Part shown: one piece after another, positions 1-64,000 of the stretch
Layout of the letters: every line of letters starts with the position of its first letter
Position numbering within the stretch: the stretch's first letter is position 1
Source: Eubacteriales bacterium
GTDB lineage: Bacteria; Bacillota; Clostridia; Oscillospirales; QAKW01
Assembly: GCA_045636365.1 (NCBI GenBank)
Contig: JAZTXG010000031.1
Location: 6,121-70,120 of the forward strand
Reading direction: 5' to 3'
DNA: 64,000 nucleotides
The notes under the pieces: model-generated
What the model saw: only the letters and a program-made list of their open reading frames with translations
Databases searched by the model: none
Told to the model about the DNA's origin: nothing
Made by a program: the position numbers and the translations under genes

Positions 1-259
1 CGATGGCTCGGTAGGTGTCAAGGGCTTTGTCACCGACGCGATGAAAGAAATGGATTATGATTATTTCTTCACCTGCGGCCCCGAGCCGATGTTCCGCGCC
101 ATCGAACGCACCGTTGCCGTTTCGGGGCAGTATAGCTTTGAAGAGCGGATGGGCTGCGGCTTCGGTGCTTGCATGGGTTGCTCCTGCAAGACCAAGTATG
201 GCAATAAGCGCATCTGCAAGGATGGGCCTGTTTTGGAACGGGAGGAGATCATATGGTAA
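1..259 (+). CDS. pyrK: dihydroorotate dehydrogenase B electron-transfer subunit PyrK, C-terminal fragment (5' end outside window)
   Basis: Frame is open from the window edge. It has FTCGPEPM and the MGCGFGACMGCSC...CKDGPV cysteine cluster (2Fe-2S site) typical of the PyrK C-terminus. The stop overlaps the pyrD start. Confidence 0.85.
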   Translation, partial: DGSVGVKGFVTDAMKEMDYDYFFTCGPEPMFRAIERTVAVSGQYSFEERMGCGFGACMGCSCKTKYGNKRICKDGPVLEREEIIW

Positions 260-1164
260 ATTTAAAAGTCAACCTTTGCGGCATTGAAATGAAGAACCCC
301 ATCGTTCCCGCCAGCGGGACCTTTGGGTTTGGCTATGAATTTGCCGAGCTTTACGATATCAATGTGTTGGGTTCCCTTTCCTTTAAGGGAACCACCTTGG
401 ATGCCCGCTTTGGCAACCCCACCCCCCGCATCGCCGAATGTTATGAAGGAATGCTCAATTCGGTAGGGCTGCAAAACCCCGGTGTGGATAAAGTGGTCGC
501 CGAAGAACTGCCGAAATTAAAGGCTTGCTTTGATGGCCCGATCATGGCGAATGTGAGCGGGTTTTCATTGGATGAATACCGCGAGACCGTTCGTAAATTA
601 GACGCCGAAGAGCAGATCGCTTGGTTTGAGATCAATATCTCCTGCCCCAATGTCCATGGTGGCGGAATGAGCTTCGGTACCGATCCGCAGGCGGCGGCAT
701 CGGTGGTAAAAGAAGTGCGTAAAGTCACCAAAAAACCGATTATTATTAAATTGACCCCCAATGTTACCAACATTGTGGAGATCGCTAAGGCCTGCGAAGA
801 AGCAGGCGCCGACGGCATCAGCCTCATCAACACCCTATTGGGCATGCGGATCGATCTGAAGACCAAAAAACCCATCCTTGCCAATAAGATGGGTGGTTTT
901 TCGGGCCCTGCCATCCTGCCGGTGGCTTGCCGCATGATCTATCAGGTCTATGAAGCGGTTAAAATTCCTATCGTCGGGATGGGCGGTGTATCTTCGGCGG
1001 AAGATGTCATCGAATTGATGCTGGCAGGTGCCACCGCTGTGGAGGTGGGTGCTGCCAACCTGCGGGATCCTTTTGCTTGTAAAAAGATTATTGAGGATCT
1101 GCCGAAGGTAATGGAAAAATACGGAATTGAAAATCTGCAAGATATTATAGGAGGAGCGCACTAA
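253..1164 (+). CDS. pyrD: dihydroorotate dehydrogenase, class 1B catalytic subunit
   Basis: 303 aa. Has NPIVPASGTFGFG, the NISCPN active-site loop and GGV..AEDV motifs. Sits in a pyr operon context. Confidence 0.95.
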   Translation: MVNLKVNLCGIEMKNPIVPASGTFGFGYEFAELYDINVLGSLSFKGTTLDARFGNPTPRIAECYEGMLNSVGLQNPGVDKVVAEELPKLKACFDGPIMANVSGFSLDEYRETVRKLDAEEQIAWFEINISCPNVHGGGMSFGTDPQAAASVVKEVRKVTKKPIIIKLTPNVTNIVEIAKACEEAGADGISLINTLLGMRIDLKTKKPILANKMGGFSGPAILPVACRMIYQVYEAVKIPIVGMGGVSSAEDVIELMLAGATAVEVGAANLRDPFACKKIIEDLPKVMEKYGIENLQDIIGGAH

Positions 1165-1868
1165 TGGGAAGAGATGTTATCATCGCCTGCGATTTTGCAG
1201 GCAAGGAAGCAACCTTGAATTTTTTGGATCTTTTTAAGAACGAAGAGCGTAAGCCCTTTTTGAAGATCGGTATGGAGCTGTTCTATGCCGCAGGCCCCGA
1301 GATCGTTCGGGAGCTGAAAAGCCGCGGCCATAAGATCTTTTTGGATCTGAAACTGCACGATATCCCCAATACCGTCAAAAAGTCGATGGCGGTCCTTTCG
1401 CAGCTGGATGTGGATATGACCAACCTGCACGCCGCCGGCACCATCTCCATGATGGAAGCGGCGCTGGAAGGCTTGACCCGCCCCGACGGAACCCGCCCCT
1501 TGCTGATCGCGGTCACCCAGCTGACCTCCACCGATCAGGAGCGGATGGAAAACGATCTGCTGATTAAAGAGCCCATCGATAAGGTTGTTATGCACTATGC
1601 CTCCAATGCCGCCAAGGCGGGCTTGGATGGTGTTGTTTGCTCCCCCTTGGAAGCAGGCAAGGTGCATGCCACCTGCGGCGAGAAATTTTTGACCGTCACC
1701 CCCGGTGTCCGCTTTGCGGATGGGGATATCGGCGACCAAAAGAGAGTCATGACCCCCGCCGAAGCCAAGAAGATCGGTTCCGACTACATTGTTGTGGGCC
1801 GCCCCATTACTGCGGCTGAAGATCCTGTCGCAGCTTATCGCAGATGTGTAGAAGAATTTTGTGATTAA
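1164..1868 (+). CDS. pyrF: orotidine 5'-phosphate decarboxylase
   Basis: 234 aa. Has the FLKIGMELF and DLKLHDIPNTV motifs. TAATG overlap with pyrD. Confidence 0.95.
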   Translation: MGRDVIIACDFAGKEATLNFLDLFKNEERKPFLKIGMELFYAAGPEIVRELKSRGHKIFLDLKLHDIPNTVKKSMAVLSQLDVDMTNLHAAGTISMMEAALEGLTRPDGTRPLLIAVTQLTSTDQERMENDLLIKEPIDKVVMHYASNAAKAGLDGVVCSPLEAGKVHATCGEKFLTVTPGVRFADGDIGDQKRVMTPAEAKKIGSDYIVVGRPITAAEDPVAAYRRCVEEFCD

Positions 1869-1879
1869 GGAGAAGAACG

Positions 1880-2536
1880 ATGGAAGGATATAAAAGAGAG
1901 TTTATTGAATTTTTGATGGGTGCCGGTGTGTTGAAGTTTGGCGATTTCACCGCCAAGAGCGGCAGAAAGATTCCTTATTTTGTCAACGCAGGCGAGATCA
2001 AGACCGGCGAGCAGATCGCCAAATTGGGCGAATTTTATGCCAAAGCCTATTTTGAAAAGGTGGGCAATAAGCGTACCGTTCTTTATGGACCTGCTTATAA
2101 GGGCATCTCCATCGCGGTTTCTTCCGCTGTTGCTTTGGCAAAGGAAGGTTTGGATGTTCCCTTCTTCTTCAATCGTAAGGAAGCCAAGGACCATGGTGAA
2201 GGCGGCATCTTTGTCGGCTACGTTCCCAAGGATGGGGAAGAGATCGTCATCGTGGAAGATGTCATCACCGCAGGCACCGCCATCCGCGAAAGTATGGCCA
2301 ATCTTGCCAGCCTGCGGGGCAGCAAGGTGGTCGCTACCTTTGTTATGGTCGACCGCAAGGAAAAGGGTCAAGGCGAAAAGGGCGCGATGCAGGAGATCGA
2401 GGATGAGTTTGGATTCCCGGTCTATTCCGTTGTGGATGTCTATGACATTATCGAATATTTGGAAGAGGATGCAGCCAACGCAGAGAATGTGGAACGCATT
2501 AAGAACTATCTGGCTGTAAACGGTGCAAAAGCATGA
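1880..2536 (+). CDS. pyrE: orotate phosphoribosyltransferase
   Basis: 218 aa. Has the [19 protein letters not shown]-terminus and the PRPP-binding loop [12 protein letters not shown]. Confidence 0.95.
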
Positions 2537-3450
2537 GAAGCTTGATTGATATTTTGGAACTTTCGCTGGAGGAGATCGACCAGTTGATCGCCACCGCGGA
2601 AGATATTATCGCTCATCCCGAAAAGTATCGGGAAAGCTGCAGATATAAGAAATTGGCGACCCTCTTTTTTGAACCCTCCACCCGCACCCGCTTGAGCTTT
2701 GAAGCGGCGATGCATGAGCTGGGCGGTCAAGTTCTTTCGGTTTCCAGCGCAGGTAGTTCCTCCGCCTCCAAAGGCGAGAGTATTGCCGATACCGCCAAGA
2801 CCGTCAGTTGCTATGCCGATATCATCGCCATGCGCCATCCCAAGGAAGGCGCGCCGATGGTGGCTTCTATGAACGCTTCCATCCCTGTCATCAACGCGGG
2901 CGACGGCGGTCATAACCATCCCACCCAAACCTTGGCAGACCTTTTGACCATCTGGCGGGAAAAGGGAAGATTTACCGGCCTGACCATTGGTCTTTGCGGA
3001 GATCTGAAGTTTGGCAGAACCGTCCATTCGCTGATCGCTGCGATGGCAAGATATACCGGCAATAAGTTTGTCCTCATCTCTCCCGAAGAGTTGAAATTAC
3101 CCAGCTATGTTAAAAAGGATATTTTGCAGAAAAACGGCATCGAATATGTCCAGACCACCGATCTGGAAGCTGCCCTGCCCGATCTGGATATTCTTTATAT
3201 GACCCGTGTTCAACAAGAGCGGTTCTTCAATGAAGAGGATTATCTGCGGTTAAAGGATAGCTATATCCTGACCCCCGAAAAGTTGGAAAAGGCAAATAAG
3301 GACCTGAAGATCCTTCATCCGCTGCCCCGCGTCAACGAGATCAGCGTCGGGGTGGATGCCGATCCCCGCGCCTGCTACTTTAAGCAGGTCTTAAACGGAA
3401 AATATATGCGGATGGCTCTGATTTTGAAATTGCTGGAGGTAGAGGTATGA
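2533..3450 (+). CDS. pyrB: aspartate carbamoyltransferase catalytic subunit
   Basis: 305 aa. Has the STRTR, HPTQ and HPLPR motifs. ATGA overlap with pyrE. Confidence 0.95.
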
Positions 3451-3860
3451 AAATCGATTCGATCATCAACGGTATTGTCATAGACCATATCTCCGCAGGC
3501 AATGCGATGAAGCTTTACCGCCTGCTGAAATTGGATGCGCTGGATTGCTCGGTTGCGATCATCCAGAATGTCAGCAGTAATAAAATGGGCAAGAAGGATA
3601 TCATCAAGATCGACGCAGATGTGGATCTGAAAATGGATATCATCGGTTATGTGGACCCCGATGCCACTGTGGATATCATCCGCGATGGTGTTCTGGTGGA
3701 AAAGCGCTCCATTGCGCTGCCGGAAAAGTTGCAGGATGTTATCTTCTGCAAAAACCCCCGCTGCATCACCACCACCGAGCAGGAGCTGCCCCATATCTTT
3801 AAGCTCACCGATCGGGAAAACCGCGTTTATCGCTGCATCTATTGCGAAGCTAAAAAATGA
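3447..3860 (+). CDS. pyrI: aspartate carbamoyltransferase regulatory subunit
   Basis: 137 aa. Has the C-terminal zinc domain C..NPRCIT...YRCIYC. ATGA overlap with pyrB. Confidence 0.92.
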
Positions 3861-3864
3861 TTTT

Positions 3865-3895
3865 AAAAGCGCCGAAATTTTTTCGGCGCTTTTTG
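3865..3895 (+). terminator. Rho-independent terminator after pyrI
   Basis: Stem gcgccgaaa / tttcggcgc followed by a T-run. Confidence 0.8.
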
Positions 3896-3946
3896 CAACA
3901 TTTTCCATATGTGATTCGTATTAAGGGTAAAGGGAGGAATGAAGCA

Positions 3947-5290
3947 ATGAAAAAAATAATTTCTTTGACGATGATTTTGACCTTGCTTTTGGTAATGATG
4001 GCGGGCTGTAAAAAGCCTAACGAAGACTCGGGTGCGGTTGCCGACCCGCAGCAATCGGTGAGTTCCTCTGCGGAGCAACCGACCGACCAACCGACCGATG
4101 ATCCCATCACCGAAGAACCGATGGATACACCCCTTGCGGTGCAGGATCTGACCGCCGAGGTGGCTTATACCGAAGAATTCCCTCTTCAGCCGCCCGATGA
4201 AGCGTTTATCCAAGGGCAGATGGATTTTTCGATGGATTTATTCCGCCGCACCGCCCAAAAAGAGCGGTGTAAAAATACACTAATTGCGCCTTTGTCCGTC
4301 TCGATGGCATTGGCGATGACTGCCAACGGCGCCGACGGAAAAACGGAGCAGGAAATGCTGGAGGTTTTGGGCGGTCATCCCATGGATAAGCTGAATGCCT
4401 ACTATTTGAATTGGCGGGTGGGCCTGCAAGGCAGCGAAAAAACCAAACTGCGGATCGCCAATTCCATCTGGATTCGCGATCTGCAAGGCTTTGAGGCCAA
4501 GGATGCCTTTTTGGCGGCCAACGCCAAATACTATAATGCCCAAGTCTTTAAAGCCCCCTTTAATTCGATTGGGGAAAAAGCTATCAATGATTGGGTAAAG
4601 GAAAAGACCGACGGAATGATTCCGCAGTTGCTGGAGGAACTGCGCCCCGAAGCGATGATGATTTTGATCAATGCCCTTTCGTTTGATGCCCAATGGTCCG
4701 ATCCCTATGTCGAGCATCAGGTGCAAGAAGGCATCTTCCATTCCATCGACGGTAAGGAGCAAAAAGCCCAAATGATGGCATCTACCGAATATTCCTATTT
4801 AGAAGGGGAAGGCGCCATCGGCTTTACTCGCAATTATCTGGGCGGTCGCTATGCCTTCGGTGCGCTGCTGCCCACCGAAAAATCGTTGGAGGACTATGTT
4901 TCTTCGCTGGACGGCGAAACCCTGCTCCAAATTTTGCAAAATAAACAATCTACGCAGGTACACGCCCAACTACCTAAATTTTCATCGCAGTTTAAAATGT
5001 CAATGAACGAAGCATTAAAGGCGATGGGAATGCCCTCCGCCTTTGAGGGTGGCTTTGGCAAGATGAGCAACGCCGAACTCTTTATCGGAAACGTGCTGCA
5101 TGAAGCGGTCATCGAAGTGAGCGAGGATGGCACTCGTGCTGCGGCCGCCACCGCGGTGGAGATGGATAAATCCGCCGCGCCGATGGAAGAACCCAAGGTG
5201 GTTACCCTCGACCGCCCCTTCCTTTATTTTATCTTTGACCGTGAGACCAACCTGCCGATCTTTATCGGTACTTTAACCTCTTTAGAATAA
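3947..5290 (+). CDS. serpin-family serine protease inhibitor, predicted lipoprotein
   Basis: ATG at 3947 follows the RBS agggagg. Has a signal peptide with lipobox LLVMMAGC and a Pro/Asp/Thr-rich linker. The serpin body ends in the hinge EDGTRAAAATAVEM and LDRPFLYFI. The ORF-track start at 3857 overlaps pyrI and its terminator, so I trimmed it. Confidence 0.85.
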   Translation: MKKIISLTMILTLLLVMMAGCKKPNEDSGAVADPQQSVSSSAEQPTDQPTDDPITEEPMDTPLAVQDLTAEVAYTEEFPLQPPDEAFIQGQMDFSMDLFRRTAQKERCKNTLIAPLSVSMALAMTANGADGKTEQEMLEVLGGHPMDKLNAYYLNWRVGLQGSEKTKLRIANSIWIRDLQGFEAKDAFLAANAKYYNAQVFKAPFNSIGEKAINDWVKEKTDGMIPQLLEELRPEAMMILINALSFDAQWSDPYVEHQVQEGIFHSIDGKEQKAQMMASTEYSYLEGEGAIGFTRNYLGGRYAFGALLPTEKSLEDYVSSLDGETLLQILQNKQSTQVHAQLPKFSSQFKMSMNEALKAMGMPSAFEGGFGKMSNAELFIGNVLHEAVIEVSEDGTRAAAATAVEMDKSAAPMEEPKVVTLDRPFLYFIFDRETNLPIFIGTLTSLE

Positions 5291-5294
5291 TCAA

Positions 5295-5333
5295 TTTGCC
5301 CGAAGTTCTATTGACTTCGGGCAATTTTTTTTA
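5295..5333 (+). terminator. Rho-independent terminator after the serpin gene
   Basis: Stem ttgcccgaagt / acttcgggcaa followed by T8. Confidence 0.85.
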
Positions 5334-5339
5334 TATAAT
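5310..5339 (+). promoter_or_regulatory. putative sigma-A promoter of the XRE gene, embedded in the serpin terminator
   Basis: TTGACT at 5310-5315, 18-nt spacer, TATAAT at 5334-5339, about 30 nt upstream of the ATG at 5369. Confidence 0.5.
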
Positions 5340-5368
5340 CAAAGTACTATTTTTTTAGGAGAAAATAT

Positions 5369-6031
5369 ATGTCGATTTCAGAATTTCCCCGCCTTTTGGT
5401 CCATCTGCGTAAGGAAGCCGGCCTTTCTCAAAAGAAGGTCGCCGATGCGCTGGGCGTTTCTCAGGCGTTGCTTTCCCATTATGAAAAGGGCATCCGCGAA
5501 TGTGGGCTTTCCTTTTTGGTGAAGGTGGCGGATTTTTATAATGTATCTTTAGATTATCTCTTGGGTCGCTCGCTGGACAAGAACGGCTCGGCCATTTTAT
5601 TGGAAGAAGTGCCCGATGAAGATGCCGCAGGGCAAGGCAATCGGGGCAAGGGAAGCCTTTTGCCGGTGCTCAATAAAAAGCTGATCTGCAATTCCGTCAC
5701 CGTTGTGGAAGACCTGCTGGGCGAGCTTGCAGATAAGCAGTTGATTCAAGACGTTTCGATGTATCTGCAGATTGCGGTGTATAAAATGTTCCGCGCTCTT
5801 TACGATGCGGATGGCGAAAATCCCCAAACCTTTTTTGCCGCCGATAAGGATCTGATGCCGATGATGGCGGAAGGGGAGATGAACCGCTTGGAGGTTTCCA
5901 TCCGCCGCCGTTTGAAGAAGATGAAAACCCTGCCCAAAACCGATGAAGCAGCATTGAAAGAAAAGTATCCGCTGTTCGCAAATTCCCTTTTGAACCTACT
6001 CCAAAATGCAGAAAATAGAATGACCAAATAA
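5369..6031 (+). CDS. XRE-family helix-turn-helix transcriptional regulator with uncharacterised C-terminal domain
   Basis: The N-terminus (LRKEAGLSQKKVADALGVSQALLSHYEKGIRE) is a classic Cro/C1 HTH. The remaining ~150 aa carry no motif I recognise. Confidence 0.75.
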   Translation: MSISEFPRLLVHLRKEAGLSQKKVADALGVSQALLSHYEKGIRECGLSFLVKVADFYNVSLDYLLGRSLDKNGSAILLEEVPDEDAAGQGNRGKGSLLPVLNKKLICNSVTVVEDLLGELADKQLIQDVSMYLQIAVYKMFRALYDADGENPQTFFAADKDLMPMMAEGEMNRLEVSIRRRLKKMKTLPKTDEAALKEKYPLFANSLLNLLQNAENRMTK

Positions 6032-6061
6032 AAAACGACCGCGTTTGCGGTCGTTTTTTTA
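6030..6061. terminator. bidirectional terminator between the XRE gene and tatD
   Basis: Stem acgaccgc / gcggtcgt flanked by an A-run and a T-run. Confidence 0.8.
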
Positions 6062-6817
6062 GTTCATTTGAAACATTCTCATTGCATTTTCGTCGGTGAT
6101 TCGCTCGATCTCTTCGGGGGTGGTATTGCGCAGTTCCGCCATCACCTTGATGATCTCGGGCAGATAAAGGGCGCTGTTGCGCTTGCCGCGATAAGGGGTG
6201 GGGGCAAGGTAAGGGCTATCGGTCTCCAGCATCAGCCGATCGGCAGGGACCGCGGCGATTACCTCTTTGGCAACGCGTGCATTTTTAAAAGTGCAGACTC
6301 CGCCCATCGAGATGGACCAACCCATTTTTACCAGCTCCCGCATCGATTCCACCGAACCGCTATAGCAATGAAAAATACCTTTCACATTGGGATGCTCCCG
6401 CAAAATCGCAAGGGTATCCTGCATGGCATCGCGGCAATGAACGATGGCGGGCAGATGATATTGCTCCGCCAGCTCCAACTGTTTATGAAACCATTTTTGC
6501 TGAATCTCTTTGGGAACATCATCGTAGTAGTAATCCAGCCCGATTTCGCCGATGGCAACCACCTTGGGTTGCTTGAGCATTTCTTCCAAAGCGGCGGTAC
6601 CCTGCTGCTCCAATTCCATGGTATCATGGGGATAGATGCCGATGGAGCAATAGACAAAATCATAGGTCTGCGCCAATTTCAGCGCATCGCGGCACCCTTG
6701 ATGGCTGCAACCGGAATTGATGAGGCGGGCAATGCCCGCCCCTTTCATTTTTTTAAAAAGTTCGGTGCGATCCGCATCGTATTGCGGATCGTCCATATGG
6801 GCGTGGACGTCGATCAT
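6059..6817 (-). CDS. tatD: TatD-family metal-dependent hydrolase/DNase
   Basis: 252 aa. Has the MIDVHAH start, EIGLDYYY, HCRDA and ETDSPYL motifs. Lies immediately downstream of metG, as in many Firmicutes. Confidence 0.9.
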   Translation of the reverse strand: MIDVHAHMDDPQYDADRTELFKKMKGAGIARLINSGCSHQGCRDALKLAQTYDFVYCSIGIYPHDTMELEQQGTAALEEMLKQPKVVAIGEIGLDYYYDDVPKEIQQKWFHKQLELAEQYHLPAIVHCRDAMQDTLAILREHPNVKGIFHCYSGSVESMRELVKMGWSISMGGVCTFKNARVAKEVIAAVPADRLMLETDSPYLAPTPYRGKRNSALYLPEIIKVMAELRNTTPEEIERITDENAMRMFQMN

Positions 6818-8763
6818 CGGATCACCGCTCCCGCGGGCAGGTCGCCATCCAAAAAGATCACCTTGACGCCATTCGGCGCATCCGCCGCCAGCAGCATTCC
6901 TTCGCTCAAGGTACCGCGCAGCTTGGCGGGGGCAAGGTTATCCACTAAAATCACCTTTTTGCCGATCAGCTCTTCGGGCTTATAATATTGGGCGATGCCG
7001 GAAAGCACCTGCTTGGTGCCTTTGCCGTTATCGACGGTCATCATCAGCAGTTTATCGCTCTTGGGCAGCGGCTCGCAGGTCTTGATCTCTGCCACCCGCA
7101 AGGCTACCTTGGCAAAATCTTCGATGCCGATGATGGCAACCCCTTCGGGCTTCTTTTCTTCTTTTTTTGCCGCTTTTTCTGCCGCTTTGGCAGCCGCTGC
7201 CTTCTTTGCATTGAGTTCTTCGGTCATCTTGGGAATATCGATGCGGGCAAAGAGAATTTCGGGTTTGCCTACCTTGTTGCCGGCAACCAGCTTGCCGAAG
7301 GTCTTGGCATCCTCTAGCGATTGATCGCCGACATTGATCTGAGCAAAGATCTTCTCGGAGGTTTCGGGCATAAAGGGTTTCAGCAGCGCAGCGCCGATGC
7401 GGATGCATTCCAGCAGGTTATAAAGAACTGTTGCCAAGCGCTCGTGGTCGCCCTCGGGCTTGCCTAAGATCCAAGGCTCAGTTTCGTCCACATATTTATT
7501 GGCGCGGCGGAGCAGGGTAAAGATATCGTCGATGGCATCGGCGATATGCAGATCGTCCATGTGCTTTTCCACCAGCGCGGGAGCGGCTGCCGCCACCGCC
7601 TTGAGGTCGCGGTCAATGTCGTTTTCCGCGCCGGGGGTGCGGATCTCGCCGCCGAAATATTTATTGGTCATGGAAACGGTGCGGTTGACCAGATTGCCCA
7701 AAATGTTGGCAAGGTCGGCATTGATCCGCTCCATCATCAGTTCATAGGAGATGATACCGTCGTTGGCATAGGGGATCTCGTGCAGAACGAAATAACGCAC
7801 CGCATCCACCCCGAAAAGCTCCACCAATTCATCGGCATAAAGAACATTACCCTTGGATTTGCTCATCTTGCCATCGCTCATAATCAGCCAAGGATGACCG
7901 AATACCTGCTTGGGCAAAGGCTCGCCCAGCGCCATCAGGATGCAGGGCCAATAGATGGTATGGAACCGAACGATATCCTTACCGATCAAATGCAGATCGG
8001 CGGGCCAATAATGCTTATAGCCATCGGTATGGTTGCCTTCGGGATCGTAGCCGGCGAAGGTGATATAGTTGGAAAGAGCATCGATCCAGACATAGACCAC
8101 ATGGCCGGGATCGAAATCTACAGGGATGCCCCAGTTGAAAGAGGTTCTGGAAACGCAAAGATCCTGCAAGCCGGGCTTGATGAAATTATTGACCATTTCA
8201 TTCTTGCGGGCAGGCGGCCAGATGAATTCGGGATGGTTTTCAATATGCTCTTCCAATTTTTTGGCATACTTGGAAAGCTTAAAGAAATAGGCCTCTTCCT
8301 TGGCGGGATGGCATTCTCTGCCGCAATCGGGGCATTTGCCGTCCACCAGCTGGGATTCGGTGAAGAAGGATTCGCAGGGAGTGCAATACATTCCTTCGTA
8401 TTCGCTCTTATAAATATCGCCCTGATCGTAGAGCTTTTTGAAGATCTGCTGGATCTTCTTTTCGTGGCTCGGATCGGTGGTACGGATAAAGCGATCATAG
8501 GTGGTGTTCATCAGATCCCAGATCCGCTTGATCTCGCCTGCGATGTTATCGACATAAGCCTGCGGGGTGATGCCCGCATCTTCGGCTTTGAGCTGAATCT
8601 TTTCGCCATGCTCATCGGTGCCGGTCTGGAAGCAGACATCGTAGCCCTGCATTCTCTTGAAGCGGGCGATGCTATCGGCCAGAACAATCTCATAAGTGTT
8701 GCCGATATGGGGCTTGGCCGATGTATAGGCAATGGCGGTAGTTAAATAATATTTTTCATTCAT
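6814..8763 (-). CDS. metG: methionine--tRNA ligase with C-terminal tRNA-binding (EMAP/Trbp111-like) domain
   Basis: 649 aa. Has the HIGN (HIGH-class) and KMSKS motifs, zinc knuckle cysteines CTPC..CPDC, and a C-terminal OB-fold tail. Confidence 0.97.
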   Translation of the reverse strand: MNEKYYLTTAIAYTSAKPHIGNTYEIVLADSIARFKRMQGYDVCFQTGTDEHGEKIQLKAEDAGITPQAYVDNIAGEIKRIWDLMNTTYDRFIRTTDPSHEKKIQQIFKKLYDQGDIYKSEYEGMYCTPCESFFTESQLVDGKCPDCGRECHPAKEEAYFFKLSKYAKKLEEHIENHPEFIWPPARKNEMVNNFIKPGLQDLCVSRTSFNWGIPVDFDPGHVVYVWIDALSNYITFAGYDPEGNHTDGYKHYWPADLHLIGKDIVRFHTIYWPCILMALGEPLPKQVFGHPWLIMSDGKMSKSKGNVLYADELVELFGVDAVRYFVLHEIPYANDGIISYELMMERINADLANILGNLVNRTVSMTNKYFGGEIRTPGAENDIDRDLKAVAAAAPALVEKHMDDLHIADAIDDIFTLLRRANKYVDETEPWILGKPEGDHERLATVLYNLLECIRIGAALLKPFMPETSEKIFAQINVGDQSLEDAKTFGKLVAGNKVGKPEILFARIDIPKMTEELNAKKAAAAKAAEKAAKKEEKKPEGVAIIGIEDFAKVALRVAEIKTCEPLPKSDKLLMMTVDNGKGTKQVLSGIAQYYKPEELIGKKVILVDNLAPAKLRGTLSEGMLLAADAPNGVKVIFLDGDLPAGAVIR

Positions 8764-8921
8764 AGGTATTTCCCCCTATTTTTTAGTATCTCTAACCATT
8801 TTATCATAACTAAAAACCTTTTTCAATATAAAATTATATAGAATTATACTTGAAAAATAGGAGCGAATAGTGTAGAATAATCTGTGGAAAAATAATACTT
8901 TTGAAGGAAGGATATAAAATC

Positions 8922-9488
8922 ATGGAAATTTTAGTAGAAATGTCTGCCCGTCACGTTCACCTGACCGAAGAAGCGGTTGAGATCCTCTTCGGCAAAGGCG
9001 CAAAGCTGACCGAAGTTCGCGAGCTTTCCCAGCCCGGTCAATTCCTTTCGGAAGAGCGTGTGGACCTGGTCGGCCCCAAAAATACCCTGACCCGCGTCAG
9101 CGTTCTGGGCCCCACCCGCCCCGAAAATCAGGTTGAGATCTCTCTCACCGACGCTCGTACTCTGGGCGTAAGCGCTCCCATCCGTATGAGCGGCGATGTC
9201 AAGGGTAGCGGCGCGATCACCATCAAAGGGCCCTGCGGCGAGATCACCATCGAGGAAGGCGTTATCGCCGCTATGCGTCATATCCATATGACTCCCGAGA
9301 CCGCTGAAAAAGAAGGCTTTACCGATGGTCAGATCGTTTCTGTCAAGGTTAAGGGTGATCGTGAAGTCACTTTCGGCGAGACCGTTCTGCGCGTTTCTCC
9401 CAAGTTCGCCGATGCGATGCATATCGATACCGACGAAGCAAACGCTGTTTGCCTGCCCCGCGATGCCAAAGGCGAAATCATTAAATAA
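8922..9488 (+). CDS. pduL: PduL-type phosphate acyltransferase (phosphotransacetylase/propanoyltransferase)
   Basis: MSARHVHL and a second AMRHIHMT repeat, the duplicated PduL signature. ATG at 8922 follows the RBS gaaggaagga. The track start at 8901 is a TTG. Confidence 0.8.
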   Translation: MEILVEMSARHVHLTEEAVEILFGKGAKLTEVRELSQPGQFLSEERVDLVGPKNTLTRVSVLGPTRPENQVEISLTDARTLGVSAPIRMSGDVKGSGAITIKGPCGEITIEEGVIAAMRHIHMTPETAEKEGFTDGQIVSVKVKGDREVTFGETVLRVSPKFADAMHIDTDEANAVCLPRDAKGEIIK

Positions 9489-9503
9489 TTTTTTGGACTT
9501 TTT

Positions 9504-9534
9504 AAAAGACCTTCCTTCGGGAAGGTCTTTTTTC
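9504..9534 (+). terminator. Rho-independent terminator after pduL
   Basis: Stem aaaagaccttcc / ggaaggtctttt followed by a T-run. Confidence 0.85.
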
Positions 9535-9563
9535 TTGACGGACGGTCTATATTATAGTAAAAT
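9535..9563 (+). promoter_or_regulatory. putative sigma-A promoter of the YitT-family gene
   Basis: TTGACG at 9535-9540, 17-nt spacer, TAAAAT at 9558-9563. Confidence 0.5.
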
Positions 9564-9595
9564 AGAGGAAAATATCAGGAAAGGAACTGTGCGTA

Positions 9596-10492
9596 ATGAA
9601 AAAGATCAAATTCCATTGGATGTATCTGATCCCGCTCTTTTTTGCAGGGGTGATCAATGCGGTGGGAGTGACCCTCTTTTTGGCGCCGCTCAAGCTGTTC
9701 GACAGCGGCATCTCGGGTACCGCATTTTTGCTGGATGTGGTGACCCCGCCCTATCTTGTTCTGAGTATGTTCCTGATCATTTTGAACGTTCCTTTCTTTT
9801 TGCTGGGGCTGAAAAAGGTGGGCTGGCATTTTGTGGTCTATTCCCTCTATGCCATCGCCGTTTATTCGCTTTTTTCCTTGCTTTTCCGTAATATTTTACC
9901 CATTGATTTTTCGGGCGGATCCCCCTTTGTGGGCGATGATATTTTGTTGGCGGCGCTCTTCGGCGGTCTGCTTTCGGGCATCGGCAGCGGTATGGTGATC
10001 CGCTTCGGCGGAGCCATCGACGGTGTGGAGGTTATGGCCGTCCTTTTTGCCAAAAAATTAGGGCTGACCGTCGGCTCCTTTATGATGATCTATAACGTTC
10101 TTCTTTATAGTGTGGCGGCGCTGATCTTCCATAGCTGGAATATCCCGCTCTATTCCATCATTGCTTATGCCATCGGCAATAAAGTGATCGATTTTGTAGT
10201 GGATGGTTTCGATCGCGGCAATTCGGTCTTTATCGTCGGCAAGCGGAATTCCGATTTGCCTCAGCAGCTCTCCGAAGCCTTGGGCAGAGGGGTCACATTG
10301 CTGGATGCCTTCGGCGGCTATTCCGGCGACGAAAAAACCTTGATCTATTGCGTGGTCAATCGTTTTGAGATCGCCAAGGTCAAAGCAATCGTCACCGAGC
10401 TGGAGCCTGATGCCTTTATGGCGGTGGGGGATGTTTCCGAAACCGTCGGCGGTGCGGGAACCCGCTTTTCCTTACTCAAGAAGAAAAAATAA
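9596..10492 (+). CDS. YitT-family membrane protein (DUF2179 C-terminal domain)
   Basis: 298 aa. Has multiple TM helices with GISGTAFLL-type YitT repeats, and a soluble tail LLDAFGGYSGDEKTLIYCVV..EI..VK. Confidence 0.8.
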   Translation: MKKIKFHWMYLIPLFFAGVINAVGVTLFLAPLKLFDSGISGTAFLLDVVTPPYLVLSMFLIILNVPFFLLGLKKVGWHFVVYSLYAIAVYSLFSLLFRNILPIDFSGGSPFVGDDILLAALFGGLLSGIGSGMVIRFGGAIDGVEVMAVLFAKKLGLTVGSFMMIYNVLLYSVAALIFHSWNIPLYSIIAYAIGNKVIDFVVDGFDRGNSVFIVGKRNSDLPQQLSEALGRGVTLLDAFGGYSGDEKTLIYCVVNRFEIAKVKAIVTELEPDAFMAVGDVSETVGGAGTRFSLLKKKK

Positions 10493-10496
10493 TAAG

Positions 10497-10525
10497 AAAA
10501 TCCCTGCTTATGCGGGGATTTTTTG
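10497..10525 (+). terminator. Rho-independent terminator after the YitT-family gene
   Basis: Stem aatccctgc / gcggggatt (one mismatch) followed by T6. Confidence 0.7.
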
Positions 10526-10554
10526 TTGCATTTTAATTCTATTGGTGTTATAAT
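10526..10554 (+). promoter_or_regulatory. putative sigma-A promoter of thrS (extended -10)
   Basis: TTGCAT at 10526-10531, 17-nt spacer, TGtTATAAT ending at 10554. This leaves a leader of only ~45 nt. Confidence 0.55.
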
Positions 10555-10603
10555 ATTTTTTAACGATTTATTATCGAAATTTTATATGTGTGGTGAAAAA
10601 AGA

Positions 10604-12541
10604 ATGCAAGTTAAAATCAACGGTCAGATGATCGAAATTGAAAGCGGCAAATCGGTATTCGATGCGGCTTTCGCTCTGGATCCTGCAGTTGCCCGCGAAG
10701 CGCTCTGCGCCTTGGTCAACGGAGAGGTGAAAGAACTTACTTATGTTCCTTCGGAAGGGGATGAACTCACTACCCTGACCTTCGAAGATGAGCAGGCAAG
10801 AAAGGTCTTCTGGCACACCACATCCCATGTGTTGGCGCAGGCAGTAAAGCGCCTGTTTCCCGATGCCAAATTTGCCATCGGCCCTGCCATCGATAGCGGC
10901 TTTTATTATGATTTCGAGGTGGCAAAGCCCTTCACCGCGGAGGATCTGCAAAAGATCACCGCCGAGATGAAAAAGATCGTCAAGGAGCGGCTGCGCTTAG
11001 AGCGGTTTGAGCTGCCGGTCGCCGAAGCCAAAGAATTGATGAAGGATGAACCCTATAAGGTCGAGCTGATCGAAGAGCATGCCGGCAAGGGCGAGAATAT
11101 TTCCTTCTATCGCCAAGGGGAGTTTACCGACCTTTGCGCCGGCCCCCACCTGTTTGATGTTTCCAAAATCAAGGCGATCGCCTTATTGAGTTCCACCGGC
11201 GCTTATTGGCGCGGTGATTCCAATCGCACCATGCTGCAGCGTATCTACGGTGTTTCCTATCCCAAGGCGGCTCAGTTGGAAGAGCATCTGACCCGCTTGG
11301 AAGAAGCCCGCAAGCGCGACCATAATAAGATCGGCCGTGAGCTGGAATATTTCACCACCGTCGACGTCATCGGTCAGGGCCTGCCCATCCTGCTGCCCAA
11401 GGGCGCCAAGGTCATCCAGCAGCTGCAGCGCTGGGTAGAGGACGAAGAAGAAAAGCGCGGCTATGTTATGACCATGACTCCGCTGATGGCCAAGCGCGAG
11501 CTTTATAAGATCTCCGGTCACTGGGATCATTATCTGGACGGTATGTTTGTTCTGGGCGACCCCAATGATGAAGAAAAAGAGTGCTTTGCTCTGCGCCCCA
11601 TGACCTGCCCCTTCCAATATCAGGCTTATTTGAATCGGATGCGTTCTTATCGCGATCTGCCGATGCGTATGGGCGAAACCTCGACCTTGTTCCGTAATGA
11701 GGATAGCGGCGAGATGCACGGCCTGATCCGTGTCCGCCAGTTCACCATCTCCGAGGGGCATTTGGTTCTCCGCCCCGATCAGTTGGAAGAAGAATTCAAG
11801 GGCTGCTTGGATCTGGCAAACTATATGCTGGAAACCTTGGGCCTGAAGGAGGATTGCTCCTATCGGTTCTCCCAATGGGATCCTGCCAACCCCGGCAATA
11901 AATATGAGGGTACCGCAGAGCAATGGGAAGAAGCCCAAAGCACCATGGAAAAGATCCTCAATAATCTGGGCGTTCAGTATACCGTCGGTATCGACGAGGC
12001 TGCTTTCTATGGACCCAAGCTGGATATCCAGATCAAGAACGTATTCGGTAAAGAAGATACCTTGATCACCATCCAAATCGATATGTTGCTGGCCAAGAAA
12101 TTCGGTATGGAATATGTCGATTCCGACGGCGAGAAGAAAACTCCGTATATCATCCACCGTACCTCCATCGGTTGCTATCAGCGCACCTTGGCTCTGCTGC
12201 TGGAAAAATATGCCGGCGCTCTGCCCACCTGGATGGCGCCCACCCAGGTCCGCGTCCTGCCCATCAGTGAGCGCACCATGGAGAAATCCACCGAAGTGTA
12301 TCAGCAGCTCCGCGCCGCAGGCCTGCGGGTAGAGTTGGATGAGCGCAGCGAGAAGATCGGTTATAAGATCCGCGAAGCGCAGATGCAAAAGATTCCCTAT
12401 ATGGTCATCATCGGCGAAAAGGAAGCCGAAGCAGGTACTGTTTCTGTCCGCAGCCGCCACGATGGCGATTTAGGCTCGATGCCGGTTGATGAGTTCCTCA
12501 AATTAATCAAAGAAGTCATCGAAACCAAAGCCAAAAAATAA
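10604..12541 (+). CDS. thrS: threonine--tRNA ligase
   Basis: The MQVKINGQ TGS-domain start at ATG 10604 fits better than the track start at 10523. Has the HTTSHVLAQAV editing motif and class II core motifs (FRNE, GLIRVRQFT). Confidence 0.97.
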   Translation: MQVKINGQMIEIESGKSVFDAAFALDPAVAREALCALVNGEVKELTYVPSEGDELTTLTFEDEQARKVFWHTTSHVLAQAVKRLFPDAKFAIGPAIDSGFYYDFEVAKPFTAEDLQKITAEMKKIVKERLRLERFELPVAEAKELMKDEPYKVELIEEHAGKGENISFYRQGEFTDLCAGPHLFDVSKIKAIALLSSTGAYWRGDSNRTMLQRIYGVSYPKAAQLEEHLTRLEEARKRDHNKIGRELEYFTTVDVIGQGLPILLPKGAKVIQQLQRWVEDEEEKRGYVMTMTPLMAKRELYKISGHWDHYLDGMFVLGDPNDEEKECFALRPMTCPFQYQAYLNRMRSYRDLPMRMGETSTLFRNEDSGEMHGLIRVRQFTISEGHLVLRPDQLEEEFKGCLDLANYMLETLGLKEDCSYRFSQWDPANPGNKYEGTAEQWEEAQSTMEKILNNLGVQYTVGIDEAAFYGPKLDIQIKNVFGKEDTLITIQIDMLLAKKFGMEYVDSDGEKKTPYIIHRTSIGCYQRTLALLLEKYAGALPTWMAPTQVRVLPISERTMEKSTEVYQQLRAAGLRVELDERSEKIGYKIREAQMQKIPYMVIIGEKEAEAGTVSVRSRHDGDLGSMPVDEFLKLIKEVIETKAKK

Positions 12542-12542
12542 T

Positions 12543-12578
12543 AAAAAATTCCTTCGCAGTTGCGAAGGGATTTTTTTT
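12543..12578. terminator. bidirectional terminator between convergent thrS and glmS
   Basis: Stem ccttcgca / tgcgaagg flanked by an A-run and T8. Confidence 0.8.
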
Positions 12579-14337
12579 ATTCCACCGTGACGCTTTTGGC
12601 AAGGTTGCGGGGCTGGTCAATATCGGTTCCCCGCGCCAGCGCCGTATAATAAGCCAAAAGCTGGCAAAGCACCGCCGCAGCGATGGGCGCGGCAAGATCG
12701 CCGCAGTCGGGCAGGTCCAAGCGGTCGCAATCGGGGAGCGATGCGCTTTTTGGCGCAATGCAAAGCACCTGCGCACCGCGGGCGGAAACTTCTTTGATGT
12801 TTGCGATCGTTTTCTGCTGCAGGGCGGGGTCGGTAATGATGGCGATGACGGGGGTATTTTCTTCGATCAGCGAGATGGTGCCGTGCTTGAGTTCGCCTGC
12901 GGCATAGGCTTCGCTGTGGATATAAGAAATCTCTTTGAGCTTCAAAGAGCCTTCGCGGCTTACCGCATAGTCACGGCCCCTTCCGATAAAGAATAAATGC
13001 TCGGCAGATGCATATTTTTCGGCGAGCTGTTTGCAGCGAGGTTCTTGCAGAAACGCGTGTTCGATCGCTTGGGGGATTTCCTTTAGTTCGGCAGGGGAGC
13101 AGTGGCCGAGTTTCATTGCCAAAAGATAGAGCAGTACTGCCTGGCAGGTATAGGCTTTGGTGGTGGCAACGCTGATTTCGGGCCCTGCCATCGTATAAAG
13201 AACCGTATCAGCTTCGCGGGCAATGGAGCTGCCGAAGGCATTGACGATTCCAAGGGTCCGAATTCCCCTTTTCTTTGCCAATCGCAAGGCCGCCAGCGTG
13301 TCTGCCGTCTCGCCCGATTGGGAGATCAAGACCACCAGATCCTCTTTTTTAATCAGCGGATCGCTATAGCGAAATTCGCTGGCGATGGCAACTTCGGTGG
13401 GGATGCGGGCATATTTTTCCAGAGCGATTTTGCCCAGCAAAGCCGCATGGTATGCCGACCCGCACCCGACGATAATGATCTTTCCACCGACCTGAAAATC
13501 ATCGCCCAATTCGCTTAAAATACGATCATTTTCATTGTACCGATCGATGGTTTTTTGCACCACCGAAGGCTGCTCAAAAATCTCTTTTTTCATAAAGTGT
13601 TCATAGCCGTTTTTGGTGGTCGAAACAGCGCCAAAATCCGCAGTATGATGCGGTTTTTCGATGATTCGGTCAGTGCGGTCGTATAGGGTAATTTTGCAAT
13701 CGGAAAGCTCGGCAATTTCCCCCTCCTCCAAAAGGCAGTAGGTGGAGGTATGGTCCGCAAAAGCAGGGAGGTCGGAGGCGATGAAAAATTCTCCGTTTCC
13801 GATGCCGAGCAGCAGCGGGCTATCCTTGCGAACAGCATAAAGAATCTGCGGATGATTTTCAAAAAGAATCCCCAGCGCATAGGAGCCTTCCAGCAGCGCG
13901 CAGGCGGCGCGGATGGCGTCGCGGGGGTCGCCCCGATAGCAGTGGTCGATCAGCATGGCGATCAACTCGGTGTCGGTATCGCTGATGGGGGAGAGCCCTT
14001 GATTTTTCAGCATCGTGCGCAAGGCTTGATCGTTTTCGATAATGCCGTTATGGACTAAAGTGACCTTGCCCCAAGAATGGGGATGGGCGTTGCGATCCTC
14101 CGGCGCACCGTGGGTCGCCCAGCGGGTGTGTCCGATGCCGATGGTGGCGGTGTTTTCTTTGGGCAAGATCGATTCTAAAGCGGCTACCTTGCCTTCTTTT
14201 TTGAAAATTCGGATCCCTTGCTTTTCCATCAGGGCAATCCCTGCGGAATCGTAGCCGCGATATTCTAATTTTTTCAATCCGCTGATCAAAATAGGCTCTG
14301 CCTTTTGCGGGCCGTTGTATCCGATAATTCCACACAT
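12577..14337 (-). CDS. glmS: glutamine--fructose-6-phosphate aminotransferase (isomerising)
   Basis: 586 aa. Has the MCGIIGY Ntn-amidotransferase start, two SIS domains and the C-terminal NLAKSVTVE. Confidence 0.97.
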   Translation of the reverse strand: MCGIIGYNGPQKAEPILISGLKKLEYRGYDSAGIALMEKQGIRIFKKEGKVAALESILPKENTATIGIGHTRWATHGAPEDRNAHPHSWGKVTLVHNGIIENDQALRTMLKNQGLSPISDTDTELIAMLIDHCYRGDPRDAIRAACALLEGSYALGILFENHPQILYAVRKDSPLLLGIGNGEFFIASDLPAFADHTSTYCLLEEGEIAELSDCKITLYDRTDRIIEKPHHTADFGAVSTTKNGYEHFMKKEIFEQPSVVQKTIDRYNENDRILSELGDDFQVGGKIIIVGCGSAYHAALLGKIALEKYARIPTEVAIASEFRYSDPLIKKEDLVVLISQSGETADTLAALRLAKKRGIRTLGIVNAFGSSIAREADTVLYTMAGPEISVATTKAYTCQAVLLYLLAMKLGHCSPAELKEIPQAIEHAFLQEPRCKQLAEKYASAEHLFFIGRGRDYAVSREGSLKLKEISYIHSEAYAAGELKHGTISLIEENTPVIAIITDPALQQKTIANIKEVSARGAQVLCIAPKSASLPDCDRLDLPDCGDLAAPIAAAVLCQLLAYYTALARGTDIDQPRNLAKSVTVE

Positions 14338-14357
14338 AATGATGCTCCCTTTTTATA

Positions 14358-14379
14358 CAATGATCGCTCAATGATCGCT
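14358..14379. repeat. perfect 11-bp tandem direct repeat (caatgatcgct x2) in the glmS leader
   Basis: caatgatcgct at 14358-14368 and again at 14369-14379, 21-42 nt upstream of the glmS ATG (minus strand). Confidence 0.9.
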
Positions 14380-14469
14380 ATTATTATGCACATAAAACGT
14401 CAAAACATAAACCAAGCGACCGTTATAATTTTAAAATCAAAAAAATGTTTTAAAAAACCTATATCTTTA

Positions 14470-14498
14470 TTGACTTTTTAAGAATATTAAAATATAAT
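14470..14498 (+). promoter_or_regulatory. putative sigma-A promoter of the beta-helix/SLH surface protein gene
   Basis: TTGACT at 14470-14475, 17-nt spacer, TATAAT at 14493-14498. Confidence 0.6.
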
Positions 14499-14575
14499 AA
14501 CAGTATGTATCATCGGTGCAGTATGCACATTTTGAAAACTTCACCGATCGACGTAACGACAGGAGGTTGTTTAGA

Positions 14576-17500
14576 ATGAAACACATGAAGAAATTATCTG
14601 CCGTTCTGTTGGTTGTGGTTATGCTGATCTCCATGCTTTCTTGTATGGTGTTTGGCGCAACTGCGGCCCAGCTGGAGTTGGGCGGGCCGGTATCCATCGA
14701 GAAGATGCCCTTGCGGGGGGATTCGATCGGAACCGGTATTGTTGTCGGCGGTCAGTTGCTGACAGAACCGGATGTTCTGGTTGTCAACAGCGATTGGCAA
14801 AAAGCCAAGGGGCTCCAGCCCATCAAATTGGGCGGTGTCGTGTATAACGTCACCATCGGTGTCAACGGCTTTGCCGAAGTTGCTGACGCGCTGGATGCAG
14901 CTAATGGCCATGAGACCATCTATGTTGCTGCCGGTCTTTATGAAGCCGGCTTCATGCAGTCTGTCGGTAATATCAAGCTGTATGGTCCTAAGGCGGGTGT
15001 GAACCCCAATGATGCCAAGGATCTTTCCAAGCCCAATGCCAAGCGTCCCGCTGCAGCAGGTCTTGAAGCCTCCAAAGAGGGCGAGGCGGTTCTGACCGGC
15101 GGAATGAGCTATAGCGCAAGCGGCTCCGATCTGGTAATGGATGGCTTCTATCTGGATGGCGGGTTCTCCTTCTCCACCGATGGCTCGATGGGTACCGGTG
15201 CCACCAACTATCGTTTCGGTACGGTTGTGAAGAACTGCGTGGTCAATACTACTGCAAGCAACCTTTTCAACCATTCGGTGGGTAACAGCCCGAATATGGA
15301 GATCAGCAATCTGCGTGTTTTGGCAGGTAAGAATCTGGTCAATATCAGCGGTATGATGGACATTCGTGTCACCAACAACTATCTGAACCTGACCGGTAAT
15401 ACCATTGATACCAAGCTGGTCTGCGCCGGTAGTATGGGTTCTCATGCATTGATTGAGAACAACTATTATGAATACTGCGGCGGCAATGTTTTCAGATACG
15501 CCCACGAACTGCAGACTGCGCTCTATACGGCGATCGTTCGCAACAACTACATTGCAGATATGGGTCCTGCTGCAATGGTTCATAACACCTATTATGGTGC
15601 GCATACCCTGCCCGGTACCAATCTGCAGATCACCCATAATACGGTAATGAAGATCGACGAAGAGCAGACCTTGTTTGAGTTCCCCTTTGTCGCTTCGTAT
15701 GACTATTATTATGAATTTCCCTTTATGGTCAATATCAACGAGAACTATTTTGATCTTCCTGAAGACACGATGTTTGTCGATTCGGAAATGAATGCTTCGT
15801 TGAATTTGGTCAACAACTATTATACATCTTCTGTCCCTGTCGATCGTATTACTAAACATGAGGACACAAAGCTGGACCTCTATCCCTACTATGCAGACGA
15901 AGCAATGACCAAATTGGTCGGCAGCTTCACAACTGAAATGACCAACGCGGAGATTGATCATGTGAATAAGAGAATCACCATCAATCTTGCAAAAATGGGC
16001 AATCCGACCTCTATCGATCTGAGCGCTGTGCTCAAGACCGATGTAGAGTGCAGTTGGAAACTTTATGAAGATCGGACTTTGACCAAAGAAGTTTCGAATA
16101 AGATCGCTTATCCTTCCGGTGTAGCGACTCAGTATTTCGCCGAGATCACCACTTTGGATGGTAAGGGCGGTGTGGTCTATGAGATCCGCCTGCTCTCCGG
16201 CGACAGTACCGAAGCCGCGCTGGTGGATGTTGTCTTTAGCAGCCATCGCGTTGACGCTCCCGTAATCTTAGGTAAAACCTTTACTTATAATCTCCCTTCG
16301 GATCTGGCTTTCGTCGATTACGAACTGAAGGTCTCTGCCGGCGCAGAATACGAAGTTTATGCCGAGTATGATCAATCCTTCAATAACCATAAGCCTTTTG
16401 AAGATATCGGAAATTATATTCCCCATGGCGGATATCAGTTCGATGTGGTTATCACATCCGGCGATGGAATAAAGAAAGACGTTTATACCGTTGTGTTTAA
16501 CCGCGGGCGTAATGAAGCGAGCGATCCCAGCCTGATCGGCGGCAAAGCTCCTTCCAACGGGCAATACAGAATGTTGCGTGACGGCTCCTTGCTCTTTACC
16601 AGCGAGCAGCTGCTGACCAAAGCAACCTTTGAGTTGACCGCCACCCCCGGCGCTTCCTATACCATCTTCTCCGATGCGGCGAAGAAGACCGCTGTATCTT
16701 CCTCCAAGCAGCTCAAAGAGATTGCTTTGAAGGAAGGCGAGACCACCTTCTATGTCGAGGTCCGCGATGGTGTGTATACCAATACCATTCCCTTTATCGT
16801 TCGTAACGAAGGCAAATCTTCGGCGGCTGATATTGTCGGTGTGGCCGGTCTTTCTCCCATCATTAACAATAATGTTATCACTGTCCAGAGCGGTGGCGAT
16901 AGCATCAACGTCGTCTTTAATACCAGCGATCCCTATGCGGTGATCAAGGTATATGCCGATCCTGCAAGAAAGATCGCCTTGGAGTATACCTCCAACCCGA
17001 TCGAAGAAGAGCCCAACCGTTTTATCGATGAGCGCTCCTTCAATCTGGATATTACCCATGCGGTATCGAAATACTATGTTGATTGTATTGCTGAAAACGG
17101 TAAGGTCAATCAATACGACCTGATCATCACCAAGAATGTAAAGGTCAATGCGTATAATGATGTTCCTGAAGATGCATGGTATAAGAAGTATGTGGAATCT
17201 GCAACCGGCGACGGTGTCCTGCAAGGCTCTCCCAGCGGAAGCGAATTTGCATTCCGCGGAGATGATAATACCACCCGCCAAGAAATGGCGATTGTCGCCA
17301 GCCGCCTGCTTGGTATTAACACCACCTCCTTCGCCGATGTGAAACTTCCCTTTGCTGATACTGCCAAGATCGCCGATTGGGCGGTTGGCAATGTCAAGGT
17401 GGCCTACTATTTTGGTATTATGAAGGGTTCGGCCGATGCAACCGGCTTGAACTTCCACCCCGCAAGCGACATCAAGCGCGAAGAAGTCATTGCGATGTTC

Positions 17501-17695
17501 GTCCGTCTGTTCAACCTGAGCGATAGCGCCGATCTGACCGAATTTAAAGATTATGCATCGGTATCCTCCTGGGCTGTTGAGTCTATGGAAGCCGCAGTTG
17601 CTTCCGGCTTGATCGAGGGCGACGACAACGAAATGTTGAATCCCCAAAAGCCCATCACCCGCGCAGAACTTGCCGCGATGATTTCCAGAGTATAA
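14576..17695 (+). CDS. large secreted surface protein: parallel beta-helix repeats, Ig/cadherin-like beta-sandwich modules, three C-terminal SLH domains
   Basis: ATG at 14576 follows the RBS aggagg and gives a signal peptide MKHMKKLSAVLLVVVMLISML. NNY-type beta-helix repeats recur (VTNNYLNL, IENNYYEY, VRNNYIAD, ITHNTV, INENYF, LVNNYY). The last ~180 aa hold three SLH repeats (..FRGDDNTTRQEMA.., ..FHPASDIKREEV.., ..LNPQKPITRAELA..). Confidence 0.8.
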   Translation: MKHMKKLSAVLLVVVMLISMLSCMVFGATAAQLELGGPVSIEKMPLRGDSIGTGIVVGGQLLTEPDVLVVNSDWQKAKGLQPIKLGGVVYNVTIGVNGFAEVADALDAANGHETIYVAAGLYEAGFMQSVGNIKLYGPKAGVNPNDAKDLSKPNAKRPAAAGLEASKEGEAVLTGGMSYSASGSDLVMDGFYLDGGFSFSTDGSMGTGATNYRFGTVVKNCVVNTTASNLFNHSVGNSPNMEISNLRVLAGKNLVNISGMMDIRVTNNYLNLTGNTIDTKLVCAGSMGSHALIENNYYEYCGGNVFRYAHELQTALYTAIVRNNYIADMGPAAMVHNTYYGAHTLPGTNLQITHNTVMKIDEEQTLFEFPFVASYDYYYEFPFMVNINENYFDLPEDTMFVDSEMNASLNLVNNYYTSSVPVDRITKHEDTKLDLYPYYADEAMTKLVGSFTTEMTNAEIDHVNKRITINLAKMGNPTSIDLSAVLKTDVECSWKLYEDRTLTKEVSNKIAYPSGVATQYFAEITTLDGKGGVVYEIRLLSGDSTEAALVDVVFSSHRVDAPVILGKTFTYNLPSDLAFVDYELKVSAGAEYEVYAEYDQSFNNHKPFEDIGNYIPHGGYQFDVVITSGDGIKKDVYTVVFNRGRNEASDPSLIGGKAPSNGQYRMLRDGSLLFTSEQLLTKATFELTATPGASYTIFSDAAKKTAVSSSKQLKEIALKEGETTFYVEVRDGVYTNTIPFIVRNEGKSSAADIVGVAGLSPIINNNVITVQSGGDSINVVFNTSDPYAVIKVYADPARKIALEYTSNPIEEEPNRFIDERSFNLDITHAVSKYYVDCIAENGKVNQYDLIITKNVKVNAYNDVPEDAWYKKYVESATGDGVLQGSPSGSEFAFRGDDNTTRQEMAIVASRLLGINTTSFADVKLPFADTAKIADWAVGNVKVAYYFGIMKGSADATGLNFHPASDIKREEVIAMFVRLFNLSDSADLTEFKDYASVSSWAVESMEAAVASGLIEGDDNEMLNPQKPITRAELAAMISRV

Positions 17696-17701
17696 ATTTT
17701 T

Positions 17702-17740
17702 AAAAAACCTTGCCGAACTTGGTTCGGCAAGGTTTTTTTA
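17702..17740 (+). terminator. Rho-independent terminator after the beta-helix/SLH gene
   Basis: Stem aaccttgccgaac / ttcggcaaggtt followed by T7. Confidence 0.85.
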
Positions 17741-17837
17741 TCCCTCAAAAGAGGTGGCATTTTGAACAAAATTTTAAGTCCAATATTATTCAAACTAAAC
17801 AAACCGCTCCTTAATCAAAAAACATTTTAAAAAAGCC

Positions 17838-17866
17838 TTGCATCTTACTTTATTATTATATATAAT
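17838..17866 (+). promoter_or_regulatory. putative strong sigma-A promoter of the N-terminal-SLH protein gene
   Basis: TTGCAT at 17838-17843, 17-nt spacer, consensus TATAAT at 17861-17866. A ~45-nt leader ends in the RBS ggaggt. Confidence 0.6.
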
Positions 17867-17910
17867 ATAATAAAATAGAAGGGGAATTCCCTTTTGACGG
17901 AGGTAACGGA

Positions 17911-19887
17911 ATGAGAACCATAAAAAGTTTGCTGGCAGCGATAATGACTATTGTTATGATCGTATGCATGAGCGTGTCTGCGTTCGCAGCGTATGAAGAA
18001 ATTATATATGACGACGTTCATGATATGTACGGGACAACGCTGTCTGAAGTAAACCTTCATTATATCCGCTTTGTCGATAAACTTGGAATCATTACCGCGC
18101 ATACCAACGGCAGCTTTGATCCCTCCGGCAAGCTCACACGCGGCGAGGCATTGAAGATCGCGTATCGGATGCTGCACTACGGTTATGACGAACTTGCCGA
18201 TTATGAAAGCGCCATCACCTCCTTTGATGAGATGGAAGGCGGTGATATTTCCGATACCGCTATGATTCTTCCTTATGTTGCTTGGGGCGAAGACTTTCAG
18301 CTGATCAGCGGTGAGTATGTTCCCGAGAAGAAGTTTGAGGCGGATCGCAATATCTCCGGCGAAGAGTTCATCACCCTCATTACCAAGACCTGCGGCATTG
18401 CCACCGGCGAAGATAACGCTGCGGAATACGAAGAGTTCCAGACCGTGATTTTGGAAGGCTCCGAAGTGGATGCATCTGTGGAGAGCATCAACCGTGAGCA
18501 AGCCGCGATCATTGTGGCGCGCGCGATGCTGTATGATGCCAATGTCGGCACCATCGATAGCGAAATGTTTGCCAGCTTCCGTGATTTCGATGGCAACCTG
18601 TTGGATTGCCTTGCAACAAAGATTTATGGCTGTAATACCGTCGCCCTCACCATCCGCGGTACCGAAAACCGCCCGATGAACTACGAGGGAATTATCAAAG
18701 AGGTTCTTCTTTCCAACGGTGTGCAGACCGATGTCGGCGCAGACCTGAGCGAGTTTGTCGGCTATAATATCGATATTGTTTATTTGGATAAAGATCATTC
18801 CGGCACCTTTACCGAGGATGAAGAGCTGATTACTTATCAGATTGCTTCTCCCATTGTCAATAAAGTTCCTCTTACTGAAATCTCTGTCAATAGTTTCTCC
18901 AGCCTCTCCGGTACCTCTACGAGTAGTACATATGCAATTTTCTCCAATACCATGCTGTATCTCAACGATGATGTATGGCCGTTGGGGGATGTATATAACC
19001 TGACCAAGGCGGTCAGCGTTGTAAACTTCAAAACACCCACCTTGATCACCGGCAGACCCAATCTGGAACTTACCTTTATTCAGCACGGCTCTGCGGAAAA
19101 CGCCGATGTGGTTCTGGCAACCGAATGGATCCCCGGCAAGCTGATGACGGTGACCGACAATTATATGTCTGTTTATAGTTATTATGACGGCAGCGTTCAT
19201 GTGTATGACGACAACGACATTGTCCTCAAAGGAATTGCCAATCCCAAAAGCGGCGACTATGTCAACTTCTATGTTGCTTCCGGCAAGCTTTATCTTTCCG
19301 CTGGTACCGTAGAAGAAATGGAAAAGATCGCTGCGACTAACGTAGGCGGTCTGGACGGTATTAAGGACAGCGCCGCCACGAACGGCAAAGGATACTATGC
19401 ACACTCCTTTGTAAATAAACCCACCATCAATATCAAAGAAGTGGTCGGCCCTGTTGTAGCCGTTTTGGATTCCACCCGCGTCTCCTATCTGGCCTATGAA
19501 GAGAAGAAGGCGACCAAGGATGTAGCGGTCGAGATTCTCGATATCACTGCCAATGCCAATACCGCTAAGGTGAAGGTTCGCGCTTTGGATACCGGTAAGG
19601 AATCCGAATTGACTGTCGATCTCAATCGCATCTCTTCCAAAGAGGGTGTCATTGATATCGGTGATATGTATACTTATTACACAACCGCCGGCGGTAAGGT
19701 CGTTATGGACGAGATCGCTCCGGTCAAGACCGTTGCGATCGAGACCGAAGATTATTTCATTCTCGATGGCGGCAGAAAGGTTCTCAAGACCGAAGGCTAT
19801 GTTTCCGATACCGAAAGCTTGAAGAGCGGCGAAGTGGTCCTTTATATGGATGCATACGACGGTGTCTGGGCTTCCTACGAAGCATAA
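17911..19887 (+). CDS. secreted protein with three N-terminal SLH domains (S-layer protein candidate)
   Basis: Signal peptide ends in SVSAFA|AYEE. SLH-like repeats follow (..FDPSGKLTRGEALKIAYRML.., ..FEADRNISGEEFITLI.., ..SINREQAAIIVARAM..). The remaining ~450 aa are beta-rich with no motif I recognise. Confidence 0.75.
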   Translation: MRTIKSLLAAIMTIVMIVCMSVSAFAAYEEIIYDDVHDMYGTTLSEVNLHYIRFVDKLGIITAHTNGSFDPSGKLTRGEALKIAYRMLHYGYDELADYESAITSFDEMEGGDISDTAMILPYVAWGEDFQLISGEYVPEKKFEADRNISGEEFITLITKTCGIATGEDNAAEYEEFQTVILEGSEVDASVESINREQAAIIVARAMLYDANVGTIDSEMFASFRDFDGNLLDCLATKIYGCNTVALTIRGTENRPMNYEGIIKEVLLSNGVQTDVGADLSEFVGYNIDIVYLDKDHSGTFTEDEELITYQIASPIVNKVPLTEISVNSFSSLSGTSTSSTYAIFSNTMLYLNDDVWPLGDVYNLTKAVSVVNFKTPTLITGRPNLELTFIQHGSAENADVVLATEWIPGKLMTVTDNYMSVYSYYDGSVHVYDDNDIVLKGIANPKSGDYVNFYVASGKLYLSAGTVEEMEKIAATNVGGLDGIKDSAATNGKGYYAHSFVNKPTINIKEVVGPVVAVLDSTRVSYLAYEEKKATKDVAVEILDITANANTAKVKVRALDTGKESELTVDLNRISSKEGVIDIGDMYTYYTTAGGKVVMDEIAPVKTVAIETEDYFILDGGRKVLKTEGYVSDTESLKSGEVVLYMDAYDGVWASYEA

Positions 19888-19903
19888 GTAAAAACCGAAT
19901 AGT

Positions 19904-19937
19904 AAAGCAGCAGAGTTTGCGCTCTGCTGCTTTTTTA
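19904..19937 (+). terminator. Rho-independent terminator after the N-terminal-SLH gene
   Basis: Stem gcagcagag / ctctgctgc followed by T6. Confidence 0.85.
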
Positions 19938-20010
19938 TTGCCTTTTATATATAAAATAGGAAGAAAATTGCCCAAAACAGCATTCCTATGCGAAATTTGT
20001 CGTAATTCTA

Positions 20011-20026
20011 GCACAATATATAGTGT
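20011..20026. promoter_or_regulatory. NrdR box 1 (near-consensus)
   Basis: gCACAATATATAGTGT matches the 16-bp palindromic NrdR box ACACwATATaTwGTGT at 15 of 16 positions. Confidence 0.7.
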
Positions 20027-20042
20027 TTTGCAAAAAATAACA

Positions 20043-20058
20043 GAAATATATATTGTGT
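20043..20058. promoter_or_regulatory. NrdR box 2 (degenerate left arm)
   Basis: gaaATATATATTGTGT. Its centre is 32 bp from box 1. Confidence 0.5.
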
Positions 20059-20064
20059 TTGCTA

Positions 20065-20094
20065 TTGACAGAACACCATATCTCGTGTTAAAAT
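20065..20094 (+). promoter_or_regulatory. putative sigma-A promoter of the nrd operon
   Basis: TTGACA at 20065-20070, 18-nt spacer, TAAAAT at 20089-20094. Confidence 0.55.
20073..20088. promoter_or_regulatory. NrdR box 3, inside the promoter spacer
   Basis: ACACCATATCTCGTGT has both ACAC/GTGT arms intact. Its centre is 30 bp from box 2. It lies between the TTGACA and the -10. Confidence 0.6.
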
Positions 20095-20133
20095 AATATC
20101 CGGACCGCAAAATATAGGGAAAACTATGCGAAA

Positions 20134-20847
20134 ATGAAGGGAAATGCCAAGAAAATGACGATTGAAGGCTTGCAAAAACTAACATTGCTGGATTATCCCG
20201 GCCGTACAGCCTGCACCATTTTTTTGGCAGGCTGTAATTTTCGTTGCCCTTTTTGCCATAACTTTGAATTGGTGGCAAAGCCGACCGCTCCGCTGATGAC
20301 CGATGAGGAACTGTTGGAATTTTTGCAAAAGCGTAAAGGACTGCTGGATGGCGTTGCCATCACCGGCGGCGAACCTCTGCTGCGAAAAGAACTGCCCGAA
20401 TTGTTGCGAAAGATCAAAGGTTTGGGCTATGCGGTCAAATTGGATACTAACGGTAGCTTCCCTGCCCGCTTGAAAGCGCTGGTGGAGGAAGGTTTGGTCG
20501 ATTATGTGGCGATGGATGTTAAAAACGCACCCGAGCGCTATGGCGAGACGGTCGGCTTTTTGAAGCTGGAACTTTCCGCCATCCGCGAGAGCATCGATTT
20601 TCTTTTGAGCGATGCGGTGGATTATGAATTCCGGACCACAGTCATTGAGCAGTATCATTCCGAAAAGGAGATTCGCGCCATTGCGGAGTGGATCCAAGGC
20701 GCCAAGCGCTGGTTTTTGCAGCAGTTTAAAGCCTCGGAGCGGGTCCCCAATAGAGAGCTCACCCCGCCGAGTTATCAAAAAATGCAGGAATATCTGCAGA
20801 TTGCCAAGCAGATCATTCCGGAGACCGAATTGAGAGGGGTGGGATAA
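20134..20847 (+). CDS. nrdG: anaerobic ribonucleoside-triphosphate reductase activating protein (radical SAM)
   Basis: Has the LLDYPGRTACTIFLAGCNFRCPFCHN radical-SAM CxxxCxxC cluster and GVAITGGEPL. The start could also be the ATG at 20155; both have weak RBSs. Confidence 0.9.
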   Translation: MKGNAKKMTIEGLQKLTLLDYPGRTACTIFLAGCNFRCPFCHNFELVAKPTAPLMTDEELLEFLQKRKGLLDGVAITGGEPLLRKELPELLRKIKGLGYAVKLDTNGSFPARLKALVEEGLVDYVAMDVKNAPERYGETVGFLKLELSAIRESIDFLLSDAVDYEFRTTVIEQYHSEKEIRAIAEWIQGAKRWFLQQFKASERVPNRELTPPSYQKMQEYLQIAKQIIPETELRGVG

Positions 20848-20848
20848 A

Positions 20849-21478
20849 ATGAACGTATTTTTAATGCAAGGGGATTCCATCACCGACGCAGGGCGCGACA
20901 GAAACGTCGATCCGGCACCGTATCACGCGCTGGGAAAAGGCTACGCAGCTTTGACTGCTTCCGCGCTGGAACTGAAATATCCCGGCGAATATACCTATAT
21001 CAATCGAGGAAAAAGCGGGAACCGCATTGTGGATCTGTTTGCTCGCGATAAGTTGGATCTGATCAATCTCAAGCCCGATATTTTGAGTATTTTAATTGGT
21101 GTCAACGATGTTTTGCATGAGTATAGCCGTCAAAACGGTGTGGAGCCTGAAAAATTCGAAATGATGTATAACCTGTTGCTGGATGAGGTGCAGGAGGCTC
21201 TGCCCGATGTTAAAGTGATTTTGATGGGTGCATTTGTAATGCCTAATTTGCAAGACTATGATTACGCTTCCTTCCGCGCCGATGTGGCCGAGCGTGCTTC
21301 CATCGCCAAGAAGATCGCCGATGCACGTGGCTTCAAATATGTGGATCTGCAAAGCTTGTTTGATCAAGCGGAGGATTGCGGTGTTCAACATCTGACTAAA
21401 GATGGCATCCACCCCGATTATGCTGGCTGCGAATTGATTAAAGATGCGTTGGTTGCGGCATTTGAGGAGGTGCGGTAA
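20849..21478 (+). CDS. SGNH/GDSL-family hydrolase (paralog 1)
   Basis: Has block I LMQGDSITD, block II GKSGNRIVD, block III LIGVNDV and block V DGIHPD. Lies 1 nt after the nrdG stop. Confidence 0.8.
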   Translation: MNVFLMQGDSITDAGRDRNVDPAPYHALGKGYAALTASALELKYPGEYTYINRGKSGNRIVDLFARDKLDLINLKPDILSILIGVNDVLHEYSRQNGVEPEKFEMMYNLLLDEVQEALPDVKVILMGAFVMPNLQDYDYASFRADVAERASIAKKIADARGFKYVDLQSLFDQAEDCGVQHLTKDGIHPDYAGCELIKDALVAAFEEVR

Positions 21479-21479
21479 G

Positions 21480-22091
21480 GTGAAAGTTGTTTTAATGCAA
21501 GGCGATTCCATCACCGACGGCCTGCGGAATAAAGCGGATTCCGGAGATCTGGGTCAATGGTACGCCAAAAGAGTGGCAGGCGCTTTGGAACTTGCCCACC
21601 CCGGTGAATATACCTTTATCAACCGCGGTATTCACGGCAACCGCATTGTGGATATCTATGCCCGTATCAAGCAGGATATCATCAATCTGAAACCTGATAT
21701 TATGACCTTGATGATCGGTACCAACGATGTTTGGGCGGAATACACCCGCCAAAACGGAGTCCCGCCCGAAAAATACGAGCGTTTTTATGAGATGATTTTA
21801 GATGAGGTGGAGGCGGCTCTGCCCAATATTAAGATCATTCTGATGGGTTCGTATTTTCAAGAGGGAGTGCAGGAATATAACGATTCCTTCCTGTCCGAAA
21901 TCAAGGGCCGCGCAGAGATTGTTCGCAAGATAGCCAAGCGGCGCGGTTATCCGTATATTGCCACCCAACCGCTCTTTGATGAAGCGGAAGCTCGCGGGGT
22001 AAAGCACCTGACATACGACGGTGTCCATCCCGATGTCGCCGGTTGCGAACTGCTCAAAAACGCACTGGTCAAAGAAATAGAAAAATTATAA
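21480..22091 (+). CDS. SGNH/GDSL-family hydrolase (paralog 2)
   Basis: GTG at 21480 follows the RBS gaggagg and aligns with the paralog 1 N-terminus (VKVVLMQGDSITD vs MNVFLMQGDSITD). Has blocks GIHGNRIVD, MIGTNDV and DGVHPD. Lies 1 nt after the paralog 1 stop. Confidence 0.8.
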   Translation: MKVVLMQGDSITDGLRNKADSGDLGQWYAKRVAGALELAHPGEYTFINRGIHGNRIVDIYARIKQDIINLKPDIMTLMIGTNDVWAEYTRQNGVPPEKYERFYEMILDEVEAALPNIKIILMGSYFQEGVQEYNDSFLSEIKGRAEIVRKIAKRRGYPYIATQPLFDEAEARGVKHLTYDGVHPDVAGCELLKNALVKEIEKL

Positions 22092-22114
22092 TAAATATAT
22101 AGGAGAGAAAAACG

Positions 22115-24487
22115 ATGTATCACGTAATTAAGCGCGATGGCGCCGAGGCTGATTTTAATATTGCCAAGATCAGTGTAGCCATCCAAAAGGCATTTGATGC
22201 CGTTGGCAAGGAATCCCACCCCAGCATTATCGACCTTCTTGCGTTGAAGGTTACCGCTCATTTTGAAAGCAAGGTTAAGGACGGTAAGATCGCCGTTGAA
22301 GAGATTCAGGATAGTGTCGAGGCCATCCTCAGCGAATCGGGCTATGCCGATGTCGCTAAAGCATACATTCTGTATCGTAAGCAGCGGGAAAAGGTCCGTA
22401 ACCTCAAGACCACCTTCTTGGATTATAAGTCCTTGGTGGATAGCTATGTCAACGTTACCGACTGGCGTGTAAAGGAAAACTCCACCGTGACTTATTCGGT
22501 GGGTGGCTTGATCCTTTCCAACAGCGGCGCCATCACCGCAAACTATTGGCTGAGCGAGATCTACGATGCCGAGATCGCCGATGCTCATCGCAATGCCGAT
22601 ATCCATATCCATGACCTTTCGATGCTGACCGGTTATTGCGCCGGTTGGTCCTTGAAGCAGCTGATCAAGGAAGGCTTGGGCGGTGTTCCCGGAAAGATCA
22701 CCTCTGCCCCCGCTAAGCACTTGGTTTCTTTGTGCAACCAGATGGTCAACTTCCTTGGCATTATGCAGAATGAATGGGCAGGCGCACAAGCCTTCTCTTC
22801 CTTTGATACTTATCTGGCACCTTTTGTTAAGGTGGACAATCTTTCTTATGGCGAAGTCAAGAACTGCATCCAGTCCTTCATCTTCGGTGTCAATACCCCC
22901 AGCCGTTGGGGTACTCAGGCTCCCTTCTCTAATATTACTTTGGACTGGACCGTTCCTGCCGACTTAAAGGATCTGCCTGCCATCGTCGGCGGCAAGGAGA
23001 TGGATTTCACCTACGGCGATTGTAAGGAAGAGATGGATATGATCAACCGCGCCTTTATCGAGACGATGATCGAAGGCGATGCCAATGGTCGCGGCTTCCA
23101 ATATCCCATCCCCACCTATTCCATCACCAAGGATTTCGATTGGTCCGAGACCGAGAACAATAAACTGCTCTTTGAGATGACCGCTAAATACGGCACTCCC
23201 TATTTCTCCAACTATATCAATAGTGATATGGAGCCCAGCGATGTCCGCAGTATGTGCTGCCGCCTGCGCTTGGATCTGCGCGAGCTGCGTAAAAAGTCCG
23301 GTGGCTTCTTCGGCTCCGGCGAAAGCACCGGTTCGGTCGGCGTGGTTACCATCAACCTGCCCCGCATCGCATTCCAATCCGCCAGCGAAAAGGAATTCTA
23401 TGCACGCCTCGATAAGCTGCTGGATATCTCCGCTCGCTCCCTGCACGTAAAGCGTACCGTCATCACCAAGTTCCTGGATGAAGGCCTCTATCCCTATACC
23501 AAGCGGTATCTGGGTACCTTCAATAACCATTTCTCCACCATCGGCTTGGTCGGTATGAACGAAACCGCATTGAACGCTTGCTGGCTGCGTAAGAACCTGA
23601 CCACCGAAGAAGGTCAGAAGTTTGCCAAGGATGTTCTGAACCATATGCGTAACCGCCTTTCCGATTATCAGGAAGAATACGGTGATCTTTATAACTTGGA
23701 GGCTACTCCCGCCGAATCCACCTCTTATCGTTTGGCAAAGCACGATACCAGCCGCTTCCCCGGCATCATCACCGCTAATATGGACGGTACTCCCTACTAT
23801 ACCAACTCCTCTCATCTGCCTGTTGGCTATACCGAGGATATCTTCACCGCTCTGGATCTGCAGGATGAACTGCATACTCTCTATACCTCCGGTACTGTTT
23901 TCCATGCCTATATGGGTGAAAAACTGCCTACATGGAAGTCCTGCGCCGATCTGGTCCGTAAGATTGCCGAAAACTATCGTTTGCCCTATTATTCCATGAG
24001 CCCCACCTATTCGGTATGTAAGAACCACGGCTACATCACCGGCGACCAGTATACCTGCCCGCAGTGTGGCGAGAATACCGAAGTTTATAGCCGTATCACC
24101 GGCTACTATCGTCCGGTCCAGAACTGGAACGACGGTAAGGCGCAGGAATTCAAGGATCGTAAGCTCTATGATCAGCAGATCGCCATCAATAAGGTTCCCG
24201 TAAACCATGGTTGCGGCTGCGGCTGCGGCGATGCCGAGCCCGAATTGGTGGGCGGTAACCGCGCCATGCTCTTCACCACCAAAACCTGCCCCAACTGCAA
24301 GATGGTTGTTGCCATGCTGGATCAGGCGGGCTTTGAATATGAAAAGTTGGATGCCGAAGCGCCCGAAAACCGCGGCTTGGTGGATGCCTACCAGATCAAC
24401 CGCGCTCCCACCCTCATCGTCGAAACCGATGCAGGGGTAGAGAAGCTGACCAACGCTTCCGAGATCCGCGCATTTTTGAAAAAATAA
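22115..24487 (+). CDS. nrdD: anaerobic ribonucleoside-triphosphate reductase (class III) with N-terminal ATP-cone and C-terminal thioredoxin/glutaredoxin-like fusion
   Basis: 790 aa. Has an ATP-cone (MYHVIKRDG..), the loop SMCCRLRLD, a Zn ribbon C..CPQC and the glycyl-radical motif SRITGYY (Gly663). A 104-aa extension follows, with HGCGCGCGD and a redoxin fold TKTCPNCK...RAPTLIV. Confidence 0.95.
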   Translation: MYHVIKRDGAEADFNIAKISVAIQKAFDAVGKESHPSIIDLLALKVTAHFESKVKDGKIAVEEIQDSVEAILSESGYADVAKAYILYRKQREKVRNLKTTFLDYKSLVDSYVNVTDWRVKENSTVTYSVGGLILSNSGAITANYWLSEIYDAEIADAHRNADIHIHDLSMLTGYCAGWSLKQLIKEGLGGVPGKITSAPAKHLVSLCNQMVNFLGIMQNEWAGAQAFSSFDTYLAPFVKVDNLSYGEVKNCIQSFIFGVNTPSRWGTQAPFSNITLDWTVPADLKDLPAIVGGKEMDFTYGDCKEEMDMINRAFIETMIEGDANGRGFQYPIPTYSITKDFDWSETENNKLLFEMTAKYGTPYFSNYINSDMEPSDVRSMCCRLRLDLRELRKKSGGFFGSGESTGSVGVVTINLPRIAFQSASEKEFYARLDKLLDISARSLHVKRTVITKFLDEGLYPYTKRYLGTFNNHFSTIGLVGMNETALNACWLRKNLTTEEGQKFAKDVLNHMRNRLSDYQEEYGDLYNLEATPAESTSYRLAKHDTSRFPGIITANMDGTPYYTNSSHLPVGYTEDIFTALDLQDELHTLYTSGTVFHAYMGEKLPTWKSCADLVRKIAENYRLPYYSMSPTYSVCKNHGYITGDQYTCPQCGENTEVYSRITGYYRPVQNWNDGKAQEFKDRKLYDQQIAINKVPVNHGCGCGCGDAEPELVGGNRAMLFTTKTCPNCKMVVAMLDQAGFEYEKLDAEAPENRGLVDAYQINRAPTLIVETDAGVEKLTNASEIRAFLKK
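24212..24229 (+). repeat. (tgcggc)x3 hexanucleotide repeat encoding the Cys-Gly linker of NrdD
   Basis: ggt tgcggc tgcggc tgcggc gat translates to G-CG-CG-CG-D. Confidence 0.9.
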
Positions 24488-24494
24488 TTGAAAC

Positions 24495-24526
24495 AGAATA
24501 ACCGATCCGCTTGGATCGGTTATTCT
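24495..24526 (+). promoter_or_regulatory. perfect 14-bp stem-loop between nrdD and trxB (no proper U-tract)
   Basis: agaataaccgatcc-gctt-ggatcggttattct, followed by tctcaaaggag (the trxB RBS). Confidence 0.6.
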
Positions 24527-24544
24527 TCTCAAAGGAGAACAACT

Positions 24545-25444
24545 ATGTTTGATACCATTATTATCGGCGGCGGGACCGCCGGTATGACGGCCGCCATCTA
24601 CCTGCTTCGCGCAGGAAAAAAGGTGCTTTTGCTGGAATCCACCGCTCTGGGTGGGCAGATCACCGCCTCCGCCCGCATCGAAAATTTCCCCGGCTTATTC
24701 GGGGTAAGCGGGGTGGAATATGCCGACCGCTTGGCGGAGCAGATGTTTGAGTTTGGCGGCAGCATCGATCCGGTCGAAGTGGCAAAGGTGGAAAAATCCG
24801 CCGAGGGCTTTTTGGTCCGCACCACCGATGAGGAAGAATATCAAGCCAAAAGCATTATCATCGCCAGCGGCGCCGCCCATCGCCATTTGGGTGTGGAGCG
24901 GGAAGAAGAGCTGGCGGGCATCTCCTATTGCGCGGTCTGCGATGGCGCCTTCTATAAAGGCAAGGAAGTGGCTGTGGTCGGCGGCGGCAATGCTGCGGTG
25001 CAGTCGGCGCTTTCCTTGGCGGACCTTTGCAGTAAGGTAACCTTGATCCATCGCCGCGACGGCTTCCGTTGCGAGCCGGTGCTGCTGGAGCGGCTGCGCG
25101 CCAAAGAGAATGTGGAATTCCGCTTGGGCGCGGTGGTCAGCAAATTGATCGGCGAAACCAAGCTGGAAGCGGTGGAGTTGACCTATGCCGACCGCACCGA
25201 GGAGATGACCTTGGACGGCTTGTTCATTGCCATCGGTCAGCAGCCCAAAAACCAGCCCTTTGCCGAGCTTTGCGATCTGGACGAAGCGGGCTATATCGAT
25301 GCGGAAGAAGATTGCCTGACCAAAACCCCCGGTGTCTTTGCGGCGGGCGATTGCCGCAAAAAGCAGGTGCGCCAGCTGGCAACCGCCGCCGGCGACGGCG
25401 CGGTGGCAGGCTTGGCAGCTTCTGCATATATAGATAACCTCTAA
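24545..25444 (+). CDS. trxB: thioredoxin-disulfide reductase
   Basis: ATG at 24545 follows the RBS aaaggag. Has the FAD site IIGGGTAGMTAA, the redox centre YCAVCDG, the NADPH site VVGGGNAA and the C-terminal AAGDC. Confidence 0.92.
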   Translation: MFDTIIIGGGTAGMTAAIYLLRAGKKVLLLESTALGGQITASARIENFPGLFGVSGVEYADRLAEQMFEFGGSIDPVEVAKVEKSAEGFLVRTTDEEEYQAKSIIIASGAAHRHLGVEREEELAGISYCAVCDGAFYKGKEVAVVGGGNAAVQSALSLADLCSKVTLIHRRDGFRCEPVLLERLRAKENVEFRLGAVVSKLIGETKLEAVELTYADRTEEMTLDGLFIAIGQQPKNQPFAELCDLDEAGYIDAEEDCLTKTPGVFAAGDCRKKQVRQLATAAGDGAVAGLAASAYIDNL

Positions 25445-25449
25445 TGTTT

Positions 25450-25483
25450 AAAAAGGAAGAAGCGATGCTTCTTCCTTTTTTTA
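25450..25483 (+). terminator. Rho-independent terminator after trxB
   Basis: Stem aaggaagaagc / gcttcttcctt followed by T7. Confidence 0.85.
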
Positions 25484-25541
25484 TTGCGTATGATCTGAAT
25501 ATATGTTAAAATAAATAATAATACTCTATTGGAGAATGAAG

Positions 25542-26180
25542 ATGACCGAAAAGAAGTATTTTGTTCCCGCCGGCGATTGCCGAACGGAATTTATAGAGCG
25601 AAAAAGCCGATTTATAACCAGCATAGCCCGCGTGGAGTCGGTGGAAGAAGCGGACGCCTTTTTGAATAAGATCCGCGCCGAATTCCCCGATGCCACCCAT
25701 AACTGCGCGGCATACCGCATCAAGACCCCGCTGGTGGAGCGGTTTTTCGATGATGGCGAGCCGGGCGGAACGGCGGGGATGCCGATGCTGGATGTACTCA
25801 AAAAGCAGGAACTGTTTGATGTGGCGGTGGTGGTCACCCGCTACTTCGGCGGTATTCTTTTGGGCGCGGGCGGCTTGGTGCGCGCCTATTCCAAGGGCGC
25901 AGCCGATGGGGTCAAGGAAGCAGGGCTGGCGCTGATGGAGCAAGGGGTGCGGCTGAAGCTTCGCTGCAGCTATTCCCTGTATGAGCGGGTGCAGCGGATG
26001 CCCCAGCTGCAAAATGCCGAAATTCTATCTACCGAATTTGGTGCGGAGATTGAAATGGAACTGATGCTGCGGGCGTCGGAAGAGCAAGGGCTGGCGCAGG
26101 CCTTGGCGGATCTTTCGGCAGGCACCGCCACTTTAACCGCGCTGGAGCGGATGTTTTATCCTTTCAAAACAAATTGTTAA
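25542..26180 (+). CDS. yigZ: YigZ/IMPACT-family protein (UPF0029)
   Basis: Has KSRFITSIARVES...PDATHNCAAYRI and GEPGGTAG motifs. The ATG at 25542 has better RBS spacing than the track start at 25536. Confidence 0.8.
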   Translation: MTEKKYFVPAGDCRTEFIERKSRFITSIARVESVEEADAFLNKIRAEFPDATHNCAAYRIKTPLVERFFDDGEPGGTAGMPMLDVLKKQELFDVAVVVTRYFGGILLGAGGLVRAYSKGAADGVKEAGLALMEQGVRLKLRCSYSLYERVQRMPQLQNAEILSTEFGAEIEMELMLRASEEQGLAQALADLSAGTATLTALERMFYPFKTNC

Positions 26181-26251
26181 CAATTTCTTCACTTATTTCT
26201 TGCTAAAAATCGGTATACTATAGGTGAAATACATATCAACGAGGTATAAAA

Positions 26252-26935
26252 ATGAGCAGGATCTTAGTTGTAGACGACGAACAGAATATTTGCGAACTGC
26301 TGACCCTTTATTTGGTCAAGGAAGGGCATACCGCCGAAACTGCGGTAGATGGGGAAGAGGCGCTGCGGAAATTCCAGACCTTTGGCCCCGACCTGATCCT
26401 GCTGGATGTTATGCTGCCCAAAAAGGATGGATGGCAGGTCTGCCGCGAGATTCGGCAGAGTTCCAATGTGCCTATTATTATGATCTCCGCTAAGGGCGAG
26501 ACCTTCGATAAGGTCTTGGGCTTGGAGCTGGGCGCGGATGATTATATCACCAAACCCTTCGATTCCAAAGAAGTGATGGCGCGGATCAAGACGGTGCTGC
26601 GCCGCGTGGGCTCGGTGGCAGAAGAAAGCCGCCAGGAAGTGGAATATCCCGACCTTTTCGTTTCGCTCACCAATTATAAATTGGTGGTGGCGGGAAAGCA
26701 GGTGGATGCACCGCCCAAGGAGATCGAGCTGCTTTATCATCTGGCGAAAAATCCCAATCGGGTGTTCACCCGCGACCAACTGCTGGATGAGATCTGGGGC
26801 TTTAAATATTTCGGCGATTCCCGCACCGTAGACGTCCATATCAAGCGGATCCGCGAAAAGCTGGAGGGCGCTTCCGACCGCTGGAAGATCCAGACGGTCT
26901 GGGGCATCGGCTATAAATTTGAAACGGTGGACTAA
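26252..26935 (+). CDS. OmpR/PhoB-family response regulator
   Basis: Receiver domain (ILVVDDE..DLILLDVMLP..K) plus a winged-helix output domain (LTNYKL...TVWGIGYKF). Confidence 0.9.
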   Translation: MSRILVVDDEQNICELLTLYLVKEGHTAETAVDGEEALRKFQTFGPDLILLDVMLPKKDGWQVCREIRQSSNVPIIMISAKGETFDKVLGLELGADDYITKPFDSKEVMARIKTVLRRVGSVAEESRQEVEYPDLFVSLTNYKLVVAGKQVDAPPKEIELLYHLAKNPNRVFTRDQLLDEIWGFKYFGDSRTVDVHIKRIREKLEGASDRWKIQTVWGIGYKFETVD

Positions 26936-26938
26936 CCT

Positions 26939-28357
26939 GTGCATAAACGAATTTTTCTGCGTTATTTTAATGTATGCGCTCTGATCATATTCCTGACAGT
27001 GTTTACCTTGAGCGCGGTGACCTCGGTTGCCTTTGCCTATCGCAATATCCGCGAGCAGGATCGGAATATGGAAAAGGCAGCGCAAAAGATTGCATCGATG
27101 CTGGAAGAGGTTCCGGAAAACTATAGTTTCTTTGTCGGATCCATAATGGAAGGTTCTATCGAAACAGTCAAAGAGACCATCGATTGCGATGTTCTGATCG
27201 TGAATCGAAGCGGAACCTTAGTTCAAAGTACGCTGCAAAGCGGCGCGACCGTTTCGTTGCCCAAAGAGGCGGTGGATGCGGTTTTGAGCGGGGAGTCCTA
27301 TCATCGGCAAAGGGTATTTATCCGCGAGCAGGGCAATGCTTATACTGTTGGTGCCCCGATCTACAGCGATCGTCAGGTCGTCGGCGGGGTGTTTGTCACC
27401 GCCCGTCAGCTGCGGATCGGCTCGGAATTTGGCGGTATTCTGCCCAGCTTTCTTCTCTGGGGAATTCTTATATTAATTTTGGCGGTAGTGATCCTTTATT
27501 TTGTCACCAAGCAGATCACCCGCCCGCTTTATGAGATGGCGATTGCCGCCCGCTCCTATTCCAAGGGCGATTTTTCCCGCAGGATCAGTGTTGCGCCGGA
27601 AGGCGAGCTGGGAGCCTTGGCCTTTACATTTAATCAAATGGCGGAAAATCTGGACCGCTTAGAGGCCACTCGCCGCGAGTTCATCGCCGATGTTTCCCAC
27701 GAATTGCGTACCCCGATGACCACCATCGGCGGATTCATCGACGGGATTTTAGACGGCACCATCCCGCCGGAAGCGGAGCAGAAATATCTGCTTTTGGTTT
27801 CGGAAGAAGTGAAGCGATTATCCCGTATGGTGAATAATCTTCTGGATGTGGCAAAGATCCAATCGGGCGAGATTACTTATCAGATGGAGCCCTTCGATCT
27901 GACCGAGCTTGCCTACCGCGTGATGCTGACGATGGAAGATCGCATCGCGGAGCGTGGCATCGAGCTGACCCACGCGCTGCCCGAAGAATCGGTCTATGTT
28001 CTGGGGGACCACGATGCCATCCATCGTGTCATCTATAATTTGATGGATAACGCGGTGAAATTCACCGCCGAGCAAGGGAAGATCCATCTGGGCATCTTCC
28101 GCCGCGGAAATAAGGTCTTTTTCGCTGTCCGCAATAGCGGCGCGGGCATCCCCGAAAAAGAAGTCGGAAAGATCTTTGAACGTTTTTATAAAACCGATAA
28201 AAGCCGCGGCGAAAACCGCAAAGGTGTTGGTCTGGGGCTTTATATGGTCAAAAATATTATTGAAGCCCACGGCGAAGATCTTTTTGTTTCGTCGGAGGAA
28301 GGCGTTTTCGCCGAATTTTCCTTCTCCTTGAAGGAAGTCAAAGAAATTGGAGAATAA
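26939..28357 (+). CDS. sensor histidine kinase (two TM helices, HAMP, HisKA, HATPase_c)
   Basis: GTG start 3 nt after the regulator stop. Has the H-box FIADVSHELRTPMT, the N-box YNLMDNAVKF and G-boxes RNSGAGI / GVGLGLY. Confidence 0.9.
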   Translation: MHKRIFLRYFNVCALIIFLTVFTLSAVTSVAFAYRNIREQDRNMEKAAQKIASMLEEVPENYSFFVGSIMEGSIETVKETIDCDVLIVNRSGTLVQSTLQSGATVSLPKEAVDAVLSGESYHRQRVFIREQGNAYTVGAPIYSDRQVVGGVFVTARQLRIGSEFGGILPSFLLWGILILILAVVILYFVTKQITRPLYEMAIAARSYSKGDFSRRISVAPEGELGALAFTFNQMAENLDRLEATRREFIADVSHELRTPMTTIGGFIDGILDGTIPPEAEQKYLLLVSEEVKRLSRMVNNLLDVAKIQSGEITYQMEPFDLTELAYRVMLTMEDRIAERGIELTHALPEESVYVLGDHDAIHRVIYNLMDNAVKFTAEQGKIHLGIFRRGNKVFFAVRNSGAGIPEKEVGKIFERFYKTDKSRGENRKGVGLGLYMVKNIIEAHGEDLFVSSEEGVFAEFSFSLKEVKEIGE

Positions 28358-28359
28358 GT

Positions 28360-29703
28360 ATGCAAGAAAATCAAAACCCAACCCAACCGCAAGAGGAGAA
28401 CGCTCCGCGTACTGTGCAGGTTCCGCCTCTGCCCACTTATCGCTATAAGGCGGCTCCCTCGGAGCAACCATTCGCGCAGGGCGGCTATACCTATCAAAAC
28501 CCCAATCCCTATCAATCTACCTATTTTGCGCCGCCTCAGCCGAAGCCGAAGCGCAATCGCGGCCTGATCATAACCGCGGTGAGCGCGGCGGTCATTATGT
28601 TGATCTGTTGTACCGCGGTGGTAACGGCAATGTTGATGGACGCGAAAGGATATATGAAACCTTCGGAAGATTTTATGAATCCCTTTGGCGGCGAAGAAGA
28701 GTCTGCACCGAGCAACCAAACCTCCGGCGATGTGGATCGGGATGAAAATGCAATCTACGAGCTGCCCGATATGACCACCGAGCAAAAGAGCGGTGAAGAG
28801 CTTTCGCTGGTGGATATCAACAAAAAAGTGAAGAACAGCGTTGTCGCGGTATTGATCGCGGAAGGGGAGCAAGAGGCGGAATTTTCCGGCTCCGGCTTTA
28901 TCATCAGCGCGGATGGATATATTATTACCAATACCCATGTGGTGGAAGGCGCATCCTCCATCAAAATCGTGTTGCACGATGGGATCACCGAATATAAGGC
29001 GACCATCGTCGGCGCCGATGAGCGCTCCGATCTGGCGGTGCTGAAGGTGGATGCCAAGGATCTGTCGCCGGTGGATTTAGGAGATAGCGCGCTTCTGGAA
29101 GTGGGGGAGACGGTGGTCGCCATCGGCAACCCCTACGGAATGGAGCTGGCGGGAACGGTGACCAACGGGATTGTTTCTGCCCTCAACCGTAAGATCGAGA
29201 TGAACGGTTCTTATATGACCCTGATCCAGACCAACGCGTCCATCAACCCCGGCAACAGCGGCGGTCCGCTGGTCAATGCCTATGGGCAGGTGATCGGTAT
29301 TACCTCCTCCAAATTGGTCGCCAGCGGCTATGAGGGGATCGGCTTTGCCATTCCCATCAATGATGTTGTGGAGATCGCGGAAGAGCTGATTACCCACGGC
29401 AAGGTCAAGACCCGCGCCTATATCGGCATCAGCGGCAGAGATTTCACCGCGCAGGAAGCGGCGCAGTATCGGATGCCCCAAGGGGTCTTGGTGGCGGCGG
29501 TGGACCTCCATTGCGATGCGGCTGCCAAGGGTCTGCAAAAGAACGACATCATTGTCGGGTTCAACGGCGAGAAGATTATTTCGATGGCGGAACTCAATGA
29601 AAAGAAGGATGAATTCCATCCCGGCGATAAGGTGAAGATCACCTATTGGCGCAATAATAAGGAAACAACCGTCGAAATTTTGTTGACCGAAGCAAGTGAA
29701 TAA
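28360..29703 (+). CDS. htrA: HtrA/DegP-family serine protease with PDZ domain and membrane anchor
   Basis: Has a Pro/Gln-rich N-terminus, one TM helix, the catalytic triad context TNTHVV / DLAVLKV / GNSGGPL, and a C-terminal PDZ. Confidence 0.9.
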   Translation: MQENQNPTQPQEENAPRTVQVPPLPTYRYKAAPSEQPFAQGGYTYQNPNPYQSTYFAPPQPKPKRNRGLIITAVSAAVIMLICCTAVVTAMLMDAKGYMKPSEDFMNPFGGEEESAPSNQTSGDVDRDENAIYELPDMTTEQKSGEELSLVDINKKVKNSVVAVLIAEGEQEAEFSGSGFIISADGYIITNTHVVEGASSIKIVLHDGITEYKATIVGADERSDLAVLKVDAKDLSPVDLGDSALLEVGETVVAIGNPYGMELAGTVTNGIVSALNRKIEMNGSYMTLIQTNASINPGNSGGPLVNAYGQVIGITSSKLVASGYEGIGFAIPINDVVEIAEELITHGKVKTRAYIGISGRDFTAQEAAQYRMPQGVLVAAVDLHCDAAAKGLQKNDIIVGFNGEKIISMAELNEKKDEFHPGDKVKITYWRNNKETTVEILLTEASE

Positions 29704-29706
29704 AAA

Positions 29707-29729
29707 GAAAAGTCCCGTGCATATGAGTC
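29707..29729. repeat. left arm of an imperfect inverted repeat bracketing the AT-rich cassette
   Basis: gaaaagtCCCGTGCATATGagtc. The 12-nt core at 29714-29725 is the exact reverse complement of 31196-31207. Confidence 0.7.
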
Positions 29730-29746
29730 GTACTCTAAAGGATAGT

Positions 29747-29781
29747 AAAAAGCTGTGTAGAAATTTTCTACACAGCTTTTA
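29747..29781 (+). terminator. Rho-independent terminator downstream of htrA
   Basis: Stem agctgtgtagaaa / tttctacacagct followed by TTTT. Confidence 0.8.
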
Positions 29782-29954
29782 AATTTGTCTCATATCATAG
29801 CAAGCAGGGCATTTGGGTGCCCAAATATCACTTGTTAATTCTTACCTCTACATATACTTTTCTACGATCTTCCGTTGTCGTGTTCCCTTATTGACATTTA
29901 AACTACTATATGTTATCTTTTAATAGAAAAAGCCTTTTTTCAGGAGGAGATTTT

Positions 29955-31112
29955 GTGAAGAAGTTTTTACCTTTGTTGTTTTTATCTTTGTTATTAGTAT
30001 TAACATTGGTGCTTTCTTCGGCTTGTCAACCTTTTGATCAGGAACCGACCGCTACACAATCAATCGCCAAAGAAAATACGTATATATCATCAGACTGTAT
30101 ATATTCTAACGGCTATGGCAAGGTATATATGACAATGGAGTTAATTCCCGTTGACTCTAATGACTCCGGCGCACATTCGATGGCCGCCACAATGATTTTC
30201 GAAGATACAAATGGTAATAAAACGGTTGTAAAACGAATTTTCGGAGATAAGCCATTAATTGACTTATATATGAGAGGAAAAACCGTTTATTATTCGGTTG
30301 TTGCTTCTGAAAACGAAGAAGACGGTATATACTCGATAAAAGTTGACGGAACACAAGAAAAATGCTTATTGGATGAATACGCTTCACTTATTGGCGGATA
30401 CGGCGCAACTCCCATCATAAAATACGGAAACGGTTTATATAAGGTTGTTGACGGAAAAAAGGTTGAAATCGGCAGTTTGGCAGATAAAAACAGCGGAGTT
30501 ACGTTGTTCAACGGTAACTTGTATTTTGAAAACAAGGCATATACTTTTGATACAGGTCAAACAAATAAATTTACGATCAAAACTGCTGTGGCAACAAAAA
30601 AATATATGTACTATATCAGTGGTGAAGATAAGCTGGTTATGTATGATAAGCAAAATACCAAAACCGATCTTGCCAAAAACGTTTACGATGTTCTTGGTGG
30701 AAACAATAACAAAAACATCGTTTTTGCCAAGAAGAATTCTAAGGGGGAAACAACGTTTTACCGTTCATCAAGCACTAATAAGCTTTATAAACTTGCAACC
30801 TATACCGATTTCTATAATAAAGCCCCCACATATATGGATTTTAATAACGAGTATTATCGGGGTAATATGGCGGCAAGGTTTGTAAACGGTCAGGTAGTGT
30901 TTTTGCTTAACGAACAAAATGAAGCGGCATTTTTCCAAGTGAAAAATATCGGCGGTTCATTAAGCCTTATTAAAGATGGCGATATGATGTTCTTTAATAC
31001 AACGATAGGATTTAACAGACCTTCTTTTGAAGCTGTTGGTAAAAACATTTATTATGCATATGGTGATAGCGAAGGCGAAACCATATTCTATCAAACCATA
31101 AAAATAGAATAA
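29955..31112 (+). CDS. hypothetical lipoprotein, DUF5050-like beta-propeller repeats
   Basis: GTG at 29955 follows the RBS aggagga. Has signal peptide/lipobox LVLSSAC. Repeated motifs of the (I/V)YY...G.IY..K.DG type occur (KTVYYSVV..DGIYSIKVDGTQ, KYMYYISGEDKLVMYD, KNIYYAYGD). Confidence 0.6.
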   Translation: MKKFLPLLFLSLLLVLTLVLSSACQPFDQEPTATQSIAKENTYISSDCIYSNGYGKVYMTMELIPVDSNDSGAHSMAATMIFEDTNGNKTVVKRIFGDKPLIDLYMRGKTVYYSVVASENEEDGIYSIKVDGTQEKCLLDEYASLIGGYGATPIIKYGNGLYKVVDGKKVEIGSLADKNSGVTLFNGNLYFENKAYTFDTGQTNKFTIKTAVATKKYMYYISGEDKLVMYDKQNTKTDLAKNVYDVLGGNNNKNIVFAKKNSKGETTFYRSSSTNKLYKLATYTDFYNKAPTYMDFNNEYYRGNMAARFVNGQVVFLLNEQNEAAFFQVKNIGGSLSLIKDGDMMFFNTTIGFNRPSFEAVGKNIYYAYGDSEGETIFYQTIKIE

Positions 31113-31116
31113 AATA

Positions 31117-31149
31117 AAAAAACAGACGGTAAAAACCGTCTGTTTTTTG
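31117..31149 (+). terminator. Rho-independent terminator after the cassette lipoprotein gene
   Basis: Stem aacagacggt / accgtctgtt followed by T6. Confidence 0.85.
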
Positions 31150-31191
31150 CTTTATCAATCATTTAAAATACAAAAAACTGTGCTTATGGGG

Positions 31192-31215
31192 ACCCATATG
31201 CACGGGGGTTTTTCG
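31192..31215. repeat. right arm of the imperfect inverted repeat bracketing the AT-rich cassette
   Basis: gacCCATATGCACGGGggtttttc. Its reverse complement gaaaaacccccgtgcatatgggtc matches the left arm at about 20 of 23 positions with one indel. Confidence 0.7.
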
Positions 31216-31269
31216 TCAGTCTGATCGATTTTTGGCGGTATGGTGCTTAATTTTCGGCAAAATTTTCCC

Positions 31270-31298
31270 TTGTCGGAATAAAAAGATTGTGCTAGAAT
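31270..31298 (+). promoter_or_regulatory. putative sigma-A promoter (extended -10) of the EIIC_2 gene
   Basis: TTGTCG at 31270-31275, 17-nt spacer, TGcTAGAAT ending at 31298. Confidence 0.5.
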
Positions 31299-31329
31299 GA
31301 TGTCAAATAAAAAATAGAAGGTGAGTTAT

Positions 31330-32391
31330 ATGAGCAAATTCAAGGCTTTTTTGCAAAGAAAAGATATTGAGTTTTCGTGGAAACGCTATTTCATTGATGC
31401 GCTCGGCGCGATGGCGCAGGGACTTTTCTGCTCCCTGCTGATCGGTACAATTATCGATACGGTCGGTGATCTTTTAATCTCTTCCGGCGCGGCGACCGCA
31501 GGTTCTTTTTTGGTCGAACTTGGAAAATATGCTTCGGCGATGTCCGGCCCCGCGATGGCGGTGGCGATCGGCTATGCGCTGAAAGCGCCCAATTTGGTGC
31601 TCTTTTCCTTAGCCGCTGTGGGTAGCGCTGCCAATGGTTTTGGCGGCGCGGGCGGTCCTTTGGCGGTGTTGGTCATCGCAGTTCTGGCCGCAGAATGCGG
31701 TAAAATGGTCTCCAAAGAAACCAAGGTGGATATTTTGGTCACTCCTTCGGTGACGATTTTGGTGGGCGTCAGCCTTTCGGCATGGATCGCCCCTTGGATC
31801 GGCAAAGGCGCTTTTGCCTTCGGTGAATTGATTAAGCAAGCTACCGAACTGCAACCGTTCTTGATGGGCATTGTTGTATCGGTGTTGGTGGGTATTGCGC
31901 TGACCTTGCCCATCTCCAGCGCTGCCATCTGCGCGGCGCTGAGCCTGACCGGCTTGGCGGGCGGCGCCGCTGTGGCGGGTTGCTGCGCCCAGATGGTGGG
32001 CTTCGCTGTGATGAGCTTTAAGGAAAACCGCTGGGGCGGTTTGGTATCGCAGGGCATCGGCACCTCGATGCTGCAGATGGGCAATATCGTCCGCAATCCG
32101 CGGATCTGGATCCCGCCCATTGTCGCCTCGGCGATCACAGGGCCTTTGGCGACCTGCCTTTTCAAATTGGAAATGAACGGAGCGCCTGTTTCCTCCGGTA
32201 TGGGTACCTGCGGTCTGGTGGGTCAGATCGGTGTCTATACCGGCTGGGTGGAAACCGGCCATGCAATTACCGCTATGGATTGGATCGGTTTGGTGTTGAT
32301 CTGCTTTGTTCTCCCTGCCATCCTTTGCTGGCTGGGCGGGCTGCTTTTGCGCCGCATCGGCTGGATCAAGGAGAACGATCTCAAACTGTAA
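31330..32391 (+). CDS. polytopic membrane protein, PTS EIIC_2-family-like (orphan)
   Basis: About 353 aa, Gly/Ala-rich, roughly 10 TM helices. The N-terminus KRYFIDALGAMAQGLFCSLLIGTI resembles proteins annotated as PTS transporter subunit IIC (PF13303), from my memory only. ATG at 31330 follows the RBS gaaggtgag. Confidence 0.55.
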   Translation: MSKFKAFLQRKDIEFSWKRYFIDALGAMAQGLFCSLLIGTIIDTVGDLLISSGAATAGSFLVELGKYASAMSGPAMAVAIGYALKAPNLVLFSLAAVGSAANGFGGAGGPLAVLVIAVLAAECGKMVSKETKVDILVTPSVTILVGVSLSAWIAPWIGKGAFAFGELIKQATELQPFLMGIVVSVLVGIALTLPISSAAICAALSLTGLAGGAAVAGCCAQMVGFAVMSFKENRWGGLVSQGIGTSMLQMGNIVRNPRIWIPPIVASAITGPLATCLFKLEMNGAPVSSGMGTCGLVGQIGVYTGWVETGHAITAMDWIGLVLICFVLPAILCWLGGLLLRRIGWIKENDLKL

Positions 32392-32409
32392 AAACCGCAT
32401 AAATTCGAG

Positions 32410-32444
32410 AAAAATGAGCTTTCAAACGAAAGCTCATTTTTTTG
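32410..32444 (+). terminator. Rho-independent terminator after the EIIC_2 gene
   Basis: Stem atgagctttc / gaaagctcat followed by T7. Confidence 0.85.
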
Positions 32445-32475
32445 TTGATTTTTTGAAAAAATATACAAAAACCTA

Positions 32476-32503
32476 TTGATTTTTTCTAAATAAATGGTAT
32501 AAT
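32476..32503 (+). promoter_or_regulatory. putative Pmra promoter of the dcw cluster (extended -10)
   Basis: TTGATT at 32476-32481, 16-nt spacer, TGgTATAAT ending at 32503. Confidence 0.6.
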
Positions 32504-32510
32504 TTAATTC

Positions 32511-32554
32511 AAGTGGAGTGTAAATGGGTGCTAAGTGTACACTAAGTGGGTGAT
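32511..32554 (+). promoter_or_regulatory. array of four 11-bp-periodic MraZ-box-like direct repeats
   Basis: aagtggagtgt / aaatgggtgct / aagtgtacact / aagtgggtgat, starting 8 nt after the -10 and ending 22 nt before the mraZ ATG. Confidence 0.65.
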
Positions 32555-32575
32555 TTTTCGAAAGGAGGTGCACGC

Positions 32576-33001
32576 ATGTCTTACTTAACCGGTTTTTATG
32601 AAAACTTTGTGGATGAAAAGGGCCGCGTTATTATGCCGAAGAAGCTCAAGGAGCAGATGGGCAGCGAGCTGGTTTTTACCAGAGGCCTCGATGATTGCGT
32701 GTATGTCCTGACCAGAGAGGCTTGGGTCGCTTTGGAAGAAAAGCTCGCCAAGCTCCCCATTTCCAAGGGTCGCGGTGTCAGCCACTTTTTCAATACCTAT
32801 AAATCCGATGTCACCGCCGATAAGCAGGGAAGAATTCAGCTTCCCATCGCCCTGCGCCGCATCGCCGAGATCGAAGGCAACGCGGTCATCGTGGGCAACG
32901 GCAACCGTGTGGAGATCTGGAACCCTGATCGCTTTGCTGCGATGGAGCAAGCTTTGGATACTGAAAGCATCGTTGCTGCTATGGATGAGCTGGATTTCTG
33001 A
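32576..33001 (+). CDS. mraZ: division/cell wall cluster transcriptional regulator MraZ
   Basis: ATG at 32576 follows the RBS aaaggagg. Has two SpoVT-AbrB-like halves with DEKGRVIMP and DKQGRIQLP. First gene of the dcw cluster. Confidence 0.9.
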   Translation: MSYLTGFYENFVDEKGRVIMPKKLKEQMGSELVFTRGLDDCVYVLTREAWVALEEKLAKLPISKGRGVSHFFNTYKSDVTADKQGRIQLPIALRRIAEIEGNAVIVGNGNRVEIWNPDRFAAMEQALDTESIVAAMDELDF

Positions 33002-33936
33002 TGAAAGAATTTGAACATTATAGTGTGATGGCGAAGGAGTGCATCGATGCTCTGGCGATCCGCCCCGATGGAATCTATGTGGATGCCACCTTGGGCGGCG
33101 GTGGGCATAGCTCCTTGATCGCCGCAAAATTGGACCAAGGATTGCTGATCGGCATCGATCAGGATCGCGATGCGCTGAAAGCGGCAAGCCAAAGGCTGGC
33201 TCCCTTCGGGGAACGCTTTAGAGCGGTCAAATCCAATTTTTCCGCTTTAAAAGATGTATTAAATAAGGAAGAGATTCCCGCAATCGACGGAATCATCTTC
33301 GATCTGGGTGTCTCCAGCTTCCAGCTGGATGAAGAGAGTCGCGGTTTTTCCTATCGCTTTGATGCGCCGCTGGATATGCGGATGGATCGCGATAACCCTT
33401 TAGATGCCTATCAGGTGGTCAACACCTATTCCAAAGAGCAACTGACAAAGATTTTATATGAATACGGCGAAGAGCGTATGAGCCCCCGCATTGCCGCAGC
33501 CATCTGCAAGCAGCGGGAGATTGCCCCGATCGAGACCACCGGTCAACTGGTGAAGATCATCGAAAAGGTGTTCCCGCCCAAGGAGCGCTATGGCAATAAG
33601 CATCCCGCCAAACGCACCTTTCAAGCGATCCGCATCGAAGTCAACGGCGAGCTTCGGATTTTGGAGCAGGCCTTAAGAGATGCGGTGTCGATGCTGAAAA
33701 GCGGCGGCAGAATCGCTGTTATGACCTTCCATTCGCTGGAAGACCGCATTGCTAAAAATGTATTTGCAGACCTTGCCTCGGGATGTGTCTGCGATAAAAA
33801 CCTTCCGATCTGCGTCTGCGGCAGAAAGCCGATCATCAAGCAGATCACCCATAAACCGATCACAGCCACCCCGCAGGAGCTTGCCGAAAATTCCCGCTCC
33901 AAGCCGGCAAAACTGCGTGTAGGGGAAAAACGATAA
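33001..33936 (+). CDS. rsmH: 16S rRNA (cytosine1402-N4)-methyltransferase
   Basis: Has the HYSVM, DATLGGGGHS, DLGVSSFQLD and FHSLEDR motifs. Confidence 0.95.
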   Translation: MKEFEHYSVMAKECIDALAIRPDGIYVDATLGGGGHSSLIAAKLDQGLLIGIDQDRDALKAASQRLAPFGERFRAVKSNFSALKDVLNKEEIPAIDGIIFDLGVSSFQLDEESRGFSYRFDAPLDMRMDRDNPLDAYQVVNTYSKEQLTKILYEYGEERMSPRIAAAICKQREIAPIETTGQLVKIIEKVFPPKERYGNKHPAKRTFQAIRIEVNGELRILEQALRDAVSMLKSGGRIAVMTFHSLEDRIAKNVFADLASGCVCDKNLPICVCGRKPIIKQITHKPITATPQELAENSRSKPAKLRVGEKR

Positions 33937-33963
33937 AGAAGTATTAAAGTAAAGGAGAACCTC

Positions 33964-34350
33964 ATGAAAAAAATGAATCTGCGCAATGTCCGCTGGTCGG
34001 TCGTTTTGATCGCTGCGGTATTTATTGCCATCGGCGGATATCTTTTATATAGCCACATTGCCCTCAACGAGGTCTCCAGCGAGCTTCTGGCGGCCAAGCA
34101 AGAGCTGACCAAGCTGGAAGGCGAGGCGGGAAATCTGCAGGTTTCGATCGATAGCAAAAATTCCATGGGCGAGATCGAGCGTATCGCCACCGAGGAATTG
34201 GGTATGGTCAAGATCGAGAATTATCAGATCCAGACCATCAATCTGCTGACCGACGATACTGTGGAGATCATCAAAGACGAGCCCACAAACGATAGCTGGT
34301 GGGATGGCGTAGTGGCAGAATTCAACATTTTGTTGGAATATCTGAGCTGA
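33964..34350 (+). CDS. ftsL: cell division protein FtsL-like (bitopic, coiled coil)
   Basis: 128 aa. Has a single TM helix followed by a coiled coil (LLAAKQELTKLEGEAGNLQ). Position between rsmH and the PBP gene is conserved. Confidence 0.7.
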   Translation: MKKMNLRNVRWSVVLIAAVFIAIGGYLLYSHIALNEVSSELLAAKQELTKLEGEAGNLQVSIDSKNSMGEIERIATEELGMVKIENYQIQTINLLTDDTVEIIKDEPTNDSWWDGVVAEFNILLEYLS

Positions 34351-34459
34351 TTTAAAATATGATTAAAGTGAAACGAGAGTGGGAAATTTTTCTTACTCTC
34401 ATTTTGCGCTTTATAAGGAACTGATTTTTTGGAAATTATTTGGCGAAAGGAGCTGCAAA

Positions 34460-36679
34460 ATGGGTAAAGGACCGAGTCGATCCATGGTCAAAAGAAGTAC
34501 AATTATGCTGGGCATCTTTGCTGCGGCATTATTGGTCTGGATGGCGGGCGTATTGGTGAAATACCAGATCGTCAACTATAATTATTATCAGACCCGCGCC
34601 ATCGCTCAGCAAACGATGGATACCACCTTGGCGCCCAACCGCGGCTCGATCTATAGCAGAAACTATACCCCCCTTGCCATTTCTGCGCCGGTGGAAACCG
34701 TCTATATTGCCCCCAATTCCATCGACGAGGAAGACCGCAGAACGGTGGCAGAAGGGCTGGCTTCCATTCTGGAGATGGAGGAGGATGCCATCTATCAGAA
34801 AACGCTGAAAAAGAACTATTATGAGATGATCAAACGCCGCATCGATGCGGAGGTTGCCGATCAGATCCGCGACTGGATCGATGAAAAGAATTTAAAAGGT
34901 GTCCATCTGGTGGAGGATACCAAGCGGTATTATCCCTATAACAGTATGGCCTGCCATATTCTGGGCTTCACCGGAACCGATAACGTCGGGTTGGACGGCA
35001 TTGAGTCCATCTACAATGAATATCTGCAAGGCACTTCGGGTAAATTGATCACCGCCAAAAATGCGATCGGTACCGAATTGCCCTATGAATATGAGACCTA
35101 TGTGGCCGCCGAGAACGGCAAAAATGTGGTGCTGACCATCGATGAGACGGTGCAGTACTATCTGGAAAAGCACCTGCAGGAAGCGCGTTTGGAGCAAAAA
35201 TGCGTCGAGGGCGCGGCAGGCATTGTCATGAATGTCAAGACCGGCGAGATTTTGGCGATGGCATCCCTGCCCAACTATGACCCCAACAGCTACTATACCA
35301 TCACCGACCAGATGGCGCTGGAAGCGCTGGAAGAATATGAGGAAGAGGAGCGCAAAGAGCAGGAGACCGCCTTCCGCAATAAGATCTGGCGTAATAAGTG
35401 CATTGTGGATACCTATATGCCCGGCTCCACCTTCAAGATCGTCACCCTTTCGATGGCGCTGGAAGAAGGCTTGATCAATACCGGCAATACTTATTCCTGC
35501 CCCGGCTACATTCGCGTGGCCGACCGCACCATTCGTTGCTGGAAATCGGGCGGTCATGGGCATCAGACCTTGGCGCAGGCGATCCAAAATTCCTGCAACC
35601 CCGCCTTTATCACCATCGGTGCCAAGGTGGGCGCCACCAATTTCTATCAATATTTCAAAAACTTCGGCTTGACCGAAAAGACGGGTGTGGACCTCAATGG
35701 TGAGGCGAGCGGTATTTGGTTCAGCAAGTTCCAGGAAGTCGAGCTTGCCACCGCCTCCTTCGGTCAGAACTTTAAGATCACCCCGCTGCAGATGATCACC
35801 GCGGTGGGCGCTGCCAGCAACGGCGGCAAATTGGTCACTCCCCATGTGGTCAAGGAAATCACCGAAACCCAAGAAGACGGCACCGAAAAGGTGGTCAAAA
35901 GCTTCACTCCGCAGGTCAAGCGGCAGATCATCTCTGCCGAAACCAGTGCGCTGGTCTGCGACCTGCTGGAAGAGGTCGTTACTGTCGGTTCGGGTAAAAA
36001 TGCCTACGTTAAGGGCTACCGCGTGGCAGGAAAGACCGGTACTTCTGAAAAAATCGACGTTCTGAACGCCACCGGCGATAAGTACTATATTTCTTCGTTT
36101 ATCGGTTTTGCGCCGGCCGACGAACCCGAATATGCCATTTTGGTGATGCTGGATAGCCCCAGCGCAGGGGAGATCTACGGCGGTATCATCGCCGCTCCCG
36201 TCGCGGGCGATATTTTGGCGGATATTCTGCCTTATCTGAACATCCAGCCGCAGTATACCGAAGAAGAATTGGAAACCTTGGATGTTTCGATCCCCTCGCT
36301 GATGGAGCAGTCCCTCGAGGAGGCGGAAGCGGTGCTGATCGATAAAGAAATTAAGTATAAAGTCAAGGGCGATGGCGATACCGTTGTGGACCAGATGCCC
36401 CAGCCCGGTTCGACTATGCCCCAAAGCGGAACGATGATCCTCTATACCGGCGATGCCAAACCCTCCAAGAATATTACCGTTCCCAATCTGGTGGATTATT
36501 CGGTGGCGGGTGCATCCAATCGCATCGCTTCGATGGGCTTGAATGTGCGCGTGGTAGGCAATTCCAATGCCGGCTCCACCGCCTTGGTCATCTCTCAATC
36601 CCCCGCCGCAGGGGAAGTGGTCCCCGAAGGAACGGTGGTCACCATTCGAACCAACAGTTCTGTGGGGGTTCAAAACTAA
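34460..36679 (+). CDS. class B penicillin-binding protein (FtsI/SpoVD-type) with two C-terminal PASTA domains
   Basis: ATG at 34460 follows the RBS aaaggag. Has a TM anchor, the transpeptidase motifs STFK, SCN and KTGT, and two PASTA repeats at the C-terminus. Confidence 0.9.
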   Translation: MGKGPSRSMVKRSTIMLGIFAAALLVWMAGVLVKYQIVNYNYYQTRAIAQQTMDTTLAPNRGSIYSRNYTPLAISAPVETVYIAPNSIDEEDRRTVAEGLASILEMEEDAIYQKTLKKNYYEMIKRRIDAEVADQIRDWIDEKNLKGVHLVEDTKRYYPYNSMACHILGFTGTDNVGLDGIESIYNEYLQGTSGKLITAKNAIGTELPYEYETYVAAENGKNVVLTIDETVQYYLEKHLQEARLEQKCVEGAAGIVMNVKTGEILAMASLPNYDPNSYYTITDQMALEALEEYEEEERKEQETAFRNKIWRNKCIVDTYMPGSTFKIVTLSMALEEGLINTGNTYSCPGYIRVADRTIRCWKSGGHGHQTLAQAIQNSCNPAFITIGAKVGATNFYQYFKNFGLTEKTGVDLNGEASGIWFSKFQEVELATASFGQNFKITPLQMITAVGAASNGGKLVTPHVVKEITETQEDGTEKVVKSFTPQVKRQIISAETSALVCDLLEEVVTVGSGKNAYVKGYRVAGKTGTSEKIDVLNATGDKYYISSFIGFAPADEPEYAILVMLDSPSAGEIYGGIIAAPVAGDILADILPYLNIQPQYTEEELETLDVSIPSLMEQSLEEAEAVLIDKEIKYKVKGDGDTVVDQMPQPGSTMPQSGTMILYTGDAKPSKNITVPNLVDYSVAGASNRIASMGLNVRVVGNSNAGSTALVISQSPAAGEVVPEGTVVTIRTNSSVGVQN

Positions 36680-36702
36680 TTCGATAAAGGAGCGTGTAAT
36701 TT

Positions 36703-38130
36703 ATGCTGTTATCGGAACTTTTAAACGGAATTCAAACATTAAATACATATACCGACCGCGAAATCGCAGGCATCGCCTTCGATTCCCGCAAGGTGGAAAA
36801 GGATTTCCTTTTCTGCGCCATCCGCGGTGAGACGGTCGACGGTCACAATTTCATCGCCTCTGCCGCCGAAAAGGGCGCGGCGGTGATCTTGGCGGAATAT
36901 GCCACAGAGCATGCAGCCGCCGAGATTTTGGTGAAGGATACCCGCATGGCATTCCAGCAGGTCTGCGCCAATTATTTCGGCCATCCCGAAAAATCCATGC
37001 GCTTTCTGGGGGTGACCGGCACCAACGGCAAGACCTCCGCCACCCAATTTATTAAAAGCATTTTAGATGGGATGGGCGTCAAGGCGGGCTTGATCGGTAC
37101 CGTTTTGAATCAAATCGGTACCGTCAGCGAGCCTGCGGAGTTCACAACGCCGGAACCCTACCAGCTTTTTGCCCTGCTGCGCCTTATGAAGGATGCAGGG
37201 GTGGAGATGGTGGTGATGGAGGTCTCTTCCCAGGCGATGGATCAGCGCCGCGCCGATAGCTTGCCCTTTGCGGCCGCGGGCTTTACCAATCTGACCCAAG
37301 ACCATCTGGACTACCATAAGACGATGGAAAACTATAAAGAAGCCAAAGCGCGCCTCTTTTCGATGGCGGGCAAGGGCGTCTATAATATCGACGATGCGGT
37401 CGGTGTGGAATTCAAATCCCGTTTCGGCGGGCTGACCTATTCCGCCAAGGGCAAAGCCGATCTTTATGCATCCAAGATCCAAATGGATGTTTCGGGGGTT
37501 GCCTATCAACTGAATTATTGCGGAAAAGCCGCGCAGATCAAGGTTTCCACCCCCGGCTTGTTTACCGTTCATAATACCCTTTGCGCCGCAGGTGTCCTGC
37601 TGGCGGCAGGGTTCACCTTTGATCAGGTGGTTGAGGGGCTCAACTGCATCCCCAAGGTGGCAGGGCGCGCCGAGATCATCACCGAAGGGTTGCCCTTCGA
37701 TGTGATGCTGGATTATGCCCATACCCCCGATGCGCTGGAGAATATTCTGACCACCATCCGTACCTATGCCAAGGGCAGGGTGGTCACGTTGTTTGGCTGC
37801 GGCGGCGATCGCGACCGCACCAAGCGCCCCAAAATGGCGGCGGCTGCGGCGAAATATAGCGATTTTCTGATCGTCACCTCCGATAACCCTCGCACCGAGG
37901 ATCCCTCCGCGATCATCAAGGAGGTCTTGGTGGGCTTGGAAGGCTGCGATGTGCCCTATGCGGTGATCGAAAACCGCAAGGAAGCCATCGGCTATGCTAT
38001 CCAAAATGCCCAACAAGATGATCTCATCCTGCTGGCGGGCAAGGGCCACGAGGATTATCAGATCATCGGCAAAGAAAAGCATCATTTTGATGAGAAAGAA
38101 ATTGTAGAGGAATATTTAAAGCAATGCTGA
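36703..38130 (+). CDS. murE: UDP-N-acetylmuramoyl-L-alanyl-D-glutamate--2,6-diaminopimelate ligase
   Basis: Has the P-loop GVTGTNGKTS and the DNPR motif (TSDNPRTEDP) that indicates meso-DAP specificity. Confidence 0.95.
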   Translation: MLLSELLNGIQTLNTYTDREIAGIAFDSRKVEKDFLFCAIRGETVDGHNFIASAAEKGAAVILAEYATEHAAAEILVKDTRMAFQQVCANYFGHPEKSMRFLGVTGTNGKTSATQFIKSILDGMGVKAGLIGTVLNQIGTVSEPAEFTTPEPYQLFALLRLMKDAGVEMVVMEVSSQAMDQRRADSLPFAAAGFTNLTQDHLDYHKTMENYKEAKARLFSMAGKGVYNIDDAVGVEFKSRFGGLTYSAKGKADLYASKIQMDVSGVAYQLNYCGKAAQIKVSTPGLFTVHNTLCAAGVLLAAGFTFDQVVEGLNCIPKVAGRAEIITEGLPFDVMLDYAHTPDALENILTTIRTYAKGRVVTLFGCGGDRDRTKRPKMAAAAAKYSDFLIVTSDNPRTEDPSAIIKEVLVGLEGCDVPYAVIENRKEAIGYAIQNAQQDDLILLAGKGHEDYQIIGKEKHHFDEKEIVEEYLKQC

Positions 38131-39464
38131 ATGTTTCAACGATTGCAGTTGCATTAAATTGTGTATACGACGGACCGGATTTTGAGGTCCATACTTATGT
38201 CACCGATTCCCGCAAGGTGCAAAAAGGCTGCCTTTTTGCCGCCATCAAAGGCGAGCGGGTCGATGGTCATTCCTTTATTCCCGCGCTGGACCAAGCGTAT
38301 GAAAACATTGTGTTTTTGGTCTCCGAGCGACCCGAAAAAGAGCTTCGCAATCCCTGCTTTGTTGTGGAGGATGTGCGGGAAGGGCTGGGCTTCATCGCCA
38401 AGGCGCATCTTATGCAGCTGGAGGCAAAGATCATCGGTGTCACCGGTAGTGTGGGAAAAACCACCACCAAGAATTTCATTCTCTCGGCGCTCAATGCCGC
38501 CATCAAGGCATCGGGTACTGCGGGGAATATGAATAACGAACTGGGCGTCCCGCTGACCGCTTTGGCGGTCTCGGAGCAGGATCGCGCTGCGGTGGTAGAG
38601 ATGGGAATGCGCGGATTGGGTCAGATTGAATATCTGACGCAGTTTGTTCGCCCCGATATCGCGGTGATTACCAATATCGGTGTGGCGCATCTGGAGTTGC
38701 TGAAAAGCCGCGCCAATATCGCCCGCGCCAAATTGGAATTGGTGGACGCGCTGGAGGAGAATGGCATCGCGCTGCTTAACGGCGATGAGCCGCTGCTCTA
38801 TCAAGCGCGCGCTGATAAAAAATGCCTGTATTTCGGCTTTTCCGCCCATAACGATTACCGCGCTGAAAACATCGACGGAACCACCTTTGATCTGCATTAT
38901 CCCGATGGCGTACTTTCCATCACCTTGCAGCCGGAAGGGGAGCATCAGATCATGAACGCGCTTGCCGCCTTCGGTGTGGGGCATCTTTTAGGAATTGACC
39001 CTGCATTATTAAAGCAAGGCTTGGAAGCCTTTGAGGGCGATGGTCGGCGGATGTTCACCGAGACCGTAGGGAATATTACCGTCATTGATGATAGTTATAA
39101 CGCTTCCCCCGATTCCATGGCAGCCGCTTTAAAGGTGCTTGCCGCTAAGAGTGGTCGGCGGGTGGCGGTTTTGGGCGATATGCTGGAGCTGGGCAGCTTC
39201 GAGCAGCAGGGGCATCGGCAGGTCGGCGCCCTTTGCGGCGAGCTGAAGATCGATGCAGTGGTGGCGATCGGAACCCTCGCCAAAGAGATCTATAAGGCCC
39301 TGCCCGATGAAATGGAAAAATATTATGTACCCGATCGCGCAGAAGCGCTTGATGCAATATTGCAGGCGGTTTCTGCGGGCGATACCGTACTTTTCAAAGC
39401 GTCCAACAGTATGAATTTTCAGCAGTTGGCAAACAGCTTGAAAGAAAGGATGAAAAATCAATGA
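38124..39464 (+). CDS. murF: UDP-N-acetylmuramoyl-tripeptide--D-alanyl-D-alanine ligase
   Basis: Has GVTGSVGKTTTK and DDSYNASPDS motifs. Overlaps the murE stop. Confidence 0.93.
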   Translation: MLNVSTIAVALNCVYDGPDFEVHTYVTDSRKVQKGCLFAAIKGERVDGHSFIPALDQAYENIVFLVSERPEKELRNPCFVVEDVREGLGFIAKAHLMQLEAKIIGVTGSVGKTTTKNFILSALNAAIKASGTAGNMNNELGVPLTALAVSEQDRAAVVEMGMRGLGQIEYLTQFVRPDIAVITNIGVAHLELLKSRANIARAKLELVDALEENGIALLNGDEPLLYQARADKKCLYFGFSAHNDYRAENIDGTTFDLHYPDGVLSITLQPEGEHQIMNALAAFGVGHLLGIDPALLKQGLEAFEGDGRRMFTETVGNITVIDDSYNASPDSMAAALKVLAAKSGRRVAVLGDMLELGSFEQQGHRQVGALCGELKIDAVVAIGTLAKEIYKALPDEMEKYYVPDRAEALDAILQAVSAGDTVLFKASNSMNFQQLANSLKERMKNQ

Positions 39465-40471
39465 ATTATTGGCTGATCCTATCCGCTTTAGTTGCAAGTT
39501 TTTTACTCGCGATGCTTTTGGCGCCGCTGATCTTACCCTGGTTGCGCCGATTAAAGTGTTCCCAAAGCATTTTGGAGATCGGTCCTTCTTGGCATAAAGA
39601 AACCAAGCAAGGCACGCCCACCATCGGCGGCTTGATCTTTATCATCCCCACCATATTGGTTTCCCTCTTCTTCGGGTTCACCGAATTGATGCAAGGGGAT
39701 CTGCGGCTGATGCTGGTTCTGGGCTTTACCTTGATCTGCGGATTGGTCGGTTTTCTGGACGATTATATCAAGGTGGTCAAAAAACGCAACCAAGGTCTGA
39801 CCGCTTGGCAAAAGACCTTGCCGCTGCTGGCAGCCATCGCGCTCTTTTTGGGTGCATTGTATGTCAACGGCATTATTGACGATACTATCTTTATTCCCTT
39901 TATCAATTATCGCCTGCCCCTTTGGTATTTCTATTTTCTCATTATGATTCCGATGGTCTTCTTCTTTGTCAATTCGGTCAATCTGACCGATGGCTTGGAT
40001 GGCTTGGTCACCAGCGTTTCCATGCCCTATACCATCTCTTTTATCATCATCGGTTTTATGCTTTCCAAAGCAATGAATAATACAGGGATCACTGTCTTCG
40101 CCGCGGCGTTGACCGGCGGTCTGGCGGCATTTCTCATTTATAATTTCCATCCCGCCAAGGTTTTCATGGGGGATACAGGCTCGCTCTTTTTGGGCGCAGC
40201 GATTGTCAGCATGGCGCTGGCCTATGACCTGCCTTATTTCATCATCATCGGCGGTATTATGTTCCTAATCGAAGGTCTTTCGGTGGTGCTGCAGGTTGGT
40301 TTTTATAAGCTGACCCACGGCAAGCGGATCTTTAAAATGACCCCCATCCACCATCATTTCGAGATGTGTAAATGGTCGGAGATCAAGATTGTGGCGGTCT
40401 TCACCGTCATCAGCGCGATCGGCTGCCTGCTGGCGCTTTGGGGCTTGGTCTACTACGGTATTACGATCTGA
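39461..40471 (+). CDS. mraY: phospho-N-acetylmuramoyl-pentapeptide-transferase
   Basis: Has K..TPTIGG, NLTDGLDGL, FMGDTGSL and PIHHHFE motifs. ATGA overlap with murF. Confidence 0.96.
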   Translation: MNYWLILSALVASFLLAMLLAPLILPWLRRLKCSQSILEIGPSWHKETKQGTPTIGGLIFIIPTILVSLFFGFTELMQGDLRLMLVLGFTLICGLVGFLDDYIKVVKKRNQGLTAWQKTLPLLAAIALFLGALYVNGIIDDTIFIPFINYRLPLWYFYFLIMIPMVFFFVNSVNLTDGLDGLVTSVSMPYTISFIIIGFMLSKAMNNTGITVFAAALTGGLAAFLIYNFHPAKVFMGDTGSLFLGAAIVSMALAYDLPYFIIIGGIMFLIEGLSVVLQVGFYKLTHGKRIFKMTPIHHHFEMCKWSEIKIVAVFTVISAIGCLLALWGLVYYGITI

Positions 40472-40508
40472 TTTTGTTTGATTATTATGTTCAACGGAGG
40501 TGAGCCCA

Positions 40509-41669
40509 TTGGCATCCAATAAAACAACCAAAAAGAAGATCCAATGGTTTGCAAAAAAAGGGGAGGCCGGCGGCATTGATCCGGTCTTTCTGATCCTGGT
40601 ATTTTGCCTTTTGGGCTTCGGGCTGGTCATGGTGGCATCTGCCAGCTATGTCAGCGCGCTCCATAAGGAAGGCGATAGTTACCATTATATCAAGCGTCAG
40701 TTGATCTTTGCCATCATCGGTGTGGCGATGATGCTGTTTATAACACGGTTTGACTATAGCGTTTTCCGTCGGTTCATTCCTGCCTATTTCGGTGTTTCGG
40801 TGTTGCTGTTGATTATGGTATTGATTCCCGGAATCGGCATCGAAGCCAACGGTGCGCGGCGCTGGCTGGGATTTGGAGGTTTGACCTTCCAGCCCAGCGA
40901 ATTGGCAAAATTGGCAATTATAATGCTCTTTGCCTCCTATATGGCGGCAAATTATAAGCGAATGAAAGAGTTTAAGGTGGGAATGATCTATCCGGCGGCG
41001 GCATTGTTTTTGGTCTGCTTCCTGGTGGCGATCGAAACCCATGTTTCCGGCGCCATTCTGATCTTTGCGGTAGGCGCGGTGCTGATGTTTGTCGGCGGGG
41101 TCAACCTCAAGTATTTTTTCAGCATCGGCGGCGCGGGCGTCGCGGCGTTGGCGGGCTTTGCCTGGCTGATTCCGTACGCGCGCACCCGTATCCAAACGAT
41201 GATGAACCCCGAGGCCGATCCCACCGGCGCAGGATTTCAGACAATGCAGTCGTTGTATGCCATCGGCAGCGGTGGTCTGCTGGGTCTGGGCTTGGGTCAA
41301 TCGCGGCAAAAATATCTTTATATCCCCGAGCCGCAAAACGACTATATTTTCTCCATTGTCTGCGAAGAGCTGGGCTTTATCGGCGCATTGATGGTGATTA
41401 TCTTGTTTGTGCTGTTGATTTGGCGCGGATTTGTCATTGCCTACCATGCCAAAGATAAATTTGGCTCGCTGATGGTCATCGGTATTGTCTCGCGGGTGGC
41501 GATTCAAACGATTTTAAACATCGGCGTGGTCACCAATTCCATTCCTCCCACAGGGATCAGCCTGCCCTTCTTCAGCTACGGCGGAACCGCGCTGGTCATT
41601 CTTTTGGTGGAGATGGGTATTGTGTTGGCGGTCTCCCGCTATTCCAGATTGGAGGGAATGAAAGAATGA
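40509..41669 (+). CDS. ftsW: SEDS-family peptidoglycan glycosyltransferase FtsW/SpoVE
   Basis: About 10 TM helices. Has the QPSE(L)AK and PEP.NDYIFS motifs. The track start GTG at 40500 sits inside the RBS ggagg, so TTG at 40509 is the more plausible start. Confidence 0.88.
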   Translation: MASNKTTKKKIQWFAKKGEAGGIDPVFLILVFCLLGFGLVMVASASYVSALHKEGDSYHYIKRQLIFAIIGVAMMLFITRFDYSVFRRFIPAYFGVSVLLLIMVLIPGIGIEANGARRWLGFGGLTFQPSELAKLAIIMLFASYMAANYKRMKEFKVGMIYPAAALFLVCFLVAIETHVSGAILIFAVGAVLMFVGGVNLKYFFSIGGAGVAALAGFAWLIPYARTRIQTMMNPEADPTGAGFQTMQSLYAIGSGGLLGLGLGQSRQKYLYIPEPQNDYIFSIVCEELGFIGALMVIILFVLLIWRGFVIAYHAKDKFGSLMVIGIVSRVAIQTILNIGVVTNSIPPTGISLPFFSYGGTALVILLVEMGIVLAVSRYSRLEGMKE

Positions 41670-42778
41670 GAGTTTTATTAGCAGGCGGCGGTACCGCGGG
41701 TCATTGCAACCCCGCCATCGCCATCGCTTCGGTCATTCGGGAAAAGAATAAGGACGCCCAGATTCTGTTTGTGGGCAATCGCGGCAAGATTGAAGAAACC
41801 TTGGTGCAAAAGGCGGGCTTTGATTTCAAAGCCATCCGTATTCAAGGCTTTCGCCGCTCCCTCTCGCCCGATAATCTCAAGACCGTCTGGCTTTATTTGA
41901 AGGCGAAAAGCGATTGCCGCAAAATTATCAAAGAATTTAAGCCTGATCTGGTGATCGGTACCGGCGGATATGTCTCGGGCCCTGTGGTTGCGGCGGCGCA
42001 AAATATGGGGATCCCCACCTGTATTCATGAGCAAAATGCTTACCCCGGTGTCACCAGCAAGATGCTGGCGCGCAAGGCGGATATTGTCTTTATCAGCTTC
42101 CCCGGCAGCGAGCAGTATTTCGGCAAGGTCAAAAAAATGATCCTTTCGGGCAACCCGCTGCGGATTGAGGTTTTGAATACCAAGCGCGAAGATGCCCGCA
42201 AACAGTTGGGCATTCCCGAGGATGCCTTCTATCTGCTTTCCTTTGCAGGGAGCTTGGGCGCGCAGAAGATCAATGAAGCGATGGTGGATTTCATCGCCGA
42301 AAATGCGAAAAAAGGCGATTTTTATCATACCCATGCCACCGGCGAGCGGGCTTGGGCTTGGATGCCCAAAGCCTTGCTGGAAAAGGGCTATAATGTGGAG
42401 GAAGAAGGGCGCATCAAGGTTCGCCCCTATCTCTATGATATGGCGCTGCATCTGGCGGCGGCCGATGCGGTCATCAGCCGCGCAGGCGCGATTACTTTAG
42501 GGGAAATAACTGCCCTCGGCAAGCCCGCGGTATTGATTCCTTCCCCCAATGTCACCCATAACCATCAGTATTATAATGCCCGCTCCCTTTTCGATCGGGA
42601 AGGAGCGCTGCTGCTGGAAGAGACGGATCTTTCGGCAGAAAGGTTATACGAAATGGTTTTGGACCTGAAGGAAAATCCCGCCAAGCGCGAAGCGCTCTCC
42701 CGCGGCGCGTTGAAGCTGGGGCTGCCGCAGGCCTCGGAAGAAATTTACCAAGAAATATACGCATTGCTCCATTCCTAA
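41666..42778 (+). CDS. murG: undecaprenyldiphospho-muramoylpentapeptide beta-N-acetylglucosaminyltransferase
   Basis: Has the LAGGGTAGH N-terminus and the ISRAGA.T..E motif. ATGA overlap with ftsW. Confidence 0.95.
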   Translation: MRVLLAGGGTAGHCNPAIAIASVIREKNKDAQILFVGNRGKIEETLVQKAGFDFKAIRIQGFRRSLSPDNLKTVWLYLKAKSDCRKIIKEFKPDLVIGTGGYVSGPVVAAAQNMGIPTCIHEQNAYPGVTSKMLARKADIVFISFPGSEQYFGKVKKMILSGNPLRIEVLNTKREDARKQLGIPEDAFYLLSFAGSLGAQKINEAMVDFIAENAKKGDFYHTHATGERAWAWMPKALLEKGYNVEEEGRIKVRPYLYDMALHLAAADAVISRAGAITLGEITALGKPAVLIPSPNVTHNHQYYNARSLFDREGALLLEETDLSAERLYEMVLDLKENPAKREALSRGALKLGLPQASEEIYQEIYALLHS

Positions 42779-42799
42779 TGAGTTGAAAGGACTAAAGCC

Positions 42800-43768
42800 A
42801 TGGCAAACAGCGTGGATCGCTATTACCAAAAAAAGAAGCGGCGGAAAAAGAGGATCAAATTTGTCTTTTTCGGCTTGCTTTTCATATTGATGATGCTGAC
42901 TTTGGGGATTCTCTCGGTAACCGTCTTTTTCAATGCGGAAGAGATCATTGTCGAGGGAAATACCCGCTATACCGCCAAGGAGTTATTGGAGCAGGGCGAA
43001 CTTTCGGTGGGGCAGAACCTCTTCCGCTTGGATAAGTTCAAAACCATCGAAAAGATGCAGGAATTTCCTTATGTCAAGGATGTGGAGATCGACCGCAAAT
43101 TGCCCAATACCCTTGTGGTGAAGGTGATCGAAAACCAACCGGTCGTCTGGGTCCGCGCCCCCGGTGGTGCGGCGCTGCTCAATGAGGAGTATCGGGTGCT
43201 GGAAATGGTGGAAGTATCGGAAGATCGGCTGCCCGCGGAATCGGAGCTTTTGAAGGAGGAACCCAAAAAGGAACTCTCCTCCAAAGACGATGAAGAGGAG
43301 CAGGAAGAGCCCCAAGAAGAACCTCAAGAAAAACCCCAAGAAAAACCCCAAGAAGAACCCCAAGAGGAAGAAGAGCCTCAAGAGGAAGAAAAACCCAAAG
43401 AACCGCACCCAAAGCTGGCAAAAATCCCGCAGCTGACCCCGCTGAAGGCGGAAAAAGCCGAGGTGGGTGAAATCGCGGAATTTGGCGAAAAAGAGCAGGA
43501 TTATACCGGCTTTTTGAAAGAGCTCTACGATTCCTTTGGCGGCGATGAACAGTTGCAATGGGCAAAGGTCGATCAGGTGCATTTTGCCGCCCGCTATGAT
43601 ATCCGCGTGGTGTATAGCGATCGGGTGGTGATCGATTTCGGCACCTTGGACCAAGCCGAAACCAAGGTGGAACTGGCATCGTATCTATTGAAAGATAACG
43701 GTACTGCCCAGACCGCAACGGTGGATGTATCCGATCCTCAGCGCGTCTATTACAGACCTAAAAAATGA
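42800..43768 (+). CDS. ftsQ: cell division protein FtsQ/DivIB with an internal acidic (E/K)PQE repeat insertion
   Basis: Has a basic N-terminus, a TM helix, a POTRA domain (IIVEGNTRYTAKEL...VKDVEIDRKLPNTLVVKVIE), a Glu/Pro/Gln-rich repeat block and a C-terminal beta domain. Confidence 0.75.
   Translation: MANSVDRYYQKKKRRKKRIKFVFFGLLFILMMLTLGILSVTVFFNAEEIIVEGNTRYTAKELLEQGELSVGQNLFRLDKFKTIEKMQEFPYVKDVEIDRKLPNTLVVKVIENQPVVWVRAPGGAALLNEEYRVLEMVEVSEDRLPAESELLKEEPKKELSSKDDEEEQEEPQEEPQEKPQEKPQEEPQEEEEPQEEEKPKEPHPKLAKIPQLTPLKAEKAEVGEIAEFGEKEQDYTGFLKELYDSFGGDEQLQWAKVDQVHFAARYDIRVVYSDRVVIDFGTLDQAETKVELASYLLKDNGTAQTATVDVSDPQRVYYRPKK
43307..43402 (+). repeat. 12-bp in-frame tandem repeat (gaa/aaa-ccc-caa-gaa) inside ftsQ
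   Basis: gagccccaagaa gaacctcaagaa aaaccccaagaa aaaccccaagaa gaaccccaagag ... encodes EPQE EPQE KPQE KPQE EPQE EEEPQE EEKPKE. Confidence 0.85.
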
Positions 43769-43771
43769 TTT

Positions 43772-43805
43772 CGAACCTCCCGCAAAAAGCGGGAGGTTCT
43801 TTTTC
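43772..43805 (+). terminator. Rho-independent terminator after ftsQ
   Basis: Stem gaacctcccgc / gcgggaggttc followed by T5. Confidence 0.8.
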
Positions 43806-43932
43806 CATCAAATTCTTTTTAAAAATCATAAAAATTACTTGCATTTGACACTAAATAATATTAAAATAATAAATAGAGTATTTTATGATCAAGAATTATA
43901 TACCGATAAAAATCAGCAGGAGGTAAAAAGCA

Positions 43933-45018
43933 GTGGGTTTTGAATTTGCAGAAAGCAACGAAGGTGTTGTTAATATAAAGGTAATCGGTTGCGGCGGCGG
44001 TGGCTGTAATGCAGTCAACCGTATGATCCGTGCCGGTGTGGAGGGTGTCGATTTTGTCGTCATCAATACCGATAAGCCGGTGTTGGATAATTCCAGCGCT
44101 CCCATCAAATTGCAGATCGGCGAAAAGCTGACCAAAGGTAAGGGCGCGGGCAGCGATCCCAATGTGGGTGAAAATAGCGCGCTGGAAAGCCGCGAAGAGA
44201 TCGAAGCGACTTTGCGCGGCGCCGATATGGTCTTTATCGCCGCAGGTATGGGTGGCGGCACCGGTACCGGCAGCGCCCCTGTGGTTGCCGAGATCGCCAA
44301 GGATATGGGTATCCTGACGGTTGCGATCGTCACCAAGCCCTTTGGCTTTGAAGGTCGTATGAAGATGAAGACTGCCGAGGCGGGCATTGAAAAGCTGCGC
44401 GCCCATGTGGATAGTTTGATTGTCATCCCCAACGAAAAGTTGAAGGATGCCACCAATGAACGCATCACTCTTCTGAATGCATTCCAGGTCGCCGATGATG
44501 TCCTGCGTCAGGGTGTTCAGAGCATCTCCGATCTGATCTTGATCCCCGGTCTGGTCAATGTCGACTTTGCCGACGTGCATAAGATTATGAAGGATGCAGG
44601 CAACGCTCATATGGGTGTCGGCCGCGCCGCAGGTGAAGGTAAGGCGGTCAAGGCTGCCGAGATGGCGATCTCCAGCCCCTTGCTGGAAACTTCCATCGAA
44701 GGTGCCACCGGTGTCATCTTCAATATCACCGCTTCCCCCGATATCGGGATGGACGAAGTGGATGAAGCCAGCCGTATGGTCGAGCAGGCAGCCCATCCCG
44801 ATGCCAATATCATCTGGGGTGTGGCGCTCAATAACGATCTGGATGATGAGATTATCGTCACCGTTATCGCCACCGGCTTCCCCTCCGGCGATAAGATCAA
44901 TAAGGGCGTTGTCGCCGAAGAGCCGCAGCTGGGCTTTATTGATTCCATCGGCGAAGAGGCCGAAGAAGAGGCCGACGATCTGAATTTCTTGGATCTTTTT
45001 GCAAACCTTGGAGAATAA
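43933..45018 (+). CDS. ftsZ: cell division GTPase FtsZ
   Basis: GTG start follows the RBS aggagg. Has IGCGGGGCNAVNRM and the tubulin signature GGGTGTGSAPV. Confidence 0.97.
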   Translation: MGFEFAESNEGVVNIKVIGCGGGGCNAVNRMIRAGVEGVDFVVINTDKPVLDNSSAPIKLQIGEKLTKGKGAGSDPNVGENSALESREEIEATLRGADMVFIAAGMGGGTGTGSAPVVAEIAKDMGILTVAIVTKPFGFEGRMKMKTAEAGIEKLRAHVDSLIVIPNEKLKDATNERITLLNAFQVADDVLRQGVQSISDLILIPGLVNVDFADVHKIMKDAGNAHMGVGRAAGEGKAVKAAEMAISSPLLETSIEGATGVIFNITASPDIGMDEVDEASRMVEQAAHPDANIIWGVALNNDLDDEIIVTVIATGFPSGDKINKGVVAEEPQLGFIDSIGEEAEEEADDLNFLDLFANLGE

Positions 45019-45028
45019 TTAAAAACTT

Positions 45029-45061
45029 AAAGTCGGTTTCCGCGGGGAAACCGACTTTTTA
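45029..45061 (+). terminator. Rho-independent terminator after ftsZ
   Basis: Stem agtcggtttcc / ggaaaccgact followed by T5. Confidence 0.85.
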
Positions 45062-45076
45062 AAAGGAGTATTTAAA

Positions 45077-45538
45077 ATGATTTGCGCAAGATGCGGTACC
45101 GAACATAACGATCCCGAAAACATCTGCCCGCGGTGTTTTTATGGCCGCCCCAGGAAAAAGCCTAAACTGCCCAAATGGGTCTATTGGACGATGGGGGCGA
45201 TCGCCGCGGTGGCGCTCATCGCCACCATAGCCTATTTTATCATTTCGGCGGTGCAGATGAATGTCAAGCACCAATGGATCGAAGGTACTTGGGAAAACGA
45301 TGAGATGGCGCTGATCATCAGCAGGGATGGTCGCCGCTTCCATTTGATCAACGGTCAGAATGTTTTGGTCGGGAAATATGAAATGAACGACGAGGAACTG
45401 CGGCTGATCAGCGAGGATGGAAAGCATTATGTTTATTACTACGAGTTGGAAGATGATGTGACATTGAACATCTCCTTTGTGGATGGTCAGCATATCGCGC
45501 GAGAGACGCTGACGAAATTAGATTACAGCGCAGAATAA
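45077..45538 (+). CDS. hypothetical bitopic protein: N-terminal zinc ribbon, one TM helix, small extracytoplasmic beta domain
   Basis: Has the CARCG...CPRC ribbon, a basic stretch and a TM helix WVYWTMGAIAAVALIATIAYFII. Good RBS (aaaggag). Confidence 0.6.
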   Translation: MICARCGTEHNDPENICPRCFYGRPRKKPKLPKWVYWTMGAIAAVALIATIAYFIISAVQMNVKHQWIEGTWENDEMALIISRDGRRFHLINGQNVLVGKYEMNDEELRLISEDGKHYVYYYELEDDVTLNISFVDGQHIARETLTKLDYSAE

Positions 45539-45582
45539 AAAATCCTCTGTATTCTTTTGGAATACAGAGGATTTTCGTTTTT
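45537..45582. terminator. bidirectional terminator between the zinc-ribbon gene and thrC
   Basis: Stem aatcctctgtattc / gaatacagaggatt with A/T runs on both sides. Confidence 0.85.
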
Positions 45583-45584
45583 AA

Positions 45585-47057
45585 TTATTGAAATTTCTTA
45601 GCTTGAGTCAAGGCAAAGTCGACCAGATCATCCTTTTCAATGACCGTCTCGTGCAATACCTTGGCATCCTTCAGCCCTGCCAGATTTTTGGGGATGGGCA
45701 GACCGCTCAAGGATTGGAGCTGCTCCAGGCAATCAAATTCATCGGCGGCGGGAGTCTCGCCCAGCGCCGAAAGAACTGCGTGGGGGAACTTAAAGGGAGA
45801 GGCGGTGGAAAGGACAATCACCGGCTCGGTCGCATCCTTGACATAGTCTTCGCTGACCGCCCAGCCGACAGCGGTATGGGTGTCCATCAAGTAGCCGTAG
45901 TCTTTCCAGACCTTGGCGATGTATTCAGCGGTTGTGGCATCGTCGCAGAAGCCTGCGCCAAATTCCTCTTGGATCTTTTGGAGCATTGCGACGGGAATCT
46001 GATAGCTTCCTTGCTCATTGAGCTGCTTCATCAGATCGCCAACTAAAGCGCTGTCGCCGCCGCTGGCCATAAAGAGCAGCCGCTCTAAGTTGCTGGAGAC
46101 CAAAATATCCATCGAGGGAGAGGTGGTCTTATAGAAGGGGCGCTTGCGGTCGTAAAGACCCTTTTCCAAAAAGTCGGTCAACACCTTATTTTCGTTGGAA
46201 GCGCAGATCAGTTTTTTCACAGGCAGACCCAATTTCTTGGCAAAATACCCTGCCAGAATATCGCCGAAATTGCCGGTGGGGACCACAAAGGAGACTTCGT
46301 CCCCGACCTTGATGGTCTCCTCCCGTACCAAATCGGCATAGGCCTTGAAATAGTAGACGACCTGCGGTGCTAAGCGACCGATATTGATGGAGTTGGCAGA
46401 GGAAAGCTCGATTCCGTTCAATTCGGCATCGGCGGCTGCCGCAAAGGTCTTTTTGACACCGGTCTGGGCATCGTCGAAATTGCCGTTGATGGCAGCGACC
46501 AGAACATTATTGCCGCTTTGGGTGACCATCTGGGCCTTTTGCACCGCGCTGACGCCGTTGTTGGGGAAGAAGACGATGATACGGATGCCCTCCACATCGT
46601 GGAAGCCTTCCAGCGCCGCCTTGCCGGTATCCCCGCTGGTGGCGGTGAGGATGACAATCTCTTCGGTCATGCCGGTCTTTTCTTTGGATGCGGTCATCAG
46701 CTGGGGCAGCATCGAAAGCGCCACGTCTTTAAAGGCGCTGGTCGGGCCGCGAAACAGCTCCAGAACATAGCGGTTGCCCACCTTGGCAAGGGGGGTGAGA
46801 TCCTCGCTCTCAAATTTGCCGCAGTAGGCTTTTTTAGAGAGTTCTTCCATTTCCTCGGGGCTGAAATCGGGCAGAATCGCCTGCAGGATCTTGGCGGCCA
46901 TCGGGATGGTATCCAAATCCAAAAGGGCTTTCCAATCCAAGGAAACGGCCGAAAAATCGGGAATCATATAAAGTCCGCCGTCCGGCGCGATGCCGCGCAG
47001 GATCGCCTGCGGGCCGGTAGCGGTAAGATTTTTATTGCGGGTGCTTTGATAGAGCAT
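45585..47057 (-). CDS. thrC: threonine synthase (long form)
   Basis: ATG at 47057 (MLYQSTRN...) follows the RBS ggaggc. Has the PLP lysine motif GPTSAFKD. The track start at 47117 adds an unsupported 20 aa. Confidence 0.93.
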   Translation of the reverse strand: MLYQSTRNKNLTATGPQAILRGIAPDGGLYMIPDFSAVSLDWKALLDLDTIPMAAKILQAILPDFSPEEMEELSKKAYCGKFESEDLTPLAKVGNRYVLELFRGPTSAFKDVALSMLPQLMTASKEKTGMTEEIVILTATSGDTGKAALEGFHDVEGIRIIVFFPNNGVSAVQKAQMVTQSGNNVLVAAINGNFDDAQTGVKKTFAAAADAELNGIELSSANSINIGRLAPQVVYYFKAYADLVREETIKVGDEVSFVVPTGNFGDILAGYFAKKLGLPVKKLICASNENKVLTDFLEKGLYDRKRPFYKTTSPSMDILVSSNLERLLFMASGGDSALVGDLMKQLNEQGSYQIPVAMLQKIQEEFGAGFCDDATTAEYIAKVWKDYGYLMDTHTAVGWAVSEDYVKDATEPVIVLSTASPFKFPHAVLSALGETPAADEFDCLEQLQSLSGLPIPKNLAGLKDAKVLHETVIEKDDLVDFALTQAKKFQ

Positions 47058-47211
47058 TGGTTTTGCCTCCATAATCGTTAATATATTTATTTTATAAGAA
47101 AATGGTCTGTTCGTCAACAGTATAGTGTAAACAAAAGAAAAAAACCTTGCAATTATTATAAATATTTATTATTATTAAATTGATATATTATGTATTTTAA
47201 GGAGAACGAGA

Positions 47212-48171
47212 ATGGAAAATCTACAGAATATGGAAATGAAAAAGCGGTTGTGCGGTAAGATTTTAGATGAGATGAAAAAGGTCATCATCGGTAAAGACGA
47301 CCAACTGCGGATGCTTTTGATCGCCTTGCTTTCTAAAGGTCATATTTTGGTCGAGGACGTTCCCGGCGTGGGTAAGACTACCGCCGCTGTTGCCATGGCA
47401 CGCGCCACAGGCTTGGATGCCAAGCGTGTGCAGTTTACTCCCGACGTTATGGCGACCGATATTTCGGGCTTCACCGCGCCGGACGGTAAGACCGGCGAAT
47501 TTGTCTATAAACCCGGTGTATGTATGACCAATATCCTCATCGCCGATGAGATCAACCGCACCTCTCCCAAGACCCAATCTGCGTTGCTGGAAGTGATGGA
47601 AGAGCGGCAGGTCACTGTGGATGGTGTGACCCATAAATTGCCCGAGCCTTTTATGGTGGTGGCAACCCAGAACCCCTTGGGTTATATCGGTACCTATCCC
47701 TTGCCCGAAGCCCAGCTGGACCGCTTTTTAATGAAGATGTCGATGGGGTATCCTACCGCCGATCAGGAAGCGCTGATTATCGGCGATCGCCACGGCATCA
47801 ATCCGATGGATTCGGTGGAAGCGGTAACCTCTCCCGAGGAGATTTTGGTGCTGCAAAAGGCAGTCGAAGAGATTCATGTGGACGATGCGGTCAAGCAATA
47901 TATCGTCGAGCTGGTTTGTGCCACTCGTGAAAACAATATGATCGCTCTGGCAGCTTCGCCGCGTGCTTCCCTTGCATTGATGCGTGCTGCTTGTGCCGCG
48001 GCATTGTTGGAAGGGCGTTCCTATGTCATTCCCCGCGATGTATCGGAGATGTATGAGGCCATCGTTTCCCACCGCTTGATGCTTTCTCCCGAAGCGAAAA
48101 TAGAGCGGCTGACGGCCTCTGCCATCTTGGAAAAATTGAGAGATACCGTTAAAGCACCGATTTTGAAATAA
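47212..48171 (+). CDS. MoxR-family AAA+ ATPase
   Basis: Has Walker A VPGVGKT, Walker B LIADEINR and QNPLGYIGTYPLPEAQLDRF. Confidence 0.92.
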   Translation: MENLQNMEMKKRLCGKILDEMKKVIIGKDDQLRMLLIALLSKGHILVEDVPGVGKTTAAVAMARATGLDAKRVQFTPDVMATDISGFTAPDGKTGEFVYKPGVCMTNILIADEINRTSPKTQSALLEVMEERQVTVDGVTHKLPEPFMVVATQNPLGYIGTYPLPEAQLDRFLMKMSMGYPTADQEALIIGDRHGINPMDSVEAVTSPEEILVLQKAVEEIHVDDAVKQYIVELVCATRENNMIALAASPRASLALMRAACAAALLEGRSYVIPRDVSEMYEAIVSHRLMLSPEAKIERLTASAILEKLRDTVKAPILK

Positions 48172-48189
48172 TAAGGAAATCTTGAAATT

Positions 48190-49353
48190 ATGATTCGTTC
48201 TCGTCTGACATATCTGGCGATATTGATCGCGGCGTTTGTCTTTTCCCAAGCGCTGTATGATTCCATTTCGCTGTTTACATTAGCGGTGGTGCTTTTGCTG
48301 CCGATCGTTTCTCTTCTTTGCCTTTTAATCAGCTTGATGCTGGTTAAGATCCGTGCTGTCCCTGCACCGGTTAAGGTGCATCGGATGGAGCAGGTGATGA
48401 TGAAGGTGCAGATCGAGAGTAAAACACCGTTGATGTTGCCGATGATGAAATTCGGCATTACCGCCTCCAATCCCCAAGGCGATGCTTCGGTCAAGGGCTA
48501 TACCATCGCCCATTACCGCGCCTTTGGTAAAAGCATTCTGGAGATCCCGCTGCGCTTTAATGTTCGCGGGGTCTATAATGTGGGGATCGATTGGGTGGAA
48601 TTTTATGATTTTATGAAGCTCTTTCGCATTCGGCGGAAGATTGCATCCCAATCCAATATCACCGCCTGCCCCCGCGATCTGCATCTGGCGCTTTCCTTGA
48701 ACCCCAGCCCGCAGGAGCAGGAAAATACCGTGACCGCCGGCGGCAGGGAAACCAAAAACAACGGCGATTTATCGGGGATTCGGGAATTTAATGAATACGA
48801 TACCTTGCGGAATGTGCATTGGAAGCTCTCCGCCCGCCTTTCCAAAATGATCGTCAAGACCTATTGGGAAAATTCCTGCCAGAATATTATGGTGCTCGCC
48901 GACCTTTTCCCCTATGAAGAGGATCGCCTGCTCAACCGCCGCCTCACCGACGGTGTGGTGGAGGTGGTGCTGCAGGTCAGCGCCCTTCTGGCGGAGCAAG
49001 AGGTTCGTATTACCTTGGGATATCCCAATTATGATTATGTTCTTCAGCATCAAAGCATCTCCTCCATTGAGGAGCAGATGGAGGTTTCCGAAGCCTTCGC
49101 GATGGCCCCGATGATGAAGCGGGGAAGCTTGGAGCAATCCCTTTCGGAGGTGGATTTTTCTTCTCTGCAGGGCGGCGCGCTCTATATCGTCACCTCCATG
49201 CCTGCCGAGGACCTGACCAAGGCTCTGCGCCCCTATTTGCTGGGCGCAAACTTTGATCTGCAATGCATTCTCATTCGCCCCGAGCAAGAGCCCTGCAATC
49301 AACAGATGAAGCTGATTCTCTTAGAGGAATTGGAAGGGGGTGCGGAAGGATGA
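48190..49353 (+). CDS. DUF58-family protein (two N-terminal TM helices, vWA-like fold)
   Basis: Has the DUF58 signature around REFNEYDTLRNVHWKLSARLSKMIVK. Sits in the canonical position after MoxR. Confidence 0.8.
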   Translation: MIRSRLTYLAILIAAFVFSQALYDSISLFTLAVVLLLPIVSLLCLLISLMLVKIRAVPAPVKVHRMEQVMMKVQIESKTPLMLPMMKFGITASNPQGDASVKGYTIAHYRAFGKSILEIPLRFNVRGVYNVGIDWVEFYDFMKLFRIRRKIASQSNITACPRDLHLALSLNPSPQEQENTVTAGGRETKNNGDLSGIREFNEYDTLRNVHWKLSARLSKMIVKTYWENSCQNIMVLADLFPYEEDRLLNRRLTDGVVEVVLQVSALLAEQEVRITLGYPNYDYVLQHQSISSIEEQMEVSEAFAMAPMMKRGSLEQSLSEVDFSSLQGGALYIVTSMPAEDLTKALRPYLLGANFDLQCILIRPEQEPCNQQMKLILLEELEGGAEG

Positions 49354-51992
49354 GTAAACGCTCCAAGCCTATTTATGTTCCCGCGCAGGTGCAGATGAAC
49401 CAAAGCAGCACCGCAGGCGGTGTCCTGCTGGAGATGCTGCTCCTTTATGTCGGTCTGGTGGGCTACTTATTCTGCAACACCACCGCTTTGGATATGAATA
49501 TCCACCCCATCGTCACGCTGCTGATCTCGGCGCTCGCCTTCGGATTGATGATTTTGATGGTTTGGTATAAGCGGGTATTCTTCAGTGTTTTGGGCGGTGT
49601 TGCCGCCATCTCGCTGATCGGCTGGAAGATCGCCGCCCCCCTCTATCAATCGCTCTGGCGGTCGCTGGAGGTGTGTTATAACTATACCATCCATCTGCTG
49701 GCGGCCCAGCCGGATTATTCTGACTATAAGGACTATATGACGATGGATATCGCCGATGTCCTCAAGACCCCAATGATTCTGCAGCGGTATTTCTATACCG
49801 CCATCATTCTTCTTTCTCTGATCGCTTCGGTGTTTTTTGCTCTGGCATTGTTCCGCAGAATTCCGCCGATCGTTTCCGTTTTGGTGCCGGGAGCGTTGCT
49901 GGTTCCCTTCTTCTTCTACGGAATTGTGCCCCATTATATCGCCTTCAGCATCTTTCTTTCGGCGGTGGTGGGCTGCTATGGGCAGAGCCTGACCCGCTCT
50001 GTATCCAAGGCGAGGGAAAAGAAGCCTAAAAAAGAAAAGGGCAAAAAAGCCCAAAAGACCCGAAAGAAATATACCTCCAAAGAGCGGTTGGCCTTTGCCG
50101 CCCAAAGCGGTAATTTCGGAATGATCGTCACCGCGATGTTGCTGATCATCACCATCGGCACCGCCTCCTTTATCTATTCTCGCCCCATTGTCCAGATGGA
50201 TCAGGTGCGGGAGTCGATCGATCTTTTGGCGGAAGACGCGCTGAATCTGGTCTTTGCCGAAACCTATGAAAAGAACCTGAATGTGGCGGGCTATATGGAG
50301 GAGGATGAGGCGTTAAGCCTTGAGGTTCCCCGTTGGCGTCGGTTGAAGGTGGCGAAGGTCACAACGCAGACCGAGCTGCCGGTCTACCTGCGCTACCGCC
50401 CCACCTTGTCGATCACCGACGAAGGATGGATGGCGGCGGACGAAAACTTTGAATCCTTGCTGAAGGAGCGCCTGAACCCTGATTTCTATGAGTATAACCA
50501 ATACTATAACTACCTGACTCTGACCGCCCCCAGCGGCGATCCCAAGAAGGCCAAGCTGGACGCGGTGGATGCGGAGCAGGAAGGCTATGTCAACGATGTT
50601 GTCACAGTCCGTCCCCAATATCGGGCGAGTGATTTCCTTGGTATTCCCGGCGGCGCGGCGGATGTCGCCCCCGAGGGAGATTATACCAGGCTGGAGCAGA
50701 TGGCAGATACCCTTCTGCTTTCCCTTAAACGACCCTCCGATCGCACCTATTCCTTTAAGGTGACCTCCCCGATGCTGACTGCAAACGACTTTTTGGGCAA
50801 ATTCCAAGCCAATCAGGATGCCTATCAGACGCTGCGCAGGCAAAAAGCGCGTCAGAATATGTATCTGAGCAATGAATGGGTTTATAGCCAAATTGTCCGA
50901 AACTATTATACGGTCCTGCCCACCCAACTTCGCAATCTGGTCTGGAGGGACGCCCAAAGAATCACCGCTCCCTATGAGGATACCATCGAAAAGGTGCAGG
51001 CGATCGAACGGTACCTGCGGGAAAACTATAGCTATTCAACCGAGCGCCGCAAGCTTTCCCGCGAGGACGGTACTCCTGCGGATGCCTTTGACCAGATTCA
51101 ATATTTCCTCTATCAAAATAAGAAAAAGGATGGCTATTGCACCCTCTTTGCCTCCTCCATGACCGCGATGCTCCGCAGTCTTGGAATCCCCGCGCGGGTG
51201 GTCAGCGGATATTATGTCCAACCGGAGCTGGTGGATGTGGATTATTATTCCGCGCAGATCTACGATTATAACCACCACGCTTGGGTAGAGGTCTATTTCG
51301 ACGGTGTCGGCTGGGTCTCCTTTGAGCCCACCGCGGGCTTCGGTGTGGAACGCAATTACTACCTGCTGGATCTTTCGGACCAAGGCGAGGAGCCTCAGTT
51401 CGATGAGAGCGATGTGGAGGTCGAATATACCGAGCCGGAAGGAATCGTCATCTATGATGTCATCCCCGAGCCGATAGAGACCGAACCTCCGCAGGATCAA
51501 CCCCTCGAAAATCTTGTGCCCGATCTGAGCAAGGAGAGCGGATGGTGGCTGCTGGTGATTGAACTTTTGCTGTTGCTGCTGCTGTTGGGAACCATCGTCG
51601 GCGGGCTATGGTATTTGCATTACAGCCGACTGAAAAAGATCCGTACCCTCCCTGCGACCGAAGGGGTGCAGACAGCGTATAATGTGATTCTGCGCCTGAT
51701 GCAGATGCGCGGCTTTAAGTTCTTTGAAGGCGAGTTGCTGGATTCCTTTGCTCAGCGGGTCGATAATCTGGAGCTTGCTCCGCTGCCGATGAAGCCGATC
51801 GCCCCTGTCTTGCAAAAGGCTCTGTATGCCACCGAAGAGATCAGCGAAGAAGAGCGCAATGCGGTGGCTGAGTTTGCCGAAGCGCTGGCGCGGAAATTCT
51901 TCAGAAGAGTCGATCCGATCCGTTGGATTTTGTTCACTCTGCTTTTGACCAAAAAACCGCACTATAAATCTATGATATGGAAGTTTAAATGA
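49350..51992 (+). CDS. polytopic membrane transglutaminase-domain protein
   Basis: ATG at 49350 (ATGA overlap with the DUF58 stop). Has several N-terminal TM helices and a Lys-rich loop KAREKKPKKEKGKKAQKTRKKY. Transglutaminase core: DGYCTLFAS (Cys), HHAWVEVY (His), SFEPT. Has a C-terminal TM helix. Confidence 0.8.
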   Translation: MSKRSKPIYVPAQVQMNQSSTAGGVLLEMLLLYVGLVGYLFCNTTALDMNIHPIVTLLISALAFGLMILMVWYKRVFFSVLGGVAAISLIGWKIAAPLYQSLWRSLEVCYNYTIHLLAAQPDYSDYKDYMTMDIADVLKTPMILQRYFYTAIILLSLIASVFFALALFRRIPPIVSVLVPGALLVPFFFYGIVPHYIAFSIFLSAVVGCYGQSLTRSVSKAREKKPKKEKGKKAQKTRKKYTSKERLAFAAQSGNFGMIVTAMLLIITIGTASFIYSRPIVQMDQVRESIDLLAEDALNLVFAETYEKNLNVAGYMEEDEALSLEVPRWRRLKVAKVTTQTELPVYLRYRPTLSITDEGWMAADENFESLLKERLNPDFYEYNQYYNYLTLTAPSGDPKKAKLDAVDAEQEGYVNDVVTVRPQYRASDFLGIPGGAADVAPEGDYTRLEQMADTLLLSLKRPSDRTYSFKVTSPMLTANDFLGKFQANQDAYQTLRRQKARQNMYLSNEWVYSQIVRNYYTVLPTQLRNLVWRDAQRITAPYEDTIEKVQAIERYLRENYSYSTERRKLSREDGTPADAFDQIQYFLYQNKKKDGYCTLFASSMTAMLRSLGIPARVVSGYYVQPELVDVDYYSAQIYDYNHHAWVEVYFDGVGWVSFEPTAGFGVERNYYLLDLSDQGEEPQFDESDVEVEYTEPEGIVIYDVIPEPIETEPPQDQPLENLVPDLSKESGWWLLVIELLLLLLLLGTIVGGLWYLHYSRLKKIRTLPATEGVQTAYNVILRLMQMRGFKFFEGELLDSFAQRVDNLELAPLPMKPIAPVLQKALYATEEISEEERNAVAEFAEALARKFFRRVDPIRWILFTLLLTKKPHYKSMIWKFK

Positions 51993-52933
51993 AACGATTT
52001 GAGATAACCAAAAACGATGCAGAGCAGCGATTGGACCGCTTTGTTCAAAAGGTGGCGGGCAATTTAAGCCCCTCGCTGATGTATAAATATCTGCGCAAAA
52101 AATCCATCAAGGTCAACGGCAAGCGGGCGGAAGGCAACGCCCGCTTGGCGGAAGGCGATATTGTGGAAATGTATATCAACGATGAATTTTTCACCGAGAA
52201 GAAAAGCGATTTCCGCTCCATCGCCTATCAGCCCGAGCTTTCGATCGTCTATGAAGATGAAAACCTGATGCTGGTGGATAAAAAAGCGGGTGTTCCGGTC
52301 CACGCCGATGACCATGGCAGCCGCGATACGCTGATCAACCATATTTTGCTTTACCTGTATCAAAAGGGAGATTATGATCCCGATGCGGAAGCCAGTTTTA
52401 CCCCTGCGCTCTGTAACCGCCTGGATAAAAATACCGGCGGGATCGTCATTGTCGCCAAAAATGCCAAGGCGGGCCGCGCTCTTTATGAGATTGTCAAATA
52501 CCGCCAAGTGGAAAAGCGGTACCTGGCATTGGCATTGGGGCAATTTAACCGTAAGGCGGCCACTTTGAAGGCGTGGCTGAAAAAGGATGCCAACCAAAAT
52601 ATGGTGCAGGTATCCGCCCAAAAGAAGGAAGGCTTTAAAGAGATTATCACCCGCTATCGGGTGTTGCGGGAAGGCAACGGGCTATCGCTGTTGGAAATCG
52701 AGTTGGTCACCGGCAGAACCCATCAGATCCGCGCCCACCTTGCCTTTGAGGGGCATCCGGTGGCAGGGGATATGAAATACGGCAGGGTGGCAGAGAATAA
52801 GAAAAACCCCTTCCGTCATCAAGCCCTTTATGCCTATTCGCTGGAATTTAAGCTTCCCGAAGATCATTTTCTTTCCTATCTCAATGGAAAGGTCTTTAAA
52901 GTTCCCAAAGTTTATTTTGAAGATTATATTTAA
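51989..52933 (+). CDS. RluA-family pseudouridine synthase with S4 domain
   Basis: Has LDRFV...S4-like N-terminus, the catalytic motif NRLDKNTGG and GRTHQIRAH. ATGA overlap with the transglutaminase gene. Confidence 0.88.
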   Translation: MKRFEITKNDAEQRLDRFVQKVAGNLSPSLMYKYLRKKSIKVNGKRAEGNARLAEGDIVEMYINDEFFTEKKSDFRSIAYQPELSIVYEDENLMLVDKKAGVPVHADDHGSRDTLINHILLYLYQKGDYDPDAEASFTPALCNRLDKNTGGIVIVAKNAKAGRALYEIVKYRQVEKRYLALALGQFNRKAATLKAWLKKDANQNMVQVSAQKKEGFKEIITRYRVLREGNGLSLLEIELVTGRTHQIRAHLAFEGHPVAGDMKYGRVAENKKNPFRHQALYAYSLEFKLPEDHFLSYLNGKVFKVPKVYFEDYI

Positions 52934-52965
52934 AAAAGGCACCCGCATCAGCGGGTGCCTTTTTC
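52932..52965. terminator. bidirectional terminator between rluA-like gene and potD
   Basis: Stem aaggcacccgc / gcgggtgcctt with an A-run and a T-run. Confidence 0.85.
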
Positions 52966-54018
52966 TTATTTGTTTTTTAAATCATTCCAAAGGGAATTAT
53001 AGAGCTCCAAGGTCTCTTGGGGCAGGTGGTCGTAAACTTCCGATTTTCGAATAATTTCCGCATCGGGATAGGCGATGGGATCGTTCTTGATCTCCTCGGG
53101 CAGCGCATCGTAGACCTGCTGCTGGGGGGTGGAATAGGCGGTGAAATCGCGGTTCATTTCGGCGATATCCTGCCGGCAAAGGAAGTTGATGTATTTTTCT
53201 GCTGCTTCCTTATTGGGCGCGTCCTTCACAATGCAGACGCAATCGATAAACCGATTGGTGCCTTCTTCGGGGAAGACACAGGCAAGATCGGGATTTTCCC
53301 CCATCATCGAGATGGCATCGCCGCCATAGGCGGGGCAGAGGGCGGCAGAGCCGCTTTCCATCTTGCCGAAAATATCGTCCGAAACATAGGCCTGCAAAAG
53401 ATCCTTTTGCTTCATCAGTTCGTCGTTGGCGACCCGCAGCTCGGCTTCGCTGGTGGTGTTCAAAGAGCAGCCGTTGCGCAGCAGCGAGACCCCTAAGGTA
53501 TCGCGGGAGTTATTATACATTAAGATCCGCCCTTGATATTGCTCGTCCCAGAGGGCATCCCAGCTGGTGGGGGTTTCTTTCACGATCTTGGTATTATAAA
53601 GCAGCCCCACCATTCCCCAAGTGTAGGGAACCGAATATTGGTTGCCCGCATCATAATCCAGATTCTTAAAATCCTTCATAATATATTGGAAGTTGGGAAC
53701 GTTGTCAAAATTGATGGGCTCCAGCATATCCTCGGCAATCATCCGCCCCACCATATAGTCGGAAGGGAAGACAACATCGTAGGTGCCGGGCGCGTTTTTG
53801 ACAACGGCATACATGGATTCATTGTTGTCATAAATCTTATAAATGACCTTGATGCCGGTCTCCTGCTCAAAAAGCTCGTTGACCTGCTCATCCATATATT
53901 CGCCCCAGTTATAGACATATAAAACCTCGTTGGGCTCATATTGCTTGCAGCCGCTCAAGGGCAAAAGCAGCAATACCACTGCCATCGCCAGAGCCACCAA
54001 GCGTTTGGCTCGATTCAT
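52966..54018 (-). CDS. potD: spermidine/putrescine ABC transporter substrate-binding lipoprotein
   Basis: Has lipobox LPLSGC and PotD-like motifs (YVYNWGEY, VFPSDY, YTWG). Last gene of a potABCD-ordered operon. Confidence 0.9.
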   Translation of the reverse strand: MNRAKRLVALAMAVVLLLLPLSGCKQYEPNEVLYVYNWGEYMDEQVNELFEQETGIKVIYKIYDNNESMYAVVKNAPGTYDVVFPSDYMVGRMIAEDMLEPINFDNVPNFQYIMKDFKNLDYDAGNQYSVPYTWGMVGLLYNTKIVKETPTSWDALWDEQYQGRILMYNNSRDTLGVSLLRNGCSLNTTSEAELRVANDELMKQKDLLQAYVSDDIFGKMESGSAALCPAYGGDAISMMGENPDLACVFPEEGTNRFIDCVCIVKDAPNKEAAEKYINFLCRQDIAEMNRDFTAYSTPQQQVYDALPEEIKNDPIAYPDAEIIRKSEVYDHLPQETLELYNSLWNDLKNK

Positions 54019-54809
54019 CAGATGCGTTCCTCTCTTTTTTTATTGCCATCCTTCTTTTGAGGAAGATTGGCAAGGATCAGAATAATTAAAACAACTAAGA
54101 CCATCACACCGCAAAGGGCGTTCATCGAAAGATCGATGCGGACCTTGGTGGTGGAATAGATCATGGTGGCCAAGGTTTCCACCTCCACACCCTTTAAGAA
54201 GAAGGTGATAACAAAATCATCCACCGAAAGGGTGAGCGCCATCATAAAGCCGGAGATAATACCGGGCATAATCTGGGGCAAGATCGCCTTGCGGAAGGCA
54301 AGAGCGGGGGAGGCGCCCAGATCCAGCGCCGCTTCGTAGATGGAAGAATCCACCTGCCGCAGCTTGGGGCTAACTGCCAAGATGACATAGGGGATATTAA
54401 AGGTGATGTGCGCCAGCAATACCGGACCATAGCCCAAGGTGATGCCAAAGATGGAAAAGAGCAGCATCAGCGAAACACCGGTGATGATATCGGGGTTTAA
54501 TACCGGAATGTAGGTCACATTCATCACCGCGTTGCGTTGCCATTTGCGTAACCGCTGAATACCGATGGCGGCCATCGTTCCGATGATGGTCGCCACCACC
54601 GAAGAGATGGCGGCGATGATCAGCGTATTAAGCAGCGCTTGCATAATCTCTTCATCGCGGAAGAGGTTCACATAATTTTGCAGCGTAAAGCCACTGAAAA
54701 TAACCTTGGATTTGCCTTCGTTGAAGGAAAAGAAGATCAGGTAGGCAATCGGCAGATAAAGGAAGCCGAAGACCAGCGCCATATAGCTTTTTTCAAAAAA
54801 CTTTCTCAT
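54018..54809 (-). CDS. potC: spermidine/putrescine ABC transporter permease
   Basis: Six TM helices and the EAA loop YEAALDLGASPALAFRKAILP. Confidence 0.9.
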   Translation of the reverse strand: MRKFFEKSYMALVFGFLYLPIAYLIFFSFNEGKSKVIFSGFTLQNYVNLFRDEEIMQALLNTLIIAAISSVVATIIGTMAAIGIQRLRKWQRNAVMNVTYIPVLNPDIITGVSLMLLFSIFGITLGYGPVLLAHITFNIPYVILAVSPKLRQVDSSIYEAALDLGASPALAFRKAILPQIMPGIISGFMMALTLSVDDFVITFFLKGVEVETLATMIYSTTKVRIDLSMNALCGVMVLVVLIILILANLPQKKDGNKKREERI

Positions 54810-55600
54810 AGCAGCCCCTCCTTGGTCTCCTCATCCAGCGCACTGAAGATGATCAGAATAAAGAGGATCAGGAGCAGCATCACCAAGCTGATCGCCGCGC
54901 CCACATTGGGGTTATACACCTGCAGGAACTGCTCTTGAATGACATTACCGATCAGGTTGTGCTTGGCACCGCCTAATTTTTCGGAGATGACAAAGGTGGA
55001 GATGGTTGGAACAAAGACCATAATGATGCCGCTGCCGATACCGGGCATGGTGAGCGGCAAAATCACCTTGCGGAAGACATTGAAGCGATTGGCGCCTAAA
55101 TCTTCCGCCGCTTCAATGACCCGCTGATCCAATTTTTCCAAAGAGGTATAGATCGGCAGAACCATAAAGGGCAAATAGTTATAAATTAAGCCCAAAACCA
55201 CCGCAAAGGGATTGTTGCTGATCTGCAGGGGGATATCTGCGACCCGCAGCCAATTTTGCAAAAGATCCAAAAGATCCTGCATCGCCTGGGTGCGCAGAAC
55301 AAAATTGATCCACATCGGCAGCATCAGCAAGATCATCAGCATGGTTTTGGTCCGCTCCGATTGCTGCGCCATAAAATAAGCCAGCAGATAGCCCAAGACC
55401 AGGCAGCATACGGTGGCGACCAAGGCATAAAGCACCGAGCGCAGCATCACCGGCCAGTATTTCCCGATCTGGACAATGTTGTCCAGCGTGAAATTCCCTT
55501 GAGCATCGGTAAAGGCGCTGTAGGCAATCATCAGAAGCGGAACAACGATGAATACCGCCGCCCATACATAGTATGGAACCGCAATTAACTTTTTTTTCAA
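54806..55600 (-). CDS. potB: spermidine/putrescine ABC transporter permease
   Basis: Six TM helices and the EAA loop [21 protein letters not shown]. Confidence 0.9.
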
Positions 55601-56646
55601 TTTACGGTACCCGCCTCCTTTTTCATAATATGGATATATTCGGGAATGATCTTCATTCCGATTTTATCGCCGGGTTCGCGGCATTTGATGGAATGGATCT
55701 TCCAAAGGAAGTTCTCAGAGCGCACCATCATTTCATAATGCACACCCTTGAAGGTGACCGTCTCCACCGTGCCGCAGAGCATTTCGTTTGCCGCATCCAG
55801 AATTTCAATATCCTCGGGGCGGACAACCACATCCACATCGACATTCTCGCCAAAGCCCGCATCCACGCAGGGGAACTCAATTCCTTCAAATTCCACCAGA
55901 TAATCGCGGATCATCTTGCCGCCGAGGATGTTGCTTTCGCCGATAAAGTCGGCGACAAAGGGGTTGGCAGGCTCGTTATAAATATCTTCGGGGGTGCCGA
56001 TCTGCTGGATCAGCCCGTCTTTCATGACAACGACAGTATCGCTCATGGTCAGCGCTTCTTCCTGATCGTGGGTAACATAGATGAAGGTGATGCCCATCTG
56101 CCGCTGGATCCGCAAAAGCTCGTTCTGCATCCCCTTGCGCAGCTTGAGATCCAAGGCGCCCAAAGGCTCATCCAAAAGCAGAACCTTGGGGTTATTGACC
56201 AAAGCGCGCGCGATGGCGACCCGCTGCTGCTGACCGCCCGAAAGGGAAGAAACATTGCGCTTTTCATAGCCCTTGAGGTTGACCAGCGCCAGCATCTCTT
56301 TCACCCGCTTTTCGATCTCTTCTTCGGGGGTCTTGGAGATGCGTAAGCCAAAGGCGATGTTTTCATAAACATTATAATGGGGGAAGAGGGCATACCGCTG
56401 GAAAACTGTATTGACCTGGCGCTTATGAGCGGGCAGCTTGCTGATATCCTGCCCTTCAAATAAAACGCATCCCTCTTGCGGCTGAACAAAGCCGGCAATC
56501 GTCCGTAAGGTGGTGGTCTTGCCGCAGCCCGAAGGACCCAGCAGGGTGACAAATTCCTTATCCTTGATCGCCAGATTAAAGTGATCCAAAATCACTTCGC
56601 CGTCAAAAGAAACATGAATGTTTTTCAGTTCAATAATGTTTTTCAA
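55597..56646 (-). CDS. potA: spermidine/putrescine ABC transporter ATP-binding protein
   Basis: Has Walker [10 protein letters not shown], the signature [10 protein letters not shown], Walker B LLLDEP and a C-terminal TOBE-like domain. The start codon is TTG. Confidence 0.95.
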
Positions 56647-56689
56647 CGCTGTTTTCCCAACCTTTATAAATAATAATATTTCAGTTTAT

Positions 56690-56718
56690 AATATAATCAC
56701 TTCCATGCGGTTTGTCAA
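56690..56718 (-). promoter_or_regulatory. putative sigma-A promoter of potABCD
   Basis: On the minus strand: TTGACA (56718-56713), 17-nt spacer, TATATT (56695-56690). Confidence 0.55.
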
Positions 56719-56814
56719 TAAATTTCTTCAAAAAAAGTCATATTTTTTCGTAAAAAATCAAAATATTCCTGCAAAAGGCAATGTCCAAACCGAGCGGCTT
56801 TGCCGTATTCTTTC

Positions 56815-56844
56815 AAATGCTCTGAAATGCTCTTAAATGCTTTG
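56815..56844. repeat. 10-bp tandem direct repeat x3 (aaatgctctg / aaatgctctt / aaatgctttg)
   Basis: Three contiguous units at 56815, 56825 and 56835, about 100-130 bp upstream of the pot -35. Confidence 0.9.
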
Positions 56845-56881
56845 ATTTCCTCGAATTTTTATGTTTTTGCATATTTTGGAT

Positions 56882-56910
56882 AAAAAAAGCAGCCCGATGG
56901 GCTGCTTTTA
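56882..56910 (-). terminator. Rho-independent terminator after sigE
   Basis: Minus-strand stem aaaagcagccc / gggctgctttt followed by a T-run. Confidence 0.8.
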
Positions 56911-57636
56911 TATATTTTTTTCGATTTCTCGTTTGAGCCGCGCGATGATCTTTTTTTCCAGTCGGGAGATATAGGATTGGGAGATGCCAAGGATATCCGC
57001 CACCTCCTTTTGGGTCATCTCCCGATACCCGCCCAGCCCGAAGCGCATCTCCATAATCATCCGCTCCCGCAGGGGGATATGCTCCAGCGCAGCGTGCAGA
57101 ATCTGCCGCTCGATATCTTCCTCTAAATTCCGCGAGACGCTATCGGCATCGGTACCTAAAATATCCGAAAGTAAAAGCTCGTTGCCGTCCCAATCCACAT
57201 TGAGGGGTTCATCCAATGAAACTTCGGAGCGCTGGGCGTGGTTTTTGCGCAGGAACATTAGAATTTCATTTTCGATGCAGCGGGAAGCGTAGGTTGCCAG
57301 CTTGATATTTTTATCCGAACGAAAGGTATGAATGGCCTTGATCAGCCCGATGGAGCCGATGGAGATGAGATCGTCGGCGGCGATGCCGGTGTTTTCAAAT
57401 CGCTTGGCGATATAAACCACCAGCCGTAGATTATGCTCGATCAGCTTTTGAGAGGCATAGGCTTCTCCTTGGTCCAAAGCCTCAATGAATTGCCGCTCCT
57501 CCTCGGCGGAAAGGGGCGGCGGCAGGGTGATATAGCCGTTGGCATAGTGGACCTTCCCTGCCAAGCGGTGCAGAAGTTTGGCAAGGGCGGGGTGATACAT
57601 TAAGTAATAGCGCAGAATGTTCATAAGTTGCTCCAA
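56908..57636 (-). CDS. sigE: sporulation sigma factor SigE (pro-sigma-E)
   Basis: Closely parallels B. subtilis SigE: an N-terminal pro-sequence, then ..LPPPLS.EEE.., [55 protein letters not shown] and [14 protein letters not shown]. Confidence 0.9.
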
Positions 57637-58472
57637 TCTCTATGTAGTAGTGCTTGAAAACGTCCGTCGGGGGAAAGGGGCTGCAGGGTAATGCCGATCA
57701 GCGCATCCCGCTCCACCTGATCGATTTGCAGGCTTTGGGGAGAAAAGGCATAAATCAATCGGCGGGCGCCGGTGGCATCGGTATAGGGTAATAGCCGCAG
57801 CTTTAAGCGGGGGAACTGCTTGGAAAGGCGGGGGAGCGCCGCGGTATCGCTATGTAAAATCGCTTGCAGCAGTTCTTCCGGCAGGGAAAGGCAATCCCAT
57901 TGGCAGAGGATGACCGGCTTTAAGGAGATGGGATCATAAAGGGAATTGCCGGTATCCAAAAGGGCGAGCAGATTCTGCCCATCCACGGTCAGGGTGTGGA
58001 GAAAGGATTTCTCTTTCCGCAGATTGAGCAGATGGAAAAAGCCGCGGGTCACCCCATAAAACCCAAAGGAGAGCAAAAGCAGCAGCCAAAGGGGCAGATC
58101 CATATAATAAACACCATTGGAGGCGCGGATATGGCTGCCCGCATCGGTGAAGGCATAAAAGGCATACATCCCGCCCCCAAAGAGCAGGTGGGCGGCAAAA
58201 TAGATCAGCGCGGTCCGCCCGTAGGAGAGCAGCCGCTCGAAGGGAAAGGCCAAAAGCAGGATGGCGGCAGGCACCGCCAATTTCAAAAGCAGCATCACCG
58301 CGAGGGGCAGGCGGGCAAAAAAGAGCAGGCAGCCAAAAAGCGCCCCCACCGCCGCCGCGGTGAGCAGCCGCCAAGGGGTCAGCTTGCGGGCAGCAATCAA
58401 GGCGGTGGTGGCCAGCAGCAGGGTATCCATAATAAAATTGGTGAAGAATAAAATGTCAACGTAAATAACCAT
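57621..58472 (-). CDS. spoIIGA: sigma-E processing aspartic protease SpoIIGA
   Basis: Has the [20 protein letters not shown] start, five TM helices and the LLDTGN aspartic protease motif. Lies immediately upstream of sigE and overlaps it. Confidence 0.88.
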
Positions 58473-58579
58473 GGGCTAAGTATAGCATCCCCCAAAAAGA
58501 AATGTTGTCGAAACAAGAGAGCAGAAAAAATATTGTAAAATCTTATTATTTATGATAAACTAAAAGATAAGTATATAAA

Positions 58580-59536
58580 ATGGAGAATTATGCCTTGGAT
58601 TATCGTAAAATTGCCTATGAAATTGAAGAGCAGGATGCAGGCAGAACCGTTCTTTCCTTTTTGAAAGAGCGGGGATTTTCCGCGCGCGTTCTGGCGGGCT
58701 TAAAGCGTAATCCTTACGGCATTACCATCGGCCGAAAGCGGGTCACAGTGCAAAAGCAACTCAAAAAAGGGGATCTGCTCACCGTGCGGATCGTCAACCG
58801 TGAAAGTCAGGTGGATAACGCGCATATTCAACCGGTGGATCTGCCCCTTTCGGTTCTCTATGAGGATGAAGACCTTTTGGTGGTGGATAAGCCCCCCAAA
58901 TTGGCAACCCACCCGTCGCTGGGCAACCATGGCGCCACCTTGGCGGGCGCGGTCGCCTATTATCTGCGGGGCAGAGAATTTGTTTTCCGCCCGGTCCACC
59001 GCTTGGATAAGGATACCAGCGGCGCAATTTTGCTGGCGAAAAATGCCCATAGCGCGGGGGTGTTGGGGGAAGATTTAAAGAAGAATCAGGTGGTTCGCAC
59101 CTATCTTGCCATTCTGCAAGGAACCTTGCCCCAAAAGCAAGGAACGGTGGATGCCCCCATCGCGCGGATGCCCGGCTCGGTGCTGGCGCGTAGGGTCGAT
59201 CCTCAAGGGGATGGGGCGATCACTCATTATAAGGTATTGGCAGAGGGCGAGGGCTATAGCCTGGTTCATCTCAAATTAGATACCGGCCGTACCCATCAGA
59301 TCCGTGTCCATATGGCGCATTTAGGCGCGCCGGTGGCAGGGGATTTCCTTTATGGGCAGGAGGATGCCGCGTTAGGCAGGCAGGCATTGCACTCGGCATC
59401 GATTGCCTTTGCCCATCCCATCACCAAGCGTGCGATTGCTCTGCGTTGCCCGCTGCCCCAAGATTTAAATGATTTTATAAAGAGTAAAAATATTCTCTGG
59501 AACGAAGGAGATTTTGATGAAACTTTTGATATTTGA
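58580..59536 (+). CDS. RluA/RluD-family pseudouridine synthase
   Basis: Has an S4-like N-terminus, the catalytic motif HRLDKDTSG and GRTHQIRVH. Confidence 0.88.
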   Translation: MENYALDYRKIAYEIEEQDAGRTVLSFLKERGFSARVLAGLKRNPYGITIGRKRVTVQKQLKKGDLLTVRIVNRESQVDNAHIQPVDLPLSVLYEDEDLLVVDKPPKLATHPSLGNHGATLAGAVAYYLRGREFVFRPVHRLDKDTSGAILLAKNAHSAGVLGEDLKKNQVVRTYLAILQGTLPQKQGTVDAPIARMPGSVLARRVDPQGDGAITHYKVLAEGEGYSLVHLKLDTGRTHQIRVHMAHLGAPVAGDFLYGQEDAALGRQALHSASIAFAHPITKRAIALRCPLPQDLNDFIKSKNILWNEGDFDETFDI

Positions 59537-61991
59537 CGGCAACTCCATCTTGAACCGCGCCTATTATGCCATCCGCGCGCTCTCCACCAAGGATGGCCGC
59601 CCCACCAACGGCATCTTCGGCTTTTTAAAGCTTTACCATAAATATTTTGAAATTTCCAAGCCCGATATGGTGGCGGTCTCCTTTGATTTAAGGGAAAAGA
59701 CCTTCCGCCATAAAATGTATGCCGATTATAAGGCGCAGCGCAAGGGAATGCCGGAAGATCTGGCCGCGCAGGTGGAACCGCTCAAAGCGGTGCTGCGGGC
59801 GATGAATGTTCCTATTTTGGAGCTGGCCGGCTATGAAGCGGATGATATTATCGGTACCGTCAGCCGCTATTGCTGCGAGCAGGGCTGGGAATGTGATATT
59901 GTCTCGGGCGATCGGGATGATTTCCAGCTGGCGGATGCAGGGGTGCGGATTTTGATGCCAGTTACCCGCGCAGGCGGCAGCGAGATGGAGATCTACGATA
60001 CCGCCGCGGTGAAGGAAAAATACGGCTTGAACCCCGCCCAGCTGATCGATGTCAAGGCGATCCAAGGGGATACCTCCGATAATATTAAAGGTGTGGCAGG
60101 CATCGGCGAAAAAGGTGCATTGGATCTGATCCAAACCTATGGCTCGCTGGATGAGGTGTATGCCCATCTGGAAGAGATTAAACCCGCTTTGCGTAATAAA
60201 TTAGAAGCAAGCAAAGAGATGGCCTACCTATCCTACGATTTGGCCAAAATCTGCCGCGAAGTGCCCATCGAATTGGATGAGCAGGTCTTGAAGGTGGCGG
60301 AGTTTAATACCGCCGAGCTGGCAGCCTTGCTGCAGGATCTGGAGCTGGAGAGCATCGCATCGCTGTTTGCGGTGCGCGCCCCCGAGCAATATGAAAAGCC
60401 CGAGCGGATGCAAGGCAAAGCTGCCGACTATTTGGATTATTTCAAAGAAAACGGTCTTTATTTTATTAAGACCGATGGGTTTTATGCCCGCTATCAGGAT
60501 CGGGTTGTGCTGCTGGAAGACGGCGAGACCTTGCTAGGTCAGGTGGAAAATATCTTTACCTACGATGCCAAGCAGTTTTATAGCTTGGACTTTCGCGGTG
60601 TTCCCTATTTTGATTGTATGATTGCCGCCTATGTGGCGGATCCGGGCGATAAATACGACCTGCCCCATCTGCTGAAAAAATATCTTGGAAAAAACGCTGA
60701 AACCGCCGAAGATTGCGTGGCATTGCTGCCCGCTTTGTGCGAGGCGTTGATGGCAACGATTCGCGAAAATGGGCAGGAAGCGCTGCTCTTCGATGTGGAA
60801 CTGCCGCTGACGGTCGTCTTGGCGGATATGGAGCAGCGGGGCTTTGCGGTGGACCGCGCCCGCCTGACCGAATATAATGCCAAATTGGCGGACCATATCA
60901 GCGAATTGGAGCAGGAGATCCGCGCTCTGGCAGGGGAAGATTTTAATCTCAATTCCCCCAAGCAGTTGGGGGAGATCCTCTTTGTCAAGATGGGCTTAAA
61001 GGGTGGTAAAAAGACCAAGACCGGCTATTCCACCAATGCGGATGTCTTGGAAAAACTCAAGGACGAGCCCATTGTCGCCAAGATTTTGGAATACCGCAAA
61101 TATGCCAAATTACATTCCACCTACGGCGAAGGGCTATTGAAACTGATTGAGGAAGATGGCCGCATCCGCACCACCTATAACCAAGCCGTCACCCAGACCG
61201 GAAGAATTTCCTCCTCCGAGCCCAACCTGCAGAATATCCCTGTCCGCGATGCGCTGGGCAGAGAACTGCGGCGGATGTTTATCGCAGGCAGCGAAGACCG
61301 CATCCTGCTGGATGCCGACTATTCTCAAATCGAGCTGCGGGTGCTGGCGCATATCGCCAAGGACGAGACGATGATCCGTGCTTTTCGTGAGCGGGAGGAT
61401 ATCCATACCGTCACCGCCGCCACCGTCTTCGGCGTTCCTGCCTTTATGGTCACCGCGGAGATGCGGCGGCAGGCCAAGGCGGTCAATTTCGGGATTGTAT
61501 ACGGCATTTCCGATTTTTCCTTGGCGGGAGATATCGGGGTTTCCAAAAAGGAAGCCAAGGCCTATATCGAGCAATATTTAGAGCAATACAGCGGTGTCCG
61601 CGCTTATATGAGCGGCATTGTCGAGCAGGCGAAAAAGGACGGCTATGTCACCACGCTGATGGGCCGCCGCCGTTACCTGCCGGAACTCAAATCGGCCAAT
61701 TTCATTCAGCGCTCCTTCGGGGAGCGGGTGGCGCTCAATACCCCCATTCAGGGAACCGCCGCCGATATCATCAAAATCGCGATGGTACGAGTTTTTCAGG
61801 CCTTGCGTAAGGAAGGGCTGGATGCCCATCTGATTTTGCAGGTCCACGATGAATTGATTATCGAATCCTCCCGCGCCGATGCGGAGCGTGCTGCCGAGCT
61901 GCTGCAGCGGGAGATGGAAGGCGCCGCCGATCTTTCGGTCGCTATGCTGGCGGAAGTGGCGCGCGGAGAGAGTTGGTATGACTGTAAGTAA
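59517..61991 (+). CDS. polA: DNA polymerase I (5' nuclease + polymerase; 3'-5' exonuclease motifs degenerate)
   Basis: ATG at 59517 follows the RBS gaaggag. Has a 5'-3' exonuclease domain (LLIFDGNS.., GDRDDFQL, GVAGIGEKGA) and pol motifs A DYSQIELRVLAH, B RRQAKAVNFGIVYG and C QVHDEL. No DxE Exo I motif is visible. Confidence 0.96.
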   Translation: MKLLIFDGNSILNRAYYAIRALSTKDGRPTNGIFGFLKLYHKYFEISKPDMVAVSFDLREKTFRHKMYADYKAQRKGMPEDLAAQVEPLKAVLRAMNVPILELAGYEADDIIGTVSRYCCEQGWECDIVSGDRDDFQLADAGVRILMPVTRAGGSEMEIYDTAAVKEKYGLNPAQLIDVKAIQGDTSDNIKGVAGIGEKGALDLIQTYGSLDEVYAHLEEIKPALRNKLEASKEMAYLSYDLAKICREVPIELDEQVLKVAEFNTAELAALLQDLELESIASLFAVRAPEQYEKPERMQGKAADYLDYFKENGLYFIKTDGFYARYQDRVVLLEDGETLLGQVENIFTYDAKQFYSLDFRGVPYFDCMIAAYVADPGDKYDLPHLLKKYLGKNAETAEDCVALLPALCEALMATIRENGQEALLFDVELPLTVVLADMEQRGFAVDRARLTEYNAKLADHISELEQEIRALAGEDFNLNSPKQLGEILFVKMGLKGGKKTKTGYSTNADVLEKLKDEPIVAKILEYRKYAKLHSTYGEGLLKLIEEDGRIRTTYNQAVTQTGRISSSEPNLQNIPVRDALGRELRRMFIAGSEDRILLDADYSQIELRVLAHIAKDETMIRAFREREDIHTVTAATVFGVPAFMVTAEMRRQAKAVNFGIVYGISDFSLAGDIGVSKKEAKAYIEQYLEQYSGVRAYMSGIVEQAKKDGYVTTLMGRRRYLPELKSANFIQRSFGERVALNTPIQGTAADIIKIAMVRVFQALRKEGLDAHLILQVHDELIIESSRADAERAAELLQREMEGAADLSVAMLAEVARGESWYDCK

Positions 61992-62421
61992 ATTGACATC
62001 CAAAGAAATCCCCGCTGTTGCGGCTTTGGATAAAGAATTATTTTCCAAAGAGAGCTGGTCGGAGGCGGATTTTGCCGCTTCCCTTGCCGACCCCAGCCGC
62101 TTTTTCTGGGTGGCGATGGAGGGAGATACCTTGCTGGGCTTTTGCGGGCTTTCCCAAAGCTTTGAGCAGGGGGATATCCTGAATATCGGCGTTTGCCCTG
62201 ATGCCCGCGGCAAGGGAATCGGTGGTCGTTTGCTGCAGCAAGCGATGGAGACCTTCAAAGAGCAGGGCGGCAAAGAATTGTTCTTGGAGGTGCGCGCGTC
62301 CAATACCGCCGCCAAGGCGCTATATGAGAAGTTCGGATTTCGCCGAATCGGAATCCGCAAAGGTTATTATCAGCAACCCGCCGAAGATGGGTTGGTTTAT
62401 CGGTTGGAGGTATCCGAGTGA
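61978..62421 (+). CDS. rimI: ribosomal-protein-alanine N-acetyltransferase (GNAT)
   Basis: ATG at 61978 overlaps the polA stop. Has the GNAT motif A, GVCPDARGKGIGGRLL. Position before tsaD is conserved. Confidence 0.85.
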   Translation: MTVSKLTSKEIPAVAALDKELFSKESWSEADFAASLADPSRFFWVAMEGDTLLGFCGLSQSFEQGDILNIGVCPDARGKGIGGRLLQQAMETFKEQGGKELFLEVRASNTAAKALYEKFGFRRIGIRKGYYQQPAEDGLVYRLEVSE

Positions 62422-63431
62422 ATATTTTAAGTTTTGAAAGTTCCTGCGATGAGACCGCGGTCGCCATTGTCCGCGATGGGCGGGAGGTAGTGGCAAGTAC
62501 CGTCATCTCCCAGATTGATATCCATAAGGTTTATGGCGGTGTGGTTCCGGAAATTGCATCCCGCTATCATATCGAGAAAATCTCGCAGTTGACCGAAGAA
62601 TGTATCCGCCAAAGCGGGCTGTCGGAGGATGAGATTGATGCGGTGGCGGTCACCGCCGCGCCGGGGTTGATCGGCGCCTTGCTGGTGGGCTTGAATTTTG
62701 CCAAGGGCTATGCCTATGCCCGCAATCTGCCGCTGATTCCGGTCCATCATATCCGCTCCCATGTGGCGGCAAACTATTTGGCGTATCCTGAGCTCAAGCC
62801 GCCCTTTTTGGCGATGATTGTCAGCGGTGGGCATTCTCATATTGTATTGGTGAAAAATTACACCGAATATCAGATTCTCGGCCGCACCAAGGACGATGCG
62901 GCGGGGGAAGCCTTTGATAAAGGCGCGCGGGTGCTGGGTCTTCCGTACCCCGGCGGTGTCCATATGGATAAGCTCGCCAAAGAAGGCAACCCCAAAGCCA
63001 TCCAATTCCCTAAGGTGCGGTTTAAAGAAGATCCCTATGATTTCAGTTTTTCGGGGGTCAAGACCGCCATTGTCAACTATGTCCATAACGCGCGCCAAAA
63101 GGGCGAAGAACCCAACCTTGCCGATGTGGCGGCTTCTTATAGCGAAGCGGTGACCGGGATCTTGGCAGAAAACTTCCTGCGCTGCGCGAAAGACTATAAT
63201 CAAAAGACCTTGGTCATCGCCGGCGGGGTCAGCGCCAATTCCATGCTGCGGGAAAAACTGCTGGCGGGCAAGGAAGAAGACCAGCAATTATTTATGCCGC
63301 CCTTATCGCTTTGCGGTGATAATGGAGCGATGGTCGGGGCTCAGGCATATTATGAATTTAAGGCGGGAAATACGGCGGGATTAGACCTTAACGCGCTTTC
63401 TGCGTACAGTATCGAAAAACAATTATGTTAA
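62418..63431 (+). CDS. tsaD: tRNA N6-adenosine threonylcarbamoyltransferase
   Basis: GTG start (GTGA overlap with rimI). Has ESSCDETA, the metal site HHIRSH / SGGHSH, and GGVSAN. Confidence 0.96.
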   Translation: MNILSFESSCDETAVAIVRDGREVVASTVISQIDIHKVYGGVVPEIASRYHIEKISQLTEECIRQSGLSEDEIDAVAVTAAPGLIGALLVGLNFAKGYAYARNLPLIPVHHIRSHVAANYLAYPELKPPFLAMIVSGGHSHIVLVKNYTEYQILGRTKDDAAGEAFDKGARVLGLPYPGGVHMDKLAKEGNPKAIQFPKVRFKEDPYDFSFSGVKTAIVNYVHNARQKGEEPNLADVAASYSEAVTGILAENFLRCAKDYNQKTLVIAGGVSANSMLREKLLAGKEEDQQLFMPPLSLCGDNGAMVGAQAYYEFKAGNTAGLDLNALSAYSIEKQLC

Positions 63432-63724
63432 CCAAATTATTTTGCAGCCGAGTTGTTCAAAACTGTGCATAACTCTGTTCAAACTGTGAAAAAACGCGGT
63501 GTTATGAGCCTAATATGTACACAAACCTGTTGATAATGTGCAAAAAAGACGTGTATTCCATAATTCGAAAAAGTAAATTATGTAACATAAATTGTGTCGA
63601 AAAAGTCAAATTTTTAGCAAAAATTCAGTGAAAATTTACTAAAATGGCACTACCTAAAAATAACTAAAAAAGTGGTCTGAAAAATCTCCGATTTAGTGAA
63701 ATATACAAAATAATGGAGAACATC

Positions 63725-63753
63725 TTGACGAAAGAAAAAATTTCCGTTAATAT
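63725..63753 (+). promoter_or_regulatory. putative sigma-A promoter of ptsH
   Basis: TTGACG at 63725-63730, 17-nt spacer, TAATAT at 63748-63753. Confidence 0.5.
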
Positions 63754-63801
63754 ATTAGTAAATTAAAAACAAACTATGAATGATTCAGGAGGATCTTCTA
63801 T

Positions 63802-64000
63802 ATGTATTCTCAAACTGTGCAGGTAACCAATAGCGTTGGCCTTCATGCCCGTCCCGCAACCTTCTTTATCCAGAAGGCAAATGAATTTAAATGCTCCATC
63901 TGGGTGGAGATCGGCTCCCGCCGTATCAACGCCAAGAGCCTTTTGGGCATTTTGTCTTTGGGCATTATTAAGGGCACCGATATTACCATCTTGGCAGACG
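63802..64000 (+). CDS. ptsH: phosphocarrier protein HPr, 5' portion (3' end outside window)
   Basis: Not in the ORF track because there is no stop in the window. ATG at 63802 follows the RBS aggagg. Translation MYSQTVQVTNSVGLHARPA places His15 correctly, and ..INAKSLLGIL.. places Ser46. Confidence 0.85.
   Translation, partial: MYSQTVQVTNSVGLHARPATFFIQKANEFKCSIWVEIGSRRINAKSLLGILSLGIIKGTDITILAD

Follow-up and report, generated by a model that had tools for sequence, protein, structure and literature searches.

Class III ribonucleotide reductase (RNR) genes and two genes for SGNH hydrolases lie together on the forward (+) strand of the window, the 64 kb stretch of clostridial DNA analysed here, in the order nrdG, SGNH-1, SGNH-2, nrdD, trxB. 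The first gene, nrdG (20134–20847), encodes the radical SAM activase of class III RNR (TIGR02495, 216.7 bits against a cutoff of 131); its homologues are 229–230 aa long, which makes the ATG at 20155 the probable true start and would give a protein of 230 aa. SGNH-1 (20849–21478, 209 aa) starts 1 nt past the nrdG stop, and SGNH-2 (21480–22091, 203 aa) starts with a GTG 1 nt past the SGNH-1 stop. The catalytic subunit gene nrdD follows at 22115–24487 (NF006126, 1141 bits against a cutoff of 548), and the cluster ends with a trxB-like gene (24545–25444) for a low-molecular-weight thioredoxin reductase with CAVC and HRRDxxR motifs, which scores 334.9 bits against TIGR01292, slightly below the cutoff of 343.45; trxB lies downstream of nrdD in nearly all related operons. 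The ORF calls reproduce the gene order and the gaps of 1, 1, 23 and 57 nt given in the original prediction, which had been made from the sequence by itself. The class III pair is complete, with an NrdD carrying the glycyl-radical domain and its radical SAM activase NrdG.

The best-scoring promoter between 19700 and 25700 is a strong sigma-70-type site upstream of nrdG (20065–20094, + strand; TTGACA and TAAAAT separated by 18 nt, with a TG extension, 11/12 matches). Members of the NrdR regulon typically carry tandem 16-bp boxes that are spaced about three helical turns apart and overlap the promoter. Searching the whole 64 kb window with the NrdR box consensus known from the literature, ACACWATATATWGTGT, and allowing up to three mismatches gave four hits, of which two overlap at the first site, where 0.25 were expected. 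These define three NrdR-box-like palindromes on the + strand at 20011–20026, 20043–20058 and 20073–20088, the sole matches in the window. Their centres are 32 and 30 bp apart and the third falls between the -35 and -10 hexamers, which is the spacing and promoter overlap expected of an NrdR-regulated operon; of the 10 loci examined, 9 have comparable boxes upstream of nrdG together with a TTGACA/TAgAAT promoter. A motif search (MxCPxC...DSR) found no NrdR-like ORF in the window itself. At the other end of the cluster, an intrinsic terminator (25450–25483, + strand) has a 14-bp stem (-18 kcal/mol, z -5.6) and, downstream of it, a U-run. The gap between nrdD and trxB holds a perfect 14-bp hairpin (24495–24526, + strand; -25 kcal/mol, z -7.3) that has no U-tract; it is kept with compensatory changes in two of the loci described below (L001 and L002) and absent from a third (L003), and probably serves to stabilise the mRNA or as a leaky attenuator. 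The original proposals of a single NrdR-type promoter and of a sole convincing terminator after trxB are thus borne out, as is the hairpin.

With one NrdR-type promoter, no credible + strand terminator found between nrdG and nrdD, and tight junctions that are conserved among relatives (0–2 nt or overlapping between nrdG and the SGNH gene), the most parsimonious reading is that the SGNH genes are co-transcribed with the RNR genes and translationally coupled to nrdG. The Shine-Dalgarno sequence of SGNH-1, which sits within the 3' end of nrdG, agrees with the coupling that the original prediction had deduced from gene spacing. An operon that is only apparent, with the SGNH genes or nrdD expressed mainly from internal promoters and the esterases not co-regulated with nrdG, seems unlikely to us. 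Promoter-like matches of 9/12 do occur at 21234–21262 and 21931–21959, and the nrdG-nrdD spacer of about 155 nt in more distant relatives could house an nrdD promoter; however, the matches are of background quality, the 1-nt gaps offer no space for intergenic promoters, every relative has junctions just as tight, and neither an NrdR box nor a terminator was found inside the cluster.

The RNR encoded here looks like a thiol-dependent enzyme, judging from its cysteine motifs, a fused redoxin domain and the adjacent TrxB. NrdD (PF13597, E 1e-191) carries an ATP-cone, the motifs GYC(175)AGW and SMC(381)C(382)RL, both invariant in 37 related NrdDs, and a conserved glycyl-radical motif RITGYYR and CxxC ribbon; at its C-terminus, beyond a Cys-rich linker (HGCGCGCGD, around residues 698–706), lies a Glutaredoxin match with a CPNC motif. 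NrdD2 enzymes, in the description by Wei et al. quoted in PMC4493059, have a third active-site Cys in an xCCR motif and an active-site glutamate, and the Tyr-Cys pair and adjacent-cysteine xCCR motif seen here resemble those given there for the NrdD2/NrdDh proteins of Neisseria bacilliformis and Thermotoga maritima (PMC4493059). In the PDB sequence search the T. maritima NrdD ranked second (E 1e-41). As in the N. bacilliformis system, which uses thioredoxin and thioredoxin reductase, a thioredoxin reductase is at hand, its gene being the next in the operon; unlike in either of these systems, NrdD carries the redoxin as a C-terminal fusion joined by the Cys-rich linker, and an esterase gene stands between nrdG and nrdD. 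A further parallel is the Clostridium pasteurianum pair Cp34/Cp9, a thioredoxin-reductase-like flavoprotein and a glutaredoxin-like protein: here too the gene of a TrxR-like flavoprotein adjoins a CPxC glutaredoxin-like redoxin in a clostridial genome, but the redoxin forms part of the NrdD polypeptide, and electrons would presumably pass to RNR itself. Because NrdD has the cysteines of the thiol type (GYC and MCCR, by the features described in PMC4493059), a fused CPNC redoxin domain and TrxB as neighbour, the suggestion that the esterases might release formate as a reductant is disfavoured.

The two SGNH proteins are 56% identical to one another, close to the half estimated by eye, and both match PF13472 Lipase_GDSL_2 (E 5e-26 and 2e-26). 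All the SGNH catalytic blocks that had been read from the sequence were found in both paralogs. Block I (GDSITD) occupies residues 8–13 in each and is invariant in a 17-sequence alignment; blocks II and III read NRG(K/I)(S/H)GNRIVD and IG(V/T)NDV, with the oxyanion-hole residues G54, G57, N58 and N86 invariant; and block V, DG(I/V)HPD, supplies the invariant triad residues D185 and H188. In SGNH-2 a His replaces the Ser of 'SGN' while the Gly and Asn are retained. Since the catalytic Ser is already residue 10, there is no room for a signal peptide, in keeping with the earlier statement that none is present. An AF2 model of SGNH-1 (pLDDT 87.4, pTM 0.88) has a three-layer alpha/beta/alpha fold, and Foldseek with this model returned 144 hits at E<=1e-3, the top ones all SGNH hydrolases, with TM values of 0.90 to 4q9a and 0.85 to Axe2. 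Sequence comparison led to the same proteins: phmmer against the PDB gave 5jd3 (8e-26), Axe2 (1e-21) and 3rjt (2e-18), and E-values for LAE5, 4q9a and Axe2 ranged from 1e-26 to 1e-21. By sequence and predicted fold, both inserted proteins are predicted cytoplasmic SGNH esterases of the Axe2/LAE5/4Q9A family.

The Axe2 family comprises characterised acetyl esterases, and Axe2 itself is defined by a doughnut-shaped homo-octamer that is required for activity and whose interface residues vary even between proteins proven to be octameric (bioRxiv 10.1101/466904). SGNH-1 and SGNH-2 are of the same size (~205–220 aa) as the family members Axe2 of Geobacillus stearothermophilus (3W7V/4JHL), LAE5 (5JD3), 3RJT and Parabacteroides merdae 4Q9A, and like them have no signal peptide, four SGNH blocks and a Ser-Asp-His triad; these structures superpose on the predicted fold with TM 0.84–0.90 at an identity of only 29–33%, with Axe2, 3RJT and 5JD3 at TM 0.84–0.86. 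By analogy, the predicted substrates are most likely acetyl or short acyl groups on small soluble molecules. The two genes differ from the Axe2 family in lacking a xylan- or sugar-utilisation gene context, and their embedding in an RNR operon is not described for the family in the literature searched.

Both SGNH genes are under purifying selection with dN/dS of about 0.1 (SGNH-1 0.12–0.17, SGNH-2 0.08–0.10), and nrdG gives 0.08–0.10. The near-identical 28-nt 5' coding segment pointed out originally is real and extends to 30 nt with one mismatch. It was considered as a gene-conversion tract specific to the paralogs and rejected: its codons are common to all ten nrd-linked SGNH copies from seven genomes, so the near-identity reflects codon conservation across orthologues and not recent exchange between the paralogs.

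Recurrence in related genomes had been set as a test of the arrangement, and an SGNH gene occupies the nrdG-nrdD slot in 11 of the 14 loci sampled from a single clade of uncultured gut Clostridia. The order nrdG-SGNH-nrdD-trxB is found in the window and in L001–L004, L011, L084 and L171–L174, and three loci (L086, L088 and L089) read nrdG-nrdD-trxB with no SGNH gene. In a core tree built from NrdG, NrdD and TrxB (1363 columns, 200 bootstraps, 14 ingroup loci and 9 outgroups), the 14-locus ingroup is supported at 100%, the SGNH-bearing L174 is basal within it, and all 9 outgroups are without SGNH. The SGNH-less loci are nested among SGNH-bearing ones, the L088/L089 pair within the group of L011 and L172 (100%) and L086 with L171, L004 and L084 (98%). 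This pattern points to one gain of a single ancestral copy followed by two nested losses. The tandem pair is a later duplication; SGNH-2 orthologues occur in L001 and L002 only and form a clade with 100/100 bootstrap support. The junctions record one of the losses: the filled loci L011 and L172 read ...GTAGATTAA ATGAAA.. SGNH ..TAAAAATATAGATAGAGAGGATTAGGAAAAGATG, and the emptied L089 reads GTAGATTAA GTGAAAAAATAAAGAAGATAGAGAGGATTAGGAAAGATG, a clear deletion scar that retains the start codon of SGNH along with the leader of nrdD.

Outside the clade the slot is empty in all operons sampled. Among 80 metagenome loci with an NrdG of 49–59% identity, about 45 have nrdD directly downstream of nrdG, and none of these ~45 carries an SGNH gene between them. 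Viewed from the esterase side, 78 of 80 GTDB-representative loci of the family had no nrd gene within flanks of up to 6 kb per side, and 112 flanking proteins from 69 of these loci (121 Pfam families) revealed neither conserved neighbours nor a dominant carbohydrate theme. In the terms of the neighbourhood survey proposed originally, the arrangement holds in 11 of 14 loci of the clade and is absent from the ~45 distant operons and the 78 unlinked loci.

Could the slot have been filled several times, or the resident gene replaced in situ, so that linkage to nrdG was actively selected? The three nrd-linked SGNH sub-clades stand as far apart (47–54% identity) as each does from unlinked family members (42–50%), and monophyly of all nrd-linked copies has a bootstrap of 20/100 in the amino-acid tree. 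Since the deep nodes of the SGNH tree as a whole are unresolved, this low support signifies missing signal rather than conflict. Codon usage argues for common descent: codon identity with SGNH-1 of the window at identical residues is 0.55 for L011, 0.52 for L084 and 0.47 for L004, against a mean of 0.38 (sd 0.05, max 0.48) for 78 unlinked members, and position-specific codon choices are common to all ten nrd-linked copies. The junctions are identical in all loci, and on the core tree one gain with two losses is more parsimonious than at least three gains. We therefore regard repeated gain or replacement as very improbable.

The original prediction had left two alternatives, a conserved accessory function in ribonucleotide reduction or a passenger insertion. 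The first would make the esterases a lineage-specific accessory of the thiol-dependent class III RNR, for instance a thioesterase or deacylase that clears acyl adducts from the Cys-rich linker, from the thiols of the redoxin or from a substrate or effector of RNR, or an enzyme that removes a by-product of activation. In 11 of 14 clade members the gene keeps its place between nrdG and nrdD with junctions of 0–2 nt, the SGNH genes are under purifying selection, the CGCGC/CGCCG Cys-rich linker ahead of the NrdD redoxin domain occurs in this clade only, and SGNH folds include thioesterases such as TesA (TM ~0.65). Against this, the gene was cleanly lost twice, independently, without damage to the remainder of the operon; L086 and L088 keep the Cys-rich linker without it; the esterase family has no nrd linkage anywhere else sampled; the closest characterised relatives are acetyl-sugar esterases; no fusion proteins were present among the 120 best matches listed per query; and the literature search turned up nothing that links SGNH esterases with RNR. 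An accessory role of this kind is unlikely, and its specific form, a thioesterase or deacylase acting on linker, redoxin or nucleotide whose losses are compensated elsewhere in the genome, is a little harder still to credit.

Several lines of evidence favour the passenger insertion: the slot is filled in one clade only, was emptied twice, and is empty in ~45 distant operons, with no nrd linkage of the family elsewhere. The clean deletion in close relatives makes the SGNH genes look like long-term passengers, and the module of NrdG, NrdD and TrxB is unchanged without esterases both in sister lineages and in every more distant relative. The esterase gene is thus probably a lineage-restricted capture that is useful to the cell and dispensable for ribonucleotide reduction. 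An Axe2-like gene would have inserted once between nrdG and nrdD in the clade ancestor and been duplicated in tandem later, in the sub-lineage of the window. Transcribed from the NrdR-type promoter and translationally coupled to nrdG, as we infer, the esterases would be made in step with the dNTP-synthesis operon; they most likely deacylate small soluble substrates and would be kept by selection for that housekeeping role. The working RNR module would consist of NrdG, a thiol-type NrdD with its fused redoxin, and TrxB, and the esterases would probably stand outside its mechanism with no functional link to it. Location in an essential operon probably shields the gene from rearrangement, leaving precise deletion as the sole tolerated loss. 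Two observations sit less easily with a passenger: the exact slot and tight junctions are kept in 11 of 14 loci despite an SGNH identity of only 47–54%, and the gene separates those of the activase and its substrate protein instead of coming last in the operon.

Bacillus subtilis, too, transcribes a hydrolase gene whose role is unclear together with RNR genes: its class Ib operon nrdI-nrdE-nrdF-ymaB has the gene of the Nudix protein YmaB at the 3' end. Both operons include a small hydrolase that has no recognised part in ribonucleotide reduction, in B. subtilis under NrdR control and here under putative NrdR control; the present one differs in that an SGNH esterase gene stands between activase and catalytic subunit of a class III operon and has repeatedly been lost in relatives. 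The locus is also a record of a class III RNR module that is widespread in clostridia, nrdG-nrdD(redoxin fusion)-trxB, and that brings its own reductant chain. Should the esterases prove to serve RNR, an anaerobic ribonucleotide reductase would for the first time have a hydrolase among its accessory factors. If they are passengers, the operon would be a natural example of the capture of an unrelated gene by an essential operon, with long retention under its own purifying selection, duplication in place and exit only by precise excision, and it would caution against predicting function from guilt by association.

The five genes lie on one strand (+) in the order of the original prediction, and ORF coordinates and raw junction sequence agree: nrdG (20134–20847; TIGR02495 match above cutoff), SGNH-1 (20849–21478) and SGNH-2 (21480–22091, GTG start), both matching the PF13472 GDSL-like hydrolase family, nrdD (22115–24487; NF006126, 1141 bits, with an N-terminal ATP-cone and a C-terminal glutaredoxin-like match) and trxB (24545–25444), a thioredoxin-reductase-type flavoprotein gene whose TIGR01292 score of 334.9 bits is slightly below the cutoff of 343. 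The raw sequence reads TAA-a-ATG at the nrdG/SGNH-1 junction and TAA-g-GTG between the two SGNH genes; the 23-nt spacer between SGNH-2 and nrdD contains AGGAGA, and nrdD and trxB are 57 nt apart. Nearly all nrdG homologues encode 229–230 aa and start 21 nt 3' of the first codon of the longest window ORF, which makes the ATG at 20155 the probable start codon. Upstream of the operon are two very large ORFs of 1059 and 658 aa (14516–19887), syntenic in the close relatives L001–L003; equivalents of the larger in syntenic relatives have clear S-layer-homology (SLH) hits and those of the smaller have none or a faint one. Scanning the window for Rfam families and tRNAs gave no matches.

The best sigma-70-like site between 19700 and 25700 is TTGACA-18-TAAAAT at 20065–20094 (+), and the preceding gene ends in a strong terminator at about 19904–19933. 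Searching the 64 kb with the NrdR-box consensus from the literature gave four hits against 0.25 expected, all of them at three distinct + strand sites starting at 20011, 20043 and 20073. The third box (20073–20088), added to the upstream pair, falls within the promoter itself, in the spacer that separates −35 from −10, and a similar box at that position is also found in most related loci examined. Upstream of nrdG, nine of the ten related loci examined have comparable boxes together with a matching promoter. The terminator predicted 3' of trxB is present as a 14-bp stem followed by a U-run; from nrdG to nrdD the + strand has no credible terminator and only promoter matches of background quality. 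With a single promoter and its NrdR boxes, a terminator at the end and none inside, the simplest reading of these signals is co-transcription with translational coupling, as had been claimed; promoter, terminator and junctions are all compatible with that claim, which they support at the level of sequence.

The hairpin without a U-tract that had been noted in the nrdD–trxB spacer is likewise real (24495–24526; −25 kcal/mol, z −7.3). It is retained in L001 and L002 through compensatory base changes (in L001, AATAACC/GGTTATT to AGCAACC/GGTTGCT) and is missing in L003. Some of the trxB Shine-Dalgarno sequence is paired in a small second stem 3' of it (the two together spanning 24495–24544). The hairpin may serve to adjust how much trxB is expressed, or to shield the 3' end of nrdD.

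SGNH-1 and SGNH-2 are 56% identical, in line with the earlier estimate of about half, and both retain the Ser, Gly, Asn and Asp/His catalytic blocks, as proposed. The proteins are predicted to be cytoplasmic because the nucleophile is already at residue 10 in each. Their closest solved structures by sequence are LAE5 (5JD3), P. merdae 4Q9A, G. stearothermophilus Axe2 and 3RJT (E 1e-26 to 1e-18), and an AlphaFold2 model (pLDDT 87.4) superimposes on these four with TM scores of 0.84–0.90. Axe2, like its homologues, is an acetyl esterase that stays inside the cell and is active as a ring-shaped octamer (bioRxiv 10.1101/466904). Measured against orthologues in L001–L003, dN/dS is 0.12–0.17 for SGNH-1 and 0.08–0.10 for SGNH-2, similar to nrdG (0.08–0.10), so both copies are functional genes under purifying selection. 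We also considered complementary degeneration of the paralogs, since a Trp conserved in the family seems to be lost from SGNH-1 and the His next to it from SGNH-2. We rejected it because the Trp-to-Leu change in SGNH-1 occurs in the window alone, and its L001 and L002 orthologues retain WH.

Release of formate from an ester had been floated as a role for these enzymes, and the reductase itself disfavors it. The NrdD motifs GYC175AGW and SMC381C382RL, the glycyl-radical motif RITGYYR and the C-terminal TCPNC glutaredoxin-like domain are invariant in 37 related sequences. In the T. maritima/N. bacilliformis type, as described in PMC4493059, an extra Cys in an xCCR motif accompanies a conserved Tyr-Cys pair and the reductant is a thioredoxin-like protein, not formate. 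The window NrdD shares both the extra Cys and the Tyr-Cys pair; by the NrdD2 criteria of Wei et al., as given in that paper, it looks like the thiol type, judged on its Cys motifs, a Glu being a further defining feature of the type. With its own redoxin domain and the adjoining TrxB, the operon would encode a complete NADPH-to-RNR electron path, and there is thus no motive for a formate-releasing esterase; we set that hypothesis aside. Between the NrdD core and the CPNC redoxin domain lies a Cys-rich linker, HGCGCGCGD (24200–24240; NrdD residues ~698–706), which varies to CGCCG in some relatives and is degenerate in L089. It is limited to the 14-locus clade of uncultured Clostridia that includes the window, the linker of more distant redoxin-fused NrdDs being Cys-free. 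Possible functions are metal binding or a further thiol relay comparable to the Cys pair at the C-terminus of class I/II RNRs.

The arrangement recurs in related genomes and, among the loci sampled, in one clade only. A scan seeded with the esterase, using one genome per GTDB species, gave 588 matches, and among the best 80 taken as loci only two (L004 and L011) have nrdG upstream and nrdD–trxB downstream; in the remaining 78, the flanks examined, as much as 6 kb either way where the contig allowed, are free of nrd genes. The 112 flanking proteins from 69 unlinked esterase loci fall into 121 Pfam families, and beyond local synteny no recurrent partner hinting at a substrate was found among these loci. 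Starting instead from contigs whose NrdG is 68–91% identical to that of the window, we found nrdG-SGNH-nrdD-trxB in L001–L004, L011, L084 and L171–L174, with two esterase copies in L001 and L002, as in the window, and one in the rest; L086, L088 and L089/L090 lack the esterase and have nrdG-nrdD-trxB alone. Among 80 loci from a metagenome scan (NrdG 49–59% identical), redoxin-fused nrdD lies directly 3' of nrdG in ~45, usually with trxB next, and none of these ~45 has an SGNH gene. What is conserved, then, is the module nrdG-nrdD(redoxin)-trxB, to which this one clade has added the esterase. In the metagenome operons (L092–L170), nrdG and nrdD are separated by a fairly constant spacer of ~155 nt; members of the window's clade have the esterase in its place or a spacer cut to 40–87 nt. 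An unrelated Acutalibacteraceae genome (L052, 5354–6624) also has a tandem pair of genes from this esterase family, in a non-nrd context, so tandem duplication is recurrent in the family.

The near-identical 5' coding segment of the two paralogs is genuine (20860–20890 and 21491–21521) and is not specific to them: the codons TTA. CAA GGN GAT TCC ATC ACC are common to all ten nrd-linked copies from seven genomes, which led us to reject gene conversion between the paralogs as its source. Synonymous sites of the first ~12 codons are almost invariant in these ten copies, dS elsewhere being saturated; unlinked members use varied codons at those positions. The invariance may reflect selection on a coupled translation-initiation region.

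The esterase amino-acid tree left deep nodes unresolved, with monophyly of nrd-linked copies in 20 of 100 bootstraps, and the three nrd-linked sub-clades are 47–54% identical to one another, no closer than to unlinked members. Because this tree gave no single-origin answer, we turned to the core genes and to synonymous-codon sharing. A neighbor-joining tree of concatenated NrdG, NrdD and TrxB, computed from 1363 columns with nine outgroups and 200 bootstraps, groups the 14 close loci in a single clade (100%) in which SGNH-bearing L174 is basal (97.5%); SGNH-less L088 and L089 are nested with SGNH-bearing L011 and L172 (100%), and SGNH-less L086 with SGNH-bearing L171, L004 and L084 (98%). The parsimonious reading is one gain followed by two losses. 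Read against L011 (5990–6660) and L172 (5685–6350), the latter sharing their flanking genes and having an intact esterase, L088 (about 6690–6735) and L089 (about 6690–6730) bear a deletion scar. Still in place are the stop codon of nrdG, the start codon of the esterase one base further on and the nrdD leader (GATAGAGAGGATTAGG...ATG); the esterase body has shrunk to a mini-ORF, ATG TGT TGA in L088 and the three-codon GTG AAA AAA TAA in L089. The 87-nt nrdG–nrdD spacer of L086 holds no recognizable SGNH remnant, and it is the core tree that points to a loss there. At identical residues, synonymous-codon identity to window SGNH-1 is 0.55 for L011, 0.52 for L084 and 0.47 for L004, against a mean of 0.38 (sd 0.05, max 0.48) for 78 unlinked members, and position-specific codon choices are common to all ten nrd-linked copies. 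This fits common descent of the nrd-linked copies, shared codon bias in related genomes being another possible source. Repeated independent capture of an esterase into the nrdG–nrdD slot would be the most interesting alternative if true, and we consider it very improbable. The tandem pair arose within the window/L001/L002/L003 group (SGNH-2 clade, 100%); L003 may have lost SGNH-2, since its single copy groups weakly with SGNH-1 (57%).

The original prediction left open whether the esterase is an undescribed RNR accessory or a passenger. Retention in 11 of the 14 clade loci, the unusual position internal to the operon and the clade-specific Cys-rich linker in NrdD speak for a true accessory; yet by the core tree the esterase was excised on two occasions that left the RNR module intact, and elsewhere in the loci sampled its family shows no tendency to lie near nrd genes, so that an accessory role seems unlikely. 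The most likely explanation, which we think probable, is that the esterase rides in the operon as a passenger. On this view the gene for a housekeeping esterase, of the short-chain or acetyl kind, inserted between nrdG and nrdD and gained coupled translation, and would since have been shielded from rearrangement because an imprecise event would disrupt an essential operon. Within the library searched, the literature on SGNH/GDSL enzymes with nrdG or anaerobic RNR gave one incidental co-mention and no link. In architecture the cluster amounts to a known operon in a variant not described before, with ordinary family members as its parts, worth a note and not a strong lead; its esterase, very probably co-expressed with the RNR genes, is useful to the cell, as it evolves under purifying selection.

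Follow-up and report, generated by a model that had tools for sequence, protein, structure and literature searches.

Class III ribonucleotide reductases (NrdD) supply DNA precursors in strict anaerobes, and the electron source of the large MCCR-type group among them is unsettled. In Methanosarcina barkeri, NrdD3 reportedly works with an NrdH-like redoxin and a ferredoxin:disulfide reductase (Wei et al. 2015 Biochemistry; see also Table 1 of PMC9176816). Only one thioredoxin-using NrdD has been characterised, that of Neisseria bacilliformis, which draws on thioredoxin, thioredoxin reductase (TrxR) and NADPH (Wei et al. 2014 PNAS, as described in PMC9669993, PMC4493059 and PMC4390871). Where the catalytic cysteines lie is still disputed after the T. 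maritima structures. A redoxin on the polypeptide of a reductase has been described in Facklamia ignava, where the Grx of a Grx::ATP-cone::NrdB protein was shown to serve as the enzyme's reductant (Rozman Grinberg et al. 2018, PMC6187632). Table S1 of that paper lists, and does not analyse, one Glutaredoxin:NrdD protein, WP_082039398.1 from Lachnospiraceae bacterium TWA4, and our literature search for a characterised NrdD-redoxin fusion returned nothing beyond this entry. In RNRdb the N. bacilliformis enzyme is placed in subclass NrdDh and the one published Grx:NrdD fusion in NrdDd.

The locus described here lies in a window of 64,000 nucleotides, ie the whole stretch of DNA that was analysed. 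It is probably an NrdR-controlled cluster, nrdG-(two hydrolase genes)-nrdD::redoxin-trxB, whose reductase combines the thiol-dependent NrdD2 chemotype with a putative protein reductant of its own fused at the C-terminus (Table 1). The pattern ACACWATATATWGTGT, which follows the NrdR consensus reported by Rodionov and Gelfand (2005), gave four matches with up to 3 mismatches, all at 20011..20088, compared to 0.25 expected. The nrdG gene, of the NrdG2 type, lies 1.3 kb upstream of nrdD. The two SGNH/GDSL hydrolase genes are probably operon passengers, as a hydrolase homologue was found between nrdG and nrdD at only two of 80 loci (L002 and L006). A six-frame motif scan gave no second thioredoxin in the 64-kb window. 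A preliminary description had reported the glycyl-radical motif SRITGYY with Gly663 in an ORF that runs on past the usual tail end near residue 686, adjacent active-site cysteines (SMCCRLRLD), a linker containing HGCGCGCGD and encoded in part by (tgcggc)x3 at 24212-24229, a compact redoxin fold with a CxxC after beta1 and a cis-Pro-type RAPT motif, and a thioredoxin reductase (CAVC) as the next gene. Each of these features was recovered in the present analysis, with the repeat exactly at those positions.

Table 1. Features of the nrdG-nrdD::redoxin-trxB locus; coordinates are positions in the window, residue numbers are those of the encoded protein.
Feature	Coordinates	Strand	Evidence and remarks
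Three NrdR-box-like palindromes	20011-20026, 20043-20058, 20073-20088	+	Pattern match; spacing 32 and 30 bp
Sigma-70-like promoter, TTGACA-18-TAAAAT	20065-20094	+	Promoter scan; upstream of nrdG, overlapped by the NrdR-box-like palindromes
nrdG, radical-SAM activase of class III reductase, NrdG2 type	20134..20847	+	TIGR02495, 216.7 bits (cut-off 131); Pfam Radical_SAM and Fer4_12
Two tandem SGNH/GDSL hydrolase genes	20849-21478 and about 21444/21495-22091 (region 20849..22091)	+	Pfam Lipase_GDSL_2, E = 5e-26 and 2e-26
nrdD::redoxin fusion gene, 790 aa, single ORF	22115..24487 (including stop codon)	+	ORF call, Pfam, NCBIfam, homologues
ATP-cone (allosteric on/off domain), residues 3-92	22121..22390	+	PF03477, E = 1.9e-21
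NrdD catalytic barrel and glycyl-radical domain, residues 121-685	22475..24169	+	PF13597 (NRDD), E = 1e-191
Beta-A Cys175	22637-22639	+	Residue positions; structure alignments
Finger loop S379-M-C-C-R383 (SMCCRL, 379-384)	23249-23263	+	Residue positions; structure alignments
Glu529	23699-23701	+	Residue positions; structure alignments
Zn ribbon, C635/H638/C648/C651	24017-24067	+	Residue positions; structure alignments
Gly663 in SRITGYY (motif start 659)	24101-24103	+	Residue positions; structure alignments
Linker, residues 687-715, QQIAINKVPVNHGCGCGCGDAEPELVGGN, Cys700/Cys702/Cys704	24173..24259	+	Predicted disordered
(TGCGGC)x3 encoding CGCGCG	24212..24229	+	TRF: period 6, 3.0 copies, 100% match
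Minimal thioredoxin-fold redoxin domain, residues 716-790 (75 residues)	24260..24484	+	PF00462, AF2, Foldseek
Redoxin active site C725-P-N-C728	24287-24298	+	Sequence
cis-Pro loop A764-P-T-L767 (RAPT at 763-766)	24404-24415	+	Sequence
Perfect hairpin, 14-bp stem, 4-nt loop, without good U-tract	24495..24526	+	Between nrdD stop and trxB ribosome-binding site; dG -25 kcal/mol, z = -5.9
trxB, low-Mr NADPH-type thioredoxin reductase, preceded by AAAGGAGAA	24545..25444	+	TIGR01292, Pfam Pyr_redox_2, motifs
TrxB redox CAVC, residues 129-132	24929-24940	+	Motif
TrxB HRRDGFR, residues 169-175	25049-25069	+	Motif

The core of the fusion protein is a class III reductase, with the NRDD domain, RITGYY around Gly663, the Zn ribbon and an NrdG2 gene in the locus. 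The NCBIfam equivalog PRK08270 (684 positions) matched it at 1141 bits (cut-off 548), and this match ended at residue 687. Active-site residues were placed by alignment to the TmNrdD, PcNrdD, T4 and 9d3x structures. The counterpart of Glu529 in TmNrdD is the Glu in FNIEQVPAE (E495), reportedly the diagnostic NrdD2 glutamate (Wei et al. 2014); the same column holds Glu in TmNrdD (NrdD2), Leu in PcNrdD and Tyr in both 9d3x and T4. PcNrdD has been shown to be formate-dependent and T4 NrdD has been described as such. NrdD2 is defined in PMC4493059 by a third active-site Cys beside the radical Cys and by an active-site Glu which takes the place of formate as the base, and the window's enzyme has both, the former in S379-M-C381-C382-R. 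The formate-dependent NrdD1 type, with a single-Cys MGCR loop, no third Cys and no Glu, shares only the Met with this MCCR-plus-Glu529 arrangement, and the methanogen NrdD3 type, with a QCCR/A loop, has neither the Met nor the Glu, both of which are there (Met380 and Glu529). When these subtype-defining positions were scored in relatives, SMCCR was found in 120/120 homologues and at 78/80 species loci. The Glu was found in 119/120 homologues and at 79/80 loci; the small number of exceptions were scored as absent or truncated, and the signature was present in every fused enzyme with a readable region. With the beta-A Cys included, it stands at 120/120 homologues and 78-79/80 species loci. The core thus carries the NrdD2 signature (Cys175, SMCCR, Glu529), from which thiol-dependent chemistry is predicted. 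Because Met380, which is linked to formate chemistry, is kept, the enzyme could still use formate.

Beyond this core lies the redoxin domain. Pfam Glutaredoxin (PF00462) scored 27.3 bits with the whole protein and 32.2 bits with the isolated domain (gathering cut-off 22.9), and AlphaFold2 folded the isolated domain with a mean pLDDT of 97 as beta-alpha-beta-alpha-beta-beta-alpha. Foldseek matched it to the NrdH-redoxin 4fiw (TM 0.72), the mini-thioredoxin BC3987, Grx and Trx, with TM values of 0.72-0.80. In the full-length model, made with 48 close homologues (pLDDT 65, pTM 0.58), the redoxin was folded and the linker disordered, with pLDDT 26-39 across residues 660-713; this model is too poor for docking to be read from it. 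Classical glutaredoxins have a CPYC-type site, a glutathione-binding TVP and the GG-x-dD motifs, and the cis-Pro loop of E. coli Trx is IPTL. The domain here has APTL in place of TVP and scored 19.6 with the GRX_bact equivalog (cut-off 90). Compared to NrdH-redoxins it has CPNC instead of C-V/M-Q-C and lacks WSGFRP (TIGR02194, 20.8 bits; cut-off 85.75), and compared to TrxA (WCGPC, five strands, about 105 aa) it is shorter at 75 aa, four-stranded and again CPNC (TIGR01068, 18 bits; cut-off 96.8). As all the NCBIfam scores are far under their cut-offs, it belongs to no curated family. The thioredoxin-like APTL loop favours TrxR over glutathione as the putative donor.

Nine residues of the domain are invariant (L719, F720, C725, P726, C728, A764, P765, T766 and L767), with CPNC found at 79/79 species loci and in 117/120 clusters and APTL without exception; the domain is thus under strong constraint, unlike the freely varying linker. 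An exhaustive search of representatives with the domain gave mostly C-terminal NrdD fragments on short contigs and no clean set of redoxins that stand alone. One 501-bp contig (L081) encodes a free-standing redoxin homologue of 74 aa followed after 8 nt by a trxB gene, so that redoxin and TrxR also occur as an independent module.

In the window trxB starts 57 nt downstream of nrdD. Its product scored 334.9 bits with TIGR01292, marginally under the cut-off of 343.45, and has all the motifs of a low-Mr NTR, ie the FAD motif GGGTAG (8-13), CAVC, GGGNAA (146-151) and HRRDGFR (GxGxxA and HRRxxxR are the criteria in PMC10880999). The strong hairpin between the two genes means that their co-transcription in the window is not certain. 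Close relatives lack this hairpin, and their nrdD and trxB genes are 2-13 nt apart.

The analysis shows the domain architecture, the conserved catalytic and redox motifs, the redoxin fold, a disordered linker and the gene order. From these we infer, in agreement with the preliminary description, that NADPH would most likely supply electrons to TrxB, TrxB to the tethered CPNC redoxin, and the redoxin to the active-site disulfide; every transfer step, and the use of thiols over formate, is part of that inference. NrdG would put the radical on Gly663, from where it would move to Cys382 on the finger loop. The Cys175/Cys381 pair would then pay for NTP reduction, with Glu529 as the base, and would be left as a disulfide. 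The 75-residue CPNC mini-thioredoxin would swing on its disordered tether of about 29 residues, which begins just past the glycyl-radical domain, and would re-reduce the disulfide, either directly or, in lineages which have them, via the CxC cysteines of the linker. The oxidised CPNC would be recharged by the neighbouring flavoenzyme TrxB with electrons from NADPH.

The redoxin could instead be a maintenance or activation factor, which keeps non-catalytic cysteines (Zn ribbon, glycyl-radical domain) reduced for NrdG or serves in O2 repair, with formate as the catalytic reductant. The tether begins about 20 residues past the Zn ribbon and glycyl loop, so these sites would be within reach, and the retained Met380 belongs to the thiosulfuranyl chemistry of the formate type. 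However, each readable fused enzyme has a third Cys and a Glu that are missing from formate-type enzymes, an activation-only role would not predict so strict a co-occurrence of fusion and NrdD2 signature, and occasional repair would hardly call for a redoxin that is tethered in stoichiometric amount and has a reductase dedicated to it. We regard this role as unlikely. A further explanation is that formate and the tethered redoxin both drive turnover, switched by metabolic state, with the redoxin as an alternative electron entry. MCCR enzymes with the Glu are equipped for both the formate and the thioredoxin route (Burnim et al.), and a partner reductase which varies, or is absent from the locus, suggests flexible electron sourcing. 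Against this, no pyruvate formate-lyase or other formate gene was found among the ten annotated large ORFs of the window, all of which are housekeeping genes or without match, and as yet no enzyme has been shown to use both routes; a dual-reductant enzyme is, in our estimate, quite improbable. Electron supply from TrxB through the tethered redoxin is the reading preferred here, and the N. bacilliformis enzyme is a precedent for it.

The NrdD-redoxin fusion is real and widespread, and the literature search gave a single putative instance of it, in a table (PMC6187632). The same architecture recurs in over 120 protein clusters drawn from independent assemblies. The preliminary description had called for a search for long NrdD proteins with a redoxin domain, and all 120 of the best homologous clusters (76-100% identity, 781-814 aa) have the same C-terminal domain. 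A search of one-genome-per-species representatives gave at least 594 stretches with the signature motif of the redoxin, and among the best 80 species-representative loci 78 have redoxin and NrdD in frame in one polypeptide, including Faecalibacterium prausnitzii and isolates such as Pseudoflavonifractor phocaeensis, Ruminococcus turbiniformis and Extibacter muris. A frameshift in sequencing or assembly that joined a separate redoxin gene to nrdD, which the preliminary description had raised, is for practical purposes excluded: such a gene does exist (on L081) and the reading frame is broken at one MAG locus (L027), but the ORF is continuous in 120/120 best clusters (NCBI, ENA, JGI, Logan) and in 78/80 species-representative genomes, isolates among them. 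Far from being rare, the fusion is the form in which this NrdD lineage normally occurs, across hundreds of Firmicutes and in some Spirochaetes, and the layout is common in gut Firmicutes.

A trxB gene lies directly downstream on the same strand at 59 of 76 assessable species loci, and the remaining 17 have the fusion without it. Most loci have a spacing of -7 to +14 nt between the two genes, often with an overlap or 2-10 nt, and such tight spacing suggests translational coupling. The partner reductase varies by lineage, being of the NADPH type, lacking the NADPH motifs or absent from the locus. Those without the motifs are probably ferredoxin-type enzymes, and suggest another donor in some species, possibly ferredoxin.

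Among relatives the linker can be anything between 8 and 71 aa long. Its (Cys-Gly)3 segment, with HGCGCGCGD at 698-706 and CGCGCG at 700-705, is specific to the window's clade. That CGCGCG is a mere slippage product of the hexamer repeat was considered and rejected, since in relatives these cysteines are encoded by imperfect repeats with synonymous codons, and the length differences are not multiples of six. Between about a third and a half of the fused enzymes have no linker cysteines, and CxC or CxxC is present in about a third. Where there are two or more, the spacing is C-x(0-3)-C in 26/27 species (shuffles 9.3 +/- 2.3; 0/5000 reached 26), with the pair 16-30 residues before CPNC, and trxB is adjacent in 24/26 cases with the pair compared to 34/53 without; the species in these counts are interrelated and hence not independent events. 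It is conceivable, if doubtful, that the linker CxC/CxxC, where present and including the window, is a second redox-active dithiol, which would shuttle electrons from the CPNC domain into the buried active site. It would then correspond to the cysteines in the C-terminal tail of class I and II enzymes, which class III has been said to lack.

A covalently attached reductant with a reductase gene next door is genomic evidence for thiol-run enzymes of the MCCR-plus-Glu type. NrdD-redoxin, NrdG and TrxB make a self-contained three-protein system in which thiol chemistry could be probed and the encounter of redoxin and active site trapped. Since F. prausnitzii and other dominant commensals of the human gut belong to this lineage, the arrangement bears on dNTP synthesis in a sizeable share of the gut microbiota.

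Compared to the N. bacilliformis enzyme, the window's NrdD is likewise a class III glycyl-radical enzyme of the NrdD2 type, with two adjacent finger-loop Cys, the beta-A Cys and the active-site Glu. There the turnover disulfide is reduced by a thioredoxin-type protein recharged by TrxR, and the same is proposed here. However, in N. bacilliformis the reductant is a separate housekeeping thioredoxin (TrxA) and the loop is SCCR without Met, whereas the window has a fused 75-aa CPNC domain, MCCR and trxB in the locus. The F. ignava protein also has a small redoxin on an RNR polypeptide, but it is a class I enzyme with the Grx N-terminal on the radical-generating subunit, glutathione-dependent and acting on the C-terminal cysteines of NrdA, whereas here the redoxin is C-terminal on a class III enzyme. 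As in the class III operon of M. barkeri, both a small redoxin and a disulfide reductase are encoded within the locus itself; there these are three separate proteins, with a QCCR loop without Glu and a 4Fe-4S reductase, in contrast to the fused redoxin, MCCR plus Glu and flavoprotein reductase of the window. The tail Cys pair of classes I and II is a vicinal dithiol in a flexible stretch at the C-terminus, which can shuttle electrons from an external redoxin into the active site, and the linker CxC/CxxC of fused NrdDs has the same layout, but is not universal. According to PMC4390871, no external disulfide is known from class III. The closest structural and profile neighbours of the redoxin domain are NrdH-redoxin, Bacillus cereus BC3987, the MJ0307-family thioredoxins and the clostridial YruB family. 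With small TrxR-reducible redoxins it shares a length of 72-85 aa, the beta-alpha-beta-alpha-beta-beta-alpha order, the CxxC after beta-1 and the cis-Pro loop; unlike them, it has CPNC rather than CVQC, CPPC or CPYC, and is without WSGFRP.

The class III reductase had been described beforehand as running 104 residues beyond the usual end of NrdD. This was upheld, since the NCBIfam equivalog for the fused-NrdD lineage, PRK08270 (684 positions, 1141 bits), is exhausted by residue 687 and the final 104 residues are therefore an add-on. The motifs reported for the glycyl-radical site, the active-site loop, the linker and the redoxin, and the hexamer repeat within the linker, all lie exactly where they had been placed (see table). 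In public annotation the best-matching fused proteins are named simply "ribonucleoside triphosphate reductase".

Features of the fused nrdD gene, its product and the adjoining trxB (nucleotide positions are those of the window; residues are those of the 790-residue protein)
Feature	Position	Strand	Remarks
nrdD::redoxin	22115-24487	+	single ORF, 790 residues
ATP-cone	residues 3-92		Pfam
NRDD catalytic domain	residues 121-685		Pfam, E = 1e-191
SMCCRL	residues 379-384
Glycyl-radical motif SRITGYY	Gly663
HGCGCGCGD	residues 698-706
(TGCGGC)x3	24212-24229
Glutaredoxin-family match	residues 718-752		Pfam, above gathering score
CPNC	residues 725-728
RAPT	residues 763-766
trxB, low-Mr thioredoxin reductase	24545 (ATG) to 25444		preceded by AAAGGAGAA

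All of the 120 best-matching protein clusters (76-100% identity, 781-814 aa), drawn from NCBI, ENA, JGI and Logan assemblies, have the same C-terminal domain. A scan of one genome per species (GTDB representatives) for the redoxin signature LF[TA][TS]xTCPNC gave at least 594 confirmed stretches, and 78 of the best 80 of these loci encode a continuous, in-frame NrdD fusion. One exception ends at a contig edge. The other, in a MAG of an uncultured Clostridia (L027), is the only one of the 80 in which the frame between NrdD core and redoxin is interrupted, which marks either a pseudogene or an error in the sequencing. The preliminary description had raised the possibility of a frameshift artefact; this is excluded, as independent assemblies share the fusion in frame. 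The nrdD-redoxin fusion is common, and in the best 80 loci its hosts include Oscillospiraceae, Acutalibacteraceae, Ruminococcaceae (Faecalibacterium prausnitzii among them), Lachnospiraceae (Dorea, Mediterraneibacter, Extibacter muris), Christensenellales, Erysipelotrichaceae and other Bacilli, Peptococcaceae and Spirochaetes (Sphaerochaeta). Among the database representatives P0134, P0156, P0173, P0207 and P0202, some join an N-terminal TrxR fragment to the redoxin in one short ORF, and one NrdD-redoxin reaches 1314 aa; such proteins could reflect chimeric assembly, remnants of genes or additional fusions.

The catalytic core was aligned with four NrdDs of solved structure (TmNrdD, PcNrdD, 9d3x and T4). 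The window's enzyme has Cys175 in beta-A and the loop S-M380-C381-C382-R, and its Glu529 (YNLEATPAE) aligns with the Glu of FNIEQVPAE in Thermotoga maritima NrdD, which we take to be the residue diagnostic of NrdD2. This column holds Leu in PcNrdD, an enzyme shown to be formate-dependent, and Tyr in 9d3x and in the T4 enzyme, the latter assigned to the formate-type NrdD1 (Aurelius et al., PMC4493059). What defines NrdD2 is a third Cys in the active site together with a Glu, joined in some members by a Met; NrdD1 has none of these residues, and NrdD3 has the Cys but no Glu (Aurelius et al., PMC4493059). SMCCR, the Glu and GYCA occur in 119-120 of the 120 clusters, and in 78, 79 and 74, respectively, of the 80 species loci, where misses were scored as absent or truncated. 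Both NrdD2 residues are thus present, and by its sequence the core is of the thiol-dependent chemotype.

The extension had been read as a thioredoxin-type fold, and modelling agrees: predicted alone with 18 diverse homologues, it gave a mean pLDDT of 97 and the topology beta-alpha-beta-alpha-beta-beta-alpha, a predicted minimal thioredoxin fold. The closest solved structures found by Foldseek (TM 0.72-0.80) include Corynebacterium glutamicum NrdH-redoxin, the Bacillus cereus mini-thioredoxin BC3987, glutaredoxins and thioredoxins. The top ranks in profile searches went to NrdH, YruB, MJ0307-type thioredoxins and the C-terminal unit of archaeal protein disulfide oxidoreductases, but every curated family scored far under its cut-off, which places the domain outside any named family. 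L719, F720, C725, P726, C728 and A764-P-T-L767 are invariant across the fused enzymes, and CPNC is kept in 79/79 species loci. The cis-Pro loop is IPTL in thioredoxin and TVP, which binds glutathione, in glutaredoxin. The APTL of the fused domain resembles the former and not the latter, and so points to a redoxin reduced by TrxR and independent of glutathione.

The linker behaves as a flexible tether. In a full-length AF2 model, poor overall, residues 660-713 have pLDDT 26-39 compared with 72-91 for the redoxin; among relatives the linker is 8-71 residues long and unalignable, with Ala, Glu, Lys, Ser and Pro abundant in it. As described, a (Cys-Gly)3 segment is present here, but it is not general, 34 of the 120 clusters and 40 of the 79 species having no linker Cys at all, and it is specific to the window's clade (86-100% identity). 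In that clade all 35 clusters have two or more linker Cys while the flanks drift (HGCGCGCGD, HGFGCCCGD, HACGCCGGD, GNCACD and others). Where a species linker has at least two Cys, C-x(0-3)-C occurs in 26 of 27. Shuffled linkers gave it in 9.3 +/- 2.3, and none of 5000 shuffles reached 26, although the species are related and not phylogenetically independent. The pair begins 16-30 residues (most often 24-25) ahead of CPNC. The linker cysteines are neither universal nor random. In the DNA alignment the Cys codons are retained despite synonymous changes and imperfect repeats (TGC GGC TGT GGT TGC GGC in L005, a related locus). The motif is therefore maintained as protein, and the perfect hexamer repeat of this strain is incidental.

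The next gene had been called a thioredoxin reductase with CAVC, and its FAD motif, CAVC, GGGNAA and HRRDGFR bear this out. Clostridial TrxBs of the NAD(P)H type are recognised by GxGxxA and HRRxxxR (PMC10880999); the window's TrxB has both and is thus assigned to that type. A trxB comes next on the strand of the fused gene in 59 of the best 80 loci (of at least 594 stretches), or 59 of 76 assessable loci, since four of the 21 without a visible trxB end too early to judge; the spacing is mostly -7 to +14 nt. At the pyridine-nucleotide site these reductases fall into three classes: HRRxxFR (the class of the window's TrxB, 28 loci), QNLxxxTGE (19 loci, eg L015, L025 and L039) and GDANTA...TLFDxFFGD (12 loci in Bacilli, eg L037, L042 and L059). 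HRRxxxR is missing from 31 of the 59, and the TLFD class also lacks GxGxxA, so by the published criteria the QNL and TLFD classes are non-NTR and probably ferredoxin-dependent. The conserved unit is the redoxin plus a flavoenzyme, with the final electron donor probably varying by lineage, and in some species ferredoxin may power ribonucleotide reduction. On L081, an AT-rich metagenomic contig of only 501 bp, a free-standing 74-aa redoxin homologue (MLFGTKTCPNCK..., 167-391) with no NrdD tail upstream is followed 8 nt on by a trxB start (399-500), indicating that the redoxin-reductase pair also exists as a separate module.

The activase gene nrdG is located upstream of the fused nrdD in the majority of loci; in Bacilli it lies downstream, in convergent orientation. 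Before nrdG in the window are three palindromic NrdR-type boxes (20011-20088, spaced 32 and 30 bp) overlapping a sigma-70-like promoter; the pattern matched four times against 0.25 expected, always at this site and nowhere else in the 64 kb. The promoter-like site in this region is the best upstream of nrdG. A perfect 14-bp hairpin (24495-24526, dG -25 kcal/mol, z = -5.9) without a proper U-tract stands after the stop codon of nrdD and ahead of the trxB RBS; as the gap in the closest relatives (L001-L006) is just 2-13 nt, about 44 nt were recently inserted here. Two paralogous SGNH/GDSL hydrolase genes in tandem (20849-22091) separate nrdG from nrdD, with homologues at that position in 2 of the 80 related loci and no obvious link to ribonucleotide reduction. 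Downstream of trxB, the region 25536-29703 holds a UPF0029/DUF1949 (YigZ/IMPACT-like) gene by Pfam and three ORFs which, judged by their translations, encode an OmpR-type response regulator, a histidine kinase and an HtrA-like serine protease (GNSGGPL); none shows an evident connection with the reductase. Three large ORFs, 14576-17695 (1039 aa), 17911-19887 (658 aa) and 49263-51992 (909 aa), gave no match in NCBIfam at E <= 1e-10. Of these, the 658-aa product is encoded immediately ahead of the nrd cluster and starts with a signal-peptide-like segment.

In the cycle that we propose, NrdG would generate the radical on Gly663 and Cys382 would start catalysis, with two electrons supplied by Cys175 and Cys381 and Glu529 acting as base. 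The tethered CPNC domain would reduce the resulting disulfide, possibly via the linker dithiol where there is one, and would be recharged from NADPH through TrxB. The parts and their conservation were observed directly, and we infer each transfer step by analogy with Neisseria bacilliformis NrdD and with F. ignava Grx::NrdB, a functional fusion; taken whole, the cycle is a probable one. The covalent redoxin is independent evidence that the lineage with MCCR plus Glu takes a thiol route at least in part. The enzyme might instead make true dual use of formate and thiols. Alternatively, the redoxin would serve in activation or repair, with formate the true reductant; thioredoxin does activate Escherichia coli NrdD (PMC4390871). 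The observation first made on this locus is confirmed, and its interpretation is supported by the comparative evidence with two corrections, namely that the fusion is common and that (Cys-Gly)3 is clade-specific.

In a RefSeq survey for Grx-RNR combinations, just one Glutaredoxin:NrdD protein is given, that of Lachnospiraceae bacterium TWA4 (subclass NrdDd), and nothing more is said of it (Rozman Grinberg et al. 2018, PMC6187632). Where RNR extensions are reviewed or surveyed phylogenomically, the C-terminal domains of class II and the finger loops of class III are treated and an NrdD-redoxin fusion is not. At the level of sequence, the CPNC on its tether and the CxC in the linker are exceptions to the published view of class III (PMC4390871). 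[quoted passage not shown] The fused NrdD does not amount to a new type of system; it is a widespread, uncharacterised form of these two.
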